Source: a bacterium (GTDB taxonomy: Bacteria; Patescibacteriota; Minisyncoccia; Phycocordibacterales; UBA9973). Taken from it: DNA of 64,000 bases. The stretch is from positions 91,807 through 155,806 of the forward strand of contig JAIXRY010000015.1 in the NCBI GenBank assembly GCA_027484965.1, given 5' to 3'. Shown piece after piece: positions 1 to 64,000 of this stretch. The translations under genes and the position numbers were made by a program. Within the stretch, counting starts at the first letter, position 1; every line of letters starts with the position of its first letter. The notes beneath the pieces are model-generated. The model did not search any database. It was not told where the DNA came from and worked only from the letters and a program-made list of their open reading frames with translations.

Positions 1-302
1 CAATTTTCATCATTAATAATTTCTTCTTTTTCCTTTTTAACAAGCAAAGTTCTGTCGTAAATACGTTTTTTTTCAAGTTCTAAATCTGATTGCTTATTGC
101 TCCAATACTTCTTTGTTTCCGATAAGTAATGATTTATGTCGGTCACTTGAAGGTGTGAATCTGATAATAATTTTTTTAGAATTTTTATATACAGAGTATG
201 AAGTTCGTCCTTTACTGGCTCCCTTTTGTTTTCTAATGTTTCTTTTGTTAGAAAATACCTAGCATACAACTTGATGGTTAAAGATTCAATGATTGTTTTC
301 AT
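1..302 (-). CDS. hypothetical protein, partial (runs off window start)
   Basis: Minus-strand ATG at 300-302 with open frame to position 1; translation begins MKTIIESLTIKLYARYFLTKE. Not in the ORF track because it is truncated. Confidence 0.3.
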   Translation of the reverse strand, partial: MKTIIESLTIKLYARYFLTKETLENKREPVKDELHTLYIKILKKLLSDSHLQVTDINHYLSETKKYWSNKQSDLELEKKRIYDRTLLVKKEKEEIINDEN

Positions 303-371
303 TCTTATTTTGTTTTAATTGTTCGTATATACTTTACTATTTTTGTTGATTTTGGTCAAACATGTGAATAT

Positions 372-3300
372 TTACTCAATATTTTTTACAGCCTCTATAA
401 TAATGCTTTTTTCATCATTTTTTAGAGAGACTTTTCCAGCAATTACAATAAGAGCGTCTTCAATAAGTATGGGTGCAAAGTCTTTGTAATTTTTAGGGAA
501 GAGGATTGTTTCAATACTTCCTGTAAGGTCTGTAATACGTACAAAAAGCATATAGTCGTTGTTTTTTGTTGTTATACGTTTAACTTCTTCAACAACACCA
601 CAAACCTTTATTGGGGCGTCTTTTTTGCCTTCTCTTTTAATACTCAAAATACTATTACACTTTGCAAGCTTTTCTTTGTAAGCTTCTAGAGGGTGACCAG
701 AAATATACAAACCAAGCAAATCTTTTTCCCAGGCCAGGCGAGTTTTTAGGTCTATTGGTTCTGTTGGACGAAGTCTTAGTTCTGGTGCAGACATGCCTCC
801 TAGGCCGAATAATGACGTCTGAGAATCACTTTTTTGTGCAAATGCTCTATTGTACTCAAGAAGCGCTTCGCTGTTAGCTAAGAGCAATCCACGCTCACCA
901 AACATATCCATCGCTCCAGCTTTAATGAGTGATTCGAGAGATTTTCTGTTGAGGTTTTTGTGAGTAATACGGTCGAGGAAGTTTCCAATAGAAGAGAAAG
1001 GTCCGTTCTTTTTTCTCTCTTCGATAATAGCGTCAGCAATATCCGTCCCGAGGTTTTTGATTGTGTAGAGTCCAAAACGAATTACTCTTGATTCTTCAAT
1101 AGTCTTATCTTCTTCTTTGATAACAGTAAATACACCAAAAGATTCATTGATATGTGGAGGAAGAACTTTTATTTTCATTCTTTCGCATTCATGAACATAA
1201 ATAGCGATCTGGTCTACATCGCCAGATTCAGCTGTCATACACGCACACATATAAGCAACAGGGAAGTTTGCTTTCATGAAAGCTGTTTGATACGCCACTA
1301 GTCCGTATGAAGCTGAGTGAGCTTTGTTGAAACCGTACGCCGCAAAAGGTTCGATCCATGACCATATTTCTGTAGCTTTCTTTTCACTCCATCCACTTGT
1401 TTTAACACAGCCTTTAATAAACTTTTCTCTTTGAGCTTGCATTTCTGCTGGAATTTTTTTACCAACAGCTTTACGGAATTTATCAACTTCACCCCAAGAA
1501 TACCCAGCCAAATGGTGAGCCATAAGTAGAAGGTCGTCTTGATATACAAGAATTCCATAGGTTGTTTTCAAAATATCTTCAAGTGCAGGGTCAAGATAAC
1601 TAATCAGTGCCGAGTTGTGTTTACGTGCAATATAGTCAGGAATGAATTGCATTGGACCTGGACGATAAAGCGCCACCATCGCATTGATGTCGTGAATTGT
1701 TGAAGGGCGAAGTTCTTTGAGCCATTTAGTCATTCCTGCGCCGTTTAATTGGAAAAGACCTTCTGTTTCTCCACGAGCAAGCATCTTGAAACTTCTTTCG
1801 TCAGCAAGATCTATATCATCAATATCAACTTTTATATTATAAATTTTATCTACGAGTGTGACAGCGTCTTTTAAAATTGAAAGGTTGCGAATACCAAGGA
1901 AGTCGAATTTTGTAAGTCCAGCCCCATCTTCACCCACAGAATACATATCGTACTGAGTAATAAGTTTTCCACCTTTAGGGTCGAACTGTAGAGGAGTATA
2001 GTCTGTAAGATCTGTTGGTCCAATAACAACACCTGCCGCGTGAACAGAGATGTGTCTTGCTCCACCTTCTATCTTTTTGGCCATGTCTATAATAATAGAA
2101 GTCTCACGGTCGTTATCGTACATTTCTTTGAGTTCAGGAACTTCTGCGAGTGCGCGTTCAATTGTCATTGGGAAACCCTGAGCTCCCATGGGAATCATTT
2201 TTGATATTCTATCTCCAACACCGTATGGATATCCGAGAGCACGTGCCACATCACGTACAGATCCACGTGCTGCCATTGTCCCAAAAGTTCCAATTTGTGC
2301 AACTTTTTTTTCTCCGTATTTATGACGCGCATAATCAATAATCTCATCGCGTCTGTTATCGGCGAAGTCCATATCAATATCAGGTGCAGAAGGACGTTCA
2401 GGGTTCAAGAAACGCTCAAAAGGAATGTTGTATAAAAGCGGATTAACTTTTGTAATACCAAGAGTATAAGTAGTCATTGATCCTGCAACAGATCCACGAA
2501 TGTTATAATAAATATCATTTTCTCGTGCGTAGCGGATAAGGTCGTGCACAACCAAAAAGTATGTTGCGTAACCTTTGAAAGCAATAATTCCAAGTTCGTA
2601 TTCCAATCTTTCTTTTGCTTTTTCATCATCTTCAAGCCCTCGAACAGTGAGTCCTTCTACACACAATTCATGAAGACGCATATCGGGTGTTACGTCTGGT
2701 GGTAGAGGGAAAATAGGGAAGACGAATTTACCTAGAGTTAGTTCTAGGTTGCACATATCCGCAACTTTTTTTGTATTTTCGTACGCTCCGGGAATATTTT
2801 CAAATGCTTTTTTAGCTTCTTCTGATGTAATGAAAGAATAATTTCCTTTCATTTTCATTTTATTGCTTTGGACATCTCCTCCTGTATTGATAGCGACAAG
2901 CGTTTCTTGAGCTTCCCAGTCTTCTTTGTGCATGTAGTGAGCGTCCCACGTACCAACTATCGGCAGATCAAATTCTTTTGAAAGTGTTTTTATATCTTCT
3001 ACAACCTTGTCATAACCTTCCATTTCAAAATGCCCCATGACTTCGAGGAAGAAGTTTTCTTTTTCAAATATATCAATAAAACTTTTTACTATTTCACGCC
3101 CTTTTTCTAAGTCACGATTAAATAAAGCTTTTGCAAGTTCACCGCTAGGACAACCAGAAAGACAGATTATTCCTTCACTGTGTGTTTTGAGTATTTCCTT
3201 GTCCATTCTTGGTTTATAATAATATCCATCAATCTGAGATATAGTTACAAGCTTCATCAAATTTTTATACCCTTCAAAATTCTTTGCAAGTAAGGTGAGG

Positions 3301-3566
3301 TGATAGCGCTTATTATCTACTCCTGGTTCTTTGTCTCCTAGATTACGTACAGCCATATATGCTTCAACACCAATGATTGGTTTGATGCCTGCTTTAGTAC
3401 ATTCCATATAAAAATCAATAGCACCATACATTGCGCCGTGATCTGTTAGAGCGATTGCTTCCATCCCGTCTTCTTTTGCTTTTTCCACAAGGTCACTAAT
3501 CTTTGAAAGGCCATCCAAAAGTGAGTAGTGTGAGTGCGTGTGTAGGTGGGTGAATTTTTGGTCCAT
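372..3566 (-). CDS. dnaE: DNA polymerase III alpha subunit
   Basis: 1064 aa; N-terminal PHP motif HLHTHSHYSLLDG; polymerase core and C-terminal OB region. Confidence 0.9.
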   Translation of the reverse strand: MDQKFTHLHTHSHYSLLDGLSKISDLVEKAKEDGMEAIALTDHGAMYGAIDFYMECTKAGIKPIIGVEAYMAVRNLGDKEPGVDNKRYHLTLLAKNFEGYKNLMKLVTISQIDGYYYKPRMDKEILKTHSEGIICLSGCPSGELAKALFNRDLEKGREIVKSFIDIFEKENFFLEVMGHFEMEGYDKVVEDIKTLSKEFDLPIVGTWDAHYMHKEDWEAQETLVAINTGGDVQSNKMKMKGNYSFITSEEAKKAFENIPGAYENTKKVADMCNLELTLGKFVFPIFPLPPDVTPDMRLHELCVEGLTVRGLEDDEKAKERLEYELGIIAFKGYATYFLVVHDLIRYARENDIYYNIRGSVAGSMTTYTLGITKVNPLLYNIPFERFLNPERPSAPDIDMDFADNRRDEIIDYARHKYGEKKVAQIGTFGTMAARGSVRDVARALGYPYGVGDRISKMIPMGAQGFPMTIERALAEVPELKEMYDNDRETSIIIDMAKKIEGGARHISVHAAGVVIGPTDLTDYTPLQFDPKGGKLITQYDMYSVGEDGAGLTKFDFLGIRNLSILKDAVTLVDKIYNIKVDIDDIDLADERSFKMLARGETEGLFQLNGAGMTKWLKELRPSTIHDINAMVALYRPGPMQFIPDYIARKHNSALISYLDPALEDILKTTYGILVYQDDLLLMAHHLAGYSWGEVDKFRKAVGKKIPAEMQAQREKFIKGCVKTSGWSEKKATEIWSWIEPFAAYGFNKAHSASYGLVAYQTAFMKANFPVAYMCACMTAESGDVDQIAIYVHECERMKIKVLPPHINESFGVFTVIKEEDKTIEESRVIRFGLYTIKNLGTDIADAIIEERKKNGPFSSIGNFLDRITHKNLNRKSLESLIKAGAMDMFGERGLLLANSEALLEYNRAFAQKSDSQTSLFGLGGMSAPELRLRPTEPIDLKTRLAWEKDLLGLYISGHPLEAYKEKLAKCNSILSIKREGKKDAPIKVCGVVEEVKRITTKNNDYMLFVRITDLTGSIETILFPKNYKDFAPILIEDALIVIAGKVSLKNDEKSIIIEAVKNIE

Positions 3567-3635
3567 GTTTTTACATTATAACAATATTGCTGATATATAA
3601 AAATCTTTTTTAAATATTGATTTTTTAGGAATTTA

Positions 3636-4268
3636 TTGTTGTTTTGTTATACTGTGATAATGCAATATATTGTTGGTATTGATGAAGTAGGAAGGGGGCC
3701 TATTGCTGGTCCTGTGGCTGTGTGTGCTTTTTTGGTAAGCAATGATTTTCAAAAAGAAGTAGAAGAATTTTCTAAAAAAAATAAGCTCCCCATTCGTGAC
3801 TCAAAAAAACTCACCGAAAAAATGCGTGATAGATGGTATGAATTTTTAATTAAAAGTAAAAAAGAAGGGAAGTGTGATTTTTCTGTCTCTCTTGTGTCTG
3901 CAAGTGATATAGACTCGCATGGAATAGTTCCTGCAATCAAAAAGGCACTTACGACTTCTTTAAAAAAAGTCGCAATAGATACTTCTGTAAAGATTGTTTT
4001 GGATGGAGGGTTGAAAGCACCTAGTGAATATACAAATCAAGAAAGTTTTATAAAAGGGGATGAATTATATCCTGTAATCTCTCTTGCTTCAATTGTGGCA
4101 AAAGTTTCTCGAGATACGCTGATGAAAAAGTATGCCAAAGAATTCTCAGAATATGGATTTGATAATAATGCAGGCTATGGGACAAAAGCTCATTATGAAG
4201 CAATACAAAAATACGGCCTAACTACACTTCATAGGAAGACTTTTCTTAGAAAGATAAAAATAGTATAA
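3636..4268 (+). CDS. rnhB: ribonuclease HII
   Basis: Motif GIDEVGRGPIAGPV typical of RNase HII; the true start is probably the internal Met near 3660 (MQYIVGIDE). Confidence 0.85.
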   Translation: MLFCYTVIMQYIVGIDEVGRGPIAGPVAVCAFLVSNDFQKEVEEFSKKNKLPIRDSKKLTEKMRDRWYEFLIKSKKEGKCDFSVSLVSASDIDSHGIVPAIKKALTTSLKKVAIDTSVKIVLDGGLKAPSEYTNQESFIKGDELYPVISLASIVAKVSRDTLMKKYAKEFSEYGFDNNAGYGTKAHYEAIQKYGLTTLHRKTFLRKIKIV

Positions 4269-4276
4269 TATGTTTT

Positions 4277-4915
4277 ATGAAAAAAATAATTAGTTTCTTA
4301 ATAGTTTTTCTTGTTTCTGCAAATATTTCTTTTGCAAGTACTAATAATATTCCACAAACAATTTTTACTGACACAGTGACTACAGGTAAGCAAAAAAGTG
4401 TAATATTTAATGGACATATAGATACAAATACTGGCTACCTAGGTACAACTGTTGGTCCAAATTTCTATTTCGAATATGGTACTGATATTAATAAATATAC
4501 AAAGACTAATTCTCAGACAATCAATGAGGGTGTTGATGGAAAATTTTCTGCAACAGTTACAGGACTTAAAAAGAATACACTTTATTATTATAGATTTGTT
4601 CAAGAAACAGGAAGTACTATGAATTCAGAAATAATAAAAACTGGAGGAGAACTACGTATTTTTTATCTTACAAAAAGTAATAAGGTAGAAATACTCAATC
4701 TTTGTTCTATTACAAAAAATATTCGTTTTGGTTCTAAGGATAGTGGTCAAGTTTATTTGTTGCAAAAATTCCTTAATGAAGCAAACGTTCTCTCTGCTCG
4801 TCCTGATGGAAATTTTGGTCCAAAAACTCTTGTTGCATGGAAGAAATATCAAAAAGACAGTGGAATAAAAAAGATATCAGATCTGAATTTTTGCGGTCAG
4901 AATCATGGAATGTAA
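4277..4915 (+). CDS. secreted protein with FN3-like region and C-terminal peptidoglycan-binding-like domain
   Basis: N-terminal signal peptide (MKKIISFLIVFLVSANISFA); C-terminal segment LLQKFLNEANVLSARPDGNFGPKTLVAWKKYQ resembles PG_binding_1 domains. Confidence 0.5.
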   Translation: MKKIISFLIVFLVSANISFASTNNIPQTIFTDTVTTGKQKSVIFNGHIDTNTGYLGTTVGPNFYFEYGTDINKYTKTNSQTINEGVDGKFSATVTGLKKNTLYYYRFVQETGSTMNSEIIKTGGELRIFYLTKSNKVEILNLCSITKNIRFGSKDSGQVYLLQKFLNEANVLSARPDGNFGPKTLVAWKKYQKDSGIKKISDLNFCGQNHGM

Positions 4916-4932
4916 TTAAAATAATAAATAGA

Positions 4933-4961
4933 AAAAAACACCCTTAAAAGGGTGTTTTTTT
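4933..4961. terminator. bidirectional rho-independent terminator
   Basis: aaaaaacaccc-ttaaaa-gggtgttttttt hairpin flanked by A and T runs, between convergent genes. Confidence 0.6.
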
Positions 4962-5813
4962 CTATTTATTATTCAAATATATTTTATAATCAACTTCTTT
5001 TTTGCCTTCAGTGATAACTTTTTGTATTTCAATATTTTCTTCATCAAAAGACATTTCTGTAATTTTTACTCTTTTATTATTTTTATCAAAGTAGAATATT
5101 CCAGGCCATGGAGTGTAGGCGCGAAATTTGTTCCAAATTTCGCGCCCTTTGTCGCTCAGCTTTACTTCACCATTTTCCCTTTTGAGTTTGTGAGTGAACG
5201 TTGCCTCACTGTGATTCTGCTCTTTTCTTTCAGGGAAGTCTTTTGTTAGATTTGGAATAATATCTGCGAGTATTTCTCCACCACGAGTAAAGAGTGTTTT
5301 TGCTAATGTTTCACTATTGTCTTTGTCCTTTATCTCGTATGTTTCTTGATAGATAATCGGTCCATGATCTATGTCTTTGTCGAGTTCCATAATGCTTACA
5401 CCTGTTATTCTATCATTTGATAGAAAAGGGAATTCTATAGGACTTGGTCCGCGATATCTTGGTAGAAGGGAAGGGTGTACATTTATGGTGCCCAAACTAG
5501 ATAAATCAAGAAGTTTTTCTGGAAGAATTTTTCCATATGCTGCAACAACAAACAAATCGAAAAAAGTTTTTTTGATTTCTTCTATTGCTTCATCATTTAT
5601 TTTATTTGGCTGAAATACTTTAATATTGTTTTCTATTGCCCAAACTTTTGTCTGAGGAGGAGTCATTATCTGATGTCTTCCGACTTTTTTATCTGGAGAA
5701 CATACCACAAGTTCAGGTAATATGTTTTTTGATTTTAGAGAATCTAAAACATACACCGCTTCTTGAGGTGTACCGAAAAATACAAATTTTTTAGTGTTGA
5801 TGTTCTGGTTCAT
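4962..5813 (-). CDS. fmt: methionyl-tRNA formyltransferase
   Basis: Formyltransferase N- and C-domains; overlaps def start, the conserved def-fmt arrangement. Confidence 0.85.
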   Translation of the reverse strand: MNQNINTKKFVFFGTPQEAVYVLDSLKSKNILPELVVCSPDKKVGRHQIMTPPQTKVWAIENNIKVFQPNKINDEAIEEIKKTFFDLFVVAAYGKILPEKLLDLSSLGTINVHPSLLPRYRGPSPIEFPFLSNDRITGVSIMELDKDIDHGPIIYQETYEIKDKDNSETLAKTLFTRGGEILADIIPNLTKDFPERKEQNHSEATFTHKLKRENGEVKLSDKGREIWNKFRAYTPWPGIFYFDKNNKRVKITEMSFDEENIEIQKVITEGKKEVDYKIYLNNK

Positions 5814-6300
5814 GAGCTTCTATGTCTTTTGCTTTACTGTCGAACAATATACCGTTTAGGTGATCTGCTTCATGTTGGAATATATGAGCAAGCATTCCTC
5901 CTGACGTCTCTGTGAATTTTTCACCATGTTCGTCATACGCTTCGATTGTTACATTGGTATGTCTTTGGACTGTTCCATAGAGCCATCTTACAGATAGACA
6001 TCCTTCACCTTTTTTCCAAGATTTTTTATTAGATAATTTTGTAAAAATAGGATTTATATATATTCTATCAGCTTTTATCGGACCATTCTTTTTTGTGAAG
6101 AGTCTTCCAGAAACAATAAAAATACGAGAAGATACTCCAATTTGAGGTGCCGCAATAGCAAGACCATCATCTTGGCTTTCTAATGCTTCTTTCATGTCTC
6201 TTATTATTCCTTGCACTTTCTCGCTTGTGATTTCTTCAACAGCTACAGGTAATGCTTCTTTTGAGAGTGCAGGGTGTCCTTTTTGTACAATCTCTATCAT
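5791..6300 (-). CDS. def: peptide deformylase
   Basis: Motifs GLAIAAPQIG, EGCLS, HEADHLNG. Confidence 0.85.
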   Translation of the reverse strand: MIEIVQKGHPALSKEALPVAVEEITSEKVQGIIRDMKEALESQDDGLAIAAPQIGVSSRIFIVSGRLFTKKNGPIKADRIYINPIFTKLSNKKSWKKGEGCLSVRWLYGTVQRHTNVTIEAYDEHGEKFTETSGGMLAHIFQHEADHLNGILFDSKAKDIEAHEPEHQH

Positions 6301-6303
6301 AAA

Positions 6304-7596
6304 TTACTTTAATTTCTTTAAGTAGTCTAGTAGTTTTTCAAGTGGAACCGTTTCTTGAGAACGAGTTTGCATATCACGAACAATTACAGAATTTTCGAGA
6401 GCTTCTTTTTGTCCAAATATGAGAGCATAAGGAATGCCAATTTTTTCGGCAACACCAAGTTGAGCACTAAGACCGTCTTTTGATAGTGCTTGATGAATAG
6501 GAATGTGAGCTTTTCTTAGTATTTCAATAACGCTAAGAGATTTTAATTTTGCTTCAGCGCCGAGTTGAATGAAGTAATATTTTGGAGCTTTCATTATACG
6601 AGGAGAAAGCTTTTTGTACCAAGGCATAGATACTACACGGTCAACACCAAGAGCCATACCTATTGCAGGTACATCTTTCTTACTCCCAATTTGTTTTGCC
6701 AGGTAGTCGTATCTTCCACCTCCGGCAATTGTAATAGATTCTTCACCTTCTGTTTGAATTACTTCGAACACTGTACGAGTATAATAAGAAAGTCCTCTTA
6801 CAAGATTTTTATTTATTGTGTAAGGAATATCCATTTCATCCAAGTGTTCAAGAACTTCTTTCAAGTGTTTTTTACATGGACCACAGAGAGAAGATACTGA
6901 TTCTGGGGCGTTCTCATTAATCTCTTTTGTCTTTAGATCTTTTGAATCTAGAATTCTTAGAGGATTTGTTTTTAATCTCTCTTTATCGATTGCAGGTAGC
7001 TTGTCTAAGTGTTTTTTGTAGTAATTTGTAAGTTCGCGAATATATGTATTACGACAATCTTTGTCACCAATAGAGTTGATATCAACAGAGAGATTTTTTG
7101 CTCCAGCTTCTTCGAGTATTACCATTGTTGCTTTAATAACAAGAGCGTCCATGATAGCTTTCTCACTTCCAAGAACGTCAAGGTCAAATTGATAAAACTG
7201 TCGATAACGACCTTTTTGAGGATTGTCGTGACGGAAAGATGGTCCATATTGATAGAACATTAAAGGTTGTGGAAGATTGTTCATTCCATTTGAAATGTAT
7301 GAACGCATAAGTGAGGCAGTGTGTTCTGGACGTAGGGCGAGTTTGTCACCACCTTTTGTACGAAGACTATACATCTCTTTGTCTATCACATCGGTTCCTT
7401 CACCAATAGACGTCGTAAAAACAGACTCGAATTCGAGAACAGGTGTTTCTATTGGCTTAAATCCGTAATAGACTGCGACTTCTTGAGCTTTTTCAAAAAA
7501 GCCTTGAAACTCATAATATTCTTCATTCATTATATCTCGCATTCCTTTTGGATTTGCTAGCTCATCTTTTTTTGCAGTTTTCTTTGCGGTACTCAT
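6304..7596 (-). CDS. hisS: histidine--tRNA ligase
   Basis: Class II aaRS motifs (RPEHTASLMRSY, GGGRYD) and C-terminal anticodon-binding domain. Confidence 0.9.
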   Translation of the reverse strand: MSTAKKTAKKDELANPKGMRDIMNEEYYEFQGFFEKAQEVAVYYGFKPIETPVLEFESVFTTSIGEGTDVIDKEMYSLRTKGGDKLALRPEHTASLMRSYISNGMNNLPQPLMFYQYGPSFRHDNPQKGRYRQFYQFDLDVLGSEKAIMDALVIKATMVILEEAGAKNLSVDINSIGDKDCRNTYIRELTNYYKKHLDKLPAIDKERLKTNPLRILDSKDLKTKEINENAPESVSSLCGPCKKHLKEVLEHLDEMDIPYTINKNLVRGLSYYTRTVFEVIQTEGEESITIAGGGRYDYLAKQIGSKKDVPAIGMALGVDRVVSMPWYKKLSPRIMKAPKYYFIQLGAEAKLKSLSVIEILRKAHIPIHQALSKDGLSAQLGVAEKIGIPYALIFGQKEALENSVIVRDMQTRSQETVPLEKLLDYLKKLK

Positions 7597-7597
7597 A

Positions 7598-8194
7598 TTA
7601 TTTTGAATTTGTTAGTGATTGATCAAATTTTCCCGGTAGGAAATTTATTGATTTTGGAGGATAGAGTCTAACCAAGGCTCTCCCAACCATATCTCTTTTT
7701 GGAAGGAAACCCCAATTACGTGAATCATAAGAAGCTGTTCTGTTATCTCCCATAACAAAGTATTGATCTTCTGGGACTGTGAATAGTAGGTTATTGTCAT
7801 TTCCTTTGTTCTCTACATAAGGTTCATCTATTACTACACCCAAAGGGTGTTTACTGTTTGAAATTTTTACCTCACTTCCATTGATTGAGATAGTGTCACC
7901 AGGTAGTCCAATAAGACGCTTGATAAAATATTTACTTTCATCCATTGGTGGTTTTATAACAACAACGTCACCGCGTGATGGATTGCCTGTTAGATATGAT
8001 ATTTGGTCGACAATAAGATAGTCACCATTGTGAAATGTTGGGAACATTGATAAACCGTCTACTATGAATGGCTTTGCAATGTACATGCGAATAGGAATTA
8101 CGATTAAAAGTGAAATAATAATGAAGCGCAAAACATCACGCCAATCTTCTTTCTTTTCTACTTTTTCCTCAACAATTTCTTGGGTTTTTTCCAT
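7598..8194 (-). CDS. lepB: signal peptidase I
   Basis: N-terminal TM; GLSMFPTF Ser box; GDNRTASYDSR box. Confidence 0.85.
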   Translation of the reverse strand: MEKTQEIVEEKVEKKEDWRDVLRFIIISLLIVIPIRMYIAKPFIVDGLSMFPTFHNGDYLIVDQISYLTGNPSRGDVVVIKPPMDESKYFIKRLIGLPGDTISINGSEVKISNSKHPLGVVIDEPYVENKGNDNNLLFTVPEDQYFVMGDNRTASYDSRNWGFLPKRDMVGRALVRLYPPKSINFLPGKFDQSLTNSK

Positions 8195-8275
8195 ATATTC
8201 CCACCATTATACAAGAAAAAAACATTCGACACAAATTACATATTTTTTTATATTGTGTGTTAAAATTTAAAAATC

Positions 8276-8833
8276 ATGTATACAATCATAGGACTCGGGA
8301 ATCCGGGAAGTGAATATAAAAATACTCGTCACAATGTGGCTTGGATTCTTGTTGATAAGGCTTTTTCTGACATAGAATTCGAAAAGAATAAATATGTAAA
8401 TTCTCTTGTTGCAAGAGCAAATATTGGAGAGGGAATACTGTTTGTTAAGCCAGAAACATTTATGAATGATTCCGGGAGTGTTATATCTCTTTTGCAAAAA
8501 CAATATGAAATTGATTTAGAAAAATTAGTTGTTGTTCAAGATGATATTGATTTACCCCTTGGAACTATTCGTATTTCTTATGATAGAGGGAGTGGAGGGC
8601 ATAATGGAATAAAATCTATTATTGAACACTATGGTGGAAAGAATTTCATCCGAGTGCGCGTAGGTGTAGCGATCACTGATGAGGGTGGAAAACTTCGCAA
8701 ACCAGACGTTATGGGGAATTTTTCAGAATCTGAATCAGAGGCGCTCGCTATACTCACCCCTCACTTCTACAAAGTAATTGAGACTATTGTTGTAGAAGGA
8801 AAAGAGAAAGCAATGAATCTATATAATCAATAA
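8276..8833 (+). CDS. pth: peptidyl-tRNA hydrolase
   Basis: IIGLGNPGSEYKNTRHNVAW N-terminal signature. Confidence 0.85.
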   Translation: MYTIIGLGNPGSEYKNTRHNVAWILVDKAFSDIEFEKNKYVNSLVARANIGEGILFVKPETFMNDSGSVISLLQKQYEIDLEKLVVVQDDIDLPLGTIRISYDRGSGGHNGIKSIIEHYGGKNFIRVRVGVAITDEGGKLRKPDVMGNFSESESEALAILTPHFYKVIETIVVEGKEKAMNLYNQ

Positions 8834-8878
8834 TTTTTAATATAATTTTTTTTATTTTGAATTTATAGAAAATTAAAT

Positions 8879-8906
8879 AGCGGGACCCCGAAGGGTCCCG
8901 CTATTT
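8879..8906. terminator. bidirectional rho-independent terminator
   Basis: gcgggaccc-cgaa-gggtcccgc hairpin between convergent pth and rpsA. Confidence 0.6.
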
Positions 8907-8915
8907 ATGTTTTGA

Positions 8916-9989
8916 TTACTTATTCTCTACGAGTGTAAGTGTCATCTTTTGTTCTTTTGGTTCAAACAATGTAACTGTGAAGTCATATGTTTTTCCTAGA
9001 GAAAGATGTTTTTTGAGTTCTGCATCTCCACCAAATGAAGAGTTGTGTACTAGACCAGCAACACCTTCTTTGATTGATACGAGAGCACCGTGTTTGTTGT
9101 ATTTGATAACAACACCTGAGATTGTATCTCCTTTTTTGAGTTTACCTTCGAATGATGTCCAAGGGTTTTCTTTAAGAGCTTTGATAGAAAGAGAAACTTT
9201 TCCTTCTTTGATATCAATAACTTTTGCTTGAACTTTGTCACCGATTTTGAACATTTGGCGAGGATCTTCTACTAGACCCCAATCGATTTCTGAGATGTGA
9301 ACAAGTCCTTCTAGACCTTCTTCAACTTTCAAGAATACTCCGAAATCAACAAGTCCTGCAACAGTTGTAGTAACTTCGTCACCGATATTGTATTTTCCAA
9401 CCATTTCTTGGCGTTCTCCAGAATCAGATTCTTTTTCTGAGAAGATAAGTTTACCTTCTTTTGAGAGAGCTGAAATGATAGTAACAGAAAGAGATTGTCC
9501 AACGAGTTTCTTCAATTCTTTCAAGATTTTATCTTTATCTGAATCAAGAACACGAGGGTAGTGATCTGCTTTCAATTGTGATGCAGGAAGGAATCCTGGA
9601 ATACCTTGCCATTCAAGGATAAGACCACCTTTGTTTGCTTCTTTAACGATTAAGTCGATAGGAAGTTTTGCTTTGATAGCTTTTTCAGCTTCACTCCAAA
9701 TGAGGGCTTGTTTTGCTTCTTTCAAAGAAAGTTCAACATAACCTTCTTCGTTTTCGATATCTACTACTTTTGCTTTGATTGTATCTCCAAGATTAATCTT
9801 GCGGATAATATCACGAGCGTTTATAAATTCACGTCCATAGATGATACCTGTTCCTTGTGGTCCAAGATCAACATAAACTGATGATTTTTGAATTGATATA
9901 ACTGGTCCTTCGACTAATGCGTCAAGAACTGGTTTATCCATTATTTTTTCTGCAAATTGTTTCATATTGGTATAAAAAATACCGCACAT
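8916..9989 (-). CDS. rpsA: 30S ribosomal protein S1 (short form)
   Basis: Repeated S1 domains; likely true start at the second Met (MKQFAEK, about 9965). A small hairpin (ccgca-cata-tgcgg, 9985-9998) lies between the two candidate starts. Confidence 0.8.
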   Translation of the reverse strand: MCGIFYTNMKQFAEKIMDKPVLDALVEGPVISIQKSSVYVDLGPQGTGIIYGREFINARDIIRKINLGDTIKAKVVDIENEEGYVELSLKEAKQALIWSEAEKAIKAKLPIDLIVKEANKGGLILEWQGIPGFLPASQLKADHYPRVLDSDKDKILKELKKLVGQSLSVTIISALSKEGKLIFSEKESDSGERQEMVGKYNIGDEVTTTVAGLVDFGVFLKVEEGLEGLVHISEIDWGLVEDPRQMFKIGDKVQAKVIDIKEGKVSLSIKALKENPWTSFEGKLKKGDTISGVVIKYNKHGALVSIKEGVAGLVHNSSFGGDAELKKHLSLGKTYDFTVTLFEPKEQKMTLTLVENK

Positions 9990-10169
9990 ACTGCGGTGTA
10001 ATTGATTTCCTGGAGTTTATAAGTCAAAAAGGGATTCCGGGGGTTATTTCAATTACGACTTGGTAATAGAGAAATTCTATCACAAACCCGTTTGTTTTGC
10101 AATAAAATAGATTGACCTATTAGATTAAAAACTGTATAATGCATTACGGACAATTAAAATAAAATAAAA

Positions 10170-10514
10170 ATGAAAAAACAAGCTCAACAACCATTTAACT
10201 TAAAATTTTGTGTGTTAAATTCATACAGAAAATTAAAAGAATTAAATGAAAAGATTGCTTATCAATTTGCAGAACAAGTTGGATTAATCCATAAAGCTTA
10301 CAAAAAAATGATTACTGCTTTAGATAAGACGATTATTCTACCTGAACTATCTCACATTAGTCTCAAAGACAAAATTTCTTTTTTTGAAGAAAAAATGAGA
10401 GAGTTTAGTGCTTGGGCACAAGCGTCAATTGAAGCAACTTTTGATTTGTTGCTTTCTCTTGCAACAAAAAATAAAGACACTTCTGTTTTGGTATTTATTC
10501 CAATAGTGAAATAA
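10170..10514 (+). CDS. hypothetical protein
   Basis: 114-aa ORF followed by a strong terminator; no recognisable motif. Confidence 0.4.
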   Translation: MKKQAQQPFNLKFCVLNSYRKLKELNEKIAYQFAEQVGLIHKAYKKMITALDKTIILPELSHISLKDKISFFEEKMREFSAWAQASIEATFDLLLSLATKNKDTSVLVFIPIVK

Positions 10515-10523
10515 AACCAAATT

Positions 10524-10566
10524 AAAGCCGAATTTTCCCTTTGGGAAAATTCGGCTTTTTCTTTTT
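10524..10566 (+). terminator. rho-independent terminator
   Basis: aaagccgaattttccc-ttt-gggaaaattcggcttttt perfect hairpin plus T-run. Confidence 0.65.
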
Positions 10567-10595
10567 CTCTAAAAATTTGTTAGAATACATATATT

Positions 10596-11237
10596 ATGGT
10601 TATTACATATCTAGGAAAACAATTCTTTAAAATTACTCAAGGTGATTTAACTATCGCTGTCAATCCAATATCAAAAGATTCAGATCATAAAGAATCACGT
10701 TTTGGAGCTGATATTGTTTTGGTTACAACAAATTATCAAGACTATAACGGTGTTGAAATGGTAACTTTCGGAGAGAAAGAACCTTTTGTTATTAATGGTC
10801 CTGGATCTTATGAAATTAAGAATATTCCAGTAGAAGGGGTAGAAACAGAAGTTCTCATTAATAATAAAAAATATATCAATACCGTGTATACACTTATTAT
10901 AGATGGTATTACTCTTGGTTTCCTAGGATCTTTTGGAGAAAATTCAGAAATCTCTTCTGATGTTCGTGAGCTTCTCAGTGTTGTTGATGTTCTCTTTGTT
11001 CCGATTGGGGGAGAAGGTGTTCTTGATTCAAAAAAGGCTTCAAAATTTGCGGTATCTACTGATACAAAAATAGTGATACCTATGGACTACGGAACAGATC
11101 GCACAGAAAAATCTCTCCCTCAATTCTTAAAAGAAATGGGTCAAGAAGGTGTTGTAGGAGAAGATAAATTAACTCTCAAGAAAAAAGATTTAGACGGGAA
11201 GGAAGCTGTGGTTTTCGTTTTAGAAAGTACTAAATAA
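10596..11237 (+). CDS. hypothetical protein (possible degenerate MBL-like fold)
   Basis: 213 aa; no HxHxDH motif; weak resemblance to the UPF0173 family only. Confidence 0.4.
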   Translation: MVITYLGKQFFKITQGDLTIAVNPISKDSDHKESRFGADIVLVTTNYQDYNGVEMVTFGEKEPFVINGPGSYEIKNIPVEGVETEVLINNKKYINTVYTLIIDGITLGFLGSFGENSEISSDVRELLSVVDVLFVPIGGEGVLDSKKASKFAVSTDTKIVIPMDYGTDRTEKSLPQFLKEMGQEGVVGEDKLTLKKKDLDGKEAVVFVLESTK

Positions 11238-11245
11238 TATATTGT

Positions 11246-11503
11246 ATGGAATACATTAAAAGGATAAGAGAAAAACCTGAACATGTAAGAAAAAACTGGG
11301 CTCTAGGTATTACTTTTGTTTTTGGAGTGATAATATTCTTTATTTGGATTTTTGGATTTATTTCATCATTAAATGCTCCAAGCATAGAAACTAAAGTAAA
11401 AGCCAATATTTCACCTTTTAAAGTTTTGAAAGATAGCCTTGTAAAAACAACTGAACAAGTTGGCTCTGGTGTTAAAAATTTATCAGATTCGTTTAAAAAA
11501 TAG
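11246..11503 (+). CDS. small membrane protein
   Basis: 85 aa with one TM helix (ALGITFVFGVIIFFIWIFGFI). Confidence 0.4.
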   Translation: MEYIKRIREKPEHVRKNWALGITFVFGVIIFFIWIFGFISSLNAPSIETKVKANISPFKVLKDSLVKTTEQVGSGVKNLSDSFKK

Positions 11504-11562
11504 TTAAAATTACCTTATATTCTTTGGAAAAAAGCCAAAAAATGCTATAATAAATACCTATT

Positions 11563-14010
11563 ATGAAAGAAGAACAACCATTGATACCTAAGCACGAAGG
11601 AGTTATTTCTGTAAATATTACTTCAGAAATGAAGACTGCATATATTGACTATGCCATGTCTGTTATTACAGAACGTGCACTTCCTGATGTTCGTGATGGA
11701 TTGAAGCCTGTTCATCGTCGTATTTTGTTTGCGATGCACGAAATGGGTCTCACTGCCTCTTCTAAAGCTCGTAAGTCTGCAGCGGTGGTCGGAGACGTAC
11801 TTGGAAAATATCACCCTCACGGTGACGTATCTGTATATGATGCAATGGTAAACCTTGCTCAAGATTTCTCAACTCGCTACCCACTTATTATTGGGCAAGG
11901 TAACTTTGGTTCTATTGATGGTGATAATGCTGCTGCGATGCGTTATACCGAAGCTCGTATGTCTAAGCTTTCTGGTGAACTTTTGAGAGATCTTGAAAAA
12001 GACACTGTTGATTTTCGTCCAAACTATGACGGTTCAAAAAAAGAACCTACAGTTCTCCCAACAGCTGTTCCAAATCTTCTTTTGAATGGAACTCTTGGTA
12101 TTGCTGTGGGTATGGCAACAAATATTCCTCCTCACAATTTGAGTGAGGTTATTGATGCTTGTACTCATCTTATTGATAATCCTGACGCTACTACTGACGA
12201 TCTAGCCGAATTTGTACTAGGTCCAGACTTCCCAACAGGAGGAATTATCTACAACAAGCAAGACATCTTGCATGCATATGCATCTGGACGTGGAGGAGTT
12301 GTATGTCGCGGAGAAACCGAAATCATCGAAGCAAAAAATGGAACTTTTCATATTATCATTACTTCAATTCCATATCGTGTAAACAAGGCTGATTTGATTA
12401 TGAATATGGCTGACCTTGTTCATGAGAAGAAGCTCGAAGGTATCAAGGATATGCGTGATGAATCTGCAAAAGATATCCGCATTGTTATTGAACTCAAGAG
12501 TGGGGTGCATCCACAAAAAGTTTTGAACTATCTCTTCAAACACACACAACTCGAAAGTACCTTCCATTTTAATGTAGTAGCGCTTGTTGATGGTGTTCCA
12601 CAAACTCTTTCACTCAAATCTTTACTTTCAGAATTCATTAGCCACAGACAAGTGATAGTTCGTCGTCGTACAGAATTCGATCTTCGTAAAGCAAAAGAAC
12701 GTGAACATATATTGCTTGGTTTGAAAAAAGCTCTCGATCATATTGATCGTGTTATTACAATTATTCGTGAATCAAAAGACGCTGCACTCGCAAAGGTTAA
12801 CTTGATGAAAGAATTCAAATTCAGTGAATTGCAAACAATTGCAATTCTTGAAATGCGTTTGCAAAAGCTGGCTGGTCTCGAGAGAAAAGCAGTAGAGCTA
12901 GAACTCAAAGAGAAACAAGCTTTCATTGCAGAGTGTGAAGCGCTCCTTGCAAGCCCAAAGAAAATGCTCAAAGTTATTGGAGAAGAACTGACTGCAATCA
13001 AAGAAAAATATGGTGATGAACGTCGTACTCGCGTAATGAAAGGTGGTGTTGCAAGTATTTCTGATGAAGATTTAATTCCTGAAAAAGAAAGCCTTCTCGT
13101 GTATACAAAAGGTGGTTATGTAAAACGTACTGATCCGTCAGAATACCGTTCACAAAAACGCGGAGGTGTTGGTGTTATTGATATTGAAACAAAAGAAGAA
13201 GATTTTGTGACAATGTTACTTACTGCAAACACTCACAGTGAACTTCTATTCTTCACTAATCTTGGAAAAGCATACCAAATCAAAATGTATGAAATTCCAG
13301 AAGGAAAACGTGCAACAAAAGGAAAATCAATTATGAATTTCCTACAGCTTTCTGACGCTGAAAAAGTAACATCTATTCTTCCAATTTCAAAAGAAAAGAA
13401 AGCAAGTGTTGGTCAACTTGTCCTTATAACAAAACACGGTGAAGTCAAAAAGGTTTCAGCAGAATCATTCAAAGATGTTCGTCGTTCTGGAATCATTGCA
13501 ATCAAACTTGAAGCAGGTGATGAGCTCGTATCAGTAGTAACAGCCGAAAAGAATACAGAAGTATTGCTTGCAACTATGCAAGGTCAATCAATCCGTTTTG
13601 ATGTATCTGATGTTCGTGAAATGGGACGTGCTGCAGGTGGAGTACGCGGAATGAAACTTTCAAAAGGCGATGGAGTTATTGGAGTTGCTGCTATTAATGG
13701 TGACGAAAAAGACGGTTCACTTCTCGTGCTTTCTGCAAATGGTCTTGGAAAGAAAACACCTTTGAAAGAATACAAAGTTCAAAAGCGTGGTGGATCTGGT
13801 GTGAAGACTGCTAAGATTACAGCAAAGACAGGTCAGCTAATCGCTGCAGCTGTGGTGAATGAAGCAACAGAGCTTGTGGCTGTATCTCAAAAAGGTCAAA
13901 TCATCCGTACTGAAATTAAGAGTATTTCAACATCAGGACGCGACACTCAAGGTGTAACTATTATGAAAATGCGTGATGGAGACTCAATTGCGTCATTGGC
14001 GTTTTTGTAG
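11563..14010 (+). CDS. gyrA: DNA gyrase subunit A
   Basis: [11 protein letters not shown] active-site Tyr region, YHPHGD, C-terminal beta-pinwheel repeats. Confidence 0.9.
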
Positions 14011-14425
14011 AATGAAAAAATCATTTTCAATTTTAGGAATATTAATCTTGCCTGTCATTATTTTAGGTTATTTCTGGTATCAGAATCAAAAAGATATTAT
14101 TCGTGGAATTTTTGCGAGATGTGAGCGATCTGAGTATTTTGTTTATCCTGGTCAATCGCGTAAAGAAATAGACGGAAGTCCTAAGATAGTAACACCAGAA
14201 GTAATAGATACAATACCTCAGGTTACTGTTTATTCAGGGGAGAAAGTACTAGTAAAAGATACTCCCGTCGAAATTAGTTTGTATGGCTTTGCTCCAGTTC
14301 CAGGACAAGAAGGATTTATTGGTCCGCTATATGGTATAAAAGGAAATGATAATAAAGTGTATGATATATGGAAAAGAGGTTCTGTTGATAAATGTGGAGT
14401 TATTTTTGCAATAAAAAAACTATAA
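13973..14425 (+). CDS. membrane-anchored hypothetical protein
   Basis: Likely start at internal Met 14012 ([16 protein letters not shown]), which removes the overlap with gyrA; followed by a terminator. Confidence 0.45.
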
Positions 14426-14463
14426 AAGAACAGAGGCGCCCTTCGGCGCCTCTGTTCTTTTAT
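14424..14463 (+). terminator. rho-independent terminator
   Basis: aaaagaacagaggcgcc-cttc-ggcgcctctgttctttt hairpin. Confidence 0.65.
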
Positions 14464-14594
14464 AGTTTTTAAAACCTAAAAACTAATCCCTACCTCTTTT
14501 CCCTCATCCTTTGTTGTAATATAACTATAATATATAGTAATTTTACCACTTGAAAATGACACTAAAATAGTTATACTTATTCTAAAACATTAAT

Positions 14595-14789
14595 ATGAAA
14601 GTTAAAATAAGTTTAAAAGCCAGGGAATTGTTTAAAAACAAATTAATGACCCGTCAATTTTTGCGTGAACTTATGAGAGTTCAAAAAGAAGGTTTGGCAA
14701 ATCTAGAAGGCAATAATATAAAACAAAATAGTGGTTTATCTTATGAAATTAGACTAGGCAATACTGTCTATAAGGTAAAACAACTTTAG
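14595..14789 (+). CDS. small basic hypothetical protein
   Basis: 64 aa, Lys/Arg-rich, bracketed by two terminators. Confidence 0.3.
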   Translation: MKVKISLKARELFKNKLMTRQFLRELMRVQKEGLANLEGNNIKQNSGLSYEIRLGNTVYKVKQL

Positions 14790-14825
14790 TGTTCAGATTG
14801 TTTTTAGATGAAAAGTAAAAGAAAT

Positions 14826-14872
14826 AAAGGCGCCGTGTGAGATATTTACCTCGCTTGGCGCCTCTCTTTTTT
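14826..14872 (+). terminator. putative terminator
   Basis: aggcgcc ... ggcgcct stem then tctctttttt. Confidence 0.4.
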
Positions 14873-15446
14873 GTTGTTAACTTTTAACTTTTACCTTTTA
14901 ACATTATACTTAGAGTACATGTTTATAAATCCAGACAATATTGTAAATTCACTACCAATTCATCCAGGGATGGTTGTTGCTGATATTGGAGCGGGAAGTG
15001 GAGCTTTTTCTATTCCTTTTGCAAAAATAGTGGGTAATTCCGGAAAAGTCTATGCAGTGGATGTTCAAAGGGAATTACTTTCTCGTATTCAAAAAGACGC
15101 ACACTCACTCGGTCTTCGAAATATATCGATACTATGGGGTAATGCCGAACAGCATAATGGAACGCACCTAAAAGAAAAGAGTATAGACGTTGTTCTTGTT
15201 TCAAATGTCTTATTTCAAATAGAACACAAAGAAAATTTTGCAAAAGAGATTTTGCGCATACTTCGTCCAAATGGATTTGTCGTGTTAATAGATTGGTCAG
15301 AAAGTTTTGGTAATCTTGGTCCAAGATCTGATCACGTTTTTTCTGAAAAACAAGCAAAAGAGCTTTTTGAAAGTTCTGGATTTACTTACTCACAAAAAAT
15401 ATCTTCCGGCGCACATCATTATGGTATAATATTTAAACATGGATAG
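14871..15446 (+). CDS. class I SAM-dependent methyltransferase
   Basis: Motif I VADIGAGSGAFS; probable start at internal Met 14916 (MFINPDN). Confidence 0.7.
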   Translation: MLLTFNFYLLTLYLEYMFINPDNIVNSLPIHPGMVVADIGAGSGAFSIPFAKIVGNSGKVYAVDVQRELLSRIQKDAHSLGLRNISILWGNAEQHNGTHLKEKSIDVVLVSNVLFQIEHKENFAKEILRILRPNGFVVLIDWSESFGNLGPRSDHVFSEKQAKELFESSGFTYSQKISSGAHHYGIIFKHG

Positions 15447-16728
15447 TAAGAAATTTTCAATCATTCTTATTGTTATCTTCATTATTGGAGCAATATTTGC
15501 TGTACTTCTTTTTTCTGGTGCTATTAAGGTGGGAAAGTCTAAAACAGACACTACGCCAAGCGGTTCTGTTGTTATTTGGGGTACTCTTCCACAAGCATCT
15601 CTTTCTGATATCTTGGATAAAATAAATATGTCCACAAAGACTATTTCTGTTACATATATAGAGAAAGACGCTAATACTATTCCAAGTGACCTTACAAAAG
15701 CAACTTTAGGTGGATTTTCTCCTGATATTATACTTGCTCCAGAAGATACTATTTTTCAGATTTCATCATTAATTAAAAGCACTCCATACACGAGTTACCC
15801 AGAAAGTTTGTTCAGACAGTCTTTTATGGAAGCTGGGGAAGTCTTTTTGGATAAAGACGGTATTATTGCTTTTCCTGTTACTATTGATCCTCTTGTATTT
15901 TTTTATAACAGAGACGTGCTTTCTGTTTCTGGTTTTTCACAACCACCTCTAATATGGGATGAGTTGTTTATCATGAATGATTTAATCACTCTTAAGGATG
16001 CGAGTGGTACTATCACTCGCGCACTTATTCCTTTTGGGCAATTTGATAATGTATTTCACGCTAAAGATATATTAGCAGCGCTTATGCTTCAAAGTGGTAA
16101 TAAAATTGTAGACACAACAAGTGGTGTAAAAATATCAACACTCGCAGACACTACAGACACTTCTAAAGTAATAAACTTCTTCACTTCATTTAGTGATCCA
16201 ATATCTAATGTATATGCTTGGAATAGAGCTCTTCCTGAGGCACGCGATACTTTCTTGGTAGGGAAGCTTGCTTTCTATCCTGGTTTTGCAAGTGAAATTT
16301 ATACTCTTCGTGAAAAGAATCCCAATCTTAATTTTGCTCCAGGTCAACTTCCTCAAATAAGAGGTACAGAGCGTCCAATAACTCTTGCTCATGTTCTTGG
16401 AGTGTCTTTGACCAAGTCAGCGCCTAATCCAAACGCTGCGTATTCAGTAATGCTTTTATTGTCAGGGCAAGAATTTTCTGGAGCTCTCGCAGATACACTA
16501 GGTCTTCCGAGTGCTCGTCGTGACACTATAAACAAAGCTACAACATCTTCGTATGGAAACTTGTTTCTACGCTCTGCACTTATAGGACGCTCTTGGTTTG
16601 ACCCAAACAAAGATGCTACAAATTTAATATTTAAAAATATGATTTTAAATATTAATAGAGGTAGAAGTTCTGTTGACCAAGCAATCTCTCAAGCAAATAT
16701 TGAACTTAGAAGTCTTTTGAGTCAATAA
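15439..16728 (+). CDS. extracellular solute-binding protein (ABC transporter family 1-like), membrane anchored
   Basis: N-terminal TM; pattern VVIWGTLP ... SPDIILAP typical of SBP_bac_1 proteins. Confidence 0.5.
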   Translation: MDSKKFSIILIVIFIIGAIFAVLLFSGAIKVGKSKTDTTPSGSVVIWGTLPQASLSDILDKINMSTKTISVTYIEKDANTIPSDLTKATLGGFSPDIILAPEDTIFQISSLIKSTPYTSYPESLFRQSFMEAGEVFLDKDGIIAFPVTIDPLVFFYNRDVLSVSGFSQPPLIWDELFIMNDLITLKDASGTITRALIPFGQFDNVFHAKDILAALMLQSGNKIVDTTSGVKISTLADTTDTSKVINFFTSFSDPISNVYAWNRALPEARDTFLVGKLAFYPGFASEIYTLREKNPNLNFAPGQLPQIRGTERPITLAHVLGVSLTKSAPNPNAAYSVMLLLSGQEFSGALADTLGLPSARRDTINKATTSSYGNLFLRSALIGRSWFDPNKDATNLIFKNMILNINRGRSSVDQAISQANIELRSLLSQ

Positions 16729-16735
16729 TATTATT

Positions 16736-18970
16736 ATGAAAAAATATTCACCTATCATTACATTATGTCTTGCGCTTAGTTTGTTTGTTTTATTCCCAAA
16801 ACAAATACACGCATCATTTGATTTTACTGCTTCAGTATCTTCTGATATTGTTGAAAATGCCAAACCTGGAAATGATGGCACTAAATTAAACTTAAGATAT
16901 TCGGTAACAGCAGCTTCTGGAACAACTCAAACAAAGAGTATTAAAGTTTTCAAAAAAGACAATCCAACAGAAGTTGGTACTGTAAGTAATATTAGTACTA
17001 CTTATGTAAAACTTTACGATGAGGTTGGATGGGGTAGAAACGGCTCTCTGCCATATCATAACAAAGCGTTTTATGAACAAATAGGTACAAATCAGATTAC
17101 AAAAAGAAATTCTCTTTTTGTCTTGCTTTATAATGCTGTTCCAAAACAAGTTGATAAGCCAAATGAATTAATAAAAGGTACTCTTGTTTCTTGGCAAGAA
17201 ATACCTCTCAAAATAAATACTGTTTCAAATGATGGAAATATTGTTTTTGATTCTTTGATAAAAGATAAAAGTTACATTCCAGAAATTTTAGTCGTCAATA
17301 CTGGTTATGGTTCCAATTTAGTCGTCACTGGTAGTGCAATTAAAACAGGTAATACTGTAGGTGCTGGAAATACCTCAAGTGACGATCCTTTTGTGCAAGC
17401 TTCTATTAAGACTAAAGTGGTTTCTAATGTTACTCAATATAATATCTGTGTTGAGATAAATAAATACGCCAAAGCTGATAAGCCAATCAAAATAACAAAA
17501 GGAACTATTGTTGATGGAATTTTAGTCCCAAGCACTCCTTTGAGTGTTGTGAGTGTTACAGATCAAGTTCCAGAGACGCGTATTACTGATACTATGGCTC
17601 GTAGATTGCTTGACTGTACAGAACCTCAAGCGCTTCTTGCAAATACTTCATATGTCGCTGATTTTGATTTTTTAATTACAGATGACGATGCGTATGAACA
17701 AGATCCGGTAACAAGACCTTACTCAGTTCGTGTTTTAGTAAAGACTTATGCAAGTGGACTTGGAGCTGATATTAGTAGAGTGCCTTTATCTAATGGAAAT
17801 CCTGGTACAAATCAAACACCTTCAATCGGTAATTCTCCAAATCTAATTGCAACAAAATTAAGTAATGGTACACACAATGCTTGTGGTTATGTTGATCAAG
17901 CAGATAAGCTTTCAGATATAAACATATCTCTAACTATGGGGACACTAAGTCAGACAGGTAATGCAAGTCCTGTTATTACTCCTGATTATGATAATCGTAC
18001 AGTCACAAAAGCAAAAAGTGATATTAATGAGCAAATAAATCAAAGTACCAAGAGAGGTACTTACTGTACAAATTTTGGAGAACTACTTCCTGGAAACTAT
18101 GTCTTTAAAATGAGTACCATTTTTAATGGGCTTCCAAATATTACAGAATACAGAACTCTTTTTATTGGAGGGTTAAATCCTGGTAGAGTTCCTATGGTTG
18201 ACCCTGTAATTTCTGTTGTTTGGTCAAAAAAGAACAATGCATTTATTGTTACCGGAAAAATAACAAATCTTCCTCCTAATAATGGGGGTACAATAGTGCT
18301 TGTAAAAAAAGGTACTTTTCAAGAAATTAAGCCACTGCAAGCTGATATGGATGGATACTCTACTCCACAAAGAGAGTTTATTATTAGTGCGAAATTTAGA
18401 AATCTCGCCCCTGGTATCTATGTTGCTGTTGTGAGACCTTTACATTCAGATGCTACTCCATTTATTACACCTCAAGGTAGAATTGAGAGAGTTTCAGAAG
18501 AATTTGAAACCGAAAATATAAAAGCGATAAGTCCTGATGATACATTAGATCCGGGAACAGGTACAGGAACGGGAACTGGTTCCGGAACTGGTGGAGGTTT
18601 GTTTGATGATATTGGTGGAGATTTGCTTGAAATCCCAAAAAACGGACTTGTGTTGTGTGGAAGACCTGGTCAGCCTGCTTGTGATTTTAATATGTTGTTG
18701 ATAACTATAAATAAGGTTATTAATTTTGCACTTACGTTAATTGCTACTCCTATAATGCTCTATATGTTGTTTAAAACAGCATGGGAATTCTTTACAGCAG
18801 GAGGGAGTACAGATCAGATCAAGAGAGCAAAACAAAGACTACTCGCTATTGTTATTGGTTATGTGATTGCTCTTACTGCATGGCTTGTTATTAAGACAAT
18901 TATTATACTTCTGGTAGGTGAGGATAATATAACGGGAACTAACCCCATATTTAAGACATTCTTCAATTAA
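16736..18970 (+). CDS. large secreted protein with C-terminal VirB2/TrbC-like two-TM pilin module
   Basis: Signal peptide; about 640-aa extracellular region; Gly-Thr linker (GTGTGTGSGTGGG); C-terminal LLITINKVINFALTLIATPIMLYMLFKTAWEFF..GGSTDQIKRAKQ..LLAIVIGYVIALTAWLVIKTI has the same TM-loop-TM architecture as the four downstream small proteins. Confidence 0.5.
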   Translation: MKKYSPIITLCLALSLFVLFPKQIHASFDFTASVSSDIVENAKPGNDGTKLNLRYSVTAASGTTQTKSIKVFKKDNPTEVGTVSNISTTYVKLYDEVGWGRNGSLPYHNKAFYEQIGTNQITKRNSLFVLLYNAVPKQVDKPNELIKGTLVSWQEIPLKINTVSNDGNIVFDSLIKDKSYIPEILVVNTGYGSNLVVTGSAIKTGNTVGAGNTSSDDPFVQASIKTKVVSNVTQYNICVEINKYAKADKPIKITKGTIVDGILVPSTPLSVVSVTDQVPETRITDTMARRLLDCTEPQALLANTSYVADFDFLITDDDAYEQDPVTRPYSVRVLVKTYASGLGADISRVPLSNGNPGTNQTPSIGNSPNLIATKLSNGTHNACGYVDQADKLSDINISLTMGTLSQTGNASPVITPDYDNRTVTKAKSDINEQINQSTKRGTYCTNFGELLPGNYVFKMSTIFNGLPNITEYRTLFIGGLNPGRVPMVDPVISVVWSKKNNAFIVTGKITNLPPNNGGTIVLVKKGTFQEIKPLQADMDGYSTPQREFIISAKFRNLAPGIYVAVVRPLHSDATPFITPQGRIERVSEEFETENIKAISPDDTLDPGTGTGTGTGSGTGGGLFDDIGGDLLEIPKNGLVLCGRPGQPACDFNMLLITINKVINFALTLIATPIMLYMLFKTAWEFFTAGGSTDQIKRAKQRLLAIVIGYVIALTAWLVIKTIIILLVGEDNITGTNPIFKTFFN

Positions 18971-18988
18971 TAGGTTATAATTATTTAT

Positions 18989-19441
18989 ATGAAAAAGATA
19001 GTACCAACGTTTGGAATTTTAGGAATACTTTTTTTAGGAAGTATTTCACCTGTTTTTTTGTCTAACCAGAATCTTGTTCATGCTCAAGGAACATCGACAG
19101 GTACAACGACTGGGGGTGGGGGTGCGTCTACAGGGTCAGCATCTTCGAATACAAACAAATCATTCAACCTTTCTTTTACAATAGATAATCCTATTAAAGC
19201 AAACAACCTCCAAGAACTCATTGAAAGACTTTTAAAGCTTGTGTATCTTGTAGGTGTTCCAATACTTGTTTGTTTCTTGCTTTGGGCTGGGTTTCTATTT
19301 GTTGAAGCTCGCGGAAATGATAAGAAATTAGTTATTGCTCGTCAAAATTTATATAACGTCGTTATTGGGGCAGTTTTATTCCTCGGTGCATACACAATAG
19401 CAAAAGTTGTAATAGCAACATTAAAAGATATATTCAACTAA
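18989..19441 (+). CDS. pilin-like protein (TrbC/VirB2-like T4SS-pilin family resemblance)
   Basis: Signal peptide, Gly/Thr/Ser-rich linker, then two TM helices split by a short charged loop (WAGFLFVEARGNDKK). Confidence 0.5.
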   Translation: MKKIVPTFGILGILFLGSISPVFLSNQNLVHAQGTSTGTTTGGGGASTGSASSNTNKSFNLSFTIDNPIKANNLQELIERLLKLVYLVGVPILVCFLLWAGFLFVEARGNDKKLVIARQNLYNVVIGAVLFLGAYTIAKVVIATLKDIFN

Positions 19442-19445
19442 TAGT

Positions 19446-20264
19446 ATGAAAAATTTATTATACAAAATCATTGTTCCTTCATTACTTGTACTTGCTTTCA
19501 TAATCCCTATATTTCCCCAAAAAGCACAAGCTCTGACAGATCAAGAACAACAAGTAATTCTCCAGACAGCACTTTCTGCTATTATGATAGCTTTTCCGTA
19601 TATTTGTGGAGGTGCGTCTGTACCTACAGATACACCAGAGCAAGCGCAGCAACGTGAAAAAGTTAGACAAGCTTGTAGAAATACCGGGCAAATAAGTTCT
19701 CAAGTTATGTATATATTGATACAGTTATACCCTGAAGTATGTCAAAGAATGCCAAATGTTTGTTCTAGTATTATGCAAGTATTGGGTGCACTTGGTGGAA
19801 GTGGGGTTGTAGGTGGTTTTGGTGGTACAGGCCCTACAGTTATAGGAACTGGAGCGGGAGGAGCTATCTCTACTGGTCCAACTGCTGGTGGTGGTGGAGC
19901 TTTCGTTTCTACTGGCCCAACAGTTGCTAATATTACATACGCGTCCGGTCCTGCAAATGGAGGGTGCCCATCTGGTATATCTAATATTTCTGATATATAT
20001 CTACTCGCAAAATGTATTTTGGCTGGAATGGTTATTCCGATGATATTTATACTAGCATTCTTGGTATTTCTTTGGGGTGTGATGCAATTTATAAGAAAAG
20101 GAGACAATCAAGCAAAACGTCAAGAAGGTATTAATTTTATGTGGTACGGAATAGTTTCTCTTTTTGTAATGACTTCAGTGTGGGGAATTGTTAAGATTGC
20201 TACGACGACTCTCGGAGTAGATGGCACATATATACCAAAAGTAGAATCCCCAAAGAAAAACTAG
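19446..20264 (+). CDS. pilin-like protein (paralog)
   Basis: Same architecture; shared motifs FLWGVMQFIRKGDNQAKR and LFVMTSVWGIV. Confidence 0.5.
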   Translation: MKNLLYKIIVPSLLVLAFIIPIFPQKAQALTDQEQQVILQTALSAIMIAFPYICGGASVPTDTPEQAQQREKVRQACRNTGQISSQVMYILIQLYPEVCQRMPNVCSSIMQVLGALGGSGVVGGFGGTGPTVIGTGAGGAISTGPTAGGGGAFVSTGPTVANITYASGPANGGCPSGISNISDIYLLAKCILAGMVIPMIFILAFLVFLWGVMQFIRKGDNQAKRQEGINFMWYGIVSLFVMTSVWGIVKIATTTLGVDGTYIPKVESPKKN

Positions 20265-20356
20265 CACTTATATATATATATTTTGTATAATATGAAGAGT
20301 AGGCGCTGTCGTGTCTATGGACTATTAGTTTTTATTATTATTTATAATTTTTTATT

Positions 20357-20758
20357 ATGAAAAAGTTTATTCCTTTTGCAAGTGCACTTGCTCTTCCAGC
20401 TCTTGCTTTTGCACAAACTCGACCAGATTTTACTTATCTCGAATCTACATTTAATGCAGGTAAAGGTGTTTTAAGTGGTGCTATTAATGTGATAATGATT
20501 CTTGCATTCGTATATTTCCTTTGGACAGTTATTCAGTTTATTAGAGCAGAAGCTGGTAAAAAAGCAGATGCTCGTACAAATATGATTTATGCAATCATTG
20601 GTTTGTTTGTAATGACTTCTGTTTGGGGTATTGTTGGTATTCTTCGTCAAACAACTCAAGCAGGTCAAGGCGGTCAAGGTACTATTACTTGTCCTCCAGG
20701 AACTACTGCACAACAAGTAACTGGCGCTAATGGTCTTAGAACTGTTGTTTGTTACTAA
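20357..20758 (+). CDS. pilin-like protein (paralog)
   Basis: FLWTVIQFIRAEAGKKADAR and LFVMTSVWGIV motifs. Confidence 0.5.
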   Translation: MKKFIPFASALALPALAFAQTRPDFTYLESTFNAGKGVLSGAINVIMILAFVYFLWTVIQFIRAEAGKKADARTNMIYAIIGLFVMTSVWGIVGILRQTTQAGQGGQGTITCPPGTTAQQVTGANGLRTVVCY

Positions 20759-21087
20759 GTATGTTTTGGTTAATTCCTTTTACTCAAATAGCTCATGCAC
20801 AAGATGTGGGAGAAAAGTTGATTAATACTGTTTTAGACAAGATTATTAATCCACTAGTATTCTTCTTGTTCGTTGCAGCTCTTATATACTTTCTTTGGGG
20901 TGTCTTTATGTATCTCAAAGATGGTGATAAACAAGACGCTAGAACTACAGGTTCACGGCACATTCTTTGGGGGCTGGTGGGTTTGGTTATTATGATGAGT
21001 GTATACGGCATCATACGACTCGTTGTAAACACCTTCAACTTTCAAGCACCAAGTCGTACTGTAGACTTGAAGAGTATAGGGAAATAG
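20749..21087 (+). CDS. pilin-like protein (paralog)
   Basis: FLWGVFMYLKDGDKQDAR and VIMMSVYGII motifs. Confidence 0.5.
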   Translation: MLLSMFWLIPFTQIAHAQDVGEKLINTVLDKIINPLVFFLFVAALIYFLWGVFMYLKDGDKQDARTTGSRHILWGLVGLVIMMSVYGIIRLVVNTFNFQAPSRTVDLKSIGK

Positions 21088-21175
21088 AAATTCCAAAATC
21101 AGAATATTGAAATTTATATTTTGTCTTCGATTCGAATAATGTAAAAATATTTTTTACTTACTCCTCGCTCGACAA

Positions 21176-21212
21176 AATAAAAAAAGCCCCGCCGTAAGGT
21201 GGGGCTTTTTGT
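21176..21212. terminator. bidirectional terminator
   Basis: aaaaaaagcccc-gccgtaaggt-ggggctttttg between convergent genes. Confidence 0.55.
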
Positions 21213-21231
21213 TGCGAGTGCAACGAAAGAG

Positions 21232-21813
21232 CTAATCTAACAAAAATTTAAAATTAATCGGATTAATCCAAAATTTGAATTTGTTCCATAAAGATAATGG
21301 CTCTTTGGAAATTATTACAAATTGTGAGTCAGATGTTGCTTGTAAGTGATATAAGCCAACTCCATGTTCTCCTGCATTAATTGGAACATTTGGACAGAAT
21401 GTGTATTCTGCATAGTCTGGATAAATAACCTTAACACAATGTACTTGAGGATTAATCACAATCCTTTCGTTGTAAACATCGAAAGTGTAATCTTGTCCTT
21501 TTGTAACTGTAATCGTCTCAGAATAAGGAATATTCATTCTAATAATGAATCCGATAATTAAGATGATTATTCCTGGTCCTTTTATAAATTTCCATAAAGA
21601 AAATTTCTCAGTTTGTGTTTCAGAAGAATTGTTTACAGAATTTGTTGTCCCTGTACCTGATGTTGTGGTGGTTGTGGTAGTGTTTTGATTATCTCCACCT
21701 TGCTGATTTTGGTTTGTTGGTTTTTTGGTTATTTTATTAATCCAAAAAATTATCGCCCAAATTAGTAAAAAAAGAATAATTCCAACACTAAGCATTGTCG
21801 TCATCCTTTCCAT
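21232..21813 (-). CDS. membrane protein, possible NfeD-like partner of the SPFH protein
   Basis: Two TM segments, Thr-rich linker, C-terminal beta-rich domain; overlaps the upstream SPFH-like gene by 26 nt in the same order as qmcA-ybbJ. Confidence 0.3.
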   Translation of the reverse strand: MERMTTMLSVGIILFLLIWAIIFWINKITKKPTNQNQQGGDNQNTTTTTTTSGTGTTNSVNNSSETQTEKFSLWKFIKGPGIIILIIGFIIRMNIPYSETITVTKGQDYTFDVYNERIVINPQVHCVKVIYPDYAEYTFCPNVPINAGEHGVGLYHLQATSDSQFVIISKEPLSLWNKFKFWINPINFKFLLD

Positions 21814-22903
21814 CTAAAAGAATATTTGTACTTTTATCTCCCAATACCAATGTTTTGATTTTAGTTTCTTTTATTGCATCAGCTATAAGGATTATCTTAG
21901 TGTTAGGATTATCCTTCATTGCGTTGGCTAATTCAATTTTAGGTTTGTTTTTAGCTCTACCAACTTTTTCTTCATGATAAGCTAAACCATCAGCAGTTTT
22001 CTTTTTTTGCTTAAATTCTTCTTCAGCAATTTCTGTGTTTTTTCTAGCCTCATCTAGTTTAATCCTGGCTTCTTTTACAGCTTTGAAACTTTCATCAAGT
22101 TGGTAGCCAATAAAGTTTACCGAATTGATCCTAATACCAGTAGTATCTTCAATTTTTGGATTTCCTCCTTCACTTGAATGATCTTCGTTGATAGATAAGA
22201 TTCCTCCAATTAAATCATCGTTACTCGCAGAGCTTTTTGTTTCTGCTTTTGTTTCTTTTGTTACATCCTCTAATGATCTTCTTCCCACATATTCACGAAC
22301 CACGTCCGATACTCTTCCGGTTAGAAGAGCAAGATAATTACTTGACCCAAATAACGCTGTTCCAGCGTGAGTGAGCTCCACTCCAATTACTAGATCCATA
22401 TCAATAGCGATCTCATCTTCTGTTTCACACCCAGTAACTCTAACTGCGTAAGGATACAGTGCTTTGATTTGAGATACAGGTTCATCGCGAGGAATAAATT
22501 CATACTTCATTGTTGTCTTGTCTTTGATAGCATACTTCACCCAACTGTGTTTGTATGTGTGCTTACGATACATTGGGTATAGGTCCATCCATATAAAACC
22601 TTTGTTTGGCTTTGGGGTAAAATTAATACTACGATCAGTTTCTTTAAAAATTTCTCCTGTAGTAGGGTGTACAACTTTGCCAGAAATATTACCAATATAT
22701 TTTACTGGTGTATCTCCTTTTTTAATAACGATAACAGCTCCCGCAGGGACTGTTGTAAAAAATCTACTTTCCTTGCCATTTGCAAGATCTTCTCGCGAGA
22801 GATATTCTTGTAATAGAGGGAAGTAGTAGAAGTAGATAAGTAGGATCCCAATTATCAACCCAGTGATAATTACTGCCCAGACGATTGTGTTTATTGTTTC
22901 CAT
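21788..22903 (-). CDS. SPFH/band-7 (stomatin/flotillin-like) domain membrane protein, putative
   Basis: N-terminal TM then TVPAGAVIVIKKGD (compare IVPEGHVGVVERFGK), a conserved middle, and an Ala/Glu/Lys-rich coiled-coil C-terminus. Confidence 0.4.
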   Translation of the reverse strand: METINTIVWAVIITGLIIGILLIYFYYFPLLQEYLSREDLANGKESRFFTTVPAGAVIVIKKGDTPVKYIGNISGKVVHPTTGEIFKETDRSINFTPKPNKGFIWMDLYPMYRKHTYKHSWVKYAIKDKTTMKYEFIPRDEPVSQIKALYPYAVRVTGCETEDEIAIDMDLVIGVELTHAGTALFGSSNYLALLTGRVSDVVREYVGRRSLEDVTKETKAETKSSASNDDLIGGILSINEDHSSEGGNPKIEDTTGIRINSVNFIGYQLDESFKAVKEARIKLDEARKNTEIAEEEFKQKKKTADGLAYHEEKVGRAKNKPKIELANAMKDNPNTKIILIADAIKETKIKTLVLGDKSTNILLDGKDDDNA

Positions 22904-22966
22904 TTTTTTGTCAATTTTGTTTTAATATATTATACACCTTTTATATAAAAAAGTCAAGGAGTTCTC

Positions 22967-23060
22967 GGATTTACTTTCTGGAAGCACACGTAAAATCGTG
23001 CTCGATTTTCTGCTCTGCTCGCGCCGTCGCGCTCCGCAAGGCTTCCAGAAAGTAATATCC
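22967..23060. other. structured intergenic element, candidate small ncRNA
   Basis: 19-20 bp closing stem ggatttactttctggaagc / gcttccagaaagtaatatcc enclosing inner hairpin cacg-taaaat-cgtg and a GC-rich core. Confidence 0.25.
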
Positions 23061-23285
23061 TCGCTCGATAGTTAGTACAAAAAACCTTAATAAATAAAGT
23101 TTTAGGGGAGAGGGAGGACTTGAAACTTACAGTTTCAGTACACCTTTTGGATATTTTATTTCACTCTGTTCATAAAAGTATCTCAAAAGCTTTTCAAGTC
23201 CTACTCCTGTTTTTAGAAAAAAAACAGTTGCGTCTCCCAAGCAAAAAGTCCCTAAAAGGGACTTTTTTGTGCTGACAGGACTTTC

Positions 23286-23420
23286 CGACTACGTCGGCAG
23301 GTACTTTTCAATCTCGTAAACTCGATAATGAAAAGTCTTTCAAGTCCTCACGAAAAGTGTGCAGACATTTTTCTTCCCGAGCACAAAATAAAAAGCCTCA
23401 AAAATGAGGCTTTTTATTTT
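23286..23420. repeat. tRNA-associated palindromic repeat unit (copy 1, downstream of tRNA-Leu-TAG)
   Basis: cgac-tac-gtcg hairpin, ggtacttttcaat, ataatgaaaagtctttcaagtcc motif, gcag-loop hairpin, and inverted copy of the tRNA T-arm/acceptor (ttcaagtcctc...ttcccgagcac). Confidence 0.5.
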
Positions 23421-23503
23421 GTGCTCGGGAGAGGACTTGAACCTCCATGGATCACTCCACCTGTTCCTAAGACAGGCGCGGCTACCAATTACGCCACCCG
23501 AGC
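23421..23503 (-). tRNA. tRNA-Leu (anticodon TAG)
   Basis: Minus-strand 83-nt cloverleaf read by eye: acceptor GCTCGGG/CCCGAGC, anticodon loop CTTAGGA, long variable arm, T-loop TTCAAGT. Confidence 0.8.
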
Positions 23504-23643
23504 ATTACAATATCAATAATGATTTTGTATAGAAATAGTACCATAAGATTTATATTTTTCAAAGTGAAAGATAATCATATAATATAGACACTTTTCCACA
23601 AAATTATCTTATTAATTTACTGTGTTTATGAGACAATATAAAT

Positions 23644-26600
23644 ATGTTAAATAATTTTAAATATTTTATAACCAGAAGCTATACACTTTTTGTGGTATCT
23701 ATCTTCATCTTCACATTTTCTATATTAAAAGTATCAGCTGTATACTATCCTACAGACAACATAACTAATCCTACATGTGCACCAGGTGCAGTAGGATGTT
23801 ATGTATCTTTACTTCCTGATCAGGTAGGTAATGCAGGTAAACTTTTAATTACTAACGGTACAAATCCTTCTTGGTCCAATACTATTGGAAATGATCTTAC
23901 TATAAATACTCTGACTGTTGGCTTAGGTGGTGGAAGTGTTTCTACTAACACAGCTGTTGGTGTTGAGACATTGTTTAGTAATACTACTGGAGGTGCTAAT
24001 ACTGCTAATGGTTTTAGATCTTTAAGAGAAAATACTACAGGTGATATGAATAGTGCTCTTGGATATAATTCACTTAGATATAATACAACCGGATCTGAAA
24101 ATGTTGCTTTTGGATATAATTCAATGTTTGCCAATACTTCAGGAGGTAAGAATTCAGCTTTTGGTAAAGAAACACTTTCTAGTAATACTACAGGTACTTA
24201 TAATACTGCAATAGGATATCAATCTCTCTTGTCTAATACATCAGGTGCATACAATGTTGCAATAGGTAATAATGCGCTTGATGCAAATACTACAGGTATA
24301 AGTAATATTGGATTTGGTCATAACGCTCTAGGAGTTAACACTTCCGGCTCATACAATATTGCTTCAGGTTGGAATACTTTATCTGCAAATACTACAGGTA
24401 GTCATAATATTGCTTTTGGTTCAGACACTCTAGGTTTAAATACTACAGGTATTCAAAATATTGCACTGGGACAACAGGCGCTAGTTAATAATTTGTCTGG
24501 TCAATATAATGTTTCAATAGGGACACAGTCACTTTTTAATAATACTACCGGTGGCAACAATCTAGCTTATGGGTACTATGCTGGTTACAATAGTCAGACA
24601 GGTTCAAATAATATTTTTATTGGAGCACAAACTGGTCTTGGTATAACAACAGGTTCAAACAACACAATCATTGGTGCTAATGTTACAGGACTCTCTTCAT
24701 CTCTTTCAAATAATATTATTATTGCAGACGGTGCAGGGAATCAAAGAATTAATATAGATAGTAATGGTAATGCAGAAATAGGTGGAAATATTTATTCTGC
24801 TGGTTTGAAGTGGAGTACAACAGCCCCTGTAGCTGACAGGCAATGGGTTGATGTAGGTTATGGAAATGGACTCTTTGTTGCTGTAGCTCAAGGTTCTGGA
24901 ACAGACAGAATTATGACATCTCCTGATGGTGTAAACTGGACATTGAGAACTCACTCTACTTCATCATTAAAATCAATCACTTATGGTAATGGAATATTCG
25001 TAGCGGCTGGTCATTCTGGTACCCGTTTTTTAACCTCTACAGATGGAATAACTTGGACAGCCCGTACTGGTACAGGACAATCGTTTTATGTAACTTACGG
25101 TAATGGTCTTTTTGTTGCTTCAAAAATAGATAATGCTGGGCTTAGAATTATAACATCTCCAGATGGAATAACTTGGACAGATAGAGTAACTCCTGTAGGA
25201 GCTGATAAACCTTGGGTTGGAATAACTTACGGTAATGGTCTTTTTGTTACTGTGGCTGAGACGAATGGAACACAGTCTATTATGACATCTCCAGATGGTA
25301 TAAACTGGACACTACAGACACACCCATCTGTTTCTTCTGGTGGATTTGAAAACGTTGCTTATGGTGATGGTAAATTTGTAGCTGTCGGTATTGGTGGTTT
25401 AGTTATGACATCTCCAGACGGAGTAAACTGGACACAACAGTCTTTCCCAAATGCAGCCCTTCTTTATCGAATAACTTATGCTGAGGGCATGTTTGTTACA
25501 GCTGGAGCTTTCTCTACAACAAACAACAATATTTATACTTCACCTGATGGTATAACTTGGACAACAAGAGTTGTTCCTAAAAATGATTGGGCTGGAGTTG
25601 CTTATGGTAATGGACGTTTTGTAATGGTTGCCTTTTCTGGAACTCTCGGTAGTCGTGTTGCATACTCTGGTAAAATGTCTACACTAGACACTTTAACAGC
25701 AAATATATTCCACGGTAATCATTTCTTTACTGCTAACATCGGCATCGGCACAACCTCTCCCTTCGGCAAACTCGACGTTGCAGGCTCATCATCAAGTACA
25801 GACTTAGTAGCATTCGACACAAACAGAAGTATCTCTGTAATCAACACAAACACTACAACAAACAACGCACAAGGTATAGCACTCCGTTCATATGGTACAG
25901 ACGGAACAACTATCCAATCAGGTGTAAAACTCCTTGCAGTTAACACAGCAAGAACAGCTACAACAATAACTTCTGATCTTGCAATCCTTACCAACAATGC
26001 TGGTACGATAAGTGAGAAGATGCGTATTCTTGCAAATGGAAAAGTAAATATTGGAACGGGTAATGTTTATAATACTGATTCAAATACTCTTCTGAATGTT
26101 TATGGTAATATGGGGGTTGTTAGAGCTAATAATCCTGCCTCTGTTTTTGTAGGAAGAACTCAATCAGGAGGACTTCCTACAGCTAGTGCTACATTAGGTA
26201 GTCTCGGAGCTGCGCTTTTTGATGGGACAAATTGGGTGGCTGGTGGTAATAGATTTGCTTTCTTTGCTGCAGAAAACTGGACAAATAGTGCGCAAGGCAC
26301 TTGGATGAGATATGCAAGTGTTCCAGTGGGTTCGAATGCATCTGTTAATATTTTAGAAATAACACCTTCAGGACAATTTAATTTTGGTACAAGCACTCTC
26401 TATCCAGCTCTCACAGAAACATCTCGATTGATGGTTAATGGTCTAGGTTCAACATCATCTACATTTACAGCTCAATTTCATAATTCAACAGGAACTTCAA
26501 ATTCTTTAGTTGTTCGTGATGATGGTAGAGTAGGTATAGGAAACAACGCTCCATCACACACCCTCCACGTCGGCTCAGGCTCTGTAGTCGGCATCGTCTC

Positions 26601-27264
26601 CCGCTTCCAAAACAGTACCGGAACCTGTGACATCAACCCAACAACAACATCACTCTCATGTAGTTCAGATATCAACCTCAAGAAGAACATCACAACTCTA
26701 AAAGATAATCAACCTTTCGTACTAAACTCTCAAACTCCAGATACAAATGTCCTTAAGAATCTAAACAAACTAACACCAGTTATCTACAACTGGACTACAG
26801 AACAAGACACAGCTACAAAACAAACAGGATTCATCGCACAAGACGTAGAACAAATCTTCCCATCTCTTGTATCTACAGACCCTACAACAAACCTCAAGTC
26901 TCTTAACTACATAGGTCTCATCCCATATGCTATAGAAGGTATTAAAGAGTTAGATATCAAGGTTAATCAGTTGAGTTCTTTGGATGATACAGTTGAAGGA
27001 ACATTTGCTTCATTGATAAAATCATATTTATCTAATGCTACAAATCGTATAACTCGTATATTTACAGGAGAAGTTTGTTTGACTGATAGTGATGGAAGTT
27101 CTGAATGTTTGAACAAACAAGAACTACACCAGTTGAAGCAATTGCTTAATAATCAAGGAGTATCAAATAATACTAGTAATCCTGTAGTAGAAGAAGAAGT
27201 TGTAATTCCTGATGAGCCTGCAATTACACCTGAAAATCCTGTAATAGAAGAAGTAATTGAATAA
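23644..27264 (+). CDS. giant tail-fibre-like surface protein with C-terminal peptidase S74 intramolecular-chaperone domain
   Basis: 1206 aa. N-terminal signal anchor; about 20 repeats of a 14-15 aa N-x-A-x-G unit, Hep_Hag/tail-fibre-like; eight V-x-YGNGLFVAV...IMTSPDG(V/I)NWT Asp-box-like propeller repeats; C-terminal SSDINLKKNI...TGFIAQDVEQIFPSLV...LNYIGLIPYAIEGIKELDIKVNQL matches the auto-cleaving chaperone domain of phage endosialidase/tail fibres. Confidence 0.6.
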   Translation: MLNNFKYFITRSYTLFVVSIFIFTFSILKVSAVYYPTDNITNPTCAPGAVGCYVSLLPDQVGNAGKLLITNGTNPSWSNTIGNDLTINTLTVGLGGGSVSTNTAVGVETLFSNTTGGANTANGFRSLRENTTGDMNSALGYNSLRYNTTGSENVAFGYNSMFANTSGGKNSAFGKETLSSNTTGTYNTAIGYQSLLSNTSGAYNVAIGNNALDANTTGISNIGFGHNALGVNTSGSYNIASGWNTLSANTTGSHNIAFGSDTLGLNTTGIQNIALGQQALVNNLSGQYNVSIGTQSLFNNTTGGNNLAYGYYAGYNSQTGSNNIFIGAQTGLGITTGSNNTIIGANVTGLSSSLSNNIIIADGAGNQRINIDSNGNAEIGGNIYSAGLKWSTTAPVADRQWVDVGYGNGLFVAVAQGSGTDRIMTSPDGVNWTLRTHSTSSLKSITYGNGIFVAAGHSGTRFLTSTDGITWTARTGTGQSFYVTYGNGLFVASKIDNAGLRIITSPDGITWTDRVTPVGADKPWVGITYGNGLFVTVAETNGTQSIMTSPDGINWTLQTHPSVSSGGFENVAYGDGKFVAVGIGGLVMTSPDGVNWTQQSFPNAALLYRITYAEGMFVTAGAFSTTNNNIYTSPDGITWTTRVVPKNDWAGVAYGNGRFVMVAFSGTLGSRVAYSGKMSTLDTLTANIFHGNHFFTANIGIGTTSPFGKLDVAGSSSSTDLVAFDTNRSISVINTNTTTNNAQGIALRSYGTDGTTIQSGVKLLAVNTARTATTITSDLAILTNNAGTISEKMRILANGKVNIGTGNVYNTDSNTLLNVYGNMGVVRANNPASVFVGRTQSGGLPTASATLGSLGAALFDGTNWVAGGNRFAFFAAENWTNSAQGTWMRYASVPVGSNASVNILEITPSGQFNFGTSTLYPALTETSRLMVNGLGSTSSTFTAQFHNSTGTSNSLVVRDDGRVGIGNNAPSHTLHVGSGSVVGIVSRFQNSTGTCDINPTTTSLSCSSDINLKKNITTLKDNQPFVLNSQTPDTNVLKNLNKLTPVIYNWTTEQDTATKQTGFIAQDVEQIFPSLVSTDPTTNLKSLNYIGLIPYAIEGIKELDIKVNQLSSLDDTVEGTFASLIKSYLSNATNRITRIFTGEVCLTDSDGSSECLNKQELHQLKQLLNNQGVSNNTSNPVVEEEVVIPDEPAITPENPVIEEVIE

Positions 27265-27329
27265 TATAAATTAAGTCTCAGTAGGGATCTTTCGTTACAC
27301 GAACAGTAGACCTTTTGCATTTATTTAAA

Positions 27330-27445
27330 TCATAGATTTTCATAAATAAGCAAAAGCTTTTCGATCCCTACACGCATATGAAGCAGTTCATATGCTTGAG
27401 GGGACAAAAAAACAAAAACACCAATTTGGTGTTTTTGTTTTTTTG
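27330..27445. repeat. tRNA-associated palindromic repeat unit (copy 2, downstream of tRNA-Lys)
   Basis: aaaagcttttcgatccctac + gcatatgaa-gcag-ttcatatgc hairpin + ttgaggggac(a)n ... tgtcccctca long palindrome ending inside the tRNA acceptor. Confidence 0.5.
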
Positions 27446-27518
27446 TCCCCTCAGTAGGGATCGAACCTACGACATTCTCCTTAAGAGGGAGCTACTCTAC
27501 CAGCTGAGTTATGAGGGG
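27446..27518 (-). tRNA. tRNA-Lys (anticodon CTT)
   Basis: Minus strand; acceptor CCCCTCA/TGAGGGG (unusual C1-G72), D-loop AGCTGGTA, anticodon loop CTCTTAA, T-loop TTCGATC. Confidence 0.7.
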
Positions 27519-27628
27519 TCTTATATTATATTTTAAAACTTACTTTTACCCCACAATTCTTTTGTTGAAGCCACTACAGCTGAGTTATGAGGGGATTATA
27601 TTAAAAAAAATATGAAGGGGTCTCGCCT

Positions 27629-27727
27629 TAATGAAAAGTCTTTTGAAGCCCATCAAGGCAATAAGCTGGGCACCTGTGGACGGTCTTGGGCACAAAGTAA
27701 ATAAACCTAGAAGGTTTATTTACTTTG
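27629..27727. repeat. tRNA-associated palindromic repeat unit (copy 3, downstream of tRNA-Leu-TAA)
   Basis: aatgaaaagtcttttgaagccc motif then gcacaaagtaaataaacc-taga-aggtttatttactttgtgc hairpin running into the tRNA 3' end. Confidence 0.5.
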
Positions 27728-27809
27728 TGCCCAGAGTGGGGGTCGAACCCACATCCCTTGCGAGACACGATTTTAAGTCGTGCGCGTATACCAATTCCGC
27801 CATCCGGGC
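27728..27809 (-). tRNA. tRNA-Leu (anticodon TAA)
   Basis: Minus strand; acceptor GCCCGGA/TCTGGGC, anticodon loop CTTAAAA, long variable arm, T-loop TTCGACC. Confidence 0.8.
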
Positions 27810-27871
27810 AAATTATTTATTTTTAAATTATAGCATAAAATTCAGGGACAGGAATTAAATGGCGGGAATCT

Positions 27872-28002
27872 CGACTTACAGTCGCGGGTACTTTTCAATT
27901 TTTTACTTCATAAAAAATAATGAAAAGTCTTTCGATTCCCGCACGCAAGCAAAGCAGTTTGCTTGCTCCACGTCTCAAGAAAACCCCTAATGGGTTTTCT
28001 TG
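27872..28002. repeat. tRNA-associated palindromic repeat unit (copy 4, downstream of tRNA-Cys)
   Basis: cgact-tac-agtcg hairpin, ggtacttttcaat, ataatgaaaagtctttcgattcccgc, gcaagcaaa-gcag-tttgcttgc hairpin, ccacgtctcaagaaaacccc-taat-ggggttttcttgagacgtgg. Confidence 0.5.
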
Positions 28003-28074
28003 AGACGTGGGCGGGAATCGAACCCGCGCATGGCGGTTTTGCAGACCGCAGCGTTACCACTTCGCCACCACGTC
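28003..28074 (-). tRNA. tRNA-Cys (anticodon GCA)
   Basis: Minus strand; acceptor GACGTGG/CCACGTC, discriminator U, anticodon loop CTGCAAA, T-loop TTCGATT. Confidence 0.8.
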
Positions 28075-28107
28075 AATATTATATGTTCAATATATAATAT
28101 ATCTTAT

Positions 28108-28482
28108 TTAATCTTTTGTCACTTCTGTATCTTCTTCTGATGAGTTGTCTAAATGTGAATTGTCGTCGCGGAGTATTTGGTCAATTTTTTGCTTCATATG
28201 CTCTCCGTGATCAATCGAGACATCTAAGAAGGGAATTGTGTGAGTTTGGAGTCTCTTCTTTATTTCTTTTCTTATTTCACCTCTGTGGCGTTTTAGAAAT
28301 CCAAAAGCCGCATCTTCTTTGTCTTGAGGAAGACAGGTGAAATATATAGTCGCATTTTTTCCGTCATCAGATATTTCTGTACGAGTGATTGTAATAAGGG
28401 AAGTATTACCAGAGTTTGCTCCTATATATGAACTCGCTATTTCTTTTACGAGTATAGAGATTTTTTCGTTTCTATGTGCCAT
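28108..28482 (-). CDS. rbfA: ribosome-binding factor A
   Basis: 124 aa immediately downstream of infB, the conserved infB-rbfA order; the N-terminal KEIASSYIG...SLITITRTEISDDGKNATIYF fits RbfA. Confidence 0.6.
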   Translation of the reverse strand: MAHRNEKISILVKEIASSYIGANSGNTSLITITRTEISDDGKNATIYFTCLPQDKEDAAFGFLKRHRGEIRKEIKKRLQTHTIPFLDVSIDHGEHMKQKIDQILRDDNSHLDNSSEEDTEVTKD

Positions 28483-28483
28483 A

Positions 28484-29974
28484 TTATTTTTGTACCATAA
28501 TAAATGATTCTAAGATATCTCCAGACGCTATGTCGAGCTTTGCTTCTACAAATAGTCCACATTCTTCTCCTTCTATAGCGTCTTTTGTTTTTGACTTACT
28601 CTTTTGTACTTCAAGAATTTTTCCACGCCCAATTTCGTTTTCGCGACGGATAATTCTAACAATACTTCCTGATTCTATGCGTCCAGAAATAACTTTTCCT
28701 CCAACAACTTGTTTGTCGCGAGTTTGTGAAAATGTTTTTATTATTTTTAGTTGTCCGATAGATTCTATAGTCTCAACACGAGGTCTCTTTGCTTCGAGGT
28801 TTACTTCAAGCCATTCAGTGAGTTTGTAGATTATGTTGAAGAGTTCTATTGTGAGTCCAAGTTTTTCATTTGTGTCACGAGCAATAGGATCAATTTTTAC
28901 ATTAAATCCAACAATAACAGTGTCTTTGTCACTTGCAGCACGCTTGATATCTCCTTCAGAAATATTACCGACACCACAAGTCATTATTTTGTATGCAATT
29001 TTTTCTTGTGCAAGTTTCTTTACTTCTTTTTCAATAGCTTCAGCTGTTCCTAATACATCTGTTTTAATGATGAGGGGAATATATTTCTTTTCTGTGTCAG
29101 TAACTTCTACTGCAGATGATTCGTCTTGCCAATCAGCGATACTTTCTTCAGCTTCTTTCTTTGTATCAACAGTTGTAAATCTTGTTCCGACTTTTGGAAC
29201 ATTTGACCATCCAGAGACTCTTATGGCGTTTGAAAAACTTGCACTTTGAACAGGCTTACCCAAAAAATCTTCAAGCATCTTTGTACTTGCATATGCATTT
29301 CCAGCAACTATAAATTGACCTTTTTTAACAGTTCCATTTTTAATTATAAGAGTTGCTTGGGCGCCAATTTTAGAATCACTTTTTGATTCTATAATTAGTC
29401 CGTTAGCTGGGATTTCTGGCGTTCCTACAAATTCTTCCAAGTCAGCAACAAGACTGATTGTTTCAAAAAGATCTGGAACCCCTTCTCCTGTTTTTGCAGA
29501 AATGAGTACGAAAGGTGTTGTCCCTCCCATACCTTCTAGATACACTTCGTTTTCAGCAAGATCCATTTTTGTCTTGTCTACGTTTGCTCCTGGTTTGTCT
29601 ATTTTGTTTATTCCAACAATAAAAGGTACTTCATTTTCTTTGATTGTTTTTATTGCTTCAAGAGTTTGCATCTTTACACTATCTTCAGCAGACACTATAA
29701 GGATTGCAATATCGGCAACCTGAGCTCCACGAGAGCGCATACCAGAGAATGCAGCATGTCCTGGTGTGTCAATGAATGTTATTGCGCGTTCTTTTCCGTC
29801 AGAAGTTTTATGCTTTACTTCATAAGCAGATAAGTGTTGAGTTATTCCTCCAGCTTCTCCGTCTACGATGTTTGTTTTGCGAATGTAGTCGAGAAGGGTA
29901 GATTTACCATGGTCAACGTGTCCCATGATTACTACTACCGGCGCTCTTTCTTTTGTGGTTATTTTTATACTCAT
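28484..29974 (-). CDS. infB: translation initiation factor IF-2 (short form)
   Basis: G-domain VVIMGHVDHGKSTLLD, DTPGHAAF, NKID; only 496 aa, lacking the N-terminal extension. Confidence 0.9.
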   Translation of the reverse strand: MSIKITTKERAPVVVIMGHVDHGKSTLLDYIRKTNIVDGEAGGITQHLSAYEVKHKTSDGKERAITFIDTPGHAAFSGMRSRGAQVADIAILIVSAEDSVKMQTLEAIKTIKENEVPFIVGINKIDKPGANVDKTKMDLAENEVYLEGMGGTTPFVLISAKTGEGVPDLFETISLVADLEEFVGTPEIPANGLIIESKSDSKIGAQATLIIKNGTVKKGQFIVAGNAYASTKMLEDFLGKPVQSASFSNAIRVSGWSNVPKVGTRFTTVDTKKEAEESIADWQDESSAVEVTDTEKKYIPLIIKTDVLGTAEAIEKEVKKLAQEKIAYKIMTCGVGNISEGDIKRAASDKDTVIVGFNVKIDPIARDTNEKLGLTIELFNIIYKLTEWLEVNLEAKRPRVETIESIGQLKIIKTFSQTRDKQVVGGKVISGRIESGSIVRIIRRENEIGRGKILEVQKSKSKTKDAIEGEECGLFVEAKLDIASGDILESFIMVQK

Positions 29975-30432
29975 ATTAATTTCTTTTGATTAAGAAGAGC
30001 TGTTTGTTCTTCTTCTGTTAATTCTGTCTCACTTTCCCAAGCTGTAATCTTTTTTGCAAAAACTGTCATTCTGTCTCGTGCATAGAGTGTTGAAATTATT
30101 ACCCCTGTTCCTGTTTCATCAACAAGAGCAATTGCAAAACTCTGTGCGCCAGTAGTATCTCCCCAAGCATTAAAGCGAACAATATCTGTTCTCTTGATTG
30201 CTTGTTTTAATCTTTCTTCTATATCTGCCAAAAGTACATCATGGTTTTGTGTGTTCTTGTAGAGGATGTCTGTACGCTTTATAAGAAGCGAAAGTAATTC
30301 ATCTACACTACCTTCCTCTGTTTCTTTAAAAAGTCTCTGCCATTTTTTCTCAAGCTTCAAATTCCATATGAGTAAAGAGATACTCACAACCCCAAAAACA
30401 ATGAAAAACACACTGGAAATAGGTAATACCAT
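29971..30432 (-). CDS. hypothetical membrane-anchored protein
   Basis: 153 aa, N-terminal TM; sits upstream of infB in the same operon. Confidence 0.4.
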   Translation of the reverse strand: MVLPISSVFFIVFGVVSISLLIWNLKLEKKWQRLFKETEEGSVDELLSLLIKRTDILYKNTQNHDVLLADIEERLKQAIKRTDIVRFNAWGDTTGAQSFAIALVDETGTGVIISTLYARDRMTVFAKKITAWESETELTEEEQTALLNQKKLI

Positions 30433-30497
30433 GTAAAAACATTGTACTACAAAATAAGGATTTTTACAAATTTAGGACTTTATAAATACTCATTTTT

Positions 30498-31685
30498 GTG
30501 TATACTTCTTATATGAAAAGAATCTATTTAGATTACGCCGCACTAACTCCAATTTCATTTGGGGTACTTTTTCGTTCTTTTATTACAACCCTTACAGTAT
30601 ATGGAAATCCGGGCAGTCTCCACAGGGAGGGTGTTGTAGCGAAGAAAATGATAGAAAACACAAAAAAAGATATTGCAAAAATTCTCCACACTCAAAAAGA
30701 ACAGATTGTCTTTACTGGTGGAGGAACTGAAGGATGTAATTTGGTTATTTTTGGAGTCTTACACAAAGTAATCGCAAATGGTGTAGAAAGACCAGATATT
30801 ATAATAAGTGCAATTGAGCATCCAGCAGTTTATGACACCTGTATATCTCTTGAAAAAGAAAATAAAATCACACTTACAATTCTACCTGTTGATGAAAACG
30901 GTTTAGTGAAAGAAAAAGATTTGAGAGCTTCAATAAATGAAAATACAGTTCTTGTTTGTGTGCATTATGTAAACAATGAAATTGGTACAATAGAGCCAAT
31001 AAAAGATCTTGCACGTATAGTAAAAAAATATAGAAAAGAAAAAGAAAGTTCATATCCATTGTTTTTTACGGATTCTGCACAAGCTCCAAATTTATTTCCA
31101 ATTCATATAGATTCTCTCGGTGTTGATTTTGTAACTTTGAATGGTTCAAAAATGTATGGACCAAGATCTTCCGGAATACTTTTTGTAAAAGATAGAGAAA
31201 TGATTGACGGAATGATTCTTGGAGGTTCTCAAGAATATGGTCTTCGTGCTGGTACAGAAGATGTTGGTAAGATTGTCGGATTTACTCAAGCATTAATTAA
31301 TACTGACAAAAAGAGAATCTCTGAATATTCAAAAATAGAAAATCTTCAAAAAATAGCCAGAAAACTTTTAACAGAAAAGATACCTGAAGCACGTATTACA
31401 ATAGAGAGTGAATTTTGCTCTCCACATATACTACATATTACAATTCCTGGATTTGATAGTGAGACAGTTATTTTATATTTAGATCAAAAAGGATTTGCAG
31501 TATCTGCAAAAAGCGCTTGTAAGACAGATGATAAAGAAGTCTCACATGTTCTCAAAGCTCTTAATTTGGAAGAAAATAATTTGCTTTCAAGTGTTAGAAT
31601 TTCTTTTGGAAGAAAGACAAAAATTCGTGATATACAAAATTTTGTAAACGCATTGCGACAGACTTTAGACATTCTCAAAAAATAA
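30498..31685 (+). CDS. class V aminotransferase / cysteine desulfurase family protein
   Basis: GNPGSLHREG and PLP-lysine region LNGSKMYGP; probable start at internal Met 30513. Confidence 0.75.
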   Translation: MYTSYMKRIYLDYAALTPISFGVLFRSFITTLTVYGNPGSLHREGVVAKKMIENTKKDIAKILHTQKEQIVFTGGGTEGCNLVIFGVLHKVIANGVERPDIIISAIEHPAVYDTCISLEKENKITLTILPVDENGLVKEKDLRASINENTVLVCVHYVNNEIGTIEPIKDLARIVKKYRKEKESSYPLFFTDSAQAPNLFPIHIDSLGVDFVTLNGSKMYGPRSSGILFVKDREMIDGMILGGSQEYGLRAGTEDVGKIVGFTQALINTDKKRISEYSKIENLQKIARKLLTEKIPEARITIESEFCSPHILHITIPGFDSETVILYLDQKGFAVSAKSACKTDDKEVSHVLKALNLEENNLLSSVRISFGRKTKIRDIQNFVNALRQTLDILKK

Positions 31686-31731
31686 TGTATAAGTAACACT
31701 AAAATTTTATATTTTGGTATAATAAATAAAT

Positions 31732-34434
31732 ATGATGCCTGGATTTAACCAATTTACAACAAAAGCCAAAGAAGCTATTAAAAAAGCTCACGAATTCGCT
31801 ATTGAACGTGGTCAGAACCATGTTAGTGGACTTCATTTGCTCACAGCACTCCTTTTTCAAGAGGAGAGTGTTGTTATTTCTATACTAGATTCTCTTCAAG
31901 TAGATACTCTTCTTCTTTCTGATTCTGTTATTGAAAGTATAGAAGGACCAGAGGCAAAAAATACCATATCTCCTTCATATCAAATGTACCTTACACCTGA
32001 TATGGCAAAAACTATTGAAGATTCTCCAAAGCTGGCAAAAGCTATTGGTGATGAATTTGTAAGTACAGAACATCTATTTTTAGCTCTAGTTGAGACAGAA
32101 GGTCCTGCACAAGAATTGTTAAAACGTTTTCGTATTGAATCTGATTCTGTAAAACAGATAATAGAAAACTTCAAACATGATAAAGGAACACAAACTCAAG
32201 GCCCTAAGAAATTTCGTCTTCTTACAAAATACACTCGTAATCTTACAAAGCTCGCTCGTGAAGACAAACTCGATCCCGTCATTGGTCGTGATATTGAAGT
32301 GATGCGTATTATGCAAATACTTTCTCGTCGTACCAAGAATAATCCTATTTTGATAGGTGAACCGGGAACAGGTAAGACAGCTGTGGTAGAAGGGCTTGCC
32401 ACTCGTATTGCAAAAGGTGATGTTCCAGAATCTCTAAAAGATAAAGAAATGGTTTCTCTTGATCTCGGCCTTCTTATTGCCGGTACAAAATACCGTGGAG
32501 AATTCGAAGAGCGTCTTCGTGGAATAATGAAGGAAATAGAAAAAGCTGACGGGAAGATAGTTTTGTTTATTGACGAAATTCACACTATTGTCGGAGCAGG
32601 TGCTTCTGAAGGATCTATGGATGCTTCAAACATGCTAAAGCCAGCCCTTGCTCGTGGAGAATTAAAAGCAGTAGGAGCAACAACTCTCAAAGAATATCAA
32701 AAGTATATAGAAAAGGATCCTGCTCTCGCACGTCGTTTTCAGCCTGTATATATCGAAGAGCCAAGTAATGAAGATACAATAGCAATACTTCGAGGACTCA
32801 AAGATAAGTACGAATTATTCCATGGTGTAAGAATTACAGACGATGCAATACTAGCCGCTGTAAATCTCTCCACTCGTTATATTACAAACAGATATCTTCC
32901 TGATAAGGCTGTGGACTTGATCGATGAAGCGTCATCATCACTTCGTATGGCTCTTGAAAATAAGCCTGCAATTCTCGAAGAAACTCATCGCAAAATAATG
33001 CGTCTAGAAATAGAAAAAGAAGCCCTAACAAAAGAATCGTCTCTTTCTTCAAAAGAAAATAAAGATACAAAAAATCGTATAAAAGATGTAGAAAAAGAAA
33101 TCGCAAATCTAAAAGAAAAAACTTCAGAACTTGAATTGAAATGGCAAAATGAGAAGAGTGTTTTGGTGGATATTCGCACACTCAAGAAAGAACTCGACAC
33201 ACTCCGCGTTGAAGCTGAAAATGCAGAGAGTCGCGCTGACCTCACTCTTGCCGCAGAAATTCGTTATGGCAAAATTCCACAAGCCCAAAAAGAACTTGAT
33301 CACAAAATGGATAAGTTACAAAAACTTCAAAAGTCTCGTCGTATATTGAAGGAAGAAATTAATGAAGAAGATATTGCAGATGTTGTTGCACGTTGGACAG
33401 GAATTCCTCTTACAAAAATGCTTGAAGAAGAACGTGCAAAATTGGCTCGTATGGAAAGTGAACTCCAGGGGCGAGTTATTGGTCAAGAAAAAGCTATCAA
33501 AAGTGTGAGTGAGGTAATCAGAAGAAGTCGTGCAGGAATTTCTGATCCAAATCGTCCTATAGGTTCATTTATATTCTTGGGACCAACAGGAGTAGGTAAG
33601 ACAGAACTTACAAAATCACTTGCTTCATTTATGTTTAATGATGAGCGATCTCTCATACGTGTAGACATGTCTGAATACATGGAACGTCATAGTGTCTCTA
33701 AGCTTATTGGTTCACCTCCTGGATATGTAGGACACGAAGAATCAGGACAACTCACAGAAGCTGTGCGTCATCGCCCATACTCTGTAGTACTCTTTGATGA
33801 AATAGAAAAGGCTCATCCAGAAGTGTTTAATGTATTGCTTCAAGTTCTTGATGAAGGGAAGCTTACTGACTCAAAAGGTAGAACAGTAAACTTTAAAAAT
33901 ACAGTGATAATCCTTACTTCAAATATTGGTTCACAATATATTGAACAGATGGAATCTCTTGGTTTTGGATTAAAGAATGAAAAAGAAACATATGAAGGAA
34001 CTAAAGAAAATGTTTTGAAAGCTTTAAAAGATCATTTTCGTCCAGAATTCTTGAATCGTCTTGATGAGGTGATAGTCTTTGATATATTATCACCAGAATC
34101 AATCAGACAAATTGTAAAATTAAGAATTGATCAAGTCGCTTCTCGTCTAAAAGACAAAGAAATAGATTTGATTGTAAGTGATGAAGCCCTAGATATACTT
34201 GCAAAGGAAGGGTATGATCCACACTATGGAGCAAGACCTCTCAATCGCTTAATACAGAACAAAATTCTTAATCCTGTAGCAACATACATAATAGAGAATG
34301 GGTCAAATAAAGATTATACTGTTTATGTGACAATTTCAAAAGGTGAATTAGTTGTAGAGACGAAGAAAAAAAAGAAAGCAGTGTTAAGTATTAAAGTTAA
34401 AGAAGTTAAGAAATCAAAAGTTAAGACAAAATAG
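31732..34434 (+). CDS. clpB: ATP-dependent chaperone ClpB
   Basis: Two AAA+ modules ([16 protein letters not shown]) split by a long coiled-coil M-domain; Clp N-domain. Confidence 0.85.
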
Positions 34435-34467
34435 AAAGTGGGACCCGAAGGGTCCCACTTTCTATTT
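34431..34467. terminator. bidirectional terminator
   Basis: atagaaagtgggaccc-gaa-gggtcccactttctat palindrome between convergent clpB and topA. Confidence 0.65.
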
Positions 34468-36681
34468 TGTAACCTTTTTCTTTCTTGCGAAGCCTCTAGG
34501 TTTTTTCTCTATAGATAAGAGTTCGAGCGCTTGTTCAAGTGTGATTGTGTATGGATCAAGAGGAGTTTTAATTGATCGGAAATCTCTTTCGCATCCAACA
34601 TATGGTCCAAAGCGCCCTACATTTGCAATCACTTCAATATCATTTTTTGGATTAATACCGAGTGTACGAGGGAGGGCGAGATATTTCATTGCCATCTCAA
34701 CATTCACATTACTTGGGTCAACTGTTTTTGGAATAGAAGCCATTCTTGGTTTTTCAACTTTTTCTCCTTTTTTCTTTTTTGCTGCTTTCACTGGTTTTTC
34801 ACCGAGCTGTACGTATGGTCCGAAGCGTCCTACGAGCACATAGATAGGGAGTCCAGTTTCTGGATCAGTTCCGATAGGCTCATCTTTTTTGATTTCTGTA
34901 CCGTCTATCATGAGAGCTCCATCACATTCTGGATAGTTGTTACATGATAAGAATTTTCCTCCACGCCCAAGTTTTACAAGCATCTTGTTTCCACATTTTG
35001 GACAGATAAATTTATCGTCAGCTTCTTCGATTGTTGTAGCCTTGTCTAATTTATCTTTTTCTTTCACTTGTTTTTTGAATGGTCCGTAGAAGTCTTTGAG
35101 TGTCTTGCTGTATTCACGTGTTCCGTCAGCAATTTCATCAAGCTCGTTTTCCATTTCTGCTGTGAATGTGTCACTGATATATTGTTCGAAGTTTGTTTCG
35201 ATGAAGCGAGATACTACATCACCTGTATCTGTTGGCTTGAGAGATCTTCCTACTTTTTCTACATATTCACGGTCCTCGAGAGTTTTGATAATAGATGCGT
35301 ATGTAGAAGGTCTTCCTATACCACGAGATTCAAGCTCTTTTACGAGTCCTGCTTCAGAATATCTGTTTGGTGGTTGTGTTTGCTTTTCTGTATCTTTTAG
35401 TTCTATGAGAGCTAATTTTTCTCCTTCTGTTGTTTCTGGAAGGGTAACATCTTCACCACGAGCGTCAGGTTCTGCAAGAAGCCATCCAGCATAACGAACA
35501 ATAGAACCTGTTGTTGTAAAGTCGGGGATAGTACTACCTTCTATATTTGCTGTGATTTTTGTGCGAGATAAAATAGCATCCTTCATTTGAGAAGAAACAG
35601 TTCTCTCCCATATAAGAGAGTACAATTTTTTTTGCTCTTCAGTCATACCGAGAGATTTTTTCTCTACATGTGTAGGACGAATTGCTTCATGGGCTTCTTG
35701 AGCATTTTTTGATTTTGTTTTGTATTTGCGAATTTCCAAATGTTCTTTTCCAAAGTTTTTTTCTATAGCATTTGCAATTCCACCTATAGCAGTCTCGGCA
35801 ATATTTGTAGAGTCTGTACGCATATAAGTAATGTGTCCAGCTTCATAGAGTTTTTGTGCAATCTGCATTGTGCGAGAAGGAGAGAATCCTAGACGTGAAG
35901 ATGCTGTTTGTTGGAGTGTTGATGTTGTAAATGGTGCGCGAGGTGAACGTTTTTCTTCACTTTGTTTTACTCCAGAAATTATCCAAGTTCCATTTTTACC
36001 TTCTTTTAGTATACGATCAACCTCATTTCTATCTGTAGGTTCTTGTGTACAAGAAAGATTCAAATTTACTTTTTTGTTTGTTTTAAATTCACCCTCAAGT
36101 ACCCAATATGTTTCTGGGATGAATGCAGATATTTCTCTTTCACGTTCACAGAGTATACGAAGGGCAGGTGATTGAACACGTCCAGCAGAAAGTCCATAAC
36201 GAACTTTTTTCCAAATAATTCCAGATAGGTCATATCCAACAAGACGGTCTAGTACCCTGCGCGCTTCTTGAGCTTTACGCAGATTTGTATCGACTTCTCG
36301 TGGATGTTTTAACGCTTCTGTTATAGCTTCTTTTGTAATTTCGTTGAATGTTACGCGGCTTATAGGAGCTTTTACTTTTTTATCAGTTTTTAAGAGTTCT
36401 TCAATGTGCCAGGCTATAGCTTCTCCTTCGCGGTCCGGGTCGGGTGCAAGGAGTATTTCATTTGCAGAATGGGCAAGATCGCGTAATTCTTGTACTACGT
36501 GTTCTTTACCTTTTGAAATTTCATAACGAGGAATAAAGCCACCTTCTATATCGATAGCTGTTTTGTTTGATTTTGGGAGATCACGAATATGTCCTACAGA
36601 TGCGCGTACTGTGTATGCGCCAGCCAGATATTTTTCGATAGTCTTTGCTTTTGAAGGTGATTCAACGATTAGTAGTTTCAT
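34462..36681 (-). CDS. topA: DNA topoisomerase I
   Basis: TOPRIM N-terminus MKLLIVESPSKAKTI; C-terminal Cys4 zinc ribbon (CPKCGN...CNNYPEC). Confidence 0.9.
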   Translation of the reverse strand: MKLLIVESPSKAKTIEKYLAGAYTVRASVGHIRDLPKSNKTAIDIEGGFIPRYEISKGKEHVVQELRDLAHSANEILLAPDPDREGEAIAWHIEELLKTDKKVKAPISRVTFNEITKEAITEALKHPREVDTNLRKAQEARRVLDRLVGYDLSGIIWKKVRYGLSAGRVQSPALRILCEREREISAFIPETYWVLEGEFKTNKKVNLNLSCTQEPTDRNEVDRILKEGKNGTWIISGVKQSEEKRSPRAPFTTSTLQQTASSRLGFSPSRTMQIAQKLYEAGHITYMRTDSTNIAETAIGGIANAIEKNFGKEHLEIRKYKTKSKNAQEAHEAIRPTHVEKKSLGMTEEQKKLYSLIWERTVSSQMKDAILSRTKITANIEGSTIPDFTTTGSIVRYAGWLLAEPDARGEDVTLPETTEGEKLALIELKDTEKQTQPPNRYSEAGLVKELESRGIGRPSTYASIIKTLEDREYVEKVGRSLKPTDTGDVVSRFIETNFEQYISDTFTAEMENELDEIADGTREYSKTLKDFYGPFKKQVKEKDKLDKATTIEEADDKFICPKCGNKMLVKLGRGGKFLSCNNYPECDGALMIDGTEIKKDEPIGTDPETGLPIYVLVGRFGPYVQLGEKPVKAAKKKKGEKVEKPRMASIPKTVDPSNVNVEMAMKYLALPRTLGINPKNDIEVIANVGRFGPYVGCERDFRSIKTPLDPYTITLEQALELLSIEKKPRGFARKKKVTK

Positions 36682-36779
36682 AATGAGTTATAGATATTAG
36701 TATTACATATATATGTACGTTTATACAAAATATCAATCTGTGAGTTGTACTACAAATATATTTTTTATGCAAATTTTTC

Positions 36780-37640
36780 TTATTTTTTTATTATTTCCCC
36801 AAACTCTTCTTTAATCAAACCTTTTATCTCCATTAAGGACAAAAGTATAGAAGCTTTACTTGTTTCCATACCCAATTTGCTTATAAGAATATCTTTTGAT
36901 AAAGGTTCTTTTATTATCTCTAAAACTAATTTTTCTTCTGTATTTAAATTTATATTTTCTTGTTCATTTTGTTGATTATCTTTTTCAAATCCTAGTGCTT
37001 CAAGTAAGTCATCTGGCGAGGTGATAGGAGTTGCTCCAAGCCTAAGGAATTGGTTTGTACCTTTTGAATTATCAGAAAATATTGGTCCAGGTACTACTAG
37101 AACATCACGATTGTACTCTACAGCAAGACGGGCTGTGATAAGTGTTCCTGATTTTTCTTCCGCTTCTACTATGAGAATTGCTTTGCATAATCCAGCCATT
37201 ATTCTATTTCTTCTTGGGAAGCTCCAAAGAGTCGCTCGCATACTTGGCTCGAATTCAGAAAGTAAACATCCTCCTTTTTGAAGTATTTCTTCTGCAAGAC
37301 GAAAATTTGTTGCTGGATACAAGACATTTTTATCGAGTCCTGATCCTGGAATTGCAAGCGTAAGAATATTGTTCTCTATTGCGCGTTTATGTGCCAAACT
37401 ATCGATACCGAGCGCAAGTCCAGACACTATTACTACAGGATACCCTTTGAGTGAATCTACGAGTTTTTCTAAAACATCTTTTCCATATGATGTATATTTG
37501 CGTGAACCAACAATTCCTAAATAAATAAATTCTTCCGGATCTGGTATTTTCCCACGAATAAAAAGTTTCTTTGGTGGTTCTGGAATTTCTAAAAGACAAG
37601 GAGGGAATTCGGAGGGATCTAGTTTATAGATGTCTTCCAT
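36780..37640 (-). CDS. dprA: DNA processing protein DprA (Smf)
   Basis: Rossmann-like core GIVGSRKYTSYG ... AEEKSGTLITARLAVEYNRDVLVVPG. Confidence 0.8.
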   Translation of the reverse strand: MEDIYKLDPSEFPPCLLEIPEPPKKLFIRGKIPDPEEFIYLGIVGSRKYTSYGKDVLEKLVDSLKGYPVVIVSGLALGIDSLAHKRAIENNILTLAIPGSGLDKNVLYPATNFRLAEEILQKGGCLLSEFEPSMRATLWSFPRRNRIMAGLCKAILIVEAEEKSGTLITARLAVEYNRDVLVVPGPIFSDNSKGTNQFLRLGATPITSPDDLLEALGFEKDNQQNEQENINLNTEEKLVLEIIKEPLSKDILISKLGMETSKASILLSLMEIKGLIKEEFGEIIKK

Positions 37641-37914
37641 ATATCTATATTGTAATACTTTTTTGTATTGTGTACACTAGTAAAAATATTAAAATAATGA
37701 AAATGTCTGTTTTTTCGATTTATTGATGGTGTTCTTTATGTTCCATTCATACCTGGGTCCAAAGAATTAAAATGGGACCAAATGAGAAAAGATGATGAGA
37801 AAAGAAGAAAATTAAAAGAAAACCAAAAAAAACTTGAAGACCAAAAAAACTCTCAAAAATAGGGAGTTTTTATTTTTTTGAAAAAATATCTTTTTTCTTG
37901 TATACTCTATATAT

Positions 37915-39183
37915 ATGTTGGATATAAAATTTATTAAAGAAAATAGTGATCTTATTAAGCACGCGGTAGAAAAAAAGCATTTATCATTTGACGTGGATGC
38001 ATTTTTGAAGATTGACAGTAAGCGTGTTTCGATGCTTGAAGAGGTTGAAACTCTTCGTGCTCGTCAAAATAAGGCTACAGAAGAAATTCCAAACGCCGAC
38101 CAAGAACGTCGTAATATGTTGCTTAGTGAAATGCAGGTTTTAAAACTTGAGCTAGGTCAAAAAGAAGACGAACTAAAAGAAATAATGAAAGAATGGCAAC
38201 TGCTAATGCTTCAAGTACCAAACGTACCTGATATGTCAGTGCCAGAAGGTGAAAGTGATGAAGAAAATCTTGAAGTTTTTGTTTGGGGTGAAAAACCAAA
38301 ATTTGATTTTTCTCCAAAGAGTCATATAGAAATAATGGAAGAACTAGATCTTGCAGATTTTGAACGTGGAACAAAAGTTTCAGGTTTCCGTGGATACTTC
38401 TTGAAAAATGATGGAGCTCTTTTAGAGTTTGCTCTATGGCAATACTTCTTGGAAAAGTTAGTAAAAAAAGGATACAGCCCAATGATTGTTCCATCTCTTG
38501 TAAATCGTGAGACACTTTTTGGAACGGGATATCTACCACAAGGAGAAGATGATTTGTATAAAACTCAAGATGGAGATTATTTGGCTGGAACAGGTGAAGT
38601 AGCAACAATGTCATATTTTTCTGGTGAAATTATCGATAAGAAAGATTTACCAATGAAAATGGTGTCTTTCTCTCCATGTTTTCGTCGTGAAGCAGGAAGT
38701 CATGGTAAAGATGCAAAAGGTCTCTATCGTGTACATGAATTCTTCAAACTCGAACAAGTAATACTTTGTGAAGCGAGTCATGAAGAAAGTGTAAAACTTC
38801 ACGAAGAACTTGCTGAAAATGTAAAAGAATTATTACAAGAATTAAATCTTCCTTACCATGTTGTTGTAAACTGTGGAGGTGATCTTGGACTTGGACAAGT
38901 GAAGAAGTACGATATAGAAGTGTGGCGTCCAAGTGTAGAAAAATATGGAGAAACTCACTCTTGTTCATATTTTCATGATTTCCAAACACGTCGTTTGAAT
39001 ATTCGTTATCGTGATGAAGATGGTAAGATGCGTTACGTTCATTCATTAAATAATACTCTTGTTGCAACTCCTAGAATTCTTATTTCTATTTTGGAAAATT
39101 ACCAACAAGCAGACGGAACTATAAAAATTCCAGAAGTACTCCGTCCTTATATGATGAATAAGGAAGTAATCTCAAAAAAATAG
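37915..39183 (+). CDS. serS: serine--tRNA ligase
   Basis: N-terminal coiled-coil arm plus class II core (FRREAGS, GGDLGLG). Confidence 0.9.
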   Translation: MLDIKFIKENSDLIKHAVEKKHLSFDVDAFLKIDSKRVSMLEEVETLRARQNKATEEIPNADQERRNMLLSEMQVLKLELGQKEDELKEIMKEWQLLMLQVPNVPDMSVPEGESDEENLEVFVWGEKPKFDFSPKSHIEIMEELDLADFERGTKVSGFRGYFLKNDGALLEFALWQYFLEKLVKKGYSPMIVPSLVNRETLFGTGYLPQGEDDLYKTQDGDYLAGTGEVATMSYFSGEIIDKKDLPMKMVSFSPCFRREAGSHGKDAKGLYRVHEFFKLEQVILCEASHEESVKLHEELAENVKELLQELNLPYHVVVNCGGDLGLGQVKKYDIEVWRPSVEKYGETHSCSYFHDFQTRRLNIRYRDEDGKMRYVHSLNNTLVATPRILISILENYQQADGTIKIPEVLRPYMMNKEVISKK

Positions 39184-39186
39184 TAT

Positions 39187-40068
39187 ATGGATATTCGGCC
39201 GAAAACAACAAACCGGCACGAACTTCTTAAGGTTTCTAATGATAAGATTTTACGAGCAAGAAAATTAAGGAGAAAACGTCTTAGTATTATTTTTTTAATT
39301 ACAGGATTTTTAATTATTATTGGAGTCGTATTTCTTTTGAGAATGAAATTTATTCAGCTTAATAATATTGAAGTTTCTGGAAATGTTGTATTAGAAAAAA
39401 AAGATATACAAGATTTCATTAATAAAAAATACGAAGGAAAATATTTGTGGCTTATTCCAAAAAATAATACTCTTTTTGTATTGCCAAAAACAGTAACAAA
39501 ATCTCTCCAAAAAGAATTTCCTAGAATAAATAGTATTAACGTTAGACGTAATTTCCCAAGATCTTTATCTATTGAGATAACAGAGAGAAAGGGTGTATAT
39601 GTTTGGTGTGGAAATGATATTAGTATTTCTTCAACATCTAAAGACTTTCCTTGTTTTTTTGTTGATAAAGAAGGAATTATTTTTAGTGAAGCACCATATT
39701 TTTCTGGGACACCCTTCACTCTTTTTTTAGGTGGAGACAAAGATGTACCTAATATATTAGGTACACAATTGCTCGCACAAGATGATTTTAAAAATATACT
39801 ATTCATTTATGATATGGTAAATAAATTAAAATTATCTCCTTATACTGTCCGAATACTTACCGGAGGAGAATATGAAATATTACTTAGAAGTGATTCTGAT
39901 TTAATATCTTCAACGCGTATAAAATTAAGAGATATTAATGATCAAATAACTCTTTCTCAAAATTTAGCAGCAGCTTTAAATACAAAAGTATTCAAAGATC
40001 ATAAGATTAGTGAATTTGAATATATTGATGCGCGTTTTGGAAACAAAGTATTTTATAAATTAAAATAA
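39187..40068 (+). CDS. FtsQ/DivIB-like cell division protein (POTRA domain)
   Basis: N-terminal TM; IQLNNIEVSGN ... SINVRRNFPRSLSIEITER matches the FtsQ POTRA pattern. Confidence 0.45.
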   Translation: MDIRPKTTNRHELLKVSNDKILRARKLRRKRLSIIFLITGFLIIIGVVFLLRMKFIQLNNIEVSGNVVLEKKDIQDFINKKYEGKYLWLIPKNNTLFVLPKTVTKSLQKEFPRINSINVRRNFPRSLSIEITERKGVYVWCGNDISISSTSKDFPCFFVDKEGIIFSEAPYFSGTPFTLFLGGDKDVPNILGTQLLAQDDFKNILFIYDMVNKLKLSPYTVRILTGGEYEILLRSDSDLISSTRIKLRDINDQITLSQNLAAALNTKVFKDHKISEFEYIDARFGNKVFYKLK

Positions 40069-40069
40069 T

Positions 40070-41197
40070 ATGAACAACTTAGGGTTTTGGGAAAAATTTA
40101 CAAAAGATAAAAGAGGAGAAAATAATCCTTTTTTTGTTCTTGCTCCAATGGCAGATGTTACAGATCCAGCTTTTCGTCAAATCATTTGTAAATATTCTCG
40201 CCACGGAGAAGAAGGTGGTGGTCCTGATGTTGTTTGGACAGAATTCGTTTCAGCTGATGGTCTTACTCATGAAATAGGTAGAGAATCACTTCTTCGTGAC
40301 TTGGCTTTTACAGAAGCTGAACGTCCTATTGTGGCACAGCTTTTCTCTGCTCATCCAGATAAGATGCGAAAAGCTGCTGAAATAGTAGCAAGTCTCGGAT
40401 TTGATGGTGTTGATATTAATATGGGTTGCCCTGATAGGACTATAGAGAAGCAAGGTGCAGGTGCGTGCATGATGAAGACTCCAGATGTGGCAGTAGAAAT
40501 TATTCGCGCTGCAAAAGAAGGTATAAAAGACGCAGGTAAAAATATTCCAATATCTGTGAAGACTCGTGTTGGTTACAATAAAGTAGAAATAGATACTTGG
40601 ATACCGACAATCCTTAAAGAAGGTGTTGCTGTACTTACTGTGCATGCCCGTACTCGCAAAGACCTTTCTCTTGTTCCTGCAAATTGGAATTATATAGAAG
40701 AAGTTGTGAAGCTTCGAGACTCTCTTGGTGTAGAAACTTTAATCATAGGAAATGGTGATGTTAGAGATATAAAAGATGGTATAGATAAATCAAAAAATAC
40801 AGGTTGTGATGGAGTTATGATCGGACGTGCAGTGTTTGGTAATCCATGGATATTTGATAGAAGACAAACAAAAAAGACAGTTTCAAAATATGTAAAAATA
40901 AAAGAATATGTCGGAGGGGTATTGCTTCGTTTTGGATGGAAAACTAACGCTCACAAATATTGGCTCCACCAAGAAGAAATTATTCCGCTGTCAGAAAAAC
41001 TAAAAGTTCTAATAGAACACTCAGAACTTTTTGAGAAATTACTCGGAGATGTAAAACATTTTTCAATAATGAAAAAACATTTCAAAGCTTATGCACATGG
41101 ATTTAAAGGTGCAAAAGAACTCCGCACAGAACTTATGGATAATGGGAACAACTCAAAAGCTGTAAAAGAAATAGTAGATAAATTTCTAAACAAATAA
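40070..41197 (+). CDS. dus: tRNA-dihydrouridine synthase
   Basis: LAPMADVTDPAFRQI, DINMGCP and catalytic-Cys region of Dus family. Confidence 0.8.
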   Translation: MNNLGFWEKFTKDKRGENNPFFVLAPMADVTDPAFRQIICKYSRHGEEGGGPDVVWTEFVSADGLTHEIGRESLLRDLAFTEAERPIVAQLFSAHPDKMRKAAEIVASLGFDGVDINMGCPDRTIEKQGAGACMMKTPDVAVEIIRAAKEGIKDAGKNIPISVKTRVGYNKVEIDTWIPTILKEGVAVLTVHARTRKDLSLVPANWNYIEEVVKLRDSLGVETLIIGNGDVRDIKDGIDKSKNTGCDGVMIGRAVFGNPWIFDRRQTKKTVSKYVKIKEYVGGVLLRFGWKTNAHKYWLHQEEIIPLSEKLKVLIEHSELFEKLLGDVKHFSIMKKHFKAYAHGFKGAKELRTELMDNGNNSKAVKEIVDKFLNK

Positions 41198-41198
41198 T

Positions 41199-41236
41199 GA
41201 AAGAGATGCCTCCCTACGGGAGGCATCTCTTTCATT
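41199..41236 (+). terminator. rho-independent terminator
   Basis: aaagagatgcctccc-tac-gggaggcatctcttt hairpin. Confidence 0.6.
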
Positions 41237-41243
41237 TGTAAGA

Positions 41244-41774
41244 TTGACATTTATTTCAAAATCTATAAAGTATAGAAAAACAATTATAAAGATGAATACA
41301 GTACAAAACGAGGAACTTTTTGAGATAGTCTTAGAAAGTCAGGTTATAGGAATTCTTGAAGGAGTTCAGTTTAAAGAATCAGTGAAAGAATTTATTGTAA
41401 AACACTGGGGCAAAGAATTTTTGAGTAAAAATTTTGATATCTTGTTTGATGAGGTAAGTCTAGGAAAGAAGATCGTCATTATTAAGCTTTTGAGAGATTC
41501 TAATACTTCACAGATTATTAAAAGAATAAAAAAAGAAGGTTTAATATTAGGTAATTCTCTTGCTCTCGCTTTTGCAACTCTTTCAGCAAAAGATAATCTT
41601 CCAAAAAATGTTTACATCCGCTCTCTTGATGAAGCAGAAAATCTACCACCTGCTTTTGATGGTGACAGAAAAATCCCTTCAGTGTTTATAACAGAAGAAG
41701 GAGATATTTTTGATTTTTGTTATCTGAAACAAGGATTCCTAAAAGGTAAATGTTTTATTGTGTTTTCTGACTAG
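41244..41774 (+). CDS. hypothetical protein
   Basis: 176 aa; possible start at 41292 (MNTVQNEELFEI); followed by terminator agccctc-gtat-gagggttttcttttt. Confidence 0.4.
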   Translation: MTFISKSIKYRKTIIKMNTVQNEELFEIVLESQVIGILEGVQFKESVKEFIVKHWGKEFLSKNFDILFDEVSLGKKIVIIKLLRDSNTSQIIKRIKKEGLILGNSLALAFATLSAKDNLPKNVYIRSLDEAENLPPAFDGDRKIPSVFITEEGDIFDFCYLKQGFLKGKCFIVFSD

Positions 41775-41814
41775 CCCTCGTATGAGGGTTTTCTTTTTGG
41801 TATAATATAAACCT

Positions 41815-42852
41815 ATGTCATCAGTATCACTTTATCGCAAATATCGTCCATCTGTCTTCTCTGAAGTTCTTGGGCAAGAACACATTGTTTCCGTACTCGA
41901 GACTTCTATTAAGAATAATAAAGTAGGGCATGCATACCTCTTCTCTGGGACTCGTGGTACAGGCAAGACTTCTATTGCACGTATCTTTGCAAAAGAGCTT
42001 GGTACAGCACCTGAAGATATTATAGAGCTCGACGCTGCTTCAAATCGTCGTATTGATGATATTCGTGAAATTCGTGATGGGGTAAACACTCTTCCTTTTT
42101 CTTCAAAATACAAAGTATATATTATTGATGAAGTGCATATGCTTACAACAGAGGCATTCAATGCACTTCTGAAAACTCTCGAAGAGCCACCAGCTCATGT
42201 CATATTTATTCTCGCAACAACAGAGCTCGACAAAGTTCCAGACACAATCCTTTCACGTTGTGAATCATATCGTTTTAAAACTCCAACAACTGCAACTTTG
42301 AAAGATGTTGTATTGTCTGTATCAGAAAAAGAAGGCTATGTTGTAGACCAAAGTACTGCAGAGACTATTGCACTTCTTGGTGATGGATCATTTCGTGACA
42401 CTCTCGGAACACTACAAAAAATATTAGTTATATCAAAAGACAAGAAAATTGATCCAGAAGAAGTTACTCTTATTACAGGTGCACCAAATCAATCTCTTAT
42501 AAATGAATTTTTGGAAAGCCTTATTGATCGTGATCAAGAACGCGCACTCTCTATCGTAAAAAAAGCAGAAAACAACAAAATGAATCCAGAGCTTTTCCTT
42601 CGTCTTTCTCTTGAGAAATTTCGTACAATTCTTCTATTACGCATTGCACCTACAACAGGGAAGACTTTCGCTGGAAGTTATAGTGTGACAGACCAAGAAG
42701 TCTTGAAGAATCTTTCAGAGAAGAAGAGTTCTGTTCTTGTGTCAAAGTCGCTTGGTCTATTCTTGGATACAGATGAAAGAATTAGAAAAATTTCTCTTCC
42801 TTGGACACTCTTTGATTTATTGGTGATGGAGATATTGGAAGATAATAAATAA
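41815..42852 (+). CDS. dnaX: DNA polymerase III gamma/tau subunit (short)
   Basis: GQEHIVSVLETSIKNNKVGHAYLFSGTRGTGKTS Walker A; sensor motifs. Confidence 0.8.
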   Translation: MSSVSLYRKYRPSVFSEVLGQEHIVSVLETSIKNNKVGHAYLFSGTRGTGKTSIARIFAKELGTAPEDIIELDAASNRRIDDIREIRDGVNTLPFSSKYKVYIIDEVHMLTTEAFNALLKTLEEPPAHVIFILATTELDKVPDTILSRCESYRFKTPTTATLKDVVLSVSEKEGYVVDQSTAETIALLGDGSFRDTLGTLQKILVISKDKKIDPEEVTLITGAPNQSLINEFLESLIDRDQERALSIVKKAENNKMNPELFLRLSLEKFRTILLLRIAPTTGKTFAGSYSVTDQEVLKNLSEKKSSVLVSKSLGLFLDTDERIRKISLPWTLFDLLVMEILEDNK

Positions 42853-42855
42853 TAT

Positions 42856-43395
42856 ATGATTGATATTAAAGATAATCCTTCACTTGTTTCTTATTCAAAT
42901 ACAGTCACAGAAATAAAACCAGAAACTTTAGAAAAGGTTAAGTATTCTAAATTTGGATTAGTTTTGGATATATTGTTAGAATCATTATGGATTTTTGCTA
43001 TTTTATTTGTTTTTACATATCTTAAAATAAACAAAGAAACCCTTGGTGGTTTCGGTGGAATAATGGTTTTATATTTTGTAATGTTTTTTGTTGTTGTTTC
43101 TGTGTTTTTTGGAGTTTTTGGTTTTTTTACATCTGAAAAGATAATAATAAAATTAAAAAATAATAACGAAAAAATACCAAAACTTTTAAAATTTCAACAT
43201 ATTTTATCTTCTTTGATTTTTTATTCAACTTTATCTTTAATGGTTTCTTTAATAGTATTATTACCCTTATCTTTTATTAAAGATATTAGAAATATTTCTG
43301 AAGTTTATGGAAGAATTATATTTGCTATACCTTTTATTTTGTCACTGTACATTTTTCTGAAGCATCATTTTAGAGAGATTTTTAAACAAAATTAA
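42856..43395 (+). CDS. multi-pass membrane protein, hypothetical
   Basis: 179 aa, four or more hydrophobic helices; followed by a terminator at 43394-43430. Confidence 0.4.
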   Translation: MIDIKDNPSLVSYSNTVTEIKPETLEKVKYSKFGLVLDILLESLWIFAILFVFTYLKINKETLGGFGGIMVLYFVMFFVVVSVFFGVFGFFTSEKIIIKLKNNNEKIPKLLKFQHILSSLIFYSTLSLMVSLIVLLPLSFIKDIRNISEVYGRIIFAIPFILSLYIFLKHHFREIFKQN

Positions 43396-43443
43396 AGAGC
43401 GGTGCCGTATGGCGCCGCTCTTTATTTTTCTAAATCCTTTAAA

Positions 43444-43767
43444 CTATTGTTTCGGAGGAAGTGTAGTGTCTGTATTTTCTGGTGATACCACTGGTTGTTC
43501 CATTTGAATATTTTTCATCATTCCATCTTTGTTCCATTGTCCTTTTTCCATTTTTTGCATCTTCATCATTTTTCCACGCATATCATTTCCACGCATTTCG
43601 TGACGGAAACTTTTCACCATTCCAACTTGTACACCAAGCCAGAAAATAAAAAGAACGAAAATAATTTTTATAATACTTTTTCCAAAATGACAGTGCATCA
43701 TCTTAGAATTCTTCATCCATGTGCAACCTTTGCAGTCGCATGTATTTGTTTGTTCTTTTTGTTCCAT
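43444..43767 (-). CDS. small membrane protein with Cys/His cluster and Met-rich tail (possible metal binding)
   Basis: CDCKGC...HCH near the N-terminus; MRGNDMRGKMMKMQKMEKGQWNKDGMMKNIQM Met-rich region resembling Cu(I) Met-motifs. Confidence 0.4.
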   Translation of the reverse strand: MEQKEQTNTCDCKGCTWMKNSKMMHCHFGKSIIKIIFVLFIFWLGVQVGMVKSFRHEMRGNDMRGKMMKMQKMEKGQWNKDGMMKNIQMEQPVVSPENTDTTLPPKQ

Positions 43768-43863
43768 ATATATAAATTAACGTTATTAAATGGCTTTTAT
43801 GTGCCTTACTATATTATACGCTAAAGTATGGTATTTTATTTCAAATAGTTACTTTATTTTTCT

Positions 43864-44898
43864 ATGTGTTACACTTTGTATATGAATGGTTCAAAAATAA
43901 TCGAGAAATACTTCTTCTTTTTCCTTCTCCTTGTCACGGCGTCTTTTGTGGGGATGATACTTTTCCCATTTTTTAGGGTTATTGTGATTGGAATATCTAT
44001 TTCAGTCGTTCTCTATCCTTTGTATTTATGGATAGAAAAATACACCTCAAAAAAACACAACTGGATTCCTTCGTTACTAACAACCTTAATTTTTCTTGTA
44101 GGTCTTTGTATTCCTCTCTATATACTAGGCTCAACACTATTCAATCAATTTCAAAGCTTTTATTATTCTCTTAATACAACGAGCGCTCAATCAATTCTAA
44201 CAACAGTAGGGAACTCTCTGAATAATTTTCTTCCAAATGGGATAGCTTTTGATGTTCAAAAAGAAATTAGCACTATTACTTCTTCTTTTTCAAGTAATAT
44301 ACAAGGTATATTTTCTGCAACAGCCAAGACTGTCTTAATGTTCGTAATATTTTTACTTATCATATTCTATTTCCTTAAAGAGGGAAGTTCCTGGAAGAAG
44401 AAATATATACAAATGAGTCCACTGAATGAAAAACACAATGAAAAAGTTCTAAGTACTCTATCAAATACAATCAATGGCACCATAAAAGGGTACCTGATTA
44501 TTTCAGTGGTTCAAGGATTACTTATGGGTGTAGGGCTTGCAATATTTGGTGTACCTCACGCCGTGCTTTGGGCTTTTGTGACTAGCATTGCTTCTCTTAT
44601 TCCAACTATTGGTACAGCTTTAGTATCAGTACCAATTATTCTTTATTTATTCAGTATAGGTGAAACAGGAAATGCTGTAGGGCTCGCTGTCTGGTCAGCA
44701 ACTTTCGTGGGTACAATAGACAATTTCTTGAGTCCTTATATTGTGAGCAAACAAATAAAGATTTCTCCGCTCTTTATACTCCTTTCAGTTCTTGGAGGTA
44801 TTACACTTATGGGTCCTGTTGGAATAATTATAGGACCACTTGCAATAAGTCTTTTAAATGAACTTATTATTATATATAGAGAGGATAGTATTGAGTAG
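43864..44898 (+). CDS. AI-2E family (UPF0118/PerM-like) transporter
   Basis: 344 aa, about 8 TMs, ASLIPTIGTALVSVPIILYL motif. Confidence 0.55.
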   Translation: MCYTLYMNGSKIIEKYFFFFLLLVTASFVGMILFPFFRVIVIGISISVVLYPLYLWIEKYTSKKHNWIPSLLTTLIFLVGLCIPLYILGSTLFNQFQSFYYSLNTTSAQSILTTVGNSLNNFLPNGIAFDVQKEISTITSSFSSNIQGIFSATAKTVLMFVIFLLIIFYFLKEGSSWKKKYIQMSPLNEKHNEKVLSTLSNTINGTIKGYLIISVVQGLLMGVGLAIFGVPHAVLWAFVTSIASLIPTIGTALVSVPIILYLFSIGETGNAVGLAVWSATFVGTIDNFLSPYIVSKQIKISPLFILLSVLGGITLMGPVGIIIGPLAISLLNELIIIYREDSIE

Positions 44899-44903
44899 TA
44901 ATT

Positions 44904-45524
44904 TTATAGAATTATATTCTCTATTTCCGCTAATACTTTGAATTCAGCTTCTGTTTCTGGGGTTTTGTCAAAGTGCATAGGGATAACTTGTCCTATAGAT
45001 TTGAATTGTTTTACGAAATCAATCGCTTCTTGTGGTCCGAATGTATAGTGTCCTCCGACAGGAATAAGAGCTATATCTACTTCAAGTGTGCTTACATCTA
45101 TTCCAGATGAGTAGAACATATCACCGGCAAAGTATATTTTTTCTCCATCGAATTCTATAAGAAATCCAAAGTTTTCTTTTGGCCTTACTGTTGCATTTGG
45201 TCCATGATCAACATCAAAAAATAAGACTTTGAAATCTGGTGTTTCTAATAGGTCTCCAACCTTCACTTCTTCAACATCAAAAAACACAGCTTCTTCGGCA
45301 AGTAAATCAATACATTCTTTATTCAAATATAATTTGAGAGGGGAAAGTGCTTTTATGTGTTCAGCAGAGAAGTGGTCTCCGTGAATATGTGATACTAACA
45401 TTGCGTCCACTGACAATTTCTCTAGTTTTTCTAGTGGAGTAAATCCGGCAATATCTATCGCTATTTTATAGCCACTTGTGGATTCAAGTATGAACCCAGA
45501 TTGTTCAAATTTTTGTATCTTCAT
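44904..45524 (-). CDS. MBL-fold metallo-hydrolase
   Basis: LVSHIHGDHF (HxHxDH) motif. Confidence 0.7.
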   Translation of the reverse strand: MKIQKFEQSGFILESTSGYKIAIDIAGFTPLEKLEKLSVDAMLVSHIHGDHFSAEHIKALSPLKLYLNKECIDLLAEEAVFFDVEEVKVGDLLETPDFKVLFFDVDHGPNATVRPKENFGFLIEFDGEKIYFAGDMFYSSGIDVSTLEVDIALIPVGGHYTFGPQEAIDFVKQFKSIGQVIPMHFDKTPETEAEFKVLAEIENIIL

Positions 45525-45770
45525 ACTGAGATTATATCATATTGAGTTTTTTTCGAAATTCTTGTATTATAGTGGAGTTACGTTAAAAATATTGGAAATG
45601 TCTGAATTTGAGTTTTTAAAGAACAATTTATTGTTGCTTTAAAAAGCTCAAATTCACTTCGCGGATTGCCGTCTTTGGGCAACCAAGAAGCGAATGGTAG
45701 GAATAAAAAGTAATCTTCTTTACTTTTTATCTGATCCAAAGGAATTTCTTTTAATTCTTATGTTTATTGC

Positions 45771-45841
45771 TGGGGAATCGTCTAATGGTAGGACTTCGGA
45801 TTTTGGTTCCGACTATCTAGGTTCGAGTCCTAGTTCCCCAG
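45771..45841 (+). tRNA. tRNA-Gln (anticodon TTG)
   Basis: U1-A72 acceptor TGGGGAA/TTCCCCA, D-loop TAATGGTAG, anticodon stem TCGGA/TCCGA with loop TTTTGGT, T-arm CTAGG-TTCGAGT-CCTAG. Confidence 0.75.
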
Positions 45842-45866
45842 CTATATACGGAAGAATTAAGAAATA

Positions 45867-45961
45867 GGGGATTTTGGTTCCGTTTATCTAGGCGCCTATT
45901 TTTAAAGAACTGAGTGATTATAAAAATAGTGCGTTTCGAAGAGGCGAGTCCTAGTTCCCCA
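45867..45961 (+). pseudogene. tRNA-Gln 3'-fragment copy interrupted by a ~50-nt palindromic insertion
   Basis: ggggattttggttccgtttatctagg + [cgc-ctattttta...tataaaaatag-tgcg tttcgaagag] + gcgagtcctagttcccca mirrors the anticodon-to-3' part of the adjacent tRNA-Gln but lacks the 5' half. Confidence 0.35.
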
Positions 45962-46118
45962 ACCAATAAGAGTTAGAACAAATACGTCTAGTCGATTGAT
46001 AGATAAAAGCTTTCCACAAAATAGGTATTTATTTGTATTACGCACCGGGATATAATGTAACTTATATGAAAAAGTGTTTTATAATAGATAAATTAACGAT
46101 TACATTTGCACTCCTCTC

Positions 46119-46442
46119 ATGGTTTGTACCTTTATTTGTCAGTTTTTTTTAGTAGATCCAGAAACAAAAGTAACCATTATTAATCCAATACTTTTTAAAG
46201 TATTGATGATTGTAATTGTTACTATCATAACTTTTTATGGTTATAGTAAAATAAATACAAAAACTGGTATAAGTATTCAGACGTCTAATACTTTTTTGGC
46301 TCTTAATTTTTTACTAGACATTGTAGTTCTAATAGTGTTGTTTAGTGTTCCTTTTATGGTATGGGCTACAACCATACTACCTGTATATATACTAGTGTTT
46401 TACGGAGTGTGCTTTATCATTAAAGGACATGGTATTCAGTAG
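46119..46442 (+). CDS. small membrane protein, hypothetical
   Basis: 107 aa, three TM helices; contains a T8 tract at 46143-46150. Confidence 0.35.
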   Translation: MVCTFICQFFLVDPETKVTIINPILFKVLMIVIVTIITFYGYSKINTKTGISIQTSNTFLALNFLLDIVVLIVLFSVPFMVWATTILPVYILVFYGVCFIIKGHGIQ

Positions 46443-46815
46443 TTTTAATCCACCGTTTACAAATAAAACTCTAGAGGACTTTTTTGAATTTTATACAAAA
46501 CATACTAATGACGCTAATACTCTTAGAGACTGGATTTTAGATACTTACCCAGATTTAGATATAGGTCTTTCCTATCACGTTCCTTTTTTCTATATAAACA
46601 AAAAGAAGTTATTTTACTTATACTATTTCAAAAATGAAGACGAAGAACTTGCTCTTGAAATCAGTTTTATTAAAGGTGTAAATATAAAAGATAAATATGT
46701 TTTGTTTCAAGAAAAAAACAAAGAGACTAAGTCTATAATTATTACAAATGTATCTGCGCCATTTTTGGATAAACTAAGGTATTACATAGATACTGTAATT
46801 GAACAAAATATTTAA
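46429..46815 (+). CDS. DUF1801/YdhG-like protein, putative
   Basis: About 128 aa; LRDWILDTYPDLDIGLSYHVPFFYINKKKLFYLYYFKN pattern resembles YdhG family. Confidence 0.4.
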   Translation: MVFSSFNPPFTNKTLEDFFEFYTKHTNDANTLRDWILDTYPDLDIGLSYHVPFFYINKKKLFYLYYFKNEDEELALEISFIKGVNIKDKYVLFQEKNKETKSIIITNVSAPFLDKLRYYIDTVIEQNI

Positions 46816-47085
46816 TATATACTCTCAAGTACCGTCGAAAGTGAAGGCATCAACGACAGCCTTACAGAGCTTGACCAACCACGATTCTAGCTCAAGTACT
46901 CCAGCAATACTATATAAAAACACCCGCGATAAAGTGGGTGTTTTTATATAGTATATTGTTGCTGTGTGGACTCGAACTGTGGGTCGCAATCCTCGTCGAG
47001 AGGATGAAGGTCTCGAACTCAGCATAGTGAGAGAAGAGTCCTAGTTTCTCAGTATTATGTAAAAAATTATTCAAGAGTTAAAAAA

Positions 47086-47119
47086 TAAAAAAGTCTCCAT
47101 TATTAATGGAGACTTAAAA
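47086..47119 (-). terminator. rho-independent terminator for the 47120-47629 gene
   Basis: aaaaaagtctccat-tatta-atggagactt; the T-run is on the minus strand. Confidence 0.5.
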
Positions 47120-47629
47120 TTATTGTACTTGATGTGGAACTATATTTAATAGCGTGTCAAGCGGTTGTTTTAAAAGTTTGTGCAAATCTTTGATTATTTC
47201 TTTGCAATTTTTTCCTTTAATGGAGATAGAACGTGCTTCCATTATTTCTCTATCTTTACCTGAAAATATGTCAGCAGCTATAATCTGAACTTTACCACCT
47301 TTTTTAAGTACAGCTCTCATATATCCTCCATTTAAATGTTCTCGTTTAATTGTAAAAATAAAATCTTGAAAAACTATTGTAATCTCAAGTCTCAATACAC
47401 CCCAAAGTGTTTTCCTCTTTTTCTCTGAAGTAGGGTTATGACATCCTGTTCCATGAATATTGTAATTTTCTAGCCTATTTAATTTCCCAGGTCTGTTTTC
47501 ATAAAAAATTAAAGAAGTAAGTAGTGTTGCAATAACAATATCATTTTCAGAAGGCTCTTCTTTCTCTAATAAAGATTGAAGGTTTTTAATTTGGTCAGGA
47601 CTGTCCCGATTTTTAAAATCTATTTTCAT
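47120..47629 (-). CDS. orphan hypothetical protein
   Basis: 169 aa soluble protein, sole minus-strand gene in an AT-rich island-like stretch. Confidence 0.4.
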   Translation of the reverse strand: MKIDFKNRDSPDQIKNLQSLLEKEEPSENDIVIATLLTSLIFYENRPGKLNRLENYNIHGTGCHNPTSEKKRKTLWGVLRLEITIVFQDFIFTIKREHLNGGYMRAVLKKGGKVQIIAADIFSGKDREIMEARSISIKGKNCKEIIKDLHKLLKQPLDTLLNIVPHQVQ

Positions 47630-48012
47630 ATTATTTAATTTTTTAATTTACTTTATAATATAGTATTTTTTTTAATCTGTCAATATATACTATATGTATA
47701 GATTGTATAGTTTAATTTTCTTTCAACAGGTATTTCAAAATCAGAAATTTTTCCATGTTAAAATTATTAAGAACAACAAATTAATAAGTAAATGAGAAAA
47801 ATAAAATATTATAGTAAAATTTTTTTCTGAATATTTTTATTTATGTTTATTTTTAAACAAAATAAAATTATGCCTAATCCTAAAATGAGGAGGGGAAGAA
47901 AAGTAGAAAGAATTCACTCATAAAGCCGCAAGTATGCGGCTTTTATAATTACTTGCTTTTTTGTCTTAATGTGTTAAAATTGTATCGAAACCTTTAAAAA
48001 TATTTTATTATT

Positions 48013-48219
48013 ATGAAAAAGTTCTTTTTATTATTGATTGTTTTTATGTTGTTTGTTCCTGGGTCATACGCTCAGACAGGTCCAGGTGAGGATGACCTTG
48101 AAGAAACAGGAGATGATGTGCCTATATCAGGAGTTGAATTTCTTGTTCTTTCAGCTGTTGCTTTTGGATTTTATTCTGTAAACAAAAAACAAAAAGAATT
48201 GAAAAGCATTACTGCTTAA
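48013..48219 (+). CDS. small exported peptide with C-terminal TM anchor and basic tail
   Basis: Signal peptide, acidic stretch, VPISGVEFLVLSAVAFGFYSV-NKKQKELK; terminator immediately downstream. Confidence 0.35.
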   Translation: MKKFFLLLIVFMLFVPGSYAQTGPGEDDLEETGDDVPISGVEFLVLSAVAFGFYSVNKKQKELKSITA

Positions 48220-48225
48220 TTACTA

Positions 48226-48257
48226 AAAAGCCGCGTTAGACGCGGCTTTAATTTTTC
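48226..48257. terminator. bidirectional terminator
   Basis: aaaaagccgcg-ttaga-cgcggctttaattttt. Confidence 0.6.
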
Positions 48258-48260
48258 TAA

Positions 48261-48758
48261 TTAATGAACGTGTTTTTTCTTTTTCCAAAAATGATAGAAG
48301 ACACACCCTAGTATTCCACTTATCACTACCGCTTCTATTGGTTCATGTGTGTTTTCTGGAATTTCTAATCCGACAGCTTTTGAAATTATAAATATTCCAA
48401 CCAAAAGAATTCCTGTTAGAATTATTGTCTTTTTTGGGTTCTTTGTATGGGTTAAGCTCTCTTCATAAAGAAAGACTATATCCATTCCAATGTGGAGGAT
48501 TCCAAATAGATAATCTTGTAATTTGTAAGTTTCTAAATATATTCCATGAGTTATCATGTCTATTCCCATATGTATCATTAATAAGAAAAGGGCTACTCTC
48601 CCGTGATATGAGTGTGATATAAGTGCAAGAAGAAGACCTGCAATAAGTCCTATTATTACAAGCGGATTTAAAAAAGGTAACTCTATTGCGTGGAATATTA
48701 AAACACCCGCATATATTACAAGGAAAGCTTTAAAAAATTTGTGATGATGATGTTTCAT
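48261..48758 (-). CDS. His-rich multi-pass membrane protein (possible metal transporter)
   Basis: MKHHHHK start; His residues within predicted TMs (HSYHG, HMGIDMITHG, HIGMD); divergent from a Fur-family regulator. Confidence 0.45.
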   Translation of the reverse strand: MKHHHHKFFKAFLVIYAGVLIFHAIELPFLNPLVIIGLIAGLLLALISHSYHGRVALFLLMIHMGIDMITHGIYLETYKLQDYLFGILHIGMDIVFLYEESLTHTKNPKKTIILTGILLVGIFIISKAVGLEIPENTHEPIEAVVISGILGCVFYHFWKKKKHVH

Positions 48759-48784
48759 ATTTATTTTTTTTATTCATTCTACTC

Positions 48785-48807
48785 TATTTGCAAGTGGCTT
48801 GCAAATA
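48785..48807. promoter_or_regulatory. perfect 10-3-10 palindrome, candidate Fur-family operator
   Basis: tatttgcaag-tgg-cttgcaaata in the divergent promoter region between the His-rich membrane gene and the Fur-family regulator. Confidence 0.4.
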
Positions 48808-49164
48808 AGGTACCATAAAATACATATGAAGACTAACAAATGTAAACAAAATATATTGTCTGTATTGTCTCAAAATCACTTACTTAGTATTAAAGATATG
48901 CAAAAGAAGTTGGGTAATAATGATTTCTCTACCATTTTTAGGAATGTTCTAAATCTCGAAAAAGAAGGATATATAAAGAAAGTAATTATAGAAAAAGATG
49001 TTACTATGTATGAGCTTGTATCTCATAATCACAATCATTTTATCTGTAATAAATGTAAAAAAATTGAAGAAATATTTTTATCTGGTTTTTCAGGGTTCAT
49101 TTCTAAAGATTTTAATGTTCAAGATATTACAGTCAGGGGACTTTGTAATGGGTGTAATAAATAA
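48799..49164 (+). CDS. Fur-family transcriptional regulator (Fur/Zur/PerR-like)
   Basis: N-terminal winged helix, HNHFICNKC...CNGCN metal-binding Cys motifs; the true start is probably 48826 (MKTNKCKQ), which places the palindrome upstream. Confidence 0.7.
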   Translation: MQIRYHKIHMKTNKCKQNILSVLSQNHLLSIKDMQKKLGNNDFSTIFRNVLNLEKEGYIKKVIIEKDVTMYELVSHNHNHFICNKCKKIEEIFLSGFSGFISKDFNVQDITVRGLCNGCNK

Positions 49165-49179
49165 TATAATCTATCTTAC

Positions 49180-50283
49180 ATGAATATTTTTAATAAAGTA
49201 ATTGGTTTATTTTTTCTTTTGATTTTTATTCCTCAAATATCTTTTGCTTTAGAAAAAAATGAAATTCAAAGAGCTAGAGTTTTAGAGATTGTAAATGAAC
49301 AAAAAACAACAGTATTTGGAAGTAATAGTGATTTTACTGAACAAGAATTAAATATAGAGATAATTTCTGGTTCTGAAAAGGGGAAAAAAGTTATTATCTA
49401 CAATGATTATATAAATCTCAAAAAGGGAGATAAGATATTTATTGATAGACATATAGATACAGGAGAAACATTTTATAAAATTTTAGAAAAAGATCGAAGA
49501 TTAAACCTCTTTTTGTTTGTTGTATTTTTTATTGCAATGATACTTTTTTTTGGAAAAAAACAAGGATTAAGATCTCTCTTGTCTTTATTTGGAAGTATTT
49601 TATTGATAGCTTATATTTTATTACCTCTTATATTAAAAGGTTATAATCCTCTTTTTGTTAGTATCGGTATCTCGTCTCTAATTTTATTTTTTGCTATATA
49701 TTTTACCCATGGTTTTAAAAAGACTTCGACAATAGCATTTTTAGGAACTTTAATCGCTGTCTGTTTTACTAGTATTCTTTCTTATATTGCGAGTATTACT
49801 TTGGGATTTTCAGGTTTTGGAAGTGAAGAAGCTACTTTTCTAAGTCTAAAAGCTGATTCGTATATTGATTTTTCAGGACTTCTTTTAGGTGGGATTATAA
49901 TTGGAGTTCTCGGTGTTTTAGATGATATTGCTATTACTCAAGTCGCAATAGTTCGTGAGTTGTATAGTGTTGGTAATATATCAAAAAAAGAAATATACAA
50001 GAAAGCAATTTCTGTTGGTCAGGAGCATGTTGGTGCTTTAGTAAATACTTTAGCACTTGCATATACTGGAGCATCTCTACCTCTATTACTACTTTTGTCT
50101 ATGTCTGACGCTCCTTTGTCAGTTATTATTAGTCAAGAAAAATTTTCTGTAGAGATTATAAGGACTATTGTTGGTAGTGTTGGACTTGTGTTGACCGTAC
50201 CTATAACTACATTTTTAGCTGTTTATTTTGTAAAAAAAGAAGACAAATTGGAGAGCGTATGTAATCACAAGCACTTTCATTAA
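49180..50283 (+). CDS. multi-pass membrane protein (YibE/F-like?)
   Basis: 367 aa, N-terminal signal plus extracellular domain then about 7 TMs. Confidence 0.4.
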   Translation: MNIFNKVIGLFFLLIFIPQISFALEKNEIQRARVLEIVNEQKTTVFGSNSDFTEQELNIEIISGSEKGKKVIIYNDYINLKKGDKIFIDRHIDTGETFYKILEKDRRLNLFLFVVFFIAMILFFGKKQGLRSLLSLFGSILLIAYILLPLILKGYNPLFVSIGISSLILFFAIYFTHGFKKTSTIAFLGTLIAVCFTSILSYIASITLGFSGFGSEEATFLSLKADSYIDFSGLLLGGIIIGVLGVLDDIAITQVAIVRELYSVGNISKKEIYKKAISVGQEHVGALVNTLALAYTGASLPLLLLLSMSDAPLSVIISQEKFSVEIIRTIVGSVGLVLTVPITTFLAVYFVKKEDKLESVCNHKHFH

Positions 50284-50301
50284 TTTATATTTAATTAAAT
50301 A

Positions 50302-51768
50302 TTGTTCTATAATAGAATTATGAAATTTTTTAATTTTTTTACATCTCTCAAGAAAGTATTGTTGTTAAATATATTTATCGCATTTCTTATATTAGTATCA
50401 CTGATTATAGGGATTTTTTTTCTATATAAAGACACGAAGGTTGTATTAAAGGAGCAGCTCTTTAATTCTTTAAATTCTGTTGTTTCTAGCTATGTTAAAG
50501 ATATAGATTATAGAGATGTTGAAAAGCTTTCAAATCCAGAGATGTATACTTCTGATGAGTACAAGAGGGTGGTAAGCACACTTTCAAAAATAGTGAATTA
50601 CTATCCCGAAGTATCTTTTGCTTATATTGAAAAAATACAAAAAAATAAAGAAGGTTCTGAAGAAGTTGTGTTTTTGGCAGATGGATGGTCTTTAAATCCC
50701 TATGCAAATACTGATTCTGATAACACTAACAATATAGATATAAACAGAGATGGATTAATTAGCGAAGATGATGAACTTACTTATATTACAGAAATATATG
50801 AAAATGCTCCAATAAAATCTATAAAAGAGGGTTATAAAAATATTTACATTGATAATACATTTCATACTGATGAATGGGGGAGGTTCATTACTGGATACGC
50901 ACCAATAAAAAATGATATCGGAGAAACTGTAGCTGTCTTGGCTGTAGATATTCGTGATGTTACTTTTGATAAAATACTGGGAAATATATCTCAATTATTT
51001 TTTATATTTTCTTTGGTTGTACTTGGGTCTGTTTTAATATTGCTTAGCTTGTTTTTGGTTGTTTTTATAAAAAAAGAAAATCTAAATAAAACACTTGATG
51101 AAGAGAAATCTCTCGTTATAGGTCTTGTTGGACATGAAATGAAAACACCTCTTGCTCGTATTCGTTGGCTCTTATCTGCTGCGCGTGAAGAGTTGGCTAA
51201 TGGGGATCCTAAGGTTAATAAACATATTAAAGAAGCTTATGATGAGTCAGTAAAAGGTTCAGACTTCTCAAAAATAATACTCGATGTTTCTAGAATTCAA
51301 TTTGGTAAATTAAAATTAAATTTTGAAAAAATAGAATTAAATACAATGGTTCAAGACATAAGAGAAGATGTTGAATTTATGTTTAGAGAGAAAAATGTTC
51401 TTTTTAAGAATGAAGTTCCTGGAATAATTTTTTCTGCTGATCCTTATTATTTCTTACTTGCACTTAAAAATATTATAAGCAATGCTATTAAATATAGTCA
51501 TGATGGTGGGGAAGTTGTTGTATCTGCAAAAGAAAATAAAGACACGCTTGAAATTTCTGTTACTGACTCTGGTATTGGAATTCCAAAAGAAGAAAGAGAA
51601 AAGATTCTTTCTGGGTTTTATCGTGCAATGAATACGAAAGAGACCACAGGGCATGGTTTGGGTATGTATCTTGCTTATCAGATAATAAAACACCACGAAG
51701 GAGAGTTAGAGATCTATTCAGAAGAAGGTAAGGGTTCTAGATTCACTATCGTAATACCAAAAAAATAA
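50302..51768 (+). CDS. sensor histidine kinase
   Basis: Two TMs flanking an extracytoplasmic domain; HisKA LVGHEMKTPLARI; HATPase_c DSGIGIP...GHGLGMYLA. Confidence 0.8.
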   Translation: MFYNRIMKFFNFFTSLKKVLLLNIFIAFLILVSLIIGIFFLYKDTKVVLKEQLFNSLNSVVSSYVKDIDYRDVEKLSNPEMYTSDEYKRVVSTLSKIVNYYPEVSFAYIEKIQKNKEGSEEVVFLADGWSLNPYANTDSDNTNNIDINRDGLISEDDELTYITEIYENAPIKSIKEGYKNIYIDNTFHTDEWGRFITGYAPIKNDIGETVAVLAVDIRDVTFDKILGNISQLFFIFSLVVLGSVLILLSLFLVVFIKKENLNKTLDEEKSLVIGLVGHEMKTPLARIRWLLSAAREELANGDPKVNKHIKEAYDESVKGSDFSKIILDVSRIQFGKLKLNFEKIELNTMVQDIREDVEFMFREKNVLFKNEVPGIIFSADPYYFLLALKNIISNAIKYSHDGGEVVVSAKENKDTLEISVTDSGIGIPKEEREKILSGFYRAMNTKETTGHGLGMYLAYQIIKHHEGELEIYSEEGKGSRFTIVIPKK

Positions 51769-51784
51769 GTATAATTCTAATAAT

Positions 51785-52177
51785 ATGGAAACAAAAAATA
51801 AACATAAAATACTTTTAGTTGAAGATGATCAAACTTTTATTGATTTATTAAGAAATAAATGTCTTGATTCTGGAATCGAAGTCTTTGTTGCTGAAAATGG
51901 TGAACAAGGAATAAAAATTGCTCTTGAAGAAAAACCTGACGTTATTATTACAGACTTAACAATGCCGATAATGGATGGTTTTGAATTTATTAAACAATTA
52001 AGAAATGATGTTTGGGGTAAAAAAGTACCAGTGATCATTCTTTCTAATTATGGTGACTTTGACAGGATTTCAAAGGCTTTAGAGACAGGAGCATTTTATT
52101 ATTTAGTAAAATCTGATGTCGATCAGAATGATGTATTATCTTATATAAATAAAGCTATAGTAGAATCTAAGTCTTAA
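51785..52177 (+). CDS. response regulator, receiver domain only
   Basis: ILLVEDD...DLTMPIMDGFEF...K; no output domain. Confidence 0.8.
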   Translation: METKNKHKILLVEDDQTFIDLLRNKCLDSGIEVFVAENGEQGIKIALEEKPDVIITDLTMPIMDGFEFIKQLRNDVWGKKVPVIILSNYGDFDRISKALETGAFYYLVKSDVDQNDVLSYINKAIVESKS

Positions 52178-52184
52178 TCTCTTT

Positions 52185-52781
52185 ATGAAATTAGCATTAC
52201 TTCAGATACTATATATTTTTGTAGTACCTATTGTACTTATCTATACGGGTATTTTACCTGTTGATTTTAGGGTTTTATTATTATTTTTTGTTACCTTACT
52301 TACTGTAGGGATTATGCGTCATGAGAAAATGACTCATGAAGAATCTGGTCTAATAAAACCTTGGTGGAAATATTGGGAATGGTATTTATTGGTACTTGTT
52401 GTTGGATTAGCTTTTACTGTGTATCTTTCTAATTTTATACCAGAGAGAAAAATTATACCTATCTGGAAAAACGTAAGACTTCTAACTCTCTTTATTCCCA
52501 TATCAATTCTTCAAGAAGTTTTATATAGAAGTTTTTTGATGCACAAATTAAAGAGTCTGTTTAATAATATGTGGACAGTTATTCTTGCTAATACATTTTT
52601 ATTTACTTTACTCCATATTATTTATCCACATAAAGAAATAATGCTACCTTTTGCATTTTCTGGTGGTATTGTTTTTGCTTATATATATTACAAAAAACCA
52701 AACATTGTTTTGATTTCAATTCTGCATGCAATACTTAATTTCACGGCTGTATATTTAGGGTTTTTTGTTATACCTTCTTAG
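52185..52781 (+). CDS. CPBP family intramembrane metalloprotease (CAAX/Abi-like)
   Basis: QEVLYRSF (EExxxR-like), FTLLHIIYP (FxxxH), HAILN (HxxxN) motifs in TMs. Confidence 0.7.
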   Translation: MKLALLQILYIFVVPIVLIYTGILPVDFRVLLLFFVTLLTVGIMRHEKMTHEESGLIKPWWKYWEWYLLVLVVGLAFTVYLSNFIPERKIIPIWKNVRLLTLFIPISILQEVLYRSFLMHKLKSLFNNMWTVILANTFLFTLLHIIYPHKEIMLPFAFSGGIVFAYIYYKKPNIVLISILHAILNFTAVYLGFFVIPS

Positions 52782-52800
52782 ATTTTTCTTGTGATATAAT

Positions 52801-53628
52801 ATGTCCATGCGTTTCATAAAAAATACTTTTTTATGTAGTATTATGTTTTTCTCTGTCTTGAGTACCACTCAAGTTTTTGCTAGTGATAATACATCTGTCG
52901 GATTTATACAAAATCCAATATGGTTTTCAAAAGACTATATTGTAAGTGGTGATGGTGTTAAAATATATACACTAATCTATAATGGTAGTTCTGATCAATT
53001 AAAAGGAATGGTTGTCTTTTATAATGGAAAAGTAGTCTTGGGTAGGAGAGAAATTATTGTTCCTGGTAAAAGCGTAAAAGACGTTTCTATTGATTGGAAG
53101 CCTGTTTCGGGAACATACAAAGTCAGAGCTCTTCTTGAGAATCCACGATTGATAGATCTGCGCGGAGTAGAATTAAAAACTGTCGATATTTCAGAAGAAA
53201 CAAAAGAAAATGTTGTCGAAGTAAAAGAAAAAGAATTAGTTAAAGCTGAGCAAAATATAAAAGATTCAGGAACAGAAAATATTTCAAAACAATTTAGCGA
53301 TCTTGGGACAAGTCTTGCTACTGATATACCAAAAACAGCTTCGAATATATTTACAAAAATAGACAGAGCTCGGTCTGATAGTGCGGACTTTTTAGAAAAA
53401 CAAAAAGATATTGCAGAACAAGAAAAAAATAAACCAGTAGTAAAGAGTGATTCTGTAGAATCAAAAAAACCTTCATTTATACCTGACAATCCGTTCGCAA
53501 TTGCAAAATATTACTTATATACAGTAGCTCTCTTTGTTTTTAATATAAAAGTTATATTTTTTAGCTTACTAATCTTAATACTATATTTCTTAATACGTTT
53601 TGTATACAGAAAAATAAAAAACAGATAA
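52801..53628 (+). CDS. secreted hypothetical protein with C-terminal TM anchor
   Basis: Signal peptide (start likely 52807), beta-rich N-terminal domain, Lys/Glu-rich middle, C-terminal TM LFVFNIKVIFFSLLILILYFLI. Confidence 0.4.
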   Translation: MSMRFIKNTFLCSIMFFSVLSTTQVFASDNTSVGFIQNPIWFSKDYIVSGDGVKIYTLIYNGSSDQLKGMVVFYNGKVVLGRREIIVPGKSVKDVSIDWKPVSGTYKVRALLENPRLIDLRGVELKTVDISEETKENVVEVKEKELVKAEQNIKDSGTENISKQFSDLGTSLATDIPKTASNIFTKIDRARSDSADFLEKQKDIAEQEKNKPVVKSDSVESKKPSFIPDNPFAIAKYYLYTVALFVFNIKVIFFSLLILILYFLIRFVYRKIKNR

Positions 53629-53632
53629 ATAT

Positions 53633-54760
53633 ATGAATCCACTAGAATTCCATCAAAAAAATAAAGGGAAAATACAAATATCTCTTATAGAACCTTTAAC
53701 AAAAGAAAATTTACCACTTGCATATACTCCTGGAGTTGCGGAAGTGTCTCTTGCTATATCAAAAAATAAAGAATTGGTTAATGAATATACTTGGAAAAAT
53801 AGAGTCGTCGCTGTTGTTACTGACGGTTCTGCAGTGCTCGGTCTTGGCAATCTTGGTCCAGAAGCATCTTTTCCTGTTATGGAAGGAAAAGCTGCCTTAT
53901 TTAAACAATTTGCAAATGTAGATGCTGTTCCGATCTGTCTTGATACTCAAGACACAGAAGAGATAATAAAAGCAGTTATTGCGATAGCACCATCATTCGG
54001 AGGAATTAATTTGGAAGACATATCTGCTCCTAGGTGTTTTGAGATAGAAAGAGCTCTTAGAGAGAAACTATCTATTCCAGTAATGCATGATGATCAGCAT
54101 GGCACAGCCACTGTTGTTTTAGCTGGACTCATAAATTCTCTCAAGCTTCGAGATTCTAAAATCGATGAAATTAAAATCGTACTTTCTGGTGCAGGCGCTG
54201 CTGGAATTGCTATCACAGAACTTCTTGTTGTAGCAGGTGTAAGACATATAGCACTTGTCGATAGTCATGGAGTTATGACAAATACTCGAGAAGATTTAAA
54301 TTTAGAAAAGAAAAAACTTCTTGAAAAAATAGGCGAACCTTGGACAACTGGAAGTCTGTCAGATATTCTTGCTGGCGCAGATGTTTTTGTGGGTGTAAGT
54401 AAAGCAGGAGTTCTTACTGAAGATATGATAAGAATAATGGCTAAAGACCCAATCATTTTTGCTCTTGCAAATCCAACTCCAGAAATATTCCCAGAGCAAG
54501 CGATAAGTGCTGGAGCTCTGATCGTATCTACTGGACGTTCAGATTTTCCAAATCAAATAAACAACGTTCTTGCTTTCCCGGGTATTTTTAAAGGAGCTCT
54601 AGAAAACAGGCTTTCACAGTTTACAGACGAACATTTCTTGAAAGTAGCGCACGCTTTAGCTTCTCTTGTAGAAAATCCTACAAGAGAAAATATTTTACCT
54701 GGAGCGTTTGATGAGCGTGTAGTGAGTGCTGTGTCTTCTATATTTAAAGATGAAAAATAA
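53633..54760 (+). CDS. NAD(P)-dependent malic enzyme (short form)
   Basis: [38 protein letters not shown], Rossmann GAGAAG. Confidence 0.8.
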
Positions 54761-55029
54761 TAAACTTAATACAAATAATAAATTATTAAAAACCATTCTG
54801 TTGGCTATCAGTGGAATTATTTTTCCTTTTTATGTTGGATCTCTTTTTTTGTTTGGAGGTATTATAATGAATTGGTTTGGTTTAACAACTGCATTGTTTT
54901 TTGCTCTTTTGAGAGTTTCTTTATTTGCAAGTGGTGCCCGCAATTTTTTCTTTGAAGGTTTTTTGATTATAGGTGCATCTTTGTGTATTTTAATTATTAA
55001 AAAGTATACAAGAAAAAATACTACTTCAT

Positions 55030-56706
55030 ATGAGTTTATTTAGGAAAAAAAGAAAAAAATATAGGGATGTTGATCCAGATGAAATATTGATTGACGCACA
55101 AAATCTCCCAAACTTTAATAGGCAACAATTTGAAGGGAGACTAGAAAAAGCAATTAAAGAAAAACCTTTTTTTATTTTTGGATTTTTTGTTACTGTCGTA
55201 TTTATTATTTTTTCCGGTAGGCTTTTTTACATTCAAGTTATACAGGGTGACGAATATTTGGCCAAGAGTGAAAGAAATAGTTTAAACACTACTCCTATTT
55301 TTGCTGACCGTGGAATTATATATGATAGAAATAAAGTAGAACTTGCTTGGAATGAAAGACTTATTCCAGAACAACCTTTTGCTGATCGTGTATACATAAA
55401 ACAACCCGGATTCGCTCATTTGCTTGGCTATATAAAATATCCAGAAAAAGATAGTTCTGGTAATTTTTGGAGAGATTCTTTTATTGCAAAAGATGGAATT
55501 GAAAAGATATACAGCAAACTTCTTGAAGGAAAAAATGGTGTAAAAATATTTGAGGAAGATGTTTATGGAAATACATATTCAGAAAACACAATCAATCCAC
55601 CAATTCATGGTACGGACCTTATGCTCTCTATCGACTCTAAAGTGCAAGAGGGTCTTTATAAAGGAATTGAAAATCTTGCCCAAAGTTCTGGATATCGTGG
55701 AGGAGGAGGAATTATTATTGATGTAGATACTGGTGATGTCTTAGCAATGACAAGTTATCCAGAATATGACCCTAATATTTTATCAAAAGGTGAAGATCAA
55801 AATATTATTAAAGGTTATTTAGAAGATTCAAGAAGGGTTTTTATTAATCGTGTCTTGTCTGGTGTTTATACTCCAGGATCTATTGTTAAACCTTTTGTAG
55901 CTATAGGTGCTCTTAATGAACGTATTATAGATCCTCGTACTCAGATTTTGAGCACAGGAAAACTCGTCATTCCAAACATATACGGAGGTCCAGATAGTAT
56001 TTTTAAAGACTGGAAAGCTCATGGATATGTTGATATGAGGGAGTCTATCGCAGTTTCTTCTAATATATATTTTTATGAAATCGGTGGGGGGTATAAAGAC
56101 CAAAAGGGTCTAGGAATTGCAAACATTGAAAAGTATTCAAAAGCTTTTGGTATTGGTAAGAAGAGTGGTATTGATTTACCAAATGAACTTTCTGGTGTTA
56201 TTCCAAATATCGAATGGAAAAAGAAAAACTTTCCAAATGATCCTTGGAGAATTGGAAATACATATCACACAGCTATTGGTCAGTATGGTTTTCAAGTAAC
56301 ACCAATACAAATGGCTCGTGCTACAGCAGCTATTGTAAATGGAGGTAATCTTGTAACCCCTGGTCTTATCTTGAATGCGGCCAGACCAAAAGAACATATT
56401 GATATAATAAAAGACGAAAATGATTACAAAGTTGTGCAAGAGGGAATGCGACAGGTTGTGACAGATGGTACAGGTACTTCAATGAAAGCTTTTTCTGTGG
56501 CTGCTAAGTCAGGAACGGCTCAAGTTGGAGTTTCTAAAGATAGAGTCAATTCTTGGATAATTGGATTTTTCCCTTATGAAAACCCAAAATATGCATTTGC
56601 TATTTTGATGGAGAGTGGAACAGCAAATCAAGTTGCAAGTGCTTCTAATGCGATGAAATATACTCTTGAATGGATGCAGATGAATACTCCTGAGTATTTG
56701 AAATAA
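55030..56706 (+). CDS. mrdA: penicillin-binding protein 2 (class B transpeptidase)
   Basis: N-terminal TM, dimerisation domain, SIVKP / SSN / KSGTA motifs; lies outside the dcw cluster, so PBP2 (mrdA) rather than ftsI. Confidence 0.7.
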   Translation: MSLFRKKRKKYRDVDPDEILIDAQNLPNFNRQQFEGRLEKAIKEKPFFIFGFFVTVVFIIFSGRLFYIQVIQGDEYLAKSERNSLNTTPIFADRGIIYDRNKVELAWNERLIPEQPFADRVYIKQPGFAHLLGYIKYPEKDSSGNFWRDSFIAKDGIEKIYSKLLEGKNGVKIFEEDVYGNTYSENTINPPIHGTDLMLSIDSKVQEGLYKGIENLAQSSGYRGGGGIIIDVDTGDVLAMTSYPEYDPNILSKGEDQNIIKGYLEDSRRVFINRVLSGVYTPGSIVKPFVAIGALNERIIDPRTQILSTGKLVIPNIYGGPDSIFKDWKAHGYVDMRESIAVSSNIYFYEIGGGYKDQKGLGIANIEKYSKAFGIGKKSGIDLPNELSGVIPNIEWKKKNFPNDPWRIGNTYHTAIGQYGFQVTPIQMARATAAIVNGGNLVTPGLILNAARPKEHIDIIKDENDYKVVQEGMRQVVTDGTGTSMKAFSVAAKSGTAQVGVSKDRVNSWIIGFFPYENPKYAFAILMESGTANQVASASNAMKYTLEWMQMNTPEYLK

Positions 56707-56714
56707 AAATCCTA

Positions 56715-56754
56715 AAAAGGCCTGATTTTGCTTCGCAAAATCAGGCCTTTTTTC
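56715..56754 (+). terminator. rho-independent terminator
   Basis: aaaaaggcctgattttgc-ttc-gcaaaatcaggcctttttt. Confidence 0.65.
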
Positions 56755-56786
56755 TGTAAACATTTTTATTTGAACTTAGTATCGTT

Positions 56787-57272
56787 TTGATGTACTATAC
56801 CTCTATGGAATACGAAAAAGACTATATCACTAAAGAAAAGAAAGCAGCTCTAGAAGAGGAGCTGGAATTTCTTCGTAGTACAAAAAGACGCGAAATTTTA
56901 ACGCAACTTGAGTATGCGAAAGCTTTAGGTGACTTATCAGAAAATGCTGAATATCACGAAGCTCGTGAACTCCAAGGAAAAAATGAAGATCGTATAAAAA
57001 TTATCGATCACGTTTTAAGAAATTCTATTGTAATGTCAGACAATCGCGTAACGGATATTGTTGTTATGGGTTCTACAGTTACTGTTATTGCTGATGACGG
57101 GAAAGAAAAAACTTTTCAAATTGTAGGAAAAGAAGATGCTGATATTTTAGAAGGAAGGATATCTCACCACTCACCACTTGGGACTGCATTGTTTGGAGGA
57201 CGTGTTGGAGATAATGTTGAATTCTCAACACCTAGAGGAACTACACTATATAAAATAAAAGAAATAATGTAA
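56787..57272 (+). CDS. greA: transcription elongation factor GreA
   Basis: N-terminal coiled coil with DLSENAEY acidic tip, C-terminal FKBP-like domain; likely start 56805. Confidence 0.8.
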   Translation: MMYYTSMEYEKDYITKEKKAALEEELEFLRSTKRREILTQLEYAKALGDLSENAEYHEARELQGKNEDRIKIIDHVLRNSIVMSDNRVTDIVVMGSTVTVIADDGKEKTFQIVGKEDADILEGRISHHSPLGTALFGGRVGDNVEFSTPRGTTLYKIKEIM

Positions 57273-57283
57273 TATAGAGTATT

Positions 57284-58771
57284 ATGGCATCACTCGAAGA
57301 ATTACGTTTAGCTCGTTTGCAAAAAAAGTCGCTTCTAGAACAATCTGGAATGTCTCCTTATGCAACACAAGTAGAAAGAACTCATACAACAAATGAAGCT
57401 TTAGAGCAGTTTGATATGCTCTCATCACAAAATTCAATTGTTACTGTGGTTGGAAGAGTTATGGCGCTTCGTGGTCAAGGTGCAATCATGTTTTTCAATG
57501 TTAAAGATGGAAGTGGTATTATCCAATGCTGTATTAAGAAGGATGAAATTTCAGAACTTCTTATGAGTCTTTTTGTAGATACTGTTGATATTGGAGACTT
57601 TGTTCAAGTTTCTGGAACTTTGTTTGAAACAAAAACAGGACAAAAGACAATTCTTATTACTGACTGGATAATGCTTACAAAGACACTCAGGCCACTTCCT
57701 GATAAATGGCACGGTCTTCAAGATGTAGAAGAAACATATCGCAAAAGATATCTTGATGCACTGATGGATGATTCTGTTCATAATCGTTTTATCGTTCGTG
57801 CAAAAGTCATAAAGGCCATTCGTGCATTCTTTGATGATCTTGGTTTCTTAGAAATAGAGACTCCAATACTCCAAACACAAGCAGGAGGTGCAATGGCTCG
57901 CGTTTTTGAAACTTTCCATAACGATTACCAAATCCCAATAGTTCTTCGTATTGCGCTTGAACTTGATCACAAGATTTTGACTGCTGCAGGATATGAACGT
58001 ATTTATGAAATAGGAAAGAACTTTAGAAATGAGGGTTCTGATCCTACACATATTCAAGAATTTACAATGATGGAATGGTACGCAGCTTATGCGTCTCTCG
58101 AAGAAAATCTAGATTGGACAGAAGCGCTTCTTCGTCATCTCGCTCAAGACATTGTTGGTAAAACAACATTTAGCGTTTTTGATAAAGAGGGAAATGAGCA
58201 TACTGTATATTTTGATGGTGCGTGGACTCGTATAAAATTCGCTGATCTTTTGAAAGAGTATGCAGATTTCGATATGAATTCTTCTACACTTGATGATATT
58301 CGTGACAAAGCAATACAACTTGGTCTTGATAAAAATGAATCACTAAAAATAGGAAAGGGAAACTTGCTTGATTATATTTTTAAAAAGACCGCTCGTCCAA
58401 AACTTATTCAACCAACATTTGTTCTTGACTATCCAAGTGACTTGAAACCTCTTGCTCAGCAAAATGAAAATGGTACAGCTCGTGTTGCACAGCTCGTGAT
58501 TGCAGGTGCCGAGATTACAAATCAATATGCCGAACTCGTTGACCCAATACTAGAGAGAAATCTTCTCGAAGAGCAAGCTAGTGCAAAAGAAGGTGGTGAC
58601 GATGAAGCGATGTCTGTCGATGAAAGATTCCTTACAGCAATGGAGCATGGTATGCCTCCAATGACAGGTTTTGGAATGGGGATTGATAGACTGGTAGCAC
58701 TTTTCACTGAACAGCGAAATCTGCGCGATGTTATCTTCTTTCCAATAATGAAACCAAAAAGTGACGAATAA
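57284..58771 (+). CDS. lysS: lysine--tRNA ligase (class II)
   Basis: OB anticodon-binding domain plus class II motifs (FRNEG, GGAMAR, GMGIDR). Confidence 0.9.
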   Translation: MASLEELRLARLQKKSLLEQSGMSPYATQVERTHTTNEALEQFDMLSSQNSIVTVVGRVMALRGQGAIMFFNVKDGSGIIQCCIKKDEISELLMSLFVDTVDIGDFVQVSGTLFETKTGQKTILITDWIMLTKTLRPLPDKWHGLQDVEETYRKRYLDALMDDSVHNRFIVRAKVIKAIRAFFDDLGFLEIETPILQTQAGGAMARVFETFHNDYQIPIVLRIALELDHKILTAAGYERIYEIGKNFRNEGSDPTHIQEFTMMEWYAAYASLEENLDWTEALLRHLAQDIVGKTTFSVFDKEGNEHTVYFDGAWTRIKFADLLKEYADFDMNSSTLDDIRDKAIQLGLDKNESLKIGKGNLLDYIFKKTARPKLIQPTFVLDYPSDLKPLAQQNENGTARVAQLVIAGAEITNQYAELVDPILERNLLEEQASAKEGGDDEAMSVDERFLTAMEHGMPPMTGFGMGIDRLVALFTEQRNLRDVIFFPIMKPKSDE

Positions 58772-58780
58772 AAAAACCTC

Positions 58781-58809
58781 CCAATTGGGAGGTTTTTTGT
58801 AGATAATTT
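58781..58809 (+). terminator. rho-independent terminator
   Basis: aaaaaacctccc-aatt-gggaggttttttg. Confidence 0.65.
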
Positions 58810-58846
58810 ATAAAAAATAAAACCTTATTTGTTAAACAAATAAGGT

Positions 58847-59092
58847 TTAATAATTAAATTCGTACTGAGCTTTGTCATCCACAATTTCTTCGTGTATCTT
58901 GGATATTATCCAAGATTTAATGCCGTGACATTTTTTTATCATTTTTAGGAAAGCTTTCCTTTTTCTAGATAAAAGCATGCGTGCTTTTTTTTGATATGCT
59001 GCGATAAGGTCTTTTACTGAACCATCATCTATTGTAGAGTGTGTTTTTTTAAGCTCATTAAGAATTTCTGTTTCCAAAAATCTTTTTTTCAT
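58847..59092 (-). CDS. small basic hypothetical protein
   Basis: 81 aa; hairpin aaaccttatttg-ttaaa-caaataaggttt downstream. Confidence 0.35.
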   Translation of the reverse strand: MKKRFLETEILNELKKTHSTIDDGSVKDLIAAYQKKARMLLSRKRKAFLKMIKKCHGIKSWIISKIHEEIVDDKAQYEFNY

Positions 59093-59376
59093 GGCGTTAT
59101 TTTTTCTATATTAATCATATATTTTATATATTTTTTGTCAAATGAATATTTGTATTTTACCAAAGAATGAGGTTTCTACTTTTAAAATACATTACGGAGG
59201 CAAAATTTCTTAAATATTTAATTGGTAGTTTTTGTATTTTACTATCAAGCGAGGTTACTCCTCTAGAACGACATTTCGCAGCCGGGCAGGCGAGAATAGT
59301 AATTTCGTAGCAACAAAATATACGCGTCCTTCTAGAGGAGTGGCCGAGCGCCACTTATCCACACAGATTCTTTTGA

Positions 59377-59425
59377 AAGTGGGGTACAAGTGGTGTAAAA
59401 TGGTAACAAGTGGGATGAAGTGGGA
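59377..59425 (+). promoter_or_regulatory. MraZ-box direct repeats upstream of mraZ
   Basis: AAGTGGGG / AAGTGGTG / AATGGTAA / AAGTGGGA / AAGTGGGA starting at 59377, 59388, 59398, 59408 and 59418 (10-11 bp periodicity), 44 bp upstream of the mraZ start. Confidence 0.5.
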
Positions 59426-59468
59426 AATTTGACGGCATCAATTTTCTCCAAATCTTGCGAAGAATTAT

Positions 59469-59903
59469 ATGCTTATTGGCGAATACACACACACCCTTGA
59501 TGAAAAAAAACGCATTTCGCTTCCTATAAAGTTCCGAAAGGAGCTTGGGAATGAAGTGGTTATTACTCCAGGGCTTGATCAATGTTTATTTGTCTTTCCA
59601 ATAAGTGAATGGGAAAAGATTTCTTTAAAGTTATCAGATACATCAATTCTTCAAAAAGACCCACGAAGTTTTAATCGTCATTTCTTTGGGCAAGCCTCTG
59701 TTGTAGATGTGGATACGAATGGTCGTATTCTTCTACCAGAACGTCTAAAAGGAAAAGCAGGTTTAAGTAAAAATGTTGTCTTTATTGGCGTTCAAAGCCG
59801 TGTCGAAATGTGGGATGAAGCAACGTGGATATCTTACCGTGATGAAATAGAAAAAGGTGCTGACGATCTTGCCGAGAAGCTTGGCAGTGTCGGTATCTTA
59901 TAG
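59469..59903 (+). CDS. mraZ: transcriptional regulator MraZ
   Basis: MLIGEYTHTLDEKKRISLPIKFR duplicated-MraZ-domain protein. Confidence 0.85.
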   Translation: MLIGEYTHTLDEKKRISLPIKFRKELGNEVVITPGLDQCLFVFPISEWEKISLKLSDTSILQKDPRSFNRHFFGQASVVDVDTNGRILLPERLKGKAGLSKNVVFIGVQSRVEMWDEATWISYRDEIEKGADDLAEKLGSVGIL

Positions 59904-60804
59904 AAGGAATATGACACATATTCCTGTACTTTTAAAAGAAGCTGTTCTCGGACTTGACCTTAAGTCAGGGAACACTTATCTCGATGGAACACTTGGTTCT
60001 GGGGGTCATGCACGTTTTGTGTGTGAACATTTTGGCCCGTCAATTCGTGTTATTGGTATTGACCGTGACTTAGATGCGATTAATCGTGCAGAGGGAACGT
60101 TCAAATATCTTCCAAACGAACACCATTTTGTTCTTGATGAATTTCGCAACTTAGACAATGTGCTTTCAAATTTACATATTGAAAAAGTTGACGGAATTCT
60201 TTTCGATTTAGGTATAAGTTCTCCTCATGTTGATACATCAGGTAGAGGATTCTCTTTTATGAGAGATGAACCTCTTCTTATGACTATGCAAAAAGATCCA
60301 AAAGAGGATGTAATGACCGCATACGATATTGTAAATACATGGGCGGAAGAGAACTTGGAAACTATACTTCGATATTATGGCGAAGAAAAATATTCACGTC
60401 GTATTGCTCGAAATATAGTCTCAAAAAGAGAAGAAAAACCAATCAAAACAACCTTTGAATTAGTTGCCATCATTAAAGAAGCTGTTCCTGCTCTGTATCG
60501 TTTTGGGAGAATACATCCAGCAACAAGAACTTTCCAAGCAATAAGAATCGCTGTTAATGATGAATTAGAGAATATAAAAGAAGGTTTGAAAAAAGGTTTT
60601 GATTCTCTTGCACCAGGAGGCACATTCGCAGTTATTAGTTTTCATTCTCTTGAAGATAGAATTGTAAAACATTTCTTTCAAGATAAAGTAAAAGAAGAAA
60701 CTGCATTTTTAATACAACGAAAGCCTATCATTCCGACAGATGAAGAAATAGAAAGTAATCCAAGGTCACGAAGTTCGAAGTTGCGCATTATTAGAAAATT
60801 ATAA
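59857..60804 (+). CDS. rsmH: 16S rRNA (cytosine1402-N4)-methyltransferase RsmH
   Basis: HIPVLLKE, DGTLGSGGHA; likely start at internal Met 59911. Confidence 0.85.
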   Translation: MLTILPRSLAVSVSYRRNMTHIPVLLKEAVLGLDLKSGNTYLDGTLGSGGHARFVCEHFGPSIRVIGIDRDLDAINRAEGTFKYLPNEHHFVLDEFRNLDNVLSNLHIEKVDGILFDLGISSPHVDTSGRGFSFMRDEPLLMTMQKDPKEDVMTAYDIVNTWAEENLETILRYYGEEKYSRRIARNIVSKREEKPIKTTFELVAIIKEAVPALYRFGRIHPATRTFQAIRIAVNDELENIKEGLKKGFDSLAPGGTFAVISFHSLEDRIVKHFFQDKVKEETAFLIQRKPIIPTDEEIESNPRSRSSKLRIIRKL

Positions 60805-60816
60805 CCACTATTATTT

Positions 60817-61155
60817 ATGTCACTATCACAAACAAAAGAAAGAGTAATAGATATCTTTAATGGATCTCTTGAACGATTTGTTCGTTCTGCTATGATTCTA
60901 TCTGCTGCTTTATTTTTTGTGTACGTGATTGTAGTCGGGCTAATTACTTTTAGTGTGGTTCACCGAAAAACCGTTCAAGGGCAAACAAAACAACTTCGCT
61001 CTGATATTGCTTCACTTGAGCTTTCATATCTTGCACAAGCAAATACTATTGATATGGCGTATGTACAAACACTTGGTTATACCGAGGTTAAAAATCCTAC
61101 ATATACCAATCGCACAGAAGGTCTAGCATTGCTTAGTACTCATGAATCTCTCTAA
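60817..61155 (+). CDS. ftsL: FtsL-like cell division protein
   Basis: 112 aa, single TM, positioned between rsmH and ftsI as in dcw clusters. Confidence 0.45.
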   Translation: MSLSQTKERVIDIFNGSLERFVRSAMILSAALFFVYVIVVGLITFSVVHRKTVQGQTKQLRSDIASLELSYLAQANTIDMAYVQTLGYTEVKNPTYTNRTEGLALLSTHESL

Positions 61156-62860
61156 AATCAAAAACAACTCCAGAACAAATTTTCTATCCTATGGAATTGT
61201 TCTCATAGGCTTCCTTATTGTAGTGAGGCTTTTTTCTTTGCAGATAATACATAAGTCTGATTATGCTGATAAGGCTGATAGGCAATATACAACCCCTAAA
61301 GGTTCTATTTTTGATAGAGGAACAATATTCTTTACCAAAAAAGATGGAAGTCTCGTATCTGCAGGAACTGTTATGACGGGTTTTAAAGTTGCAATAAATC
61401 CAAAACAAATCGTTGAACCAGAAAAAACTTATGAAGTCATTAATGCTATTACTCCTATAGATAAAAAAGATTTTATAGACAGAACAAAAAAGAAAAATGA
61501 TCCATACGAAGAAATAAAAGTACATCTCACAAAAGAGGTGGCTGATAGAATAGACTCACTAAAAATAACAGGAGTCTCTATTTATCAAGATAAGTGGCGT
61601 TTTTATCCCGGAGGAACGCTCGCATCCCACGTGATAGGTTTTGTTTCTTTTAAGGGAGACGATCTTCTTGGGAGATATGGAATAGAAAGATCCTATAACG
61701 ACACACTTTCTCGTGGCAAAAAAGATCCTTATATAAATTTCTTTGCTGAAGTTTTCTCTAACATTAGAGAAACTCTGTTTAGTCGTGATGATATTGAAGG
61801 TGATATTGTGATGAGTATTGAACCAACAGTCCAAGCGTATGCAGAAAAAAGTTTGCAAAATTTGAATACAAAATGGAGTCCAGATAGTGCTGGTATTATA
61901 ATCCTTAATCCTAATACTGGGTCTATTTATGCGATGGCTGCAACTCCAGATTTTAATCCTAATGAATTTAACAAATTAAAAACAGGATTTTCTTTTTCAA
62001 ATCCTCTTGTAGAAAGTGTTATAGAAATGGGGTCTGTAATCAAACCTTTAGTTATCGCTGCTGGTCTTGATACTGGTGTTGTAACAGCTACTACGACTTA
62101 TTTAGATACTGGTTCTGTGCGTGTTGCAGATAAGGTTATAAATAACTTTGATAAAAAAGGTAGAGGTACGGTAAATATACAAGAAGTTCTTAATCAGTCT
62201 CTTAATACAGGGATGGTGTTTGTTGAACAAAAATTAGGGAAACAAAAGTTTCGTGACTATATGCTCGGATACAAAATAGGTGAGAAAACTGGTATTGATT
62301 TACCGGGAGAGGTTTCTGGTATTGTTTCAAACTTGAAAGCTCCTGGAGATGTCGAATATGCTAATGCTGCTTTTGGACAAGGTATCGCGCTTACACCGGT
62401 AGCAGCAGCTCGCGCTTTCTCTGTTATTGCAAACGGTGGTAATCTCATAACTCCTCATATTGTTGATAGAATAAACTTTAATATGGATAAAGATAAGAAA
62501 GTTGGAGCAGAGCCCACTCCTCTAGGACTTCTAAAGCCAGAAACAACAAAAGAAATAACTCGTATGCTTGTTGATGTTGTAGATAATTATGGAAGTGGTT
62601 CTTATAAACTTGATCGCTATACAATTGCAGGTAAGACAGGAACAGCTCAAGTAGCTGATCTCAATAATGGAGGATATTACAAAGATCAGCATACTCACTC
62701 TTTCTTTGGATATTTCCCAGCATATCAGCCAAAGTTTTTAATTTATTTATACGTAAAAAATCCTAAAGGTGCTCAATTTGCATCACAATCCGTACTTCCT
62801 GTATTTATGGAAAATACAAAATTTCTTTTGAATTACTATGAAGTTCCTCCTGATAGATAA
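61142..62860 (+). CDS. ftsI: peptidoglycan transpeptidase FtsI (PBP3-like)
   Basis: N-terminal TM, PBP dimer domain, SVIKP / SLN / KTGTA motifs; dcw position. Confidence 0.8.
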   Translation: MNLSKIKNNSRTNFLSYGIVLIGFLIVVRLFSLQIIHKSDYADKADRQYTTPKGSIFDRGTIFFTKKDGSLVSAGTVMTGFKVAINPKQIVEPEKTYEVINAITPIDKKDFIDRTKKKNDPYEEIKVHLTKEVADRIDSLKITGVSIYQDKWRFYPGGTLASHVIGFVSFKGDDLLGRYGIERSYNDTLSRGKKDPYINFFAEVFSNIRETLFSRDDIEGDIVMSIEPTVQAYAEKSLQNLNTKWSPDSAGIIILNPNTGSIYAMAATPDFNPNEFNKLKTGFSFSNPLVESVIEMGSVIKPLVIAAGLDTGVVTATTTYLDTGSVRVADKVINNFDKKGRGTVNIQEVLNQSLNTGMVFVEQKLGKQKFRDYMLGYKIGEKTGIDLPGEVSGIVSNLKAPGDVEYANAAFGQGIALTPVAAARAFSVIANGGNLITPHIVDRINFNMDKDKKVGAEPTPLGLLKPETTKEITRMLVDVVDNYGSGSYKLDRYTIAGKTGTAQVADLNNGGYYKDQHTHSFFGYFPAYQPKFLIYLYVKNPKGAQFASQSVLPVFMENTKFLLNYYEVPPDR

Positions 62861-62886
62861 ATATTAATACATAAAACAAAATAAAA

Positions 62887-62926
62887 ATACAAGAGCGGAA
62901 CCCTTCGGGTTCCGCTCTTGTATTTC
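62887..62926 (+). terminator. rho-independent terminator
   Basis: aatacaagagcggaaccc-ttc-gggttccgctcttgtattt. Confidence 0.65.
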
Positions 62927-62967
62927 TCTAACACTTTTCCCCACAAAAACCTATAAAATCTATACTA

Positions 62968-64000
62968 TAATAAACACATGTTAAGTACTCTCAAGTACTT
63001 CTTGAGCCGAGCCTACACGATAGTATCTATCGTGCTTTTTGTACTATCTTACGGAGCTCTCAAAGTATCAGCTATATACTATCCTACAGATAATATAACA
63101 AACCCTACATGTGCACCAGGGGACTCTGGTTGTTATGTATCTTTACTTCCTGACCAAACATCTAATGCAGGGAAGTTTTTGACTACAAACGGCACTACTA
63201 CATCTTGGGCTACGGTGTCTGGTGGTATTTCAAGTTTCAACACTAGAACAGGTGCTATCACTTTAACATCTGGTGATGTAACTGGAGCTCTAGCGTACAC
63301 ACCTTTAAATAAAACTGGAGATACGATGACTGGAGACTTGAATTTGTTAAATATTCAAGCATCTACTTCTTCTGGAATTAATCTAAAAAATATCGGGGGT
63401 ACAACAATTTTTAATGTTGGGTCTGGTAGTGGAGTAAATGCAACAATCACTGCTCCATTAGCTTTAACGGGTGCTTTAACTCAAACAGGAAACGCAGACG
63501 CAGTTCAACTTCGCGTTCGAGGACACAGCACTCAAACTTCAGACTTGACTCAATGGGTGAATTCTTCTGGAACAGTTCTTAATTCAATCAGTGGAGCTGG
63601 TAACGCTGTTTTTGGGCCATCTATCGCACAAGTTCCAAAGGTAGGAATTAGTACAACTAACATCAATCAACCTCTTTTAGTTTTAAAAGCTCCTACTTCT
63701 TTCGCATCATTTTTATTTTTTGCTTTAGATTCTTCTGGGGTTCAAGTTGCTACTATTCATAATTCTGGTGAAAGTATTTTTAAATCTATTACAACAAGGA
63801 GTTCTTTAAACATTGAATCTACAGGAGATGCAACTATTTTTGTCGGTTCTCCAGACGGTGCTACATCTTCGATTGATTTTTTTTCAGATGGTAATGCAAA
63901 TTTTAAGGTTTTAGTAGAACCTTCAACAGATAATTTTATTATAAAGGATGAGGAGACTAATACTCCTTGGTTTAATATTGATAGAGCTAATCGTCGTGTT
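62968..64000 (+). CDS. tail-fibre-like surface protein paralog, partial (runs off window end)
   Basis: ATG at 62968, open to the window end; N-terminus VSAIYYPTDNITNPTCAPGDSGCYVSLLPDQ is near-identical at DNA level to 23720-23840; contains the GDTMTGDL motif common in phage tail-fibre proteins. Confidence 0.5.

Follow-up and report, generated by a model that had tools for sequence, protein, structure and literature searches.

The gene for a tail-fibre-like surface protein within the 64,000-nt stretch of DNA analyzed here (the window) contains two islands of C- and A-ending codons in an otherwise T-ending reading frame. It is probably best explained as one copy of a modular, multi-copy chromosomal adhesin of the tail-fibre-like type, predicted to be trimeric, in which the history of both islands differs from that of the rest of the gene. 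The recombination mechanism is an ordinary one, by which at least one of the islands has been copied as a cassette from one related fibre gene to another. For island 2, crossovers take place at or near a repeated junction motif, 'xGIGxxxPxxxLxV', and the cassette brings its own composition to each place where it lands. The composition shared by the islands (synonymous A and C, with G nearly absent and T halved) may stem from a source pool with different codon usage. Candidates for it are a phage or mobile element not yet sampled, or a Patescibacterium of somewhat higher GC content through one of its highly expressed or opposite-strand genes. The features of the gene are listed in Table 1.

Table 1. 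Features of the fibre gene and its paralogue in the window (A3, C3, G3, T3: frequencies of the bases at third codon positions).
Feature	Position (nt)	Strand	Basis
Tail-fibre-like surface protein gene, 1206 aa	23644..27264	+	ORF and translation
Family-conserved N-terminal block, signal/anchor and 'YYPTDNITNPTCAPG'	23644..23880	+	Repeat D4, blastn, translation of the paralogue
Six to seven tandem 'SPDG(I/V)xW ... YGNG.FV' repeats	24830..25640	+	Direct-repeat families D1-D6
Codon island 1, aa 680-784; A3 0.43, C3 0.33, G3 0.00, T3 0.23	25681..25995	+	Profile, segment score
Intervening module, aa 785-964, native T-ending codons	25996..26535	+	Third-position profile
Codon island 2, aa 965-1094; A3 0.38, C3 0.36, G3 0.04, T3 0.22	26536..26925	+	Profile, segment score
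Putative catalytic/cleavage motif SDINLK, S1008-K1013	26665..26682	+	Regular expression; inside island 2
C-terminal tail of the chaperone region, normal T/A-ending codons	26926..27264	+	Third-position profile, blastn
Second fibre-family gene, start only, runs past the window end	62977..64000	+	Repeat D4, blastn, translation

Structure and Genomic Setting of the Fibre Gene

The encoded protein starts with a hydrophobic N-terminal signal or anchor, which is followed by a family block, NTxxG repeats, propeller-like SPDGxxW repeats, stalk modules and a C-terminal S74 chaperone. Its translation shows an intact reading frame and domain order, and the identical protein (P0001) was found on one NCBI contig of 156.8 kb. 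The S74 domain (PF13884) was assigned to aa 1008-1076 with 52 bits against a cut-off of 22 (E = 7.6e-14). It carries the motif S-D-x-x-x-K, which is given as the cleavage and catalytic motif of S74 intramolecular chaperones by Caulton et al. (2024; PMC10769870), and the S, D and K are invariant in a 20-sequence alignment (A1). The SPDG(I/V)xW repeats have a period of about 120-130 nt, resemble BNR or beta-propeller repeats and use T-ending codons as normal. A weak Pfam match to DUF6242 covers aa 506-596, and in PHROG the repeat region gave hits to virion structural and tail-spike families.

The N-terminal block is common to the paralogue at the window end and to three of the loci fetched for comparison (L002, L279, and L280), with 75-91% nucleotide identity overall and 75-81% in the blastn matches to these three loci. 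Within the window it appears as repeat D4 (23728-23874 versus 63062-63208, 80% identity), and L002 also matches the second fibre gene at 63036-63141 in blastn. In the mature fibre, the intervening module probably lies in the distal region; the final 90 nt or so of the module (26445-26542) share 80-83% identity with T-ending sequence of L002 and L003 in blastn. The protein sequence of the C-terminal tail is conserved with L002, L279, and L184 to the same degree as island 2.

The preliminary description had regarded the gene as a phage gene of the receptor-binding type. However, the window is bacterial chromosome, probably that of a member of the Patescibacteria, with dnaE, gyrA, rpsA, infB, clpB, and topA, and no phage genes flank the fibre gene. 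Its neighbours are housekeeping genes and tRNAs with zero PHROG matches, which rules out a phage origin of the locus. The fibre gene is encoded by the leading-type strand, in which G and T are enriched.

Two Islands of Divergent Codon Usage

In a sliding window of 30 codons over the gene, two blocks were detected in which T3 falls from about 0.55 to 0.1-0.2, C3 rises from about 0.07 to 0.3-0.67 and G3 is 0. Both are also the top 150-nt windows for (A+C)-(G+T) in the whole 64 kb when the frame is ignored. Maximal-segment log-likelihood scoring gave 45.9 for island 2 and 32.6 for island 1, compared to 18.2 for the next-highest segment of the window and a 95% limit of 13.4 for the shuffle null. 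The background was taken from more than 2000 windows of 85 or 134 codons in 54 other ORFs, with a mean C3 of 0.11 (sd 0.045, maximum 0.27) and a G3 of 0.09; the values of the islands are found in Table 1.

Among two-fold Y codons, the C:T ratio is 36:11 for the islands, compared to 44:185 for the remainder of the gene and 367:1235 for the other genes (Fisher p about 1e-13). Furthermore, ATC accounts for 14 of the 19 isoleucine codons of the islands, CTN and TTR codons for leucine occur at 18:1, and G is present at none of the 126 four-fold sites. These counts reflect synonymous choice, independent of amino-acid content. In the composition test for acquired or recombinant segments, the islands differ significantly from the host gene and from the genome. 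Compared to compositional islands in mosaic genes, the deviation is a strand-specific excess of A+C with synonymous G absent, and not a simple GC shift.

Two segments rich in C/A-ending codons amid a T-ending gene and genome had been reported from inspection of the sequence, and by sliding window, segment scoring and synonymous counts they prove to be real and strong, with a clear third-position step against the genome background in both blocks. The coordinates first proposed (25737-25990 and 26540-26940) match the scored islands within a few codons, a weak bias in island 1 starting about 55 nt earlier, and the S74 domain (nt 26665-26871) is indeed located inside the second segment. The switch had been called abrupt at both borders; this applies to the 3′ border of island 1 and the 5′ border of island 2, whereas the other two are more gradual.

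Sharing of Island 2 Between Fibre Genes

Island 2 begins inside the motif VGIGNNAPSHTLHV and spans the last 43 or so residues of the mature fibre together with the S74 chaperone core. The same island was identified at the homologous position, between AT-rich T-ending flanks, in L002, L003, L004, L009, L184, L279, and L280, that of L009 lying on a 580-kb contig. L003 and L280 are paralogues from a single MAG (GCA_031972855.1) with a 398-nt tract in common at 99.5% identity, while just a 33-nt patch aligns outside this tract. A tract of 324 nt is common to L002 and L280 at 97.8%. Between L002 and L003, about 100 codons are identical and both sides have diverged, with L003 resembling the window upstream and L002 resembling it downstream of the identity tract. 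In the syntenic pair L002 and L279, synonymous differences affect 0-3 of 28 codons in the island core, 4-7 of 27 in the tail and 11-14 of 27 in the upstream conserved block. Thus, the identity tract, the mosaic tracts and a synonymous divergence below that of the flanks separate the history of island 2 from that of its surroundings. These alignments establish it as a cassette lineage, copies of which homologous recombination or gene conversion has evidently spread among paralogues and related genomes.

The breakpoints of identity vary from gene to gene and are located at the repeated xGIG motif. L002 has an additional domain between the 'RDDGxVGIG' block and the island, which indicates domain shuffling at the GIG motif. 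BLASTP matches to aa 696-807 and those starting at aa 945-963 are two separate sets, so that module borders equal island borders. With these coinciding borders, and with island 2 near-identical in otherwise unalignable genes, the earlier reading of the gene as a recombinational mosaic is borne out.

T-ending S74 modules were found in equally AT-rich genomes as well (L006, L008, L010, L012, L013, and L015) and no family-wide trend exists, hence the trait is lineage-specific. A signature general to S74 domains was rejected, as neither the bacterial nor the phage modules show a family-wide shift. In a neighbour-joining tree, the cassette of the window, L002 and L003 nests among high-C3 modules of Patescibacteria with 42-50% GC, and its C at codon position 1 is at the level of these genomes.

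Island 1 and Its Phage Relatives

The core of island 1 begins at the motif IGIGTTSPFGKLDV (nt 25738). It is a discrete stalk-type module (aa about 696-807), and its BLASTP homologues align solely there, with 62-76% amino-acid identity. These nearest relatives are phage structural proteins, whose genes sit between capsid and tail-tube genes on contigs that also carry tape-measure genes, whereas Patescibacterial modules of this type reach 39% identity or less. For island 1, the evidence of a history different from its flanks is limited to this contrast. The phage relatives were rejected as direct donors, since they share about 70% nucleotide identity and have balanced third positions, i.e., ordinary codons. 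Island 1 may have been imported in the same way as island 2.

Donor Search and Persistence of the Signature

The donor of different composition that had been postulated for both segments did not appear: no matching composition was detected in GenBank phages or in the 279 loci (2.7 Mb) drawn from collections of genomes, metagenomes, and viruses (80 genome, 80 metagenome, and about 110 viral loci). The DNA search of the segments against phages, suggested at the same time, yielded no direct relatives by blastn and tblastn in GenBank phages or by exact 27-mer and protein-guided scans of IMG/VR, and island 2 has no close phage relative in either collection.

Between the window and L002, nucleotide identity is 0.74 in the island (26% different) and 0.77 in the T-ending tail, and both islands keep the signature. 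The synonymous differences are exchanges of A and C in 12 of 25 cases within the island and in 0 of 19 in the tail. The diverged 5′ part of the island still has an A3+C3 of 0.9-0.97 in L002 and L279, and the drift seen in the L002 island is to A instead of to T, in which the local background is rich. A signature retained without decay to this background means that a recent foreign import is not the whole story; selection, or a C/A-biased pool of long standing, accounts for it better than one recent import in decay. Amelioration of a GC-rich donor under local bias was also rejected: G is wholly lost and C kept, the gene is on the G/T-enriched strand and L002 moves towards A. Polarisation of the substitutions with an outgroup was uninformative due to saturated sites. 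A source, if found, would point to an unsampled gene pool, e.g., Patescibacteria phages; if no source exists, this would point to selection on the RNA or DNA of the cassette.

Alternative Explanations

Selection in situ may keep the RNA or DNA A/C-rich and G-poor, recombination merely spreading the composition. Fast and accurate Watson-Crick-matched decoding, an unstructured mRNA, a C-rich and G-poor Rho-loading (rut-like) tract or a RecA-favouring G/T-rich complement are possible reasons. This explanation seems rather unlikely, although several observations agree with it. Besides the lack of decay, the signature is kept in alleles which are just 57-66% identical in protein (L004 and L009), and synonymous turnover, heavy as it is, remains between A and C. 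The islands look like an exaggerated rpsA, the sole clearly highly expressed gene in the window, with ATC at 0.67-0.80 (rpsA 0.66), four-fold G at 0.00 in both, and C in 0.75 of the two-fold Y codons (rpsA 0.46). The islands are predicted to fold much more weakly as mRNA (-12 versus -21.5 kcal/mol per 120 nt), their C/G ratio is 2.1 versus 0.85, and C-rich, G-poor modules occur elsewhere in other Patescibacterial fibre genes (L039, L029, and L052). However, the four-fold sites of the islands prefer A over T, in which rpsA differs, and it is difficult to believe that a genome of this kind experiences selection exceeding that on a gene for a ribosomal protein. The remainder of the same mRNA is unaffected, the S74 modules of bacteria and phages are not shifted as a family, and equally AT-rich relatives with modules about 55-60% identical lack the signature. 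Accuracy selection, in the form of a cluster of optimal codons, was rejected for island 2, as its preferred codons are not concentrated at conserved residues (conserved versus variable columns: odds ratio 1.08 for C versus T, p = 1.0; p = 0.69 for AC versus GT).

In a stronger form, which is considered quite improbable, the A/C-rich, G-free composition would itself be a nucleic-acid-level function of the cassette, held by selection. In one version, the two conserved modules on either side of the variable distal one would have G/T-rich complements that are preferred pairing substrates and make the fibre tip a recombination hotspot for cassette replacement. In another version, the C-rich, G-poor, unstructured mRNA over the chaperone domain would act as a Rho-loading or translation-pacing signal. 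Such a selected nucleic-acid function is compatible with a signature which occurs in two unrelated modules of the same gene, is kept through heavy synonymous turnover and shows no decay to the background.

A local mutation or repair bias linked to frequent gene conversion is very unlikely. It could consist of GC-biased conversion or of strand-asymmetric, antisense-strand deamination during recombination or antisense transcription, either of which would remodel the most frequently converted segment, and would be in line with the island being the segment of highest identity between paralogues and with the sense-strand changes from T to C and from G to A against the background, changes which amount to A and C being deaminated in the antisense strand. 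However, GC-biased conversion should lift G3 too, and is ruled out by the fall of G3 from 0.09 to 0.00-0.04 while C3 rises from 0.11 to 0.35. On the leading-type strand, replication bias should deplete C and not G of the sense strand. Moreover, the two islands have no antisense ORF or promoter feature in common, and no paralogue is known with which island 1 could undergo conversion.

An assembly artefact, with a chimeric gene produced by a metagenome assembler that ran the contig through another organism's module variants, is highly improbable. The contig is of the metagenome type and the only one with the exact protein, and assemblies break at this repetitive multi-copy family, as seen for contig L260, which ends exactly at the start of the paralogue. 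Nevertheless, the island with T-ending flanks recurs in seven or more further independent assemblies, one of them with the 580-kb contig, and L184 spans the 3′ island/tail junction with 86.7% identity to the window. The intact frame and domain order also speak against a chimera, and no organism with island composition that could supply the reads was seen among the fetched loci.

The idea that an antisense gene or RNA on the opposite strand constrains the third codon positions has next to no probability: a minus-strand ORF of 92 aa (25719-25997) coincides with island 1, but is expected from composition alone, as low T on the plus strand removes minus-strand stops, and island 2 merely has minus-strand ORFs of 37-71 aa in different frames, with no Rfam match at the islands. 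Neither an overlapping antisense gene nor inverted cassette copies have support in the window. A DGR target was rejected too, since there is no second copy of either island in the 64 kb and no reverse transcriptase among the annotated ORFs.

Comparison with Known Fibre Systems

Phages possess fibres with Peptidase_S74 chaperones, such as the K1F endosialidase and T5 pb1. Their receptor-binding proteins exchange domains modularly, and fibre mosaics join at conserved motifs. With phage tail fibres and tailspikes, the fibre gene shares the S74 domain with its catalytic motif, the repeats matching PHROG virion and tail-spike families, the relatives of island 1 and mosaic junctions at motifs, but it differs in its location among chromosomal housekeeping genes and tRNAs. 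Like mosaic genes for bacterial surface proteins, it has atypical segments, tracts which end intragenically, neighbours of differing history and concerted paralogues; in contrast to them, diverged alleles retain the signature, and none of the 279 loci qualifies as a donor. A literature search for codon islands in such fibre genes returned nothing relevant.

The cassette exchange shows tail-fibre-like surface proteins of ultra-small, host-dependent bacteria to evolve like phage receptor-binding proteins: paralogues and genomes receive copies of a conserved neck-and-chaperone cassette, and the variable regions are swapped at the repeated junction motif. Such swapping bears on how the choice of target cells for attachment changes in these bacteria, and codon-usage islands serve as a cheap finder of cassettes of this kind in raw sequence.

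The product of the fibre gene is most like the MAT (mosaic adhesive trimer) fibres of Bdellovibrio bacteriovorus, an S74 subfamily with the structures PDB 8OML, 8OJN, 8ONB, and 8ONC (Caulton et al., 2024; PMC10769870). According to the available text of this source, MAT fibres are, as in the family described here, multi-copy tail-fibre-like surface proteins which are chromosomal and not phage-borne, and both comprise a signal peptide, a conserved N-terminal block, a repetitive trimer-type stalk, a variable distal part and a C-terminal S74 domain with SDxxxK; codon-usage islands or DNA-level cassette sharing are not mentioned for MAT fibres in that text. Both occur in a bacterium living on other cells. 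By analogy, the signal peptide and the N-terminal block conserved across a multi-copy chromosomal family would place the protein with the MAT type. However, the N-terminal blocks differ and the propeller-like SPDGxxW region is extra here; as the block is not the Bdellovibrio one, the likeness is an analogy and not a proven homology. The PDB matches of the C-terminal 517 aa are only Bd1334, Bd3182 and a phage long tail fibre. The phmmer matches to 8OML and 8OJN are weak (E 3e-3 to 6e-3) and limited to the stalk repeats with the GIG motif, and loci of Bdellovibrio and Oligoflexia occur among the S74 relatives.

Codon Usage Islands in the Fibre Gene

The shift in codon usage claimed in the preliminary description was confirmed for two segments of the fibre gene, islands 1 and 2. 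The same two segments, which carry one common signature, stand out in third-position profiles, in a frame-free skew, in maximal-segment scoring, in synonymous tests for each amino acid and against more than 2000 windows drawn from 54 other ORFs. The ratio of C- to T-ending two-fold pyrimidine codons is 36:11 in the islands versus 44:185 in the remainder of the fibre gene (p ~1e-13). ATC accounts for 14 of 19 isoleucine codons, and none of the 126 four-fold sites ends in G. Leucine is encoded by CTN in 18 of 19 cases, so T is avoided at the first codon position as well. As a result, predicted mRNA structure in the islands is roughly halved, and the C/G ratio is 2.1 versus 0.85.

Elements of the fibre gene and its codon usage islands (C3, fraction of C at third codon positions)
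Feature	Position	Segment score	C3	Remarks
Fibre ORF	23644-27264 (+)			1206 aa
Hydrophobic N-terminus				first element of the protein
N-terminal block				second element; common to the gene starting at ~62977 and the fetched loci L002, L279 and L280
NTxxG-type repeats				follow the N-terminal block; match phage virion and tail-spike PHROGs
SPDGxxW propeller-like repeats				six or seven copies after the NTxxG repeats
Stalk modules	motif at aa 699 and aa 963			each begins with xGIGxxxPxxxLxV
S74 intramolecular chaperone	aa 1008-1076			SDxxxK motif at aa 1008-1013
Island 1	25681-25995	32.6	0.33
Island 2	26536-26925	45.9	0.36
Background		18.2 (next-best segment in the window); 13.4 (shuffle 95% limit)	0.11 ± 0.045, maximum 0.27

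Relatives of the Fibre Protein

Among solved structures, the C-terminal 517 amino acids have detectable sequence similarity only to Bd1334, Bd3182 and one phage long tail fibre. Bd1334 and Bd3182 are Bdellovibrio proteins named "cell wall surface anchor", which belong to the mosaic adhesive trimer (MAT) fibre family (PMC10769870). The family found here is MAT-like and Patescibacterial. The conserved ends of the gene have their closest relatives in MAGs with the label Paceibacterota, Nomurabacteria or Patescibacteria. Judged by these relatives rather than by a phylogeny, the organism is probably a member of the Patescibacteria (CPR).

A second gene of the same family begins at 62977 (+) and runs off the end of the window at 64000. 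Its N-terminus reads MLSTLKYFLSRAYT...YYPTDNITNPTCAPG, and its DNA is 80% identical to 23728-23874. The public contig L260, which carries the neighbouring PBP gene, stops exactly before this second gene, as expected of an assembly-breaking repeat.

The BLASTP matches of the C-terminal third split into two sets. The first covers only aa ~696-807 with 62-76% identity and lacks the S74 domain, while the second begins at aa 945-963 and continues through it. By these alignments, the islands are protein modules.

Island 2 as a Recombining Cassette

A C/A-ending island is also present at the homologous position in seven fetched loci (L002, L003, L004, L009, L184, L279, and L280). The C fraction of two-fold pyrimidine codons is 0.81-0.86 in these islands versus 0.14-0.20 in their flanks and neighbouring genes, where the T bias is even stronger. 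An assembly chimera is unlikely, since seven independent assemblies have the island, one of them in a 580-kb contig.

L003 and L280, paralogues of one MAG, have 398 nt in common at 99.5% identity, and outside this tract only a 33-nt patch is alignable. A tract of 324 nt is 97.8% identical between L002 and L280. Furthermore, L002 equals L003 over ~100 codons and is diverged on both sides; just upstream of the identical tract, L003 matches the window. Per 28 codons of the island core, the syntenic loci L002 and L279 have 0-3 synonymous differences; the figures rise to 4-7 per 27 codons in the C-terminal tail and 11-14 per 27 codons in an upstream conserved block. The 5′ breakpoint of island 2 varies from gene to gene, and an extra domain in L002 separates the RDDGxVGIG block from the island, the two being adjacent in the window. 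These alignments identify island 2 as a product of recombination or gene conversion within a modular family, with junctions at the GIG motif.

Island 1 as a Separate Stalk Module

The relatives of island 1 (aa ~696-807) are located in phage contigs, with capsid or head-completion genes on one side and tail-tube or tape-measure genes on the other. They have ordinary codons and ~70% DNA identity. Patescibacterial modules of this type are at most 39% identical and T-ending. A 92-aa antisense ORF (25719-25997, minus strand) coincides with island 1. The low T content of the plus strand, which removes minus-strand stop codons, most likely accounts for this ORF.

Source of the Composition

Neighbour-joining makes the island 2 cassette of the window, L002 and L003 sister to a module of a 42% GC contig and places it among modules of 44-50% GC Patescibacteria with high C3. 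Its position-1 C content is also at the level of these GC-richer genomes. Tree placement and position-1 C together suggest ancestry in a more GC-rich lineage.

The island signature looks like an exaggerated form of the pattern of rpsA (ribosomal protein S1; 8916-9989, minus strand), the only clearly highly expressed gene of the window. In rpsA, ATC makes up 0.66 of the isoleucine codons versus at most 0.35 in all other genes, and the G fraction at four-fold sites is 0.00. As a class, minus-strand (lagging-strand) genes are richer in third-position C and A than those on the plus strand, with a two-fold pyrimidine C fraction of ~0.42 versus 0.22. Codon usage in the genome thus reflects strand as well as a degree of translational selection. 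Based on the likeness to rpsA and the A/C-richer lagging-strand genes, a highly expressed gene, a phage late gene or the opposite-strand gene pool of related bacteria is a plausible but unproven source. Selection on the RNA or DNA of the cassette is the alternative to such a source.

Simple import followed by decay fails to explain three facts. First, although it is the G/T-enriched strand that carries the gene, G-ending codons are gone and C-ending codons kept. Second, the islands of the window and L002 both retain the signature, although they are about as diverged (nucleotide identity 0.74) as the T-ending tails (0.77); synonymous differences within the island are mostly A<->C. Third, L002 and L279 have an A3+C3 of 0.9-0.97 in the 5′ part of their island, which is divergent.

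The signature is not common to S74 domains at large: 150 loci show no consistent shift, and modules with T-ending codons and a similar level of protein identity occur in equally AT-rich genomes. GC-biased conversion was rejected because G3 drops. Accuracy selection at conserved residues, an antisense gene and a DGR target were also ruled out as causes.

The recombination proposed in the preliminary description is supported for island 2 by shared tracts and shifting breakpoints and is plausible for island 1. A donor with matching composition was not identified, and none of the 279 fetched loci contained a whole gene of island composition.

Genomic Context

The 64 kb are bacterial chromosome, not phage, with a GC content of ~35%. 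They encode DnaE, HisRS, ribosomal protein S1, GyrA, IF-2, RbfA, ClpB, TopA, DprA, SerRS, FtsQ, Dus, DnaX, two PBPs, MraW, GreA, several small T4SS-pilin-like proteins and five tRNAs. Given these housekeeping genes and tRNAs, and since no phage family matches any of the genes adjoining the fibre gene, the phage setting assumed earlier was wrong.

A row of small membrane-protein paralogues with weak T4SS-pilin matches (19446-21087, plus strand) lies upstream of the fibre gene and contains the 75% identical repeat D12 (20138-20192 vs 20581-20635). The fibre gene is bracketed by minus-strand tRNA-Leu and tRNA-Lys genes, whose 3′ ends are adjoined by perfect inverted repeats of 26 and 28 nt (23375-23430 and 27397-27453). 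These look like terminators overlapping the tRNA ends. In addition, the 3′ part of tRNA-Gln (45798-45821; region 45771-45892) is repeated 71 nt downstream at 45869-45892 with 92% identity, and the following 6 kb (46000-52000) have the lowest GC in the window (0.28-0.30). Both may be an integration remnant at a tRNA.

Comparable Mosaics

Modular exchange in fibre genes is a well-known mechanism. The interest of the present case is moderate and lies in a Patescibacterial MAT-like family, a neck-plus-chaperone cassette shared at the DNA level and a persistent A+C-rich signature without G.

The same fibre family includes a compositionally different mosaic in a 48% GC genome (L020, Nomurabacteria JARIGO010000019, ~4001-4498; paralogues L005, L011, and L017), where one S74 module is strongly GC3-rich versus the rest of the gene (C3 0.5, G3 0.3, A3 0.05). 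In Parcubacteria GW2011_GWB1_37_13 (L039), a stalk module that occurs twice (1973-2270 and 2753-3110) is rich in C and poor in G at third positions (C3 0.3-0.45, G3 0.03-0.05), and the ERMTILNNGNVGIG junctions between module copies are G3-rich. Two further loci, L029 and L052, also have C-rich/G-poor islands, at other positions.

Follow-up and report, generated by a model that had tools for sequence, protein, structure and literature searches.

Non-coding cassettes behind the tRNA genes of the window

The window (the whole 64-kb stretch of DNA analysed here) carries genes for tRNA-Cys, tRNA-Leu(TAA), tRNA-Lys and tRNA-Leu(TAG) on its minus strand, each with its own non-coding cassette or cassette stack behind it, and a tRNA-Gln gene on the plus strand (Table 1). 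These are the only five true tRNAs called by ARAGORN and the Rfam tRNA model, and the cassettes drew no sub-threshold tRNA or tmRNA match at E≤10. A first-pass annotation had reported serial partial duplications of tRNA ends in this region. All the repeats it listed exist in the window, at positions that differ by 1–4 bases from those given. The tRNA-Lys 3'-arm repeat GATCCCTACTGAG (minus strand), placed at 27279-27291 and 27449-27461, has exactly two window copies, at 27277-27289 and 27450-27462, against 0.06 expected by chance. The first 18 nt of tRNA-Lys (CCCCTCATAACTCAGCTG) likewise occur exactly twice (27501-27518 and 27577-27594; chance expectation, 0.02), which bears out the recurrence of the tRNA 5' end, and an 8-nt leader, AATATAA(G/T), is common to both copies. 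A further "miniature" copy, AGACCCCTTCATA at about 27611-27623, is present and within one edit of the leader plus 5' end, but is weak by itself; 0.32 matches of this type are expected per window, and one unrelated match lies at 56046. The degenerate copy of the tRNA-Leu(TAG) 3' arm was confirmed as an exact 11-nt match, TTCAAGTCCTC at 23114-23124, and is the sense copy of the second cassette behind that tRNA. The window also holds a second direct-repeat pair of a tRNA 3' segment, at 27861-27870 and 28010-28019.

Three features absent from the first-pass annotation accompany these repeats. The same tRNA segments also occur in inverted form, at 27360-27371, 27931-27942, 23339-23349 and 23193-23202. 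The acceptor 3' strands of all four minus-strand tRNAs are inside palindromes of 19–28 bp that are 100% Watson-Crick. Finally, the motif AAAGACTTTTCATTA is common to three of the spacers.

Table 1. Features of the tRNA loci, with positions counted from the first base of the window.
Feature	Position	Strand	Evidence or remarks
tRNA-Cys(GCA)	28002..28074	-	ARAGORN; Rfam tRNA, 66.4 bits
Perfect 19-bp palindrome	27968-27986 / 27992-28010		last 8-9 nt of tRNA-Cys belong to one arm
Type-a cassette behind tRNA-Cys	27861..28001	-	covariance model R1 match 27853-27975, 100.2 bits, E=1e-21, the sequence being part of the R1 seed alignment
Terminator-like hairpin and anti-acceptor arm (Cys)	27968-28010	-	
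hp2 (Cys)	27945-27966	-	CTGC loop
Anti-T arm (Cys)	27931-27942	-	
P2 (Cys)	~27890-27928	-	
P3 (Cys)	27872-27884	-	TGTAA loop
Direct copy of tRNA 3' segment (Cys)	27861-27870	-	GATTCCCGCC
tRNA-Leu(TAA)	27727..27809	-	ARAGORN and Rfam
Perfect 22-bp palindrome	27687-27708 / 27712-27733		contains the tRNA-Leu(TAA) 3' end
Broken cassette behind tRNA-Leu(TAA)	27603..27726	-	terminator-like palindrome, then type-a module fragment
Type-a module fragment	27629-27646		TCAAAAGACTTTTCATTA; intact sense copy absent
Decayed tandem pseudo-tRNA-Lys and leader	27519..27602	-	18 nt at 27577-27594 match the tRNA-Lys 5' end exactly; a degenerate D arm and acceptor 3' strand (TGTGGGG) follow; T arm deleted
tRNA-Lys(CTT)	27445..27518	-	ARAGORN and Rfam
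Perfect 28-bp palindrome	27397-27424 / 27426-27453		last 9 nt of tRNA-Lys belong to one arm
Cassette behind tRNA-Lys	27277..27444	-	R1 match 27272-27401, 65.4 bits, E=4e-13, the sequence lying outside the R1 seed; ends 12 nt from the fibre gene stop codon
Palindrome and anti-acceptor arm (Lys)		-	
hp2 (Lys)	27374-27395	-	
Anti-T arm (Lys)	27360-27371	-	
P2 (Lys)	~27310-27358	-	
P3 (Lys)	27291-27303	-	
Direct copy (Lys)	27277-27289	-	GATCCCTACTGAG
Fibre-like gene	23644..27264	+	1206 aa, Peptidase_S74 chaperone domain; between Lys cassette and tRNA-Leu(TAG)
tRNA-Leu(TAG)	23421..23503	-	ARAGORN and Rfam
Perfect 26-bp palindrome	23375-23400 / 23405-23430		contains the tRNA-Leu(TAG) 3' end
Cassette 1 behind tRNA-Leu(TAG), type a	23269..23420	-	R1 match 23269-23383, 86.4 bits; anti-T copy 23339-23349; terminal degenerate tRNA 3'-end copy AAAGTCCTGTCAGCAC
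Cassette 2 behind tRNA-Leu(TAG)	23104..23268	-	R1 match 23104-23239, 25.8 bits, E=0.0024; own terminator-like hairpin; anti-T arm 23193-23202; P3 (TGTAA loop) 23121-23137
Cassette 3 behind tRNA-Leu(TAG), type-b-like remnant	22958..23103	-	local alignment to type-b cores; long hairpin, arms 22971-22985 / 23041-23055, around GGAGCGCGACGGCGCGAG
Native downstream flank (next gene's promoter)	starts ~22957		CTTGACTTTT; promoter-like site 22957-22929
tRNA-Gln(TTG), then pseudo-tRNA-Gln	45771..45963	+	tRNA at 45771-45842; tRNA nt 28-51 copied at 45869-45892 and nt 54-70 at 45945-45961; 52-nt hairpin insert in T loop; sense copy from C56, as in the cassettes

Anatomy and predicted fold of the units

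The cassette units are about 105–307 nt long (median, 145) and no ORF fits inside them. Each begins, in many cases, with a terminator-like hairpin and continues with an antisense arm, a small closing hairpin/loop or an alternative multi-helix core (types a, b, c and d) and a sense arm. The antisense arm is complementary to the last ~19–23 nt of the resident tRNA (nt ~52/56-74, from T loop to C74) and is split by two conserved hairpins, hp2 near the acceptor/T-stem boundary and P2 at the T loop. The sense arm repeats the tRNA 3' end in direct orientation, as a rule over 19 nt (C56 to C74); the repeats measure 9–23 nt (mode, 19) among the at least 37 sites described below, and the tRNA itself is left intact. 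The distal copies of the window are truncated inside the acceptor strand and may therefore be immobile relics. A simple terminator scan made no call on the first hairpins, the T run being inside the extended palindrome; by eye, the palindromes consist of a core stem between an A tract and a T tract, as in CACCAA-A-TTGGTG TTTTTGTTTTTTT. In two related loci (L099 and L169) the first hairpin of the unit is the native terminator of the tRNA.

When single-stranded, the arms are predicted to pair into a helix whose 3' strand is that of the tRNA acceptor/T-arm stack, with a three-way junction as the cap. The stems covary, with 86.7% of cells paired in type a (72.6% in shuffles and 37–50% in slid controls), changes on both sides in 25 of 39 pairs, and 91.4% of cells paired in type b against 83.4% in shuffles. 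The sense strand folds on average 3.7 kcal/mol better and is more stable than the antisense strand in 26 of 35 units. Type-b cores have an invariant G.U pair (9/9) and other G.U pairs on the sense strand, and conservation extends to junction bases, among them CGAAAG, TACTG and the loops TGTAA and CTGC.

Strand bias, G.U pairs and conserved junction bases of this kind favour the main alternative to mobile DNA, possible if rather doubtful, namely that the cassettes encode structured, tRNA-like RNAs, transcribed together with the tRNA or next to it, in which the antisense arm, hp2 and the sense arm make up an acceptor/T-arm minihelix that has the 3' strand of the tRNA and acts at the RNA level. 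Such RNAs could serve as an RNase P or RNase Z signal for the upstream 3' end, as a decoy or, for type b, as a new ribozyme, and would spread mainly by the portable homology of the flanking tRNA genes after DNA uptake; the window does encode DprA, a mediator of DNA-uptake recombination. In the hp2-bearing type-a family, hp2 occupies the acceptor/T-stem boundary, the point at which a real tRNA branches into its D and anticodon arms; this position also fits the proposal, as do three loci (L123, L165 and L182) in which the unit begins right behind an encoded ...CACCA, so that an RNase P cut there would yield a mature tRNA 3' end. However, a terminator-like hairpin with T runs precedes the rest in many units, including all four in the window, and thus much of the unit may lack transcription from the tRNA promoter. 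Type-a helices show no G.U excess (A.C and G.U cells number 15 each), a complete minihelix cannot form from window units that have no distal acceptor strand, and both ARAGORN and the Rfam tRNA model are blind to the units. Furthermore, most orthologous tRNAs do without a unit, and the stacks, permutations and strain-level replacements described below are unexpected for a simple processing signal. The type-b G.U pairs and sense-strand stability, although expected of a transcribed functional RNA, also fit a strand-specific fold of single-stranded DNA.

Scans of Rfam 15 returned only tRNAs and chance miRNA-type matches (the window and 20 loci at the gathering thresholds; the region and 13 loci by E value), placing the cassettes outside tRNA, tmRNA, mascRNA and other tRNA-like Rfam families and outside the known self-cleaving ribozymes of that release. 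When known motifs were sought by eye (hammerhead CUGANGA / GAAA / UH, HDV-like, group II domain V and K-turn), only a GAAA and a tandem-GA internal loop were similar, too little for membership to be claimed. An intron was also rejected: the upstream tRNA is complete and the distal copy often has no acceptor strand, so splicing across the unit would give no tRNA. A study of group I introns in Patescibacteria tRNAs concerns position 35/36 of the anticodon loop and not units like those described here (10.1101/2025.07.03.662931). A literature search, incomplete in coverage, found no description of such units. To judge from these sequence and literature searches, the cassettes appear to match no RNA family or described element.

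The cassettes form a family in related genomes

Comparison loci were all fetched with one tRNA-Leu(TAA) 30-mer, which biases the sampling, and the site and source counts are those of the matches listed. Among these matches, the covariance model found at least 37 cassette sites in 29 of 121 sources, which are related, Parcubacteria-type metagenome contigs. The cassette-bearing tRNAs are Leu(TAA), Leu(TAG), Lys, Cys, Tyr, Thr and Gln, and every R1 match (25–130 bits) lies on the strand of a tRNA and directly 3' of it. Different tRNAs and genomes have P3, P2 and type-b cores in common, the model scores reaching 130 bits. The hp2 sequence GCAAGCAAACTGCTTTGCTTGC is identical behind the tRNA-Cys of the window and the tRNA-Leu(TAA) of L175, and near-identical at about 10 other sites. 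Arrays of units are present in L115, L118, L169 and L190, as in the window. In viral contigs, two conserved cassette motifs gave one chance match in a coding region and the tRNA 30-mer gave none. Logan contigs end within the repeated module, and look-ups of flanking ORFs gave identical contigs stopping inside the repeat.

In L195 the sense arm (CTCGGGC) and the antisense arm (GCACGAG) fit each other and not the resident tRNA (TCCGGGC); a cassette unit is thus self-consistent and can be foreign. This mutual fit is also compatible with the tRNA-like RNA proposal. The L195 join falls at the very 3' terminus of the tRNA and not in its T loop.

Turnover of units between close relatives

The same Cys-LeuTAA-Lys-LeuTAG cluster, free of cassettes and with spacers of 3–150 nt, is found in a close relative with 53% IF-2 identity, a Candidatus Taylorbacteria genome (L001), and in most of the 120 metagenome loci fetched. 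Filled and empty versions of a site can be paired: the flank of L142 past its distal copy is the flank found right behind the tRNA in L116, and the native flank of the window's tRNA-Leu(TAG) stack lies directly behind that tRNA in L116, L120, L142 and L155. Strain L081 has flanks 98.7% identical to those of the window, whereas the cassette interiors differ behind tRNA-Cys and tRNA-Leu(TAA); at the latter site L081 has an intact but different (type c) cassette. Likewise, L115 equals L190 plus one 183-nt unit adjoining the tRNA, with flanks 98–100% identical. The order of units also differs between genomes, being tRNA-X-S-terminator in L099 and tRNA-terminator'-Y-S-X-S-Z-terminator in L169. Unit Z of L169 entered without a sense arm, so a sense copy is not obligatory. 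New units enter beside the tRNA, and units are permuted and replaced.

We compared the relatives with the expectation of an identical arrangement free of polymorphism; instead, their empty sites, swapped interiors and extra unit favour mobility. The earlier suggestion, that insertion at tRNA 3' ends left the repeats as its footprints, is upheld by this extensive insertion/deletion polymorphism. Its companion suggestion, replication slippage at the palindromes, fares differently on its two sides, because conserved interior modules common to different tRNAs and genomes make slippage alone insufficient, and hairpin-templated changes are nonetheless visible. Over the part of the Lys cassette shared by the window and L081 (to the end of the L081 contig), the sole difference is the central base of the 57-nt palindrome, A versus T. 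The two differences between L169 and L146 together make one compensatory pair, and two of the three differences in unit E2 between L115 and L190 are compensatory.

Such changes could suggest that there is no element at all and that the arms were made locally, by slippage and template switching at terminator palindromes together with tandem duplication and decay of tRNAs, the likeness between sites reflecting common constraints. Perfect palindromes running from the terminators into the tRNA 3' end, the flipped central base of the Lys palindrome, the compensatory double changes in near-identical copies and the decayed tandem pseudo-tRNAs that adjoin tRNA-Lys and tRNA-Gln are all in keeping with local origin. 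Yet we consider it unlikely, given that hp2 is identical or near-identical at so many sites, that the P3, P2 and type-b cores recur from one tRNA and genome to another, and that whole units are present or absent, with clean junctions, between near-identical genomes. The shared modules largely refute local origin as the sole cause.

The fibre gene is not bracketed by tRNA fragments

The first-pass annotation placed the fibre gene in an island-like context bounded by tRNA fragments. This part of its reading did not hold, as no copy of any tRNA end flanks 23504-27276. The tRNA-Lys repeat pair encloses only a 168-nt non-coding cassette (27277-27444), and the tRNA-Leu(TAG) fragments are all downstream of that tRNA, within the three stacked cassettes at 22958-23420. 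The gene (GC 0.375, against 0.345 for the window) has no homologue in the other loci, and an exact protein look-up found no other contig. It occupies an inter-tRNA position where other relatives hold other inserted genes, in some cases LAGLIDADG-type endonuclease genes (judged from motifs in the translations). "Hot spot" is therefore a fair description, and "island bounded by att repeats" is not.

Direct repeats running from the T loop to the tRNA 3' end are the classic identity block of tRNA-targeting integrases. Set against L001 and most relatives, the fibre gene counts as an insertion, and genes of other kinds, LAGLIDADG-type endonucleases included, sit at inter-tRNA positions elsewhere. 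Nevertheless, it is highly improbable that the repeats are the attL/attR footprints of a classical integrase-mediated island with the fibre gene as cargo. Besides leaving the fibre gene unbracketed, the repeat pairs enclose only 95–190 nt with no ORF, and the inverted core copies and covarying conserved hairpins are foreign to classical attP arms. Distal repeats lie at most 450 nt from their own tRNA in all loci, save for one inverted duplication in L131, and no large element with the same repeats was present within the examined loci. A search of the neighbourhood for an integrase gave none in the scanned window ORFs or among the 25 commonest of 58 Pfam families near cassette-bearing clusters (107 ORFs); these 25 families also included no recombinase, transposase or reverse transcriptase. 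The Pfam scans of both ORF sets, which were also our search for a linked enzyme, showed housekeeping genes.

A proposed model of cassette mobility and its relation to known systems

The best explanation, in which we place about as much belief as doubt, is that the repeats are the arms of small non-coding cassettes inserted directly behind tRNA 3' ends, or behind earlier copies of such ends, and that the cassettes are non-autonomous mobile DNA. The observations behind it are the modular anatomy, the stem covariation, the spread over several tRNAs and genomes, the presence/absence polymorphism, the arrival of new units beside the tRNA, the reordering and replacement of units and the hairpin-symmetric mutations. 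By analogy with characterized elements, we infer that mobility would proceed by recombination at a copy of the tRNA 3' end, the folded arm pair mimicking the target duplex with the logic of folded single-stranded sites, as in integron attC x attI and CTX-phage attP x dif. Each inserted sense arm would be a fresh target, so that recombination among the copies would enlarge and shuffle the stacks. Repair templated by the hairpins (quasi-palindrome template switching) would preserve the perfect complementarity of the arms to the functional tRNA. Any enzyme would be supplied from outside the cassettes, none being encoded within them. Against the proposal, no recombinase, HUH nuclease or reverse transcriptase is tied to the cassettes, neither an excised circle nor a junction was seen, target mimicry alone does not explain how arms come to match a new tRNA species, and both the missing sense arm of unit Z in L169 and the truncated distal copies of the window depart from the expected layout.

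Several features of the units recall integron cassettes. Units are arrayed behind a fixed site, at least one new unit entered proximally (L115 versus L190), and unit order varies from genome to genome. Each unit terminates in an imperfect inverted repeat that can fold as a single strand, one of its arms having extra-helical parts, and the layout is site copy, content, inverse arm, loop and site copy. Unlike integron cassettes, however, the units have no ORF, their bulges are whole hairpins rather than single bases, their target is a tRNA gene end, and no IntI is among the 25 commonest of 58 nearby families, a listing from which a single-copy match could have escaped. The sense arm is a 19–23-nt copy of the tRNA 3' end that starts in GGTTCGA and does not fit the core sites R''/R' (RYYYAAC / GTTRRRY), the 7-bp GTTRRRY core included. 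CTX-phage type elements, which use XerCD and dif, similarly have inverted target-like arms that fold into a duplex copy of the chromosomal target, and their integrated form keeps the antisense arm beside one of two direct target copies; by the same analogy, a host enzyme would do the work here. The target in our case is a tRNA 3' end and not dif, and the units are 100–300 nt long with no phage genes. Integrative elements that use tyrosine integrases to target tRNAs share the direct repeat from T loop to 3' end and the intact tRNA, but the inserts described here (95–190 nt) come without integrase or cargo and with an inverted core copy and covarying hairpins, and the L195 join is misplaced for such an element.

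Casposons of archaea are Cas1-dependent transposons of 8–20 kb that encode Cas1 and a polymerase and have terminal inverted repeats and target duplications of ~14–15 bp; they insert at tRNA gene 3' ends, duplicate a target segment and stack in tandem at one site. The cassettes resemble them in these last three respects but have neither coding capacity nor terminal inverted repeats, and Cas1 is absent from the 25 commonest of 58 nearby families. Miniature repeats such as MITEs, REP/BIME, Correia, RPE and PATE are, like the cassettes, small, non-coding, hairpin-forming, multi-copy and strain-polymorphic. In contrast to these, the cassettes are strictly behind tRNAs, with arms tailored to the neighbouring tRNA, and have no terminal inverted repeats or short fixed target duplication: unit ends differ between types and are not mutual inverted copies, and the duplication is a 19–23-nt tRNA-end copy. 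Finally, tRNA-like processing signals are found downstream of another RNA in mascRNA, behind MALAT1, and in the t-elements of plant mitochondria. A downstream acceptor/T-arm-like helix is common to both, and cleavage of that helix at its 5' edge by RNase P would, by analogy, define the upstream 3' end. The cassettes differ in that a three-way junction replaces the T loop, that tRNA models do not recognise them and that they are apparently mobile and often parted from the tRNA by a terminator-like hairpin.

Implications for tRNA loci of the Patescibacteria

CPR/Patescibacteria have tiny genomes, usually with one gene per tRNA. In the 64-kb window, 1–3 structured non-coding units stand behind nearly every tRNA, and their turnover between strains outpaces point mutation. 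The cassettes could serve as strain markers; they also break assemblies, as seen in the Logan contigs, and the pseudo-tRNA fragments confuse annotation. Tentatively, and with more doubt than belief, we propose that the units are an undescribed class of protein-less cassettes with a folded acceptor/T-arm mimic as their sole "machinery", which would guide them to the end of the cognate tRNA gene (3') via a host recombinase acting on the single-stranded hairpin or via an RNA intermediate that undergoes tRNA-like processing. Of the core types at least one, the type b that has an invariant G.U pair and a three-way junction, would then represent a new RNA motif, catalytic or protein-binding, and the tRNA loci of CPR bacteria would be gene-less, integron-like arrays. 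If the cassettes are mobile, they would represent a new way of targeting tRNA genes with enzyme-free cassettes and a natural case in which a folded strand mimics its target. Should they instead act as RNAs, they would comprise several new classes of structured RNA linked to the formation of tRNA 3' ends, in a lineage about whose RNA processing little is known.

Anatomy of the tRNA-associated units

The window is cellular DNA (34.5% G+C) with genes for DNA polymerase III alpha, GyrA, IF-2, RbfA, ClpB, topoisomerase I, several aminoacyl-tRNA synthetases and DprA, and the nearest named relative that we obtained is Candidatus Taylorbacteria (Parcubacteria, CPR; IF-2 identity 53%). ARAGORN and Rfam made the same five tRNA calls. 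Behind each of the four minus-strand tRNAs lies a small, non-coding and hairpin-rich piece of DNA (hereafter, a unit or cassette) with a common modular layout. Each unit opens with a perfect palindrome whose arms measure 19-28 bp; the tRNA acceptor 3' strand falls within one arm, which makes the far arm its antisense copy. The palindrome core is terminator-like (A tract, stem-loop and T tract), and a consensus scan calls no terminator at these first hairpins because the T run sits inside the palindrome. Next is the 9-bp hairpin hp2, whose loop is CTGC, and then the T loop and T-stem 3' strand in antisense, with GAAAG behind them. After these come the hairpin P2 (GACTTTTCA...TGAAAAGT or GCTTTTGC...GCAAAAG); a junction, TACTG or similar, leading to the short P3 hairpin (TGTAA loop, stem variable among copies); and a direct repeat of tRNA sequence that reaches from the T loop into the acceptor strand. 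The three units behind tRNA-Leu(TAG) are followed by the native flank CTTGACTTTT, which directly follows the tRNA in other genomes. Three independent Logan contigs (L204-L206), all 100% identical to the window, stop at one base (23332) within the repeat module AAAGACTTTTCATTA, which shows that the cassettes interrupt short-read assembly.

Features of the window and of the comparison loci (L-numbers: related genomes or metagenome contigs)
Feature	Position	Strand	Remarks
tRNA-Cys	28002-28074	minus	downstream of infB-rbfA; ARAGORN and Rfam
tRNA-Leu(TAA)	27727-27809	minus	downstream of infB-rbfA; ARAGORN and Rfam
tRNA-Lys	27445-27518	minus	downstream of infB-rbfA; ARAGORN and Rfam
Fibre-like gene	23644-27264	plus	between tRNA-Lys and tRNA-Leu(TAG)
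tRNA-Leu(TAG)	23421-23503	minus	after fibre-like gene; ARAGORN and Rfam
Unit 1 behind tRNA-Leu(TAG)	23269-23420	minus
Unit 2 behind tRNA-Leu(TAG)	23104-23268	minus
Unit 3 behind tRNA-Leu(TAG)	22958-23103	minus	type-b-like remnant
tRNA-Gln	45771-45842	plus	ARAGORN and Rfam
LAGLIDADG-type candidate	L120:5348-5980		3' end abuts tRNA-Leu(TAG) start
LAGLIDADG-type candidate	L147		between tRNA-Lys 992-1065 and tRNA-Leu 114-198
LAGLIDADG-type candidate	L168		between 7962 and 8557

The first-pass annotation had read short direct repeats of tRNA ends as footprints of integration and excision or, alternatively, of replication slippage. Every repeat that it named is present in the window, at coordinates shifted by 1-4 bases. 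The tRNA-Lys 3'-arm repeat GATCCCTACTGAG occurs twice (27277-27289 and 27450-27462; chance expectation 0.06), the first 18 nt of tRNA-Lys are duplicated (27501-27518 and 27577-27594; chance expectation 0.02) and the tRNA-Leu(TAG) T-arm copy maps to 23114-23124. One edit at most separates the 'miniature' copy (about 27611-27623) from the leader plus 5' end, but this match is not significant alone (0.32 expected per window). The direct repeats are the sense copies, T loop into acceptor strand, that close the modular units. The spacer between tRNA-Leu(TAA) and tRNA-Lys contains a broken unit and a decayed tandem pseudo-tRNA-Lys with its leader, from which the 5'-end duplication derives. A pseudo-tRNA-Gln (45865-45963) with a deleted D arm and a 52-nt hairpin insert in the T loop follows tRNA-Gln. 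Its sense copy begins at C56, like those of the cassettes, and it possibly represents an early or alternative version of their architecture.

The fibre gene and the tRNA cluster

The spacer between tRNA-Lys and tRNA-Leu(TAG) is 3941 nt in the window versus 3-155 nt in most loci among the matches listed, which identifies the fibre gene as an insertion relative to relatives. Its proposed placement in an island bounded by tRNA fragments is not supported: no tRNA-end repeats bracket the gene. Its composition does not differ strikingly from the window, and a homologue is absent from the other loci compared. Other genomes hold other genes at inter-tRNA positions; thus, the tRNA cluster is a hot spot. 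In three related genomes, a free-standing gene of about 210 aa between tRNA-Lys and tRNA-Leu(TAG) carries two LAGLIDADG-like motifs (IGVIATDGNL and FFRGCIDGDGSI) and, judging by these translated motifs, is a candidate LAGLIDADG-type endonuclease gene.

Within the fibre gene, a periodic repeat of 51 nt (17 residues) is present in 12 copies (23980-24623). About six longer repeats (117-132 nt; 24831-25643), which match DUF6242 weakly, come after it, and the arrangement suggests a repetitive shaft followed by a propeller-like domain. A second ORF (62978-63343), running towards the window end, matches residues 1-136 of the fibre-like protein with 48% identity and is thus a paralogous N-terminal module. 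In another locus (L131:279-4402), two inverted partial tRNA-Leu(TAA) copies flank about 4 kb, one ORF of which resembles a serine recombinase fragment; the segment may be invertible or mobile, or an assembly artefact.

A family of units with rapid turnover

A metagenome scan with one tRNA-Leu(TAA) 30-mer recovered at least 120 loci from related genomes, a sample biased by having been obtained entirely through one tRNA. Among the matches listed, most loci have the Cys/Leu-TAA/Lys/Leu-TAG cluster, its tRNAs spaced by a few to about 150 nt, and units of like logic occur at 37 or more tRNA sites in 29 of the 121 sources, behind tRNAs for Leu(TAA), Leu(TAG), Lys, Cys, Tyr, Thr and Gln. At these listed sites, the antisense copy lies 25-75 nt and the direct copy 95-190 nt downstream of the tRNA, the commonest direct copy spans 19 nt (C56 to C74, '...CAC|') and unit length ranges from 105 to 307 nt (median, 145). 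The core may be of type a, the form seen in the window; type b, which is GC-rich (GAAAGCCGGAGCG-hairpin-CGAGGCGGGGTCGCG-hairpin-CCTGTGACC); type c (GAAGCCYGATTGAG...CCAATTRGGRTACTG-NNNN-TGTAA-NNNN); or of further types. The hp2 hairpin is identical at the tRNA-Cys site of the window and a tRNA-Leu(TAA) site elsewhere (L175), and near-identical at about ten further sites. The units are a family rather than a local oddity. They are distinct from the group I introns at position 35/36 of Patescibacteria tRNAs (10.1101/2025.07.03.662931).

In Candidatus Taylorbacteria (L001), the four tRNAs are 8, 84 and 45 nt apart, without units or fibre gene. A Logan contig (L081) with 98.7% identity to the window across infB-rbfA-tRNA-Cys has units with the same boundaries but different interiors behind tRNA-Cys and tRNA-Leu(TAA), and the same unit as the window behind tRNA-Lys, up to the contig end. 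L116 is an empty site, its flank directly after the tRNA matching that of L142 after the distal copy. L115 equals L190 plus one 183-nt unit adjoining the tRNA; the tRNA and the new copy share a new acceptor allele (T), whereas the older distal copies retain the old one (C). The order in L099 is tRNA-X-S-terminator (S, tRNA-end copy) and in L169 it is tRNA-terminator'-Y-S-X-S-Z-terminator, where Z lacks its own S. Therefore, units enter directly after the '...CAC' end of a tRNA or of a copy, can carry in a terminator and vary in order. In L195, the sense (CTCGGGC) and antisense (GCACGAG) arms match each other but the resident tRNA differs (TCCGGGC), so that arm, core and sense copy make up a single foreign-derived unit, attached at the extreme 3' end of the tRNA.

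Folding at the DNA or RNA level

The antisense pieces jointly span tRNA nt 74 to 52, so that the whole unit forms one long hairpin with interruptions, the tRNA 3' end serving as its 3' arm. In the type-a alignment (n=11), 86.7% of cells are paired, compared with 72.6% in shuffles and 37-50% with slid partners, and both sides changed in 25 of 39 pairs; for type b (n=9), the values are 91.4% and 83.4% in shuffles. Further copies scored 25-130 bits with a home-made type-a covariance model, whose E-values are rough. Some are stacked in twos or threes, and they all lie on the tRNA strand, immediately 3' of a tRNA. Rfam scans of the window and of comparison loci returned tRNAs and, chance miRNA-type hits aside, no other family, and neither ARAGORN nor the tRNA model recognised the units as tRNAs.

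Evidence for the level at which the units fold is mixed. Counting for DNA-level hairpins, all four window palindromes are 100% Watson-Crick, A.C and G.U cells are equally frequent in type-a helices (15 each out of 413) and differences between near-identical copies are almost all hairpin-symmetric. Across 135 nt of tRNA-Lys 3' end and cassette, the window and L081 differ once, A versus T at the centre (27425) of a perfect palindrome of 57 nt (27397-27453), as a hairpin flip would produce. L169 and L146 differ at two positions that together make up one compensatory pair, and two of the three differences in unit E2 of L115/L190 are compensatory. Hairpin-symmetric changes are what template switching within quasi-palindromes yields, a process that would also preserve full complementarity between the antisense arm and the tRNA strand under selection. 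A strand-specific fold, of RNA or of one DNA strand, is favored by an invariant G.U pair (9/9) and other sense-strand G.U pairs in type b, and by the better folding of sense strands in 26 of 35 units (mean, 3.7 kcal/mol). The main rival reading, that the units are an RNA-level tRNA-like structure, draws on these type-b wobble pairs, on conserved junction bases, on the type-a family having hp2 at the acceptor/T-stem boundary, and on units that start directly after ...CACCA. Yet in many units, including all those of the window, a terminator-like hairpin separates the tRNA from the remainder, which argues against efficient co-transcription, and we regard this reading as rather unlikely.

Proposed mobile cassettes at tRNA 3' ends

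Our preferred reading, to which we give about even chances, is that the units are non-autonomous mobile cassettes that target the 3' ends of tRNAs. In integron attC sites and CTX-phage attP, a folded hairpin mimics the target duplex and recombines with the target. By analogy with both, a small circle carrying such a hairpin would generate the observed layout of site copy, spacer, antisense arm, loop and site copy. No enzyme for the cassettes was found among the scanned ORFs of the window, which are housekeeping genes, or among the commonest families of 107 ORFs near cassette-bearing clusters, also housekeeping; nor did the loci examined contain a larger element using the unit repeats. Matching of the arms to a new tRNA species could, as a guess, involve interior exchange by recombination between units and hairpin-templated arm correction. 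Mobility and an RNA-level role are compatible, as a mobile unit may encode an RNA that aids its own processing or spread.

The four tRNAs form one tight cluster in relatives, and -10-like boxes lie behind the cassettes upstream of tRNA-Leu(TAA) (TGCTATAAT; 27810-27860) and tRNA-Lys (TATAAT; 27519-27545). The cassettes seem to split one tRNA operon into separately terminated and promoted units. Two other features of the window are relevant to DNA uptake by the source organism: ORFs with T4SS-pilin-like domains, clustered at 16736-21087 upstream of the tRNA-Leu(TAG) units, and the gene (36780-37640) for DprA, a mediator of DNA uptake and recombination.

Follow-up and report, generated by a model that had tools for sequence, protein, structure and literature searches.

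The tRNA-Gln gene of a tiny-genome Paceibacteria (CPR) bacterium lies nested between partial copies of tRNA-Gln (45.59–47.05 kb of the window, i.e. the whole stretch of 64 kb that was analysed), and the best reading of our data is that this nesting represents a recurring and so far undescribed mode in which a tRNA locus is built or replaced, and not the debris of random duplication. An upstream 5′ piece (acceptor strand and D-arm), accompanied by hairpins, is followed by the functional tRNA on a stalk of about 20 bp and by a downstream 3′ piece, which runs from the anticodon arm to the 3′ end and has its T-loop replaced by a conserved hairpin (Table 1). The locus differs from that of the nearest genome by an indel, its pieces represent three different tRNA-Gln alleles, and both the downstream module and the leader are conserved in distant genomes, with stems that covary. 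Tentatively, and with a confidence somewhat short of an even chance, we attribute it to a cassette carrying its own tRNA-Gln with structured RNA flanks that inserted into the resident gene.

Table 1. Features of the nested tRNA-Gln locus, with positions within the window
Feature	Position	Strand	Basis
Promoter-like site TTGAGT-17-TATTAT, common to L016	45542–45570	+	Consensus scan
Degenerate tRNA-Gln 5′ end TGGAAATGTCTGAAT (L016: TGGGAAATCGTCTAAT)	45594–45608	+	L016 alignment
Palindrome/hairpin, arms 45603–45620 and 45639–45656	45603–45656	+	18 nt, 89 %
Leader module: D-arm-like AATGGTAGGAAT, hairpin 1 (45703–45730), ATCTGAT-CCAAAGG-AATTTCT	45693–45750	+	Alignment
Stalk 5′ strand (leader), pairs with 45842–45861	45751–45770	+	Inverted-repeat search
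Intact tRNA-Gln(UUG), allele ‘tB’ (T27-A43; CCGACTAT)	45771–45841	+	ARAGORN, Rfam
Stalk 3′ strand, trailer GCTATATACGGAAGAATTAA	45842–45861	+	Pairs with leader
Split 3′ module ‘type A’	45866–45961	+	Alignment, folding, L047 comparison
Overlapping cargo ORFs: 46119–46442 (107 aa) and 46429–46815 (128 aa)	46119–46815	+	In the segment absent from L016
Right junction, tRNA-3′-end-like stretch ending CTCCAGC	46880–46904	+	L016 alignment
Long hairpin, terminator-like in both directions, conserved in L016	46905–46958	+	Rfam, L016 alignment, scan
GC-richer trailer element, present in L016 too	46958–47052	+	L016 alignment

The intact tRNA-Gln(TTG) of the initial annotation was recovered by ARAGORN at 45771–45841/2 and by Rfam (tRNA, 60.6 bits); it is 98.6 % identical to the gene of L036, 97.2 % to that of L006 and 90.8 % to that of the nearest relative, L016. 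The locus of L016, the nearest genome (80–92 % nucleotide identity), consists of promoter, tRNA-Gln and terminator hairpin, with the same promoter-like sequence directly preceding the gene, 24 nt upstream, while the window holds approximately 1.3 kb more between the same landmarks, including the intact tRNA, the split copy and two ORFs. Positions 1327–1412 of L016 align with 45520–45603 of the window (88 %), running into the tRNA start, and the degenerate 5′ end, which the initial annotation had overlooked, sits at the exact spot where the tRNA of L016 starts after the shared promoter. On the other side, positions 1467–1613 of L016 align with 46901–47047, and the junction CCAGC/AATACT matches L016, adjoining the sequence 3′ of its tRNA. 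L016 lacks 45604–46900, a presence/absence difference at the same site. On its left, the insert is bounded by the tRNA 3′ end; on its right, the boundary (46872–46904) is poorly conserved, 15/24-like to the tRNA, and not significant alone (270/2000 shuffles). L016 could also have lost the structure by recombination between repeats. A 22-bp duplication flanking a 1.16-kb insert specific to L016 proved to be a BLAST overlap and not a repeat. For wider comparison, 34 CPR tRNA-Gln loci were examined, six of them nested and 28 plain; DnaX relatives added two useful loci (L052 and L053), and homologues of the MBL-fold neighbour (approximately 69 % identity) did not adjoin tRNA-Gln and were useless as a synteny anchor.

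Within the insert, the 107-aa ORF is hydrophobic as judged by eye and matched no Pfam or PHROG family, and the 128-aa ORF showed a weak match to DUF1801. From the promoter to 47.2 kb, the + strand has no other terminator-like site than the long hairpin behind the insert; the whole unit is framed by one promoter-like site and one terminator-like hairpin. The trailer element that follows contains GGACTCGAAC, an antisense T-loop, and ends in GAGTCCTAGTTTCTCAG (47036–47052), another copy of the tRNA 3′ end that had escaped the first reading (16/17 to the L016 allele; 11/2000 shuffles). As the trailer element exists in L016 too, we rejected this copy as a scar of the present insertion. The element resembles the ‘type C’ trailers of L012, L049 and L053; since a covariance model of the latter matched neither the tRNA-Gln module nor the element, the three were not filed as one family. 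A hammerhead-like CUGANGA seen by eye in the trailers of L012 and L049 was dropped, the rest of the core being missing. Regarding the alleles, the pieces at 45594 and 47036 fit that of L016, the downstream module carries the widespread one, and the resident tRNA represents another.

A downstream copy from the anticodon to the 3′ end with a split T-loop had been described, and it holds up as a module lying 27 nt downstream of tRNA-Gln and composed, in this order, of GGGGA, the anticodon arm with the T-stem 5′ strand, a 52-nt insert, the remainder of the T-loop, and the 3′ strands of T-stem and acceptor. Its blocks at 45869–45892 and 45945–45961 match tRNA bases 28–51 and 54–70 at 22/24 and 17/17 positions, respectively, a similarity to the tRNA that 0 of 2000 shuffles reached in Smith–Waterman alignment; they are separated by 52 nt, which stand in place of two T-loop bases of the tRNA, and T54 and T55 are lost. 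The hairpin reported for a 50-nt insertion is present within these 52 nt (at about 45891–45935), yet the insertion is a conserved part of a module of approximately 100 nt and not a chance interruption. The predicted fold is a rod closed by GGGGA/UCCCC, with an MFE of −31.1 on the tRNA strand, where G-U pairs occur, versus −22.2 on the opposite strand. The module allele ‘tA’ (CCGTTTAT; 24/24 to L016, L012 and L017) differs from the resident CCGACTAT, so that the module is no mere duplicate of the gene beside it, and the flanks of the copy are unrelated to those of the tRNA. ARAGORN did not call it as a tRNA, with or without intron and under normal or pseudogene settings, and neither did Rfam in E-value mode; the relaxed, intron, tmRNA and mitochondrial modes of ARAGORN (45400–47300) yielded low-stringency artefacts alone. 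Thus, of the two outcomes named in the initial annotation as speaking against it, neither occurred: no second, intron-bearing tRNA was called, and the formal alignment was highly significant.

The same module occurs twice in the genome of L017 and L047, directly after tRNA-Gln and again 1.35 kb downstream, which brings the known copies to three from two genomes. The insert is identical to that of L047 at 44/52 positions (85 %), the DnaX proteins of that genome and the window genome being 50.7 % identical, and the module stem contains two pairs that are compensatory between them (GGCGC/GCGTT versus GGTCC/GGATC); in the second L017 copy the hairpin is disrupted. An exact module pattern scan of IMG/VR and a blastn search of phage records returned no match. 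Two matches in JGI metagenomes were both due to chance, and the 12 matches of a 19-mer scan of IMG/VR all fell within one prophage coding sequence.

Upstream of the tRNA, the initial annotation had placed a D-arm fragment at about 45697–45718 and a 50-bp palindrome at 45619–45670. Both exist, but were misplaced by 10–16 nt: the match AATGGTAGGA is at 45693–45702 (context 45687–45708), and the palindrome has the arms given in Table 1. The latter is specific to the window and interrupts the 5′ piece, and it shares with the module hairpin a 12-mer (TTTTTAAAGAAC) of which these are the only two exact copies in the 64 kb. The D-arm 10-mer has its only other copy in the window at this position; its match is not significant alone (302/2000 shuffles in local alignment of the 177-nt upstream stretch) and convinces only because the leaders of other genomes are homologous. 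In fact, the leader module is homologous to the tRNA-Gln leaders of L025, L020, L047 and L034, and its hairpin shows compensatory changes in independent sequences, the generic criterion for a conserved structured RNA: 94.5 % of positions are paired, 5/11 pairs are compensatory, 0/500 shuffles did as well, and slid controls were at most 60 % paired.

Leader and trailer form an inverted repeat around the tRNA (45751–45777/45834–45860; 27 nt, 85 %), likewise missed in the first reading. In the window, 17/20 flanking positions pair and extend the acceptor stem; across the six nested loci, in which these sequences are unrelated, 13–17/20 positions pair, compared with 3–12 in the 28 plain loci. Being complementary to the leader, the trailer cannot have come in as an arm of some unrelated element. 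In the predicted folds of L025 and L047, an outer helix and hairpins surround a stalk bearing the cloverleaf (z −8.2 and −6.5, respectively), while the window unit folds into three separate domains without an outer helix (z −8.1). The window has no intact counterpart of the outer helix of L025 and L047, since its outer 5′ piece TGGAAAT is unable to pair with the module 3′ strand TTCCCCA. In L025, the outer acceptor strands (TGCCAGA/TCTGGCA) are a matched pair different from the inner tRNA, which is what one would expect of a former functional allele split into halves.

Further tRNA genes of the window have comparable neighbours. An 18-nt 5′ piece accompanies tRNA-Lys, and tRNA-Cys, tRNA-Lys and tRNA-Leu(TAG) are each followed by a structured element matching the stems of that tRNA, with 11/17 compensatory pairs and long perfect inverted repeats including the tRNA 3′ end. 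Together with the additional 1.3 kb compared with L016, the partial copies at these loci bear out the earlier suggestion of recurrent remodelling at tRNA loci. Rfam 15 found tRNA matches alone in the window and 11 related loci and nothing credible in E-value mode, in which the region and the L049 trailer gave only hairpin look-alikes, e.g. miRNA and leader families.

How could such a locus have arisen? In the cassette reading, at least one recombination event would have brought a cassette, comprising its own tRNA-Gln with structured flanks as well as two cargo ORFs, into the transcription unit of the resident tRNA-Gln, and the ends of earlier tRNA-Gln copies would have remained as the pieces. 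In favour of this reading, L017 carries, downstream of tRNA-Gln, an array of gene cassettes bounded by tRNA-3′-end-like repeats of 27 nt. With a single promoter-like site and a single terminator-like hairpin, the new tRNA would need to be cut from a long transcript, for which the stalk may serve as a processing helix, e.g. for RNase III, with RNase P and RNase Z acting afterwards. Most likely, the conserved stalk and hairpins act in RNA. As to what moves the cassette, one could speculate on small GIY-YIG nucleases similar to free-standing homing endonucleases, the best candidates at hand: of 1521 ORFs scanned, only four are of the GIY-YIG type, each no more than about 100 nt away from tRNA-Gln (in L024, L052, L006 and L036), and the CPR proteins are catalytic domains of about 87 aa. 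Against this reading, phmmer and tblastn found no GIY-YIG gene in the window, no recombinase or nuclease gene is present in or beside the insert, and covariation and conservation also fit a purely functional, vertically inherited RNA.

The latter is the main rival, on balance unlikely but to be taken seriously: the structure would be a functional leader and trailer of the tRNA-Gln precursor, inherited vertically without mobile DNA and lost in L016, in which a tRNA-mimicking scaffold (outer acceptor helix, D-arm and expanded T-arm) controls or assists maturation of the inner tRNA. Such a role would account for the covarying leader hairpin, a stalk that persists in six loci with unrelated sequences, the 85 % conservation of the non-tRNA part of the module across 50.7 % DnaX identity, the G-U pairs and lower MFE on the tRNA strand, the single promoter–terminator frame, the compensatory outer acceptor pair in L025, and the analogous compensatory elements matching tRNA-Cys, tRNA-Lys and tRNA-Leu. 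It does not sit well with three tRNA-Gln alleles in one locus, an outer helix that is broken in the window, cargo ORFs inside the unit, the disrupted hairpin of the second L017 copy, or the 28/34 CPR tRNA-Gln loci without the structure. Moreover, number, order and position of the pieces vary by genome: the module follows the tRNA in the window and L047, an anticodon-like piece precedes it in L025 and L020, L020 has a tandem triplication with tandem repeats of promoter and 5′ piece, and in L017 the module is duplicated 1.35 kb away.

The L017 array, just as the indel against L016, would also suit a classical islet, i.e. one or more integrase-bearing elements, perhaps in tandem, that entered the 3′ part of tRNA-Gln, decayed and left att-type scars. 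Such events are known to leave partial tRNA copies on the flanks of the insertion and to push older copies downstream, as described for tycheposons (bioRxiv 10.1101/2020.12.28.424599) and for tRNA fragments in prokaryotes (PMC9897764). Nevertheless, we consider this origin improbable, and the initial proposal that elements carrying tRNA fragments had integrated here found no backing in its classical sense. Pfam and PHROGs searches of the insert ORFs, their neighbours, ten further window ORFs and the 20-kb context of L047 revealed no integrase, be it in the insert, among the 17 window ORFs or around L047, and no integrase family was matched by at least two of 135 ORFs around 27 CPR tRNA-Gln loci. 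The module lies 27 nt from the tRNA and not at the far end of the insert, and is thus not a displaced attR; furthermore, upstream 5′ pieces are not made by 3′-end integration, the trailer is complementary to the leader, and the right-junction repeat is not significant.

Decidedly improbable is local mutational debris, in which tandem or fold-back (template-switch) duplications of tRNA and terminator decayed and the hairpins are incidental. Template switching could make the long perfect inverted repeats after tRNA-Cys, tRNA-Lys and tRNA-Leu, and the tandem repeats in L020 point the same way, but module and adjacent gene represent different alleles, the sequences flanking the copy bear no relation to those flanking the tRNA, insert and leader hairpin show conservation or covariation even between very distant genomes, and the loop motifs CUGC and UGUAA are kept on variable stems. 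We give even less weight to a MITE-like palindromic element inserting into tRNA loops, the tRNA-targeting miniature element of the initial annotation. It would explain why 5′ pieces (window, L004 and L024) have hairpins in the D-loop region and 3′ pieces have them in the T-loop, where the inserts of partial copies are hairpins of 52–65 nt, as well as the 12-mer common to the two hairpins of the window; however, these inserts are not a repeated family there, no further copies exist in the 64 kb, no terminal repeats or target duplications are present, and hairpins from different genomes have a common structure but no common sequence, being GC-rich in L004 and L024 and AT-rich in the window. Their stems covary between genomes with pairing kept, unlike copies of a MITE. 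Finally, it is hardly credible that the downstream copy or the joined outer pieces represent a split tRNA or an additional functional, intron-bearing tRNA-Gln: the halves are roughly complementary, the 5′ piece reaching about position 25 and the module starting from about 27–29, and group I introns are common in CPR tRNAs (PMC13011429), but ARAGORN with intron and pseudogene options and Rfam called nothing credible, no group I intron was matched, for which 52 nt would be far too small, the T-loop has lost T54 and T55, the outer 5′ strand of the window is degenerate, and the published CPR introns lie in the anticodon loop of tRNA-Asn and tRNA-Asp (PMC13011429).

Taking the other tRNA loci into account, it is possible, if rather doubtful, that Paceibacteria carry an undescribed class of structured elements matching the neighbouring tRNA, in two forms, i.e. 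a ‘tRNA-in-tRNA’ scaffold at tRNA-Gln and a T-loop-expanded ‘shadow’ element after tRNA-Cys, tRNA-Lys and tRNA-Leu, and serving either within a new route by which tRNA precursors are processed or regulated or as a self-propagating cassette. Such a cassette would destroy the resident tRNA gene, making the host depend on its own copy. Few bacterial loci are as conserved and as well understood as tRNA genes, and to our knowledge most known mobile elements are missing from CPR genomes. Modules that function at the RNA level would point to an unknown tRNA maturation step in bacteria whose RNA-processing machinery is minimal; modules left behind by a tRNA-replacing cassette would point to a new selfish strategy and a route of gene flow in CPR genomes. 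In either case, such pieces confuse tRNA annotation and the calling of island boundaries in CPR metagenome-assembled genomes.

Partial tRNA copies beside tRNA genes are usually read as integrase scars. In contrast to these, the locus combines conserved modules and covarying helices with no integrase nearby, and a broken copy of the tRNA encloses the working one, which sits in a long helix. It resembles integrase-mediated tRNA islands in that the tRNA gene is a hotspot, partial copies lie beside cargo and presence differs from the relative, as well as in the small-cassette arrays of L017, separated by tRNA-3′-end-like repeats. It differs from them by lacking an integrase, by having both 5′ and 3′ pieces and a copy 27 nt from the gene, and by its conserved hairpin expansions, covarying stems and complementary leader and trailer around an intact tRNA. 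Another parallel is SegB of phage T4, a free-standing GIY-YIG homing endonuclease encoded in a tRNA gene cluster, owing to which the linked tRNA region is inherited preferentially (PMC2330249). Inheritance of this type would account for the replacement of tRNA alleles, and in four relatives a small GIY-YIG ORF lies directly beside tRNA-Gln; unlike there, the window has no GIY-YIG gene, and SegB acts between co-infecting phages and not between cellular genomes.

Interrupted tRNAs offer a further comparison. The group I introns of Patescibacteria, self-splicing and a few hundred nucleotides long, reside at position 35/36 of tRNA-Asn and tRNA-Asp (PMC13011429). They belong to the same phylum and, as here, tRNA genes are interrupted by structured RNA missed by annotation tools, but our elements show no group I match and are hairpins of 52–65 nt in the T-loop of a partial copy. 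In archaea, interrupted, split and permuted tRNAs are cut at bulge-helix-bulge motifs by the splicing endonuclease, and one functional tRNA results; we know of no bacterium with this enzyme. Shared with the archaeal genes are breaks at non-canonical sites (D-loop, around position 26, and T-loop) and complementary flanks that form a helix, whereas here an intact tRNA lies inside and the outer copy is degenerate. In YrlA, a bacterial Y RNA, in tmRNA and in viral tRNA-like structures, a part resembling acceptor and T-arm is joined to other structured modules. The elements described here share this architecture and differ from such tRNA-mimicking RNAs in that they have no Rfam match, lie in cis beside the cognate tRNA gene and match its stems.

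At the tRNA-Gln locus, the stalk, leader and split copy are modules that are both conserved and structured, and are not debris. Within a single transcription frame, the locus and that of the nearest relative, L016 (Ca. Paceibacterota CTOTU14240), differ by about 1.3 kb, and the pieces of the window locus derive from different tRNA-Gln alleles. ARAGORN and Rfam identified a single tRNA-Gln(UUG). The downstream anticodon-to-3' copy with a split T-loop, described in the initial annotation, was recovered as two aligned blocks (0/2000 shuffles, Smith-Waterman), between which 52 nt holding a hairpin take the place of the tRNA's TT. The upstream palindrome and the D-arm 10-mer AATGGTAGGA (45693-45702) reported there also exist, albeit 10-16 nt away from the coordinates it had assigned, and the 10-mer alone is not significant (302/2000). 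Absent from it were a 27-nt leader/trailer inverted repeat embracing the tRNA-Gln and an extra tRNA-Gln 3'-end copy further downstream.

Features of the tRNA loci in the window and at tRNA-Gln loci of other genomes (L handles)
Feature	Sequence	Position	Strand	Details
Type C elements, tandem pair 3' of tRNA-Leu(TAG)	window	23269-23384, 23105-23242	-	
Type C element, 3' of tRNA-Lys	window	27275-27405	-	
Type C element, 3' of tRNA-Cys	window	27858-27976	-	
Degenerate tRNA 5' end	window	45594-45608		start of window-only stretch
Palindrome	window	45603-45656		
Leader module	window	45693-45750		
Stalk, leader and trailer	window	45751-45770, 45842-45861		
tRNA-Gln(UUG)	window	45771-45841/2		
Split copy, block 1 (GGATTTTGGTTCCGTTTATCTAGG)	window	45869-45892		22/24 to tRNA bases 28-51; starts 27 nt downstream of tRNA
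Split copy, block 2 (CGAGTCCTAGTTCCCCA)	window	45945-45961		17/17 to tRNA bases 54-70
Window-only ORF 1	window			107 aa; no family match
Window-only ORF 2	window			128 aa; weak DUF1801 match
Extra tRNA-Gln 3'-end copy	window	47036-47052		
tRNA-Gln trailer variant (..GGACTCGAACAGCGGAGTC..GAGCTGG..GTCGAGG..)	L012	254-405	-	
Same trailer variant	L049	2566-2724	-	
Same trailer variant	L053	4100-4245	+	
Reverse transcriptase (RVT_1) gene	L036	3512-5795	-	733 aa
GIY-YIG nuclease-domain ORF	L024	4785-5048		~87-91 aa
GIY-YIG nuclease-domain ORF	L052	2857-3123		~87-91 aa
GIY-YIG nuclease-domain ORF	L006	1830-2105	-	~87-91 aa
GIY-YIG nuclease-domain ORF	L036	5954-6229		~87-91 aa

Based on its gene set (including FtsQ, Dus, DnaX, SerRS and an AI-2E permease) and on protein relatives labelled Paceibacterota or Parcubacteria, the window (G+C ~34 %) belongs to the Candidate Phyla Radiation (CPR). 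The same tRNA-Gln locus is present in three Logan contigs at ≥99.9 % identity, and its structure is therefore not a single-sample assembly accident. A pattern scan using one genome per species yielded 34 tRNA-Gln loci, mostly CPR, many with an allele characterized by A27-T43 and CCGTTTAT. The split copy has this allele, unlike the adjacent working gene (T27-A43 and CCGACTAT), and the 3' flanks of gene and copy are unrelated in sequence; therefore, simple tandem duplication is excluded as the source of the copy.

The gene dnaX (DNA polymerase III gamma/tau) is the conserved neighbour, lying immediately upstream of tRNA-Gln in 16 of 27 CPR loci (L004-L037), and the window has four additional genes in between (42856-45524). 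In L016, whose flanking DNA is 80-92 % identical to the window, a promoter-like TTGAGT-17-TATTAT leads directly to the tRNA-Gln, behind which come a long hairpin and then a GC-richer element. In the window, the shared promoter stretch ends at 45593 and the shared hairpin, the sole terminator-like site on the plus strand between this promoter and 47.2 kb, starts at 46905. The window-only stretch begins with the degenerate tRNA 5' end, continues with the palindrome, the leader, the intact tRNA-Gln, the module and two ORFs, and terminates in CTCCAGC. The extra 3'-end copy belongs to the downstream element that L016 also possesses, and matches the allele of L016 (16/17; 11/2000) more closely than it does the resident tRNA-Gln, so that three tRNA-Gln alleles are represented at one locus. 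The working tRNA-Gln is 98.6, 97.2 and 90.8 % identical to those of L036, L006 and L016, respectively. Further on, gene content differs between window and L016 from 47050 to 50280, and this stretch adjoining tRNA-Gln is a flexible region. In L016, ~3.6 kb takes the place of the window's 169-aa ORF (47120-47629), and a shorter segment that of the Fur and YibE/F genes (48799-50283).

The split module recurs in Ca. Paceibacteria La6_metabat2.104 (L017/L047), 21 nt after tRNA-Gln, with a second copy 1.35 kb downstream. DnaX identity between window and L047 is 50.7 %, yet the non-tRNA insert is identical at 44 of 52 positions, and the tRNA-to-module spacers are unrelated. The base of the module hairpin shows two compensatory pairs between the two genomes (GGCGC/GCGTT vs GGTCC/GGATC), and its G-U pairs exist on the tRNA strand only. 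The module folds as a rod with a closing helix GGGGA/UCCCC, and is much more stable on the tRNA strand than on the opposite strand (-31.1 vs -22.2 kcal/mol). The split module is known from three copies in two genomes only, and neither pattern scans of IMG/VR and JGI metagenomes nor blastn against phage records returned additional ones. A 12-mer, TTTTTAAAGAAC, is common to the palindrome (45613-45624) and the module hairpin (45899-45910), with no further exact copies in the window.

Comparison of the loci reveals two forms of tRNA-Gln locus. Plain loci have the tRNA-Gln directly next to a promoter ending in ..AATAT; in the nested form (window, L047, L034, L025, L020 and L052), a tRNA-Gln 5' piece (acceptor strand and D-arm variant ..GTGGGAAT) stands there instead, followed by hairpin 1 with a stem of ~10-11 bp, a short second hairpin, and the intact tRNA-Gln flanked by mutually pairing leader and trailer. 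A 3' piece is present in most nested loci, with none within ~170 nt of tRNA-Gln in L034. The window leader module aligns with the leaders of L025, L020, L047 and L034. Hairpin 1, with a CUGC loop in four of five aligned loci and UCUUCU in the window, is 94.5 % paired, with 5/11 pairs changed on both sides (0/500 shuffles equal; slid controls ≤60 % paired), while the second hairpin has a GAA loop in the four other loci and AAA in the window (by eye, five loci). Of 20 tRNA-flanking positions, nested loci have 13-17 paired (six loci; 17 in the window) and plain loci 3-12 (28 loci); stalk sequences are unrelated among nested loci, and therefore the helix, not the sequence, is kept. For L025 and L047, the complete unit folds into a cloverleaf-bearing stalk, hairpins and an outer helix (z -8.2 and -6.5, respectively). 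The window unit forms three domains (z -8.1), and pairing between its outer 5' strand and the module 3' strand is no longer possible. The outer strands of L025, TGCCAGA/TCTGGCA, form a matched pair different from the inner TGCCGGA/TCCGGCA, which fits either selection on the outer helix or an origin of the two strands as halves of one allele that was once functional. In L020 (2240-2400), a promoter-like box plus tRNA-Gln 5' piece (TGCCGGATCGTTGAAGTGGTGGAAT..) is repeated two-to-three-fold in tandem upstream of the nested tRNA-Gln.

The suggestion that unusual tRNA loci recur in this genome was borne out at tRNA-Cys, tRNA-Lys and tRNA-Leu(TAG), which are followed by type C elements, and the pattern looks systematic, not accidental. 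Each element consists of a long hairpin incorporating the tRNA's own 3' end with its complement, a hairpin with a CUGC loop (replaced by another loop in the second tRNA-Leu element), and the T-stem sequence of the same tRNA, which forms a helix around an AT-rich hairpin and a small hairpin with a UGUAA loop (GUA in the first tRNA-Leu element). Their consensus has 17 pairs, 11 with compensatory changes (RNAalifold). The covariance model matches the four window elements and L036, and more weakly L049 and L053 in the region 3' of tRNA-Gln; the model does not match the tRNA-Gln module, and elsewhere in 307 kb found nothing convincing (two weak matches, E ~0.5). Rfam holds no family for the split module, the leader or the type C elements. 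In the trailer variant, the ends match the locus's own tRNA-Gln acceptor strands in L012 (TGGGGAA/TTCCCCA) and L049 (GCCCGA/TCGGGCA), and the 3' end in L053 is a 20-nt repeat of its own tRNA's 3' end. The 5'-terminal 18 nt of tRNA-Lys are repeated exactly (27577-27594, minus strand, within 27520-27640) 59 nt upstream of the intact gene, and the repeat follows a promoter-like AT box of its own, giving the same order of 5' piece, then gene, as at tRNA-Gln. In L036, the reverse transcriptase gene begins right after the type C element downstream of tRNA-Gln, and may represent a retron-like or defence enzyme exploiting the tRNA hotspot or the type C RNA.

The favoured interpretation is that a cassette comprising its own tRNA-Gln, structured flanks and cargo entered the resident gene by insertion or recombination, and that the stalk and hairpins would serve to process the new tRNA-Gln out of a long precursor. 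The main rival, a functional leader/trailer RNA that was inherited and then lost by L016, accounts for the covariation equally well, but is harder to reconcile with the mosaic of alleles, with pieces whose number and order vary, with the presence of cargo ORFs, and with an outer helix that is broken in the window. Classical integrase scars fit worse; no integrase was found in the insert, in the tested window ORFs or in 20 kb of L047, and among 135 ORFs (≤4.5 kb from tRNA-Gln, 27 CPR loci) no integrase family had more than one matching ORF. Mutational debris likewise fits worse than the cassette, as does a MITE. A second tRNA-Gln with an intron, named as a refuting outcome in the initial annotation, also fits worse, the split copy not being called as a tRNA by ARAGORN or Rfam with or without an intron allowed. 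The initial annotation is thus confirmed in part in its observation and supported in part in its interpretation. That we are dealing with a new class of RNA elements matching the neighbouring tRNA, or with a tRNA-replacing cassette, is a serious possibility, though less likely than not.

As to a possible agent, small GIY-YIG ORFs lie ≤~100 nt from the tRNA-Gln region in L024, L052, L006 and L036, the only four among 1521 ORFs scanned, and none was found in the window. The L024 ORF sits between a 5' pseudo-piece (GC-rich D-loop hairpin) and the intact tRNA-Gln, and L006 and L036 have the same tRNA-Gln allele as the window. In phage T4, the GIY-YIG nuclease SegB drives inheritance of a tRNA region (PMC2330249); for movement of the tRNA-Gln cassette, such nucleases are a lead only. 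Downstream of tRNA-Gln, L017 (640-4110; = L047, JBBSBF010000001.1) carries an array of at least seven small cassettes, whose genes include MaoC-like, histidine phosphatase and unknown ones. Between the cassettes lies a 27-nt repeat, GTTCYAAYATCGTCCCACAGCGCCAGC, similar to a tRNA-Gln 3' end into whose T-loop 5 nt have been inserted. The array resembles the islets with partial-tRNA borders known from tycheposons, except that no integrase lies within 20 kb. Partial tRNA copies at tRNA hotspots are an already known theme, on which the window locus is a variation.
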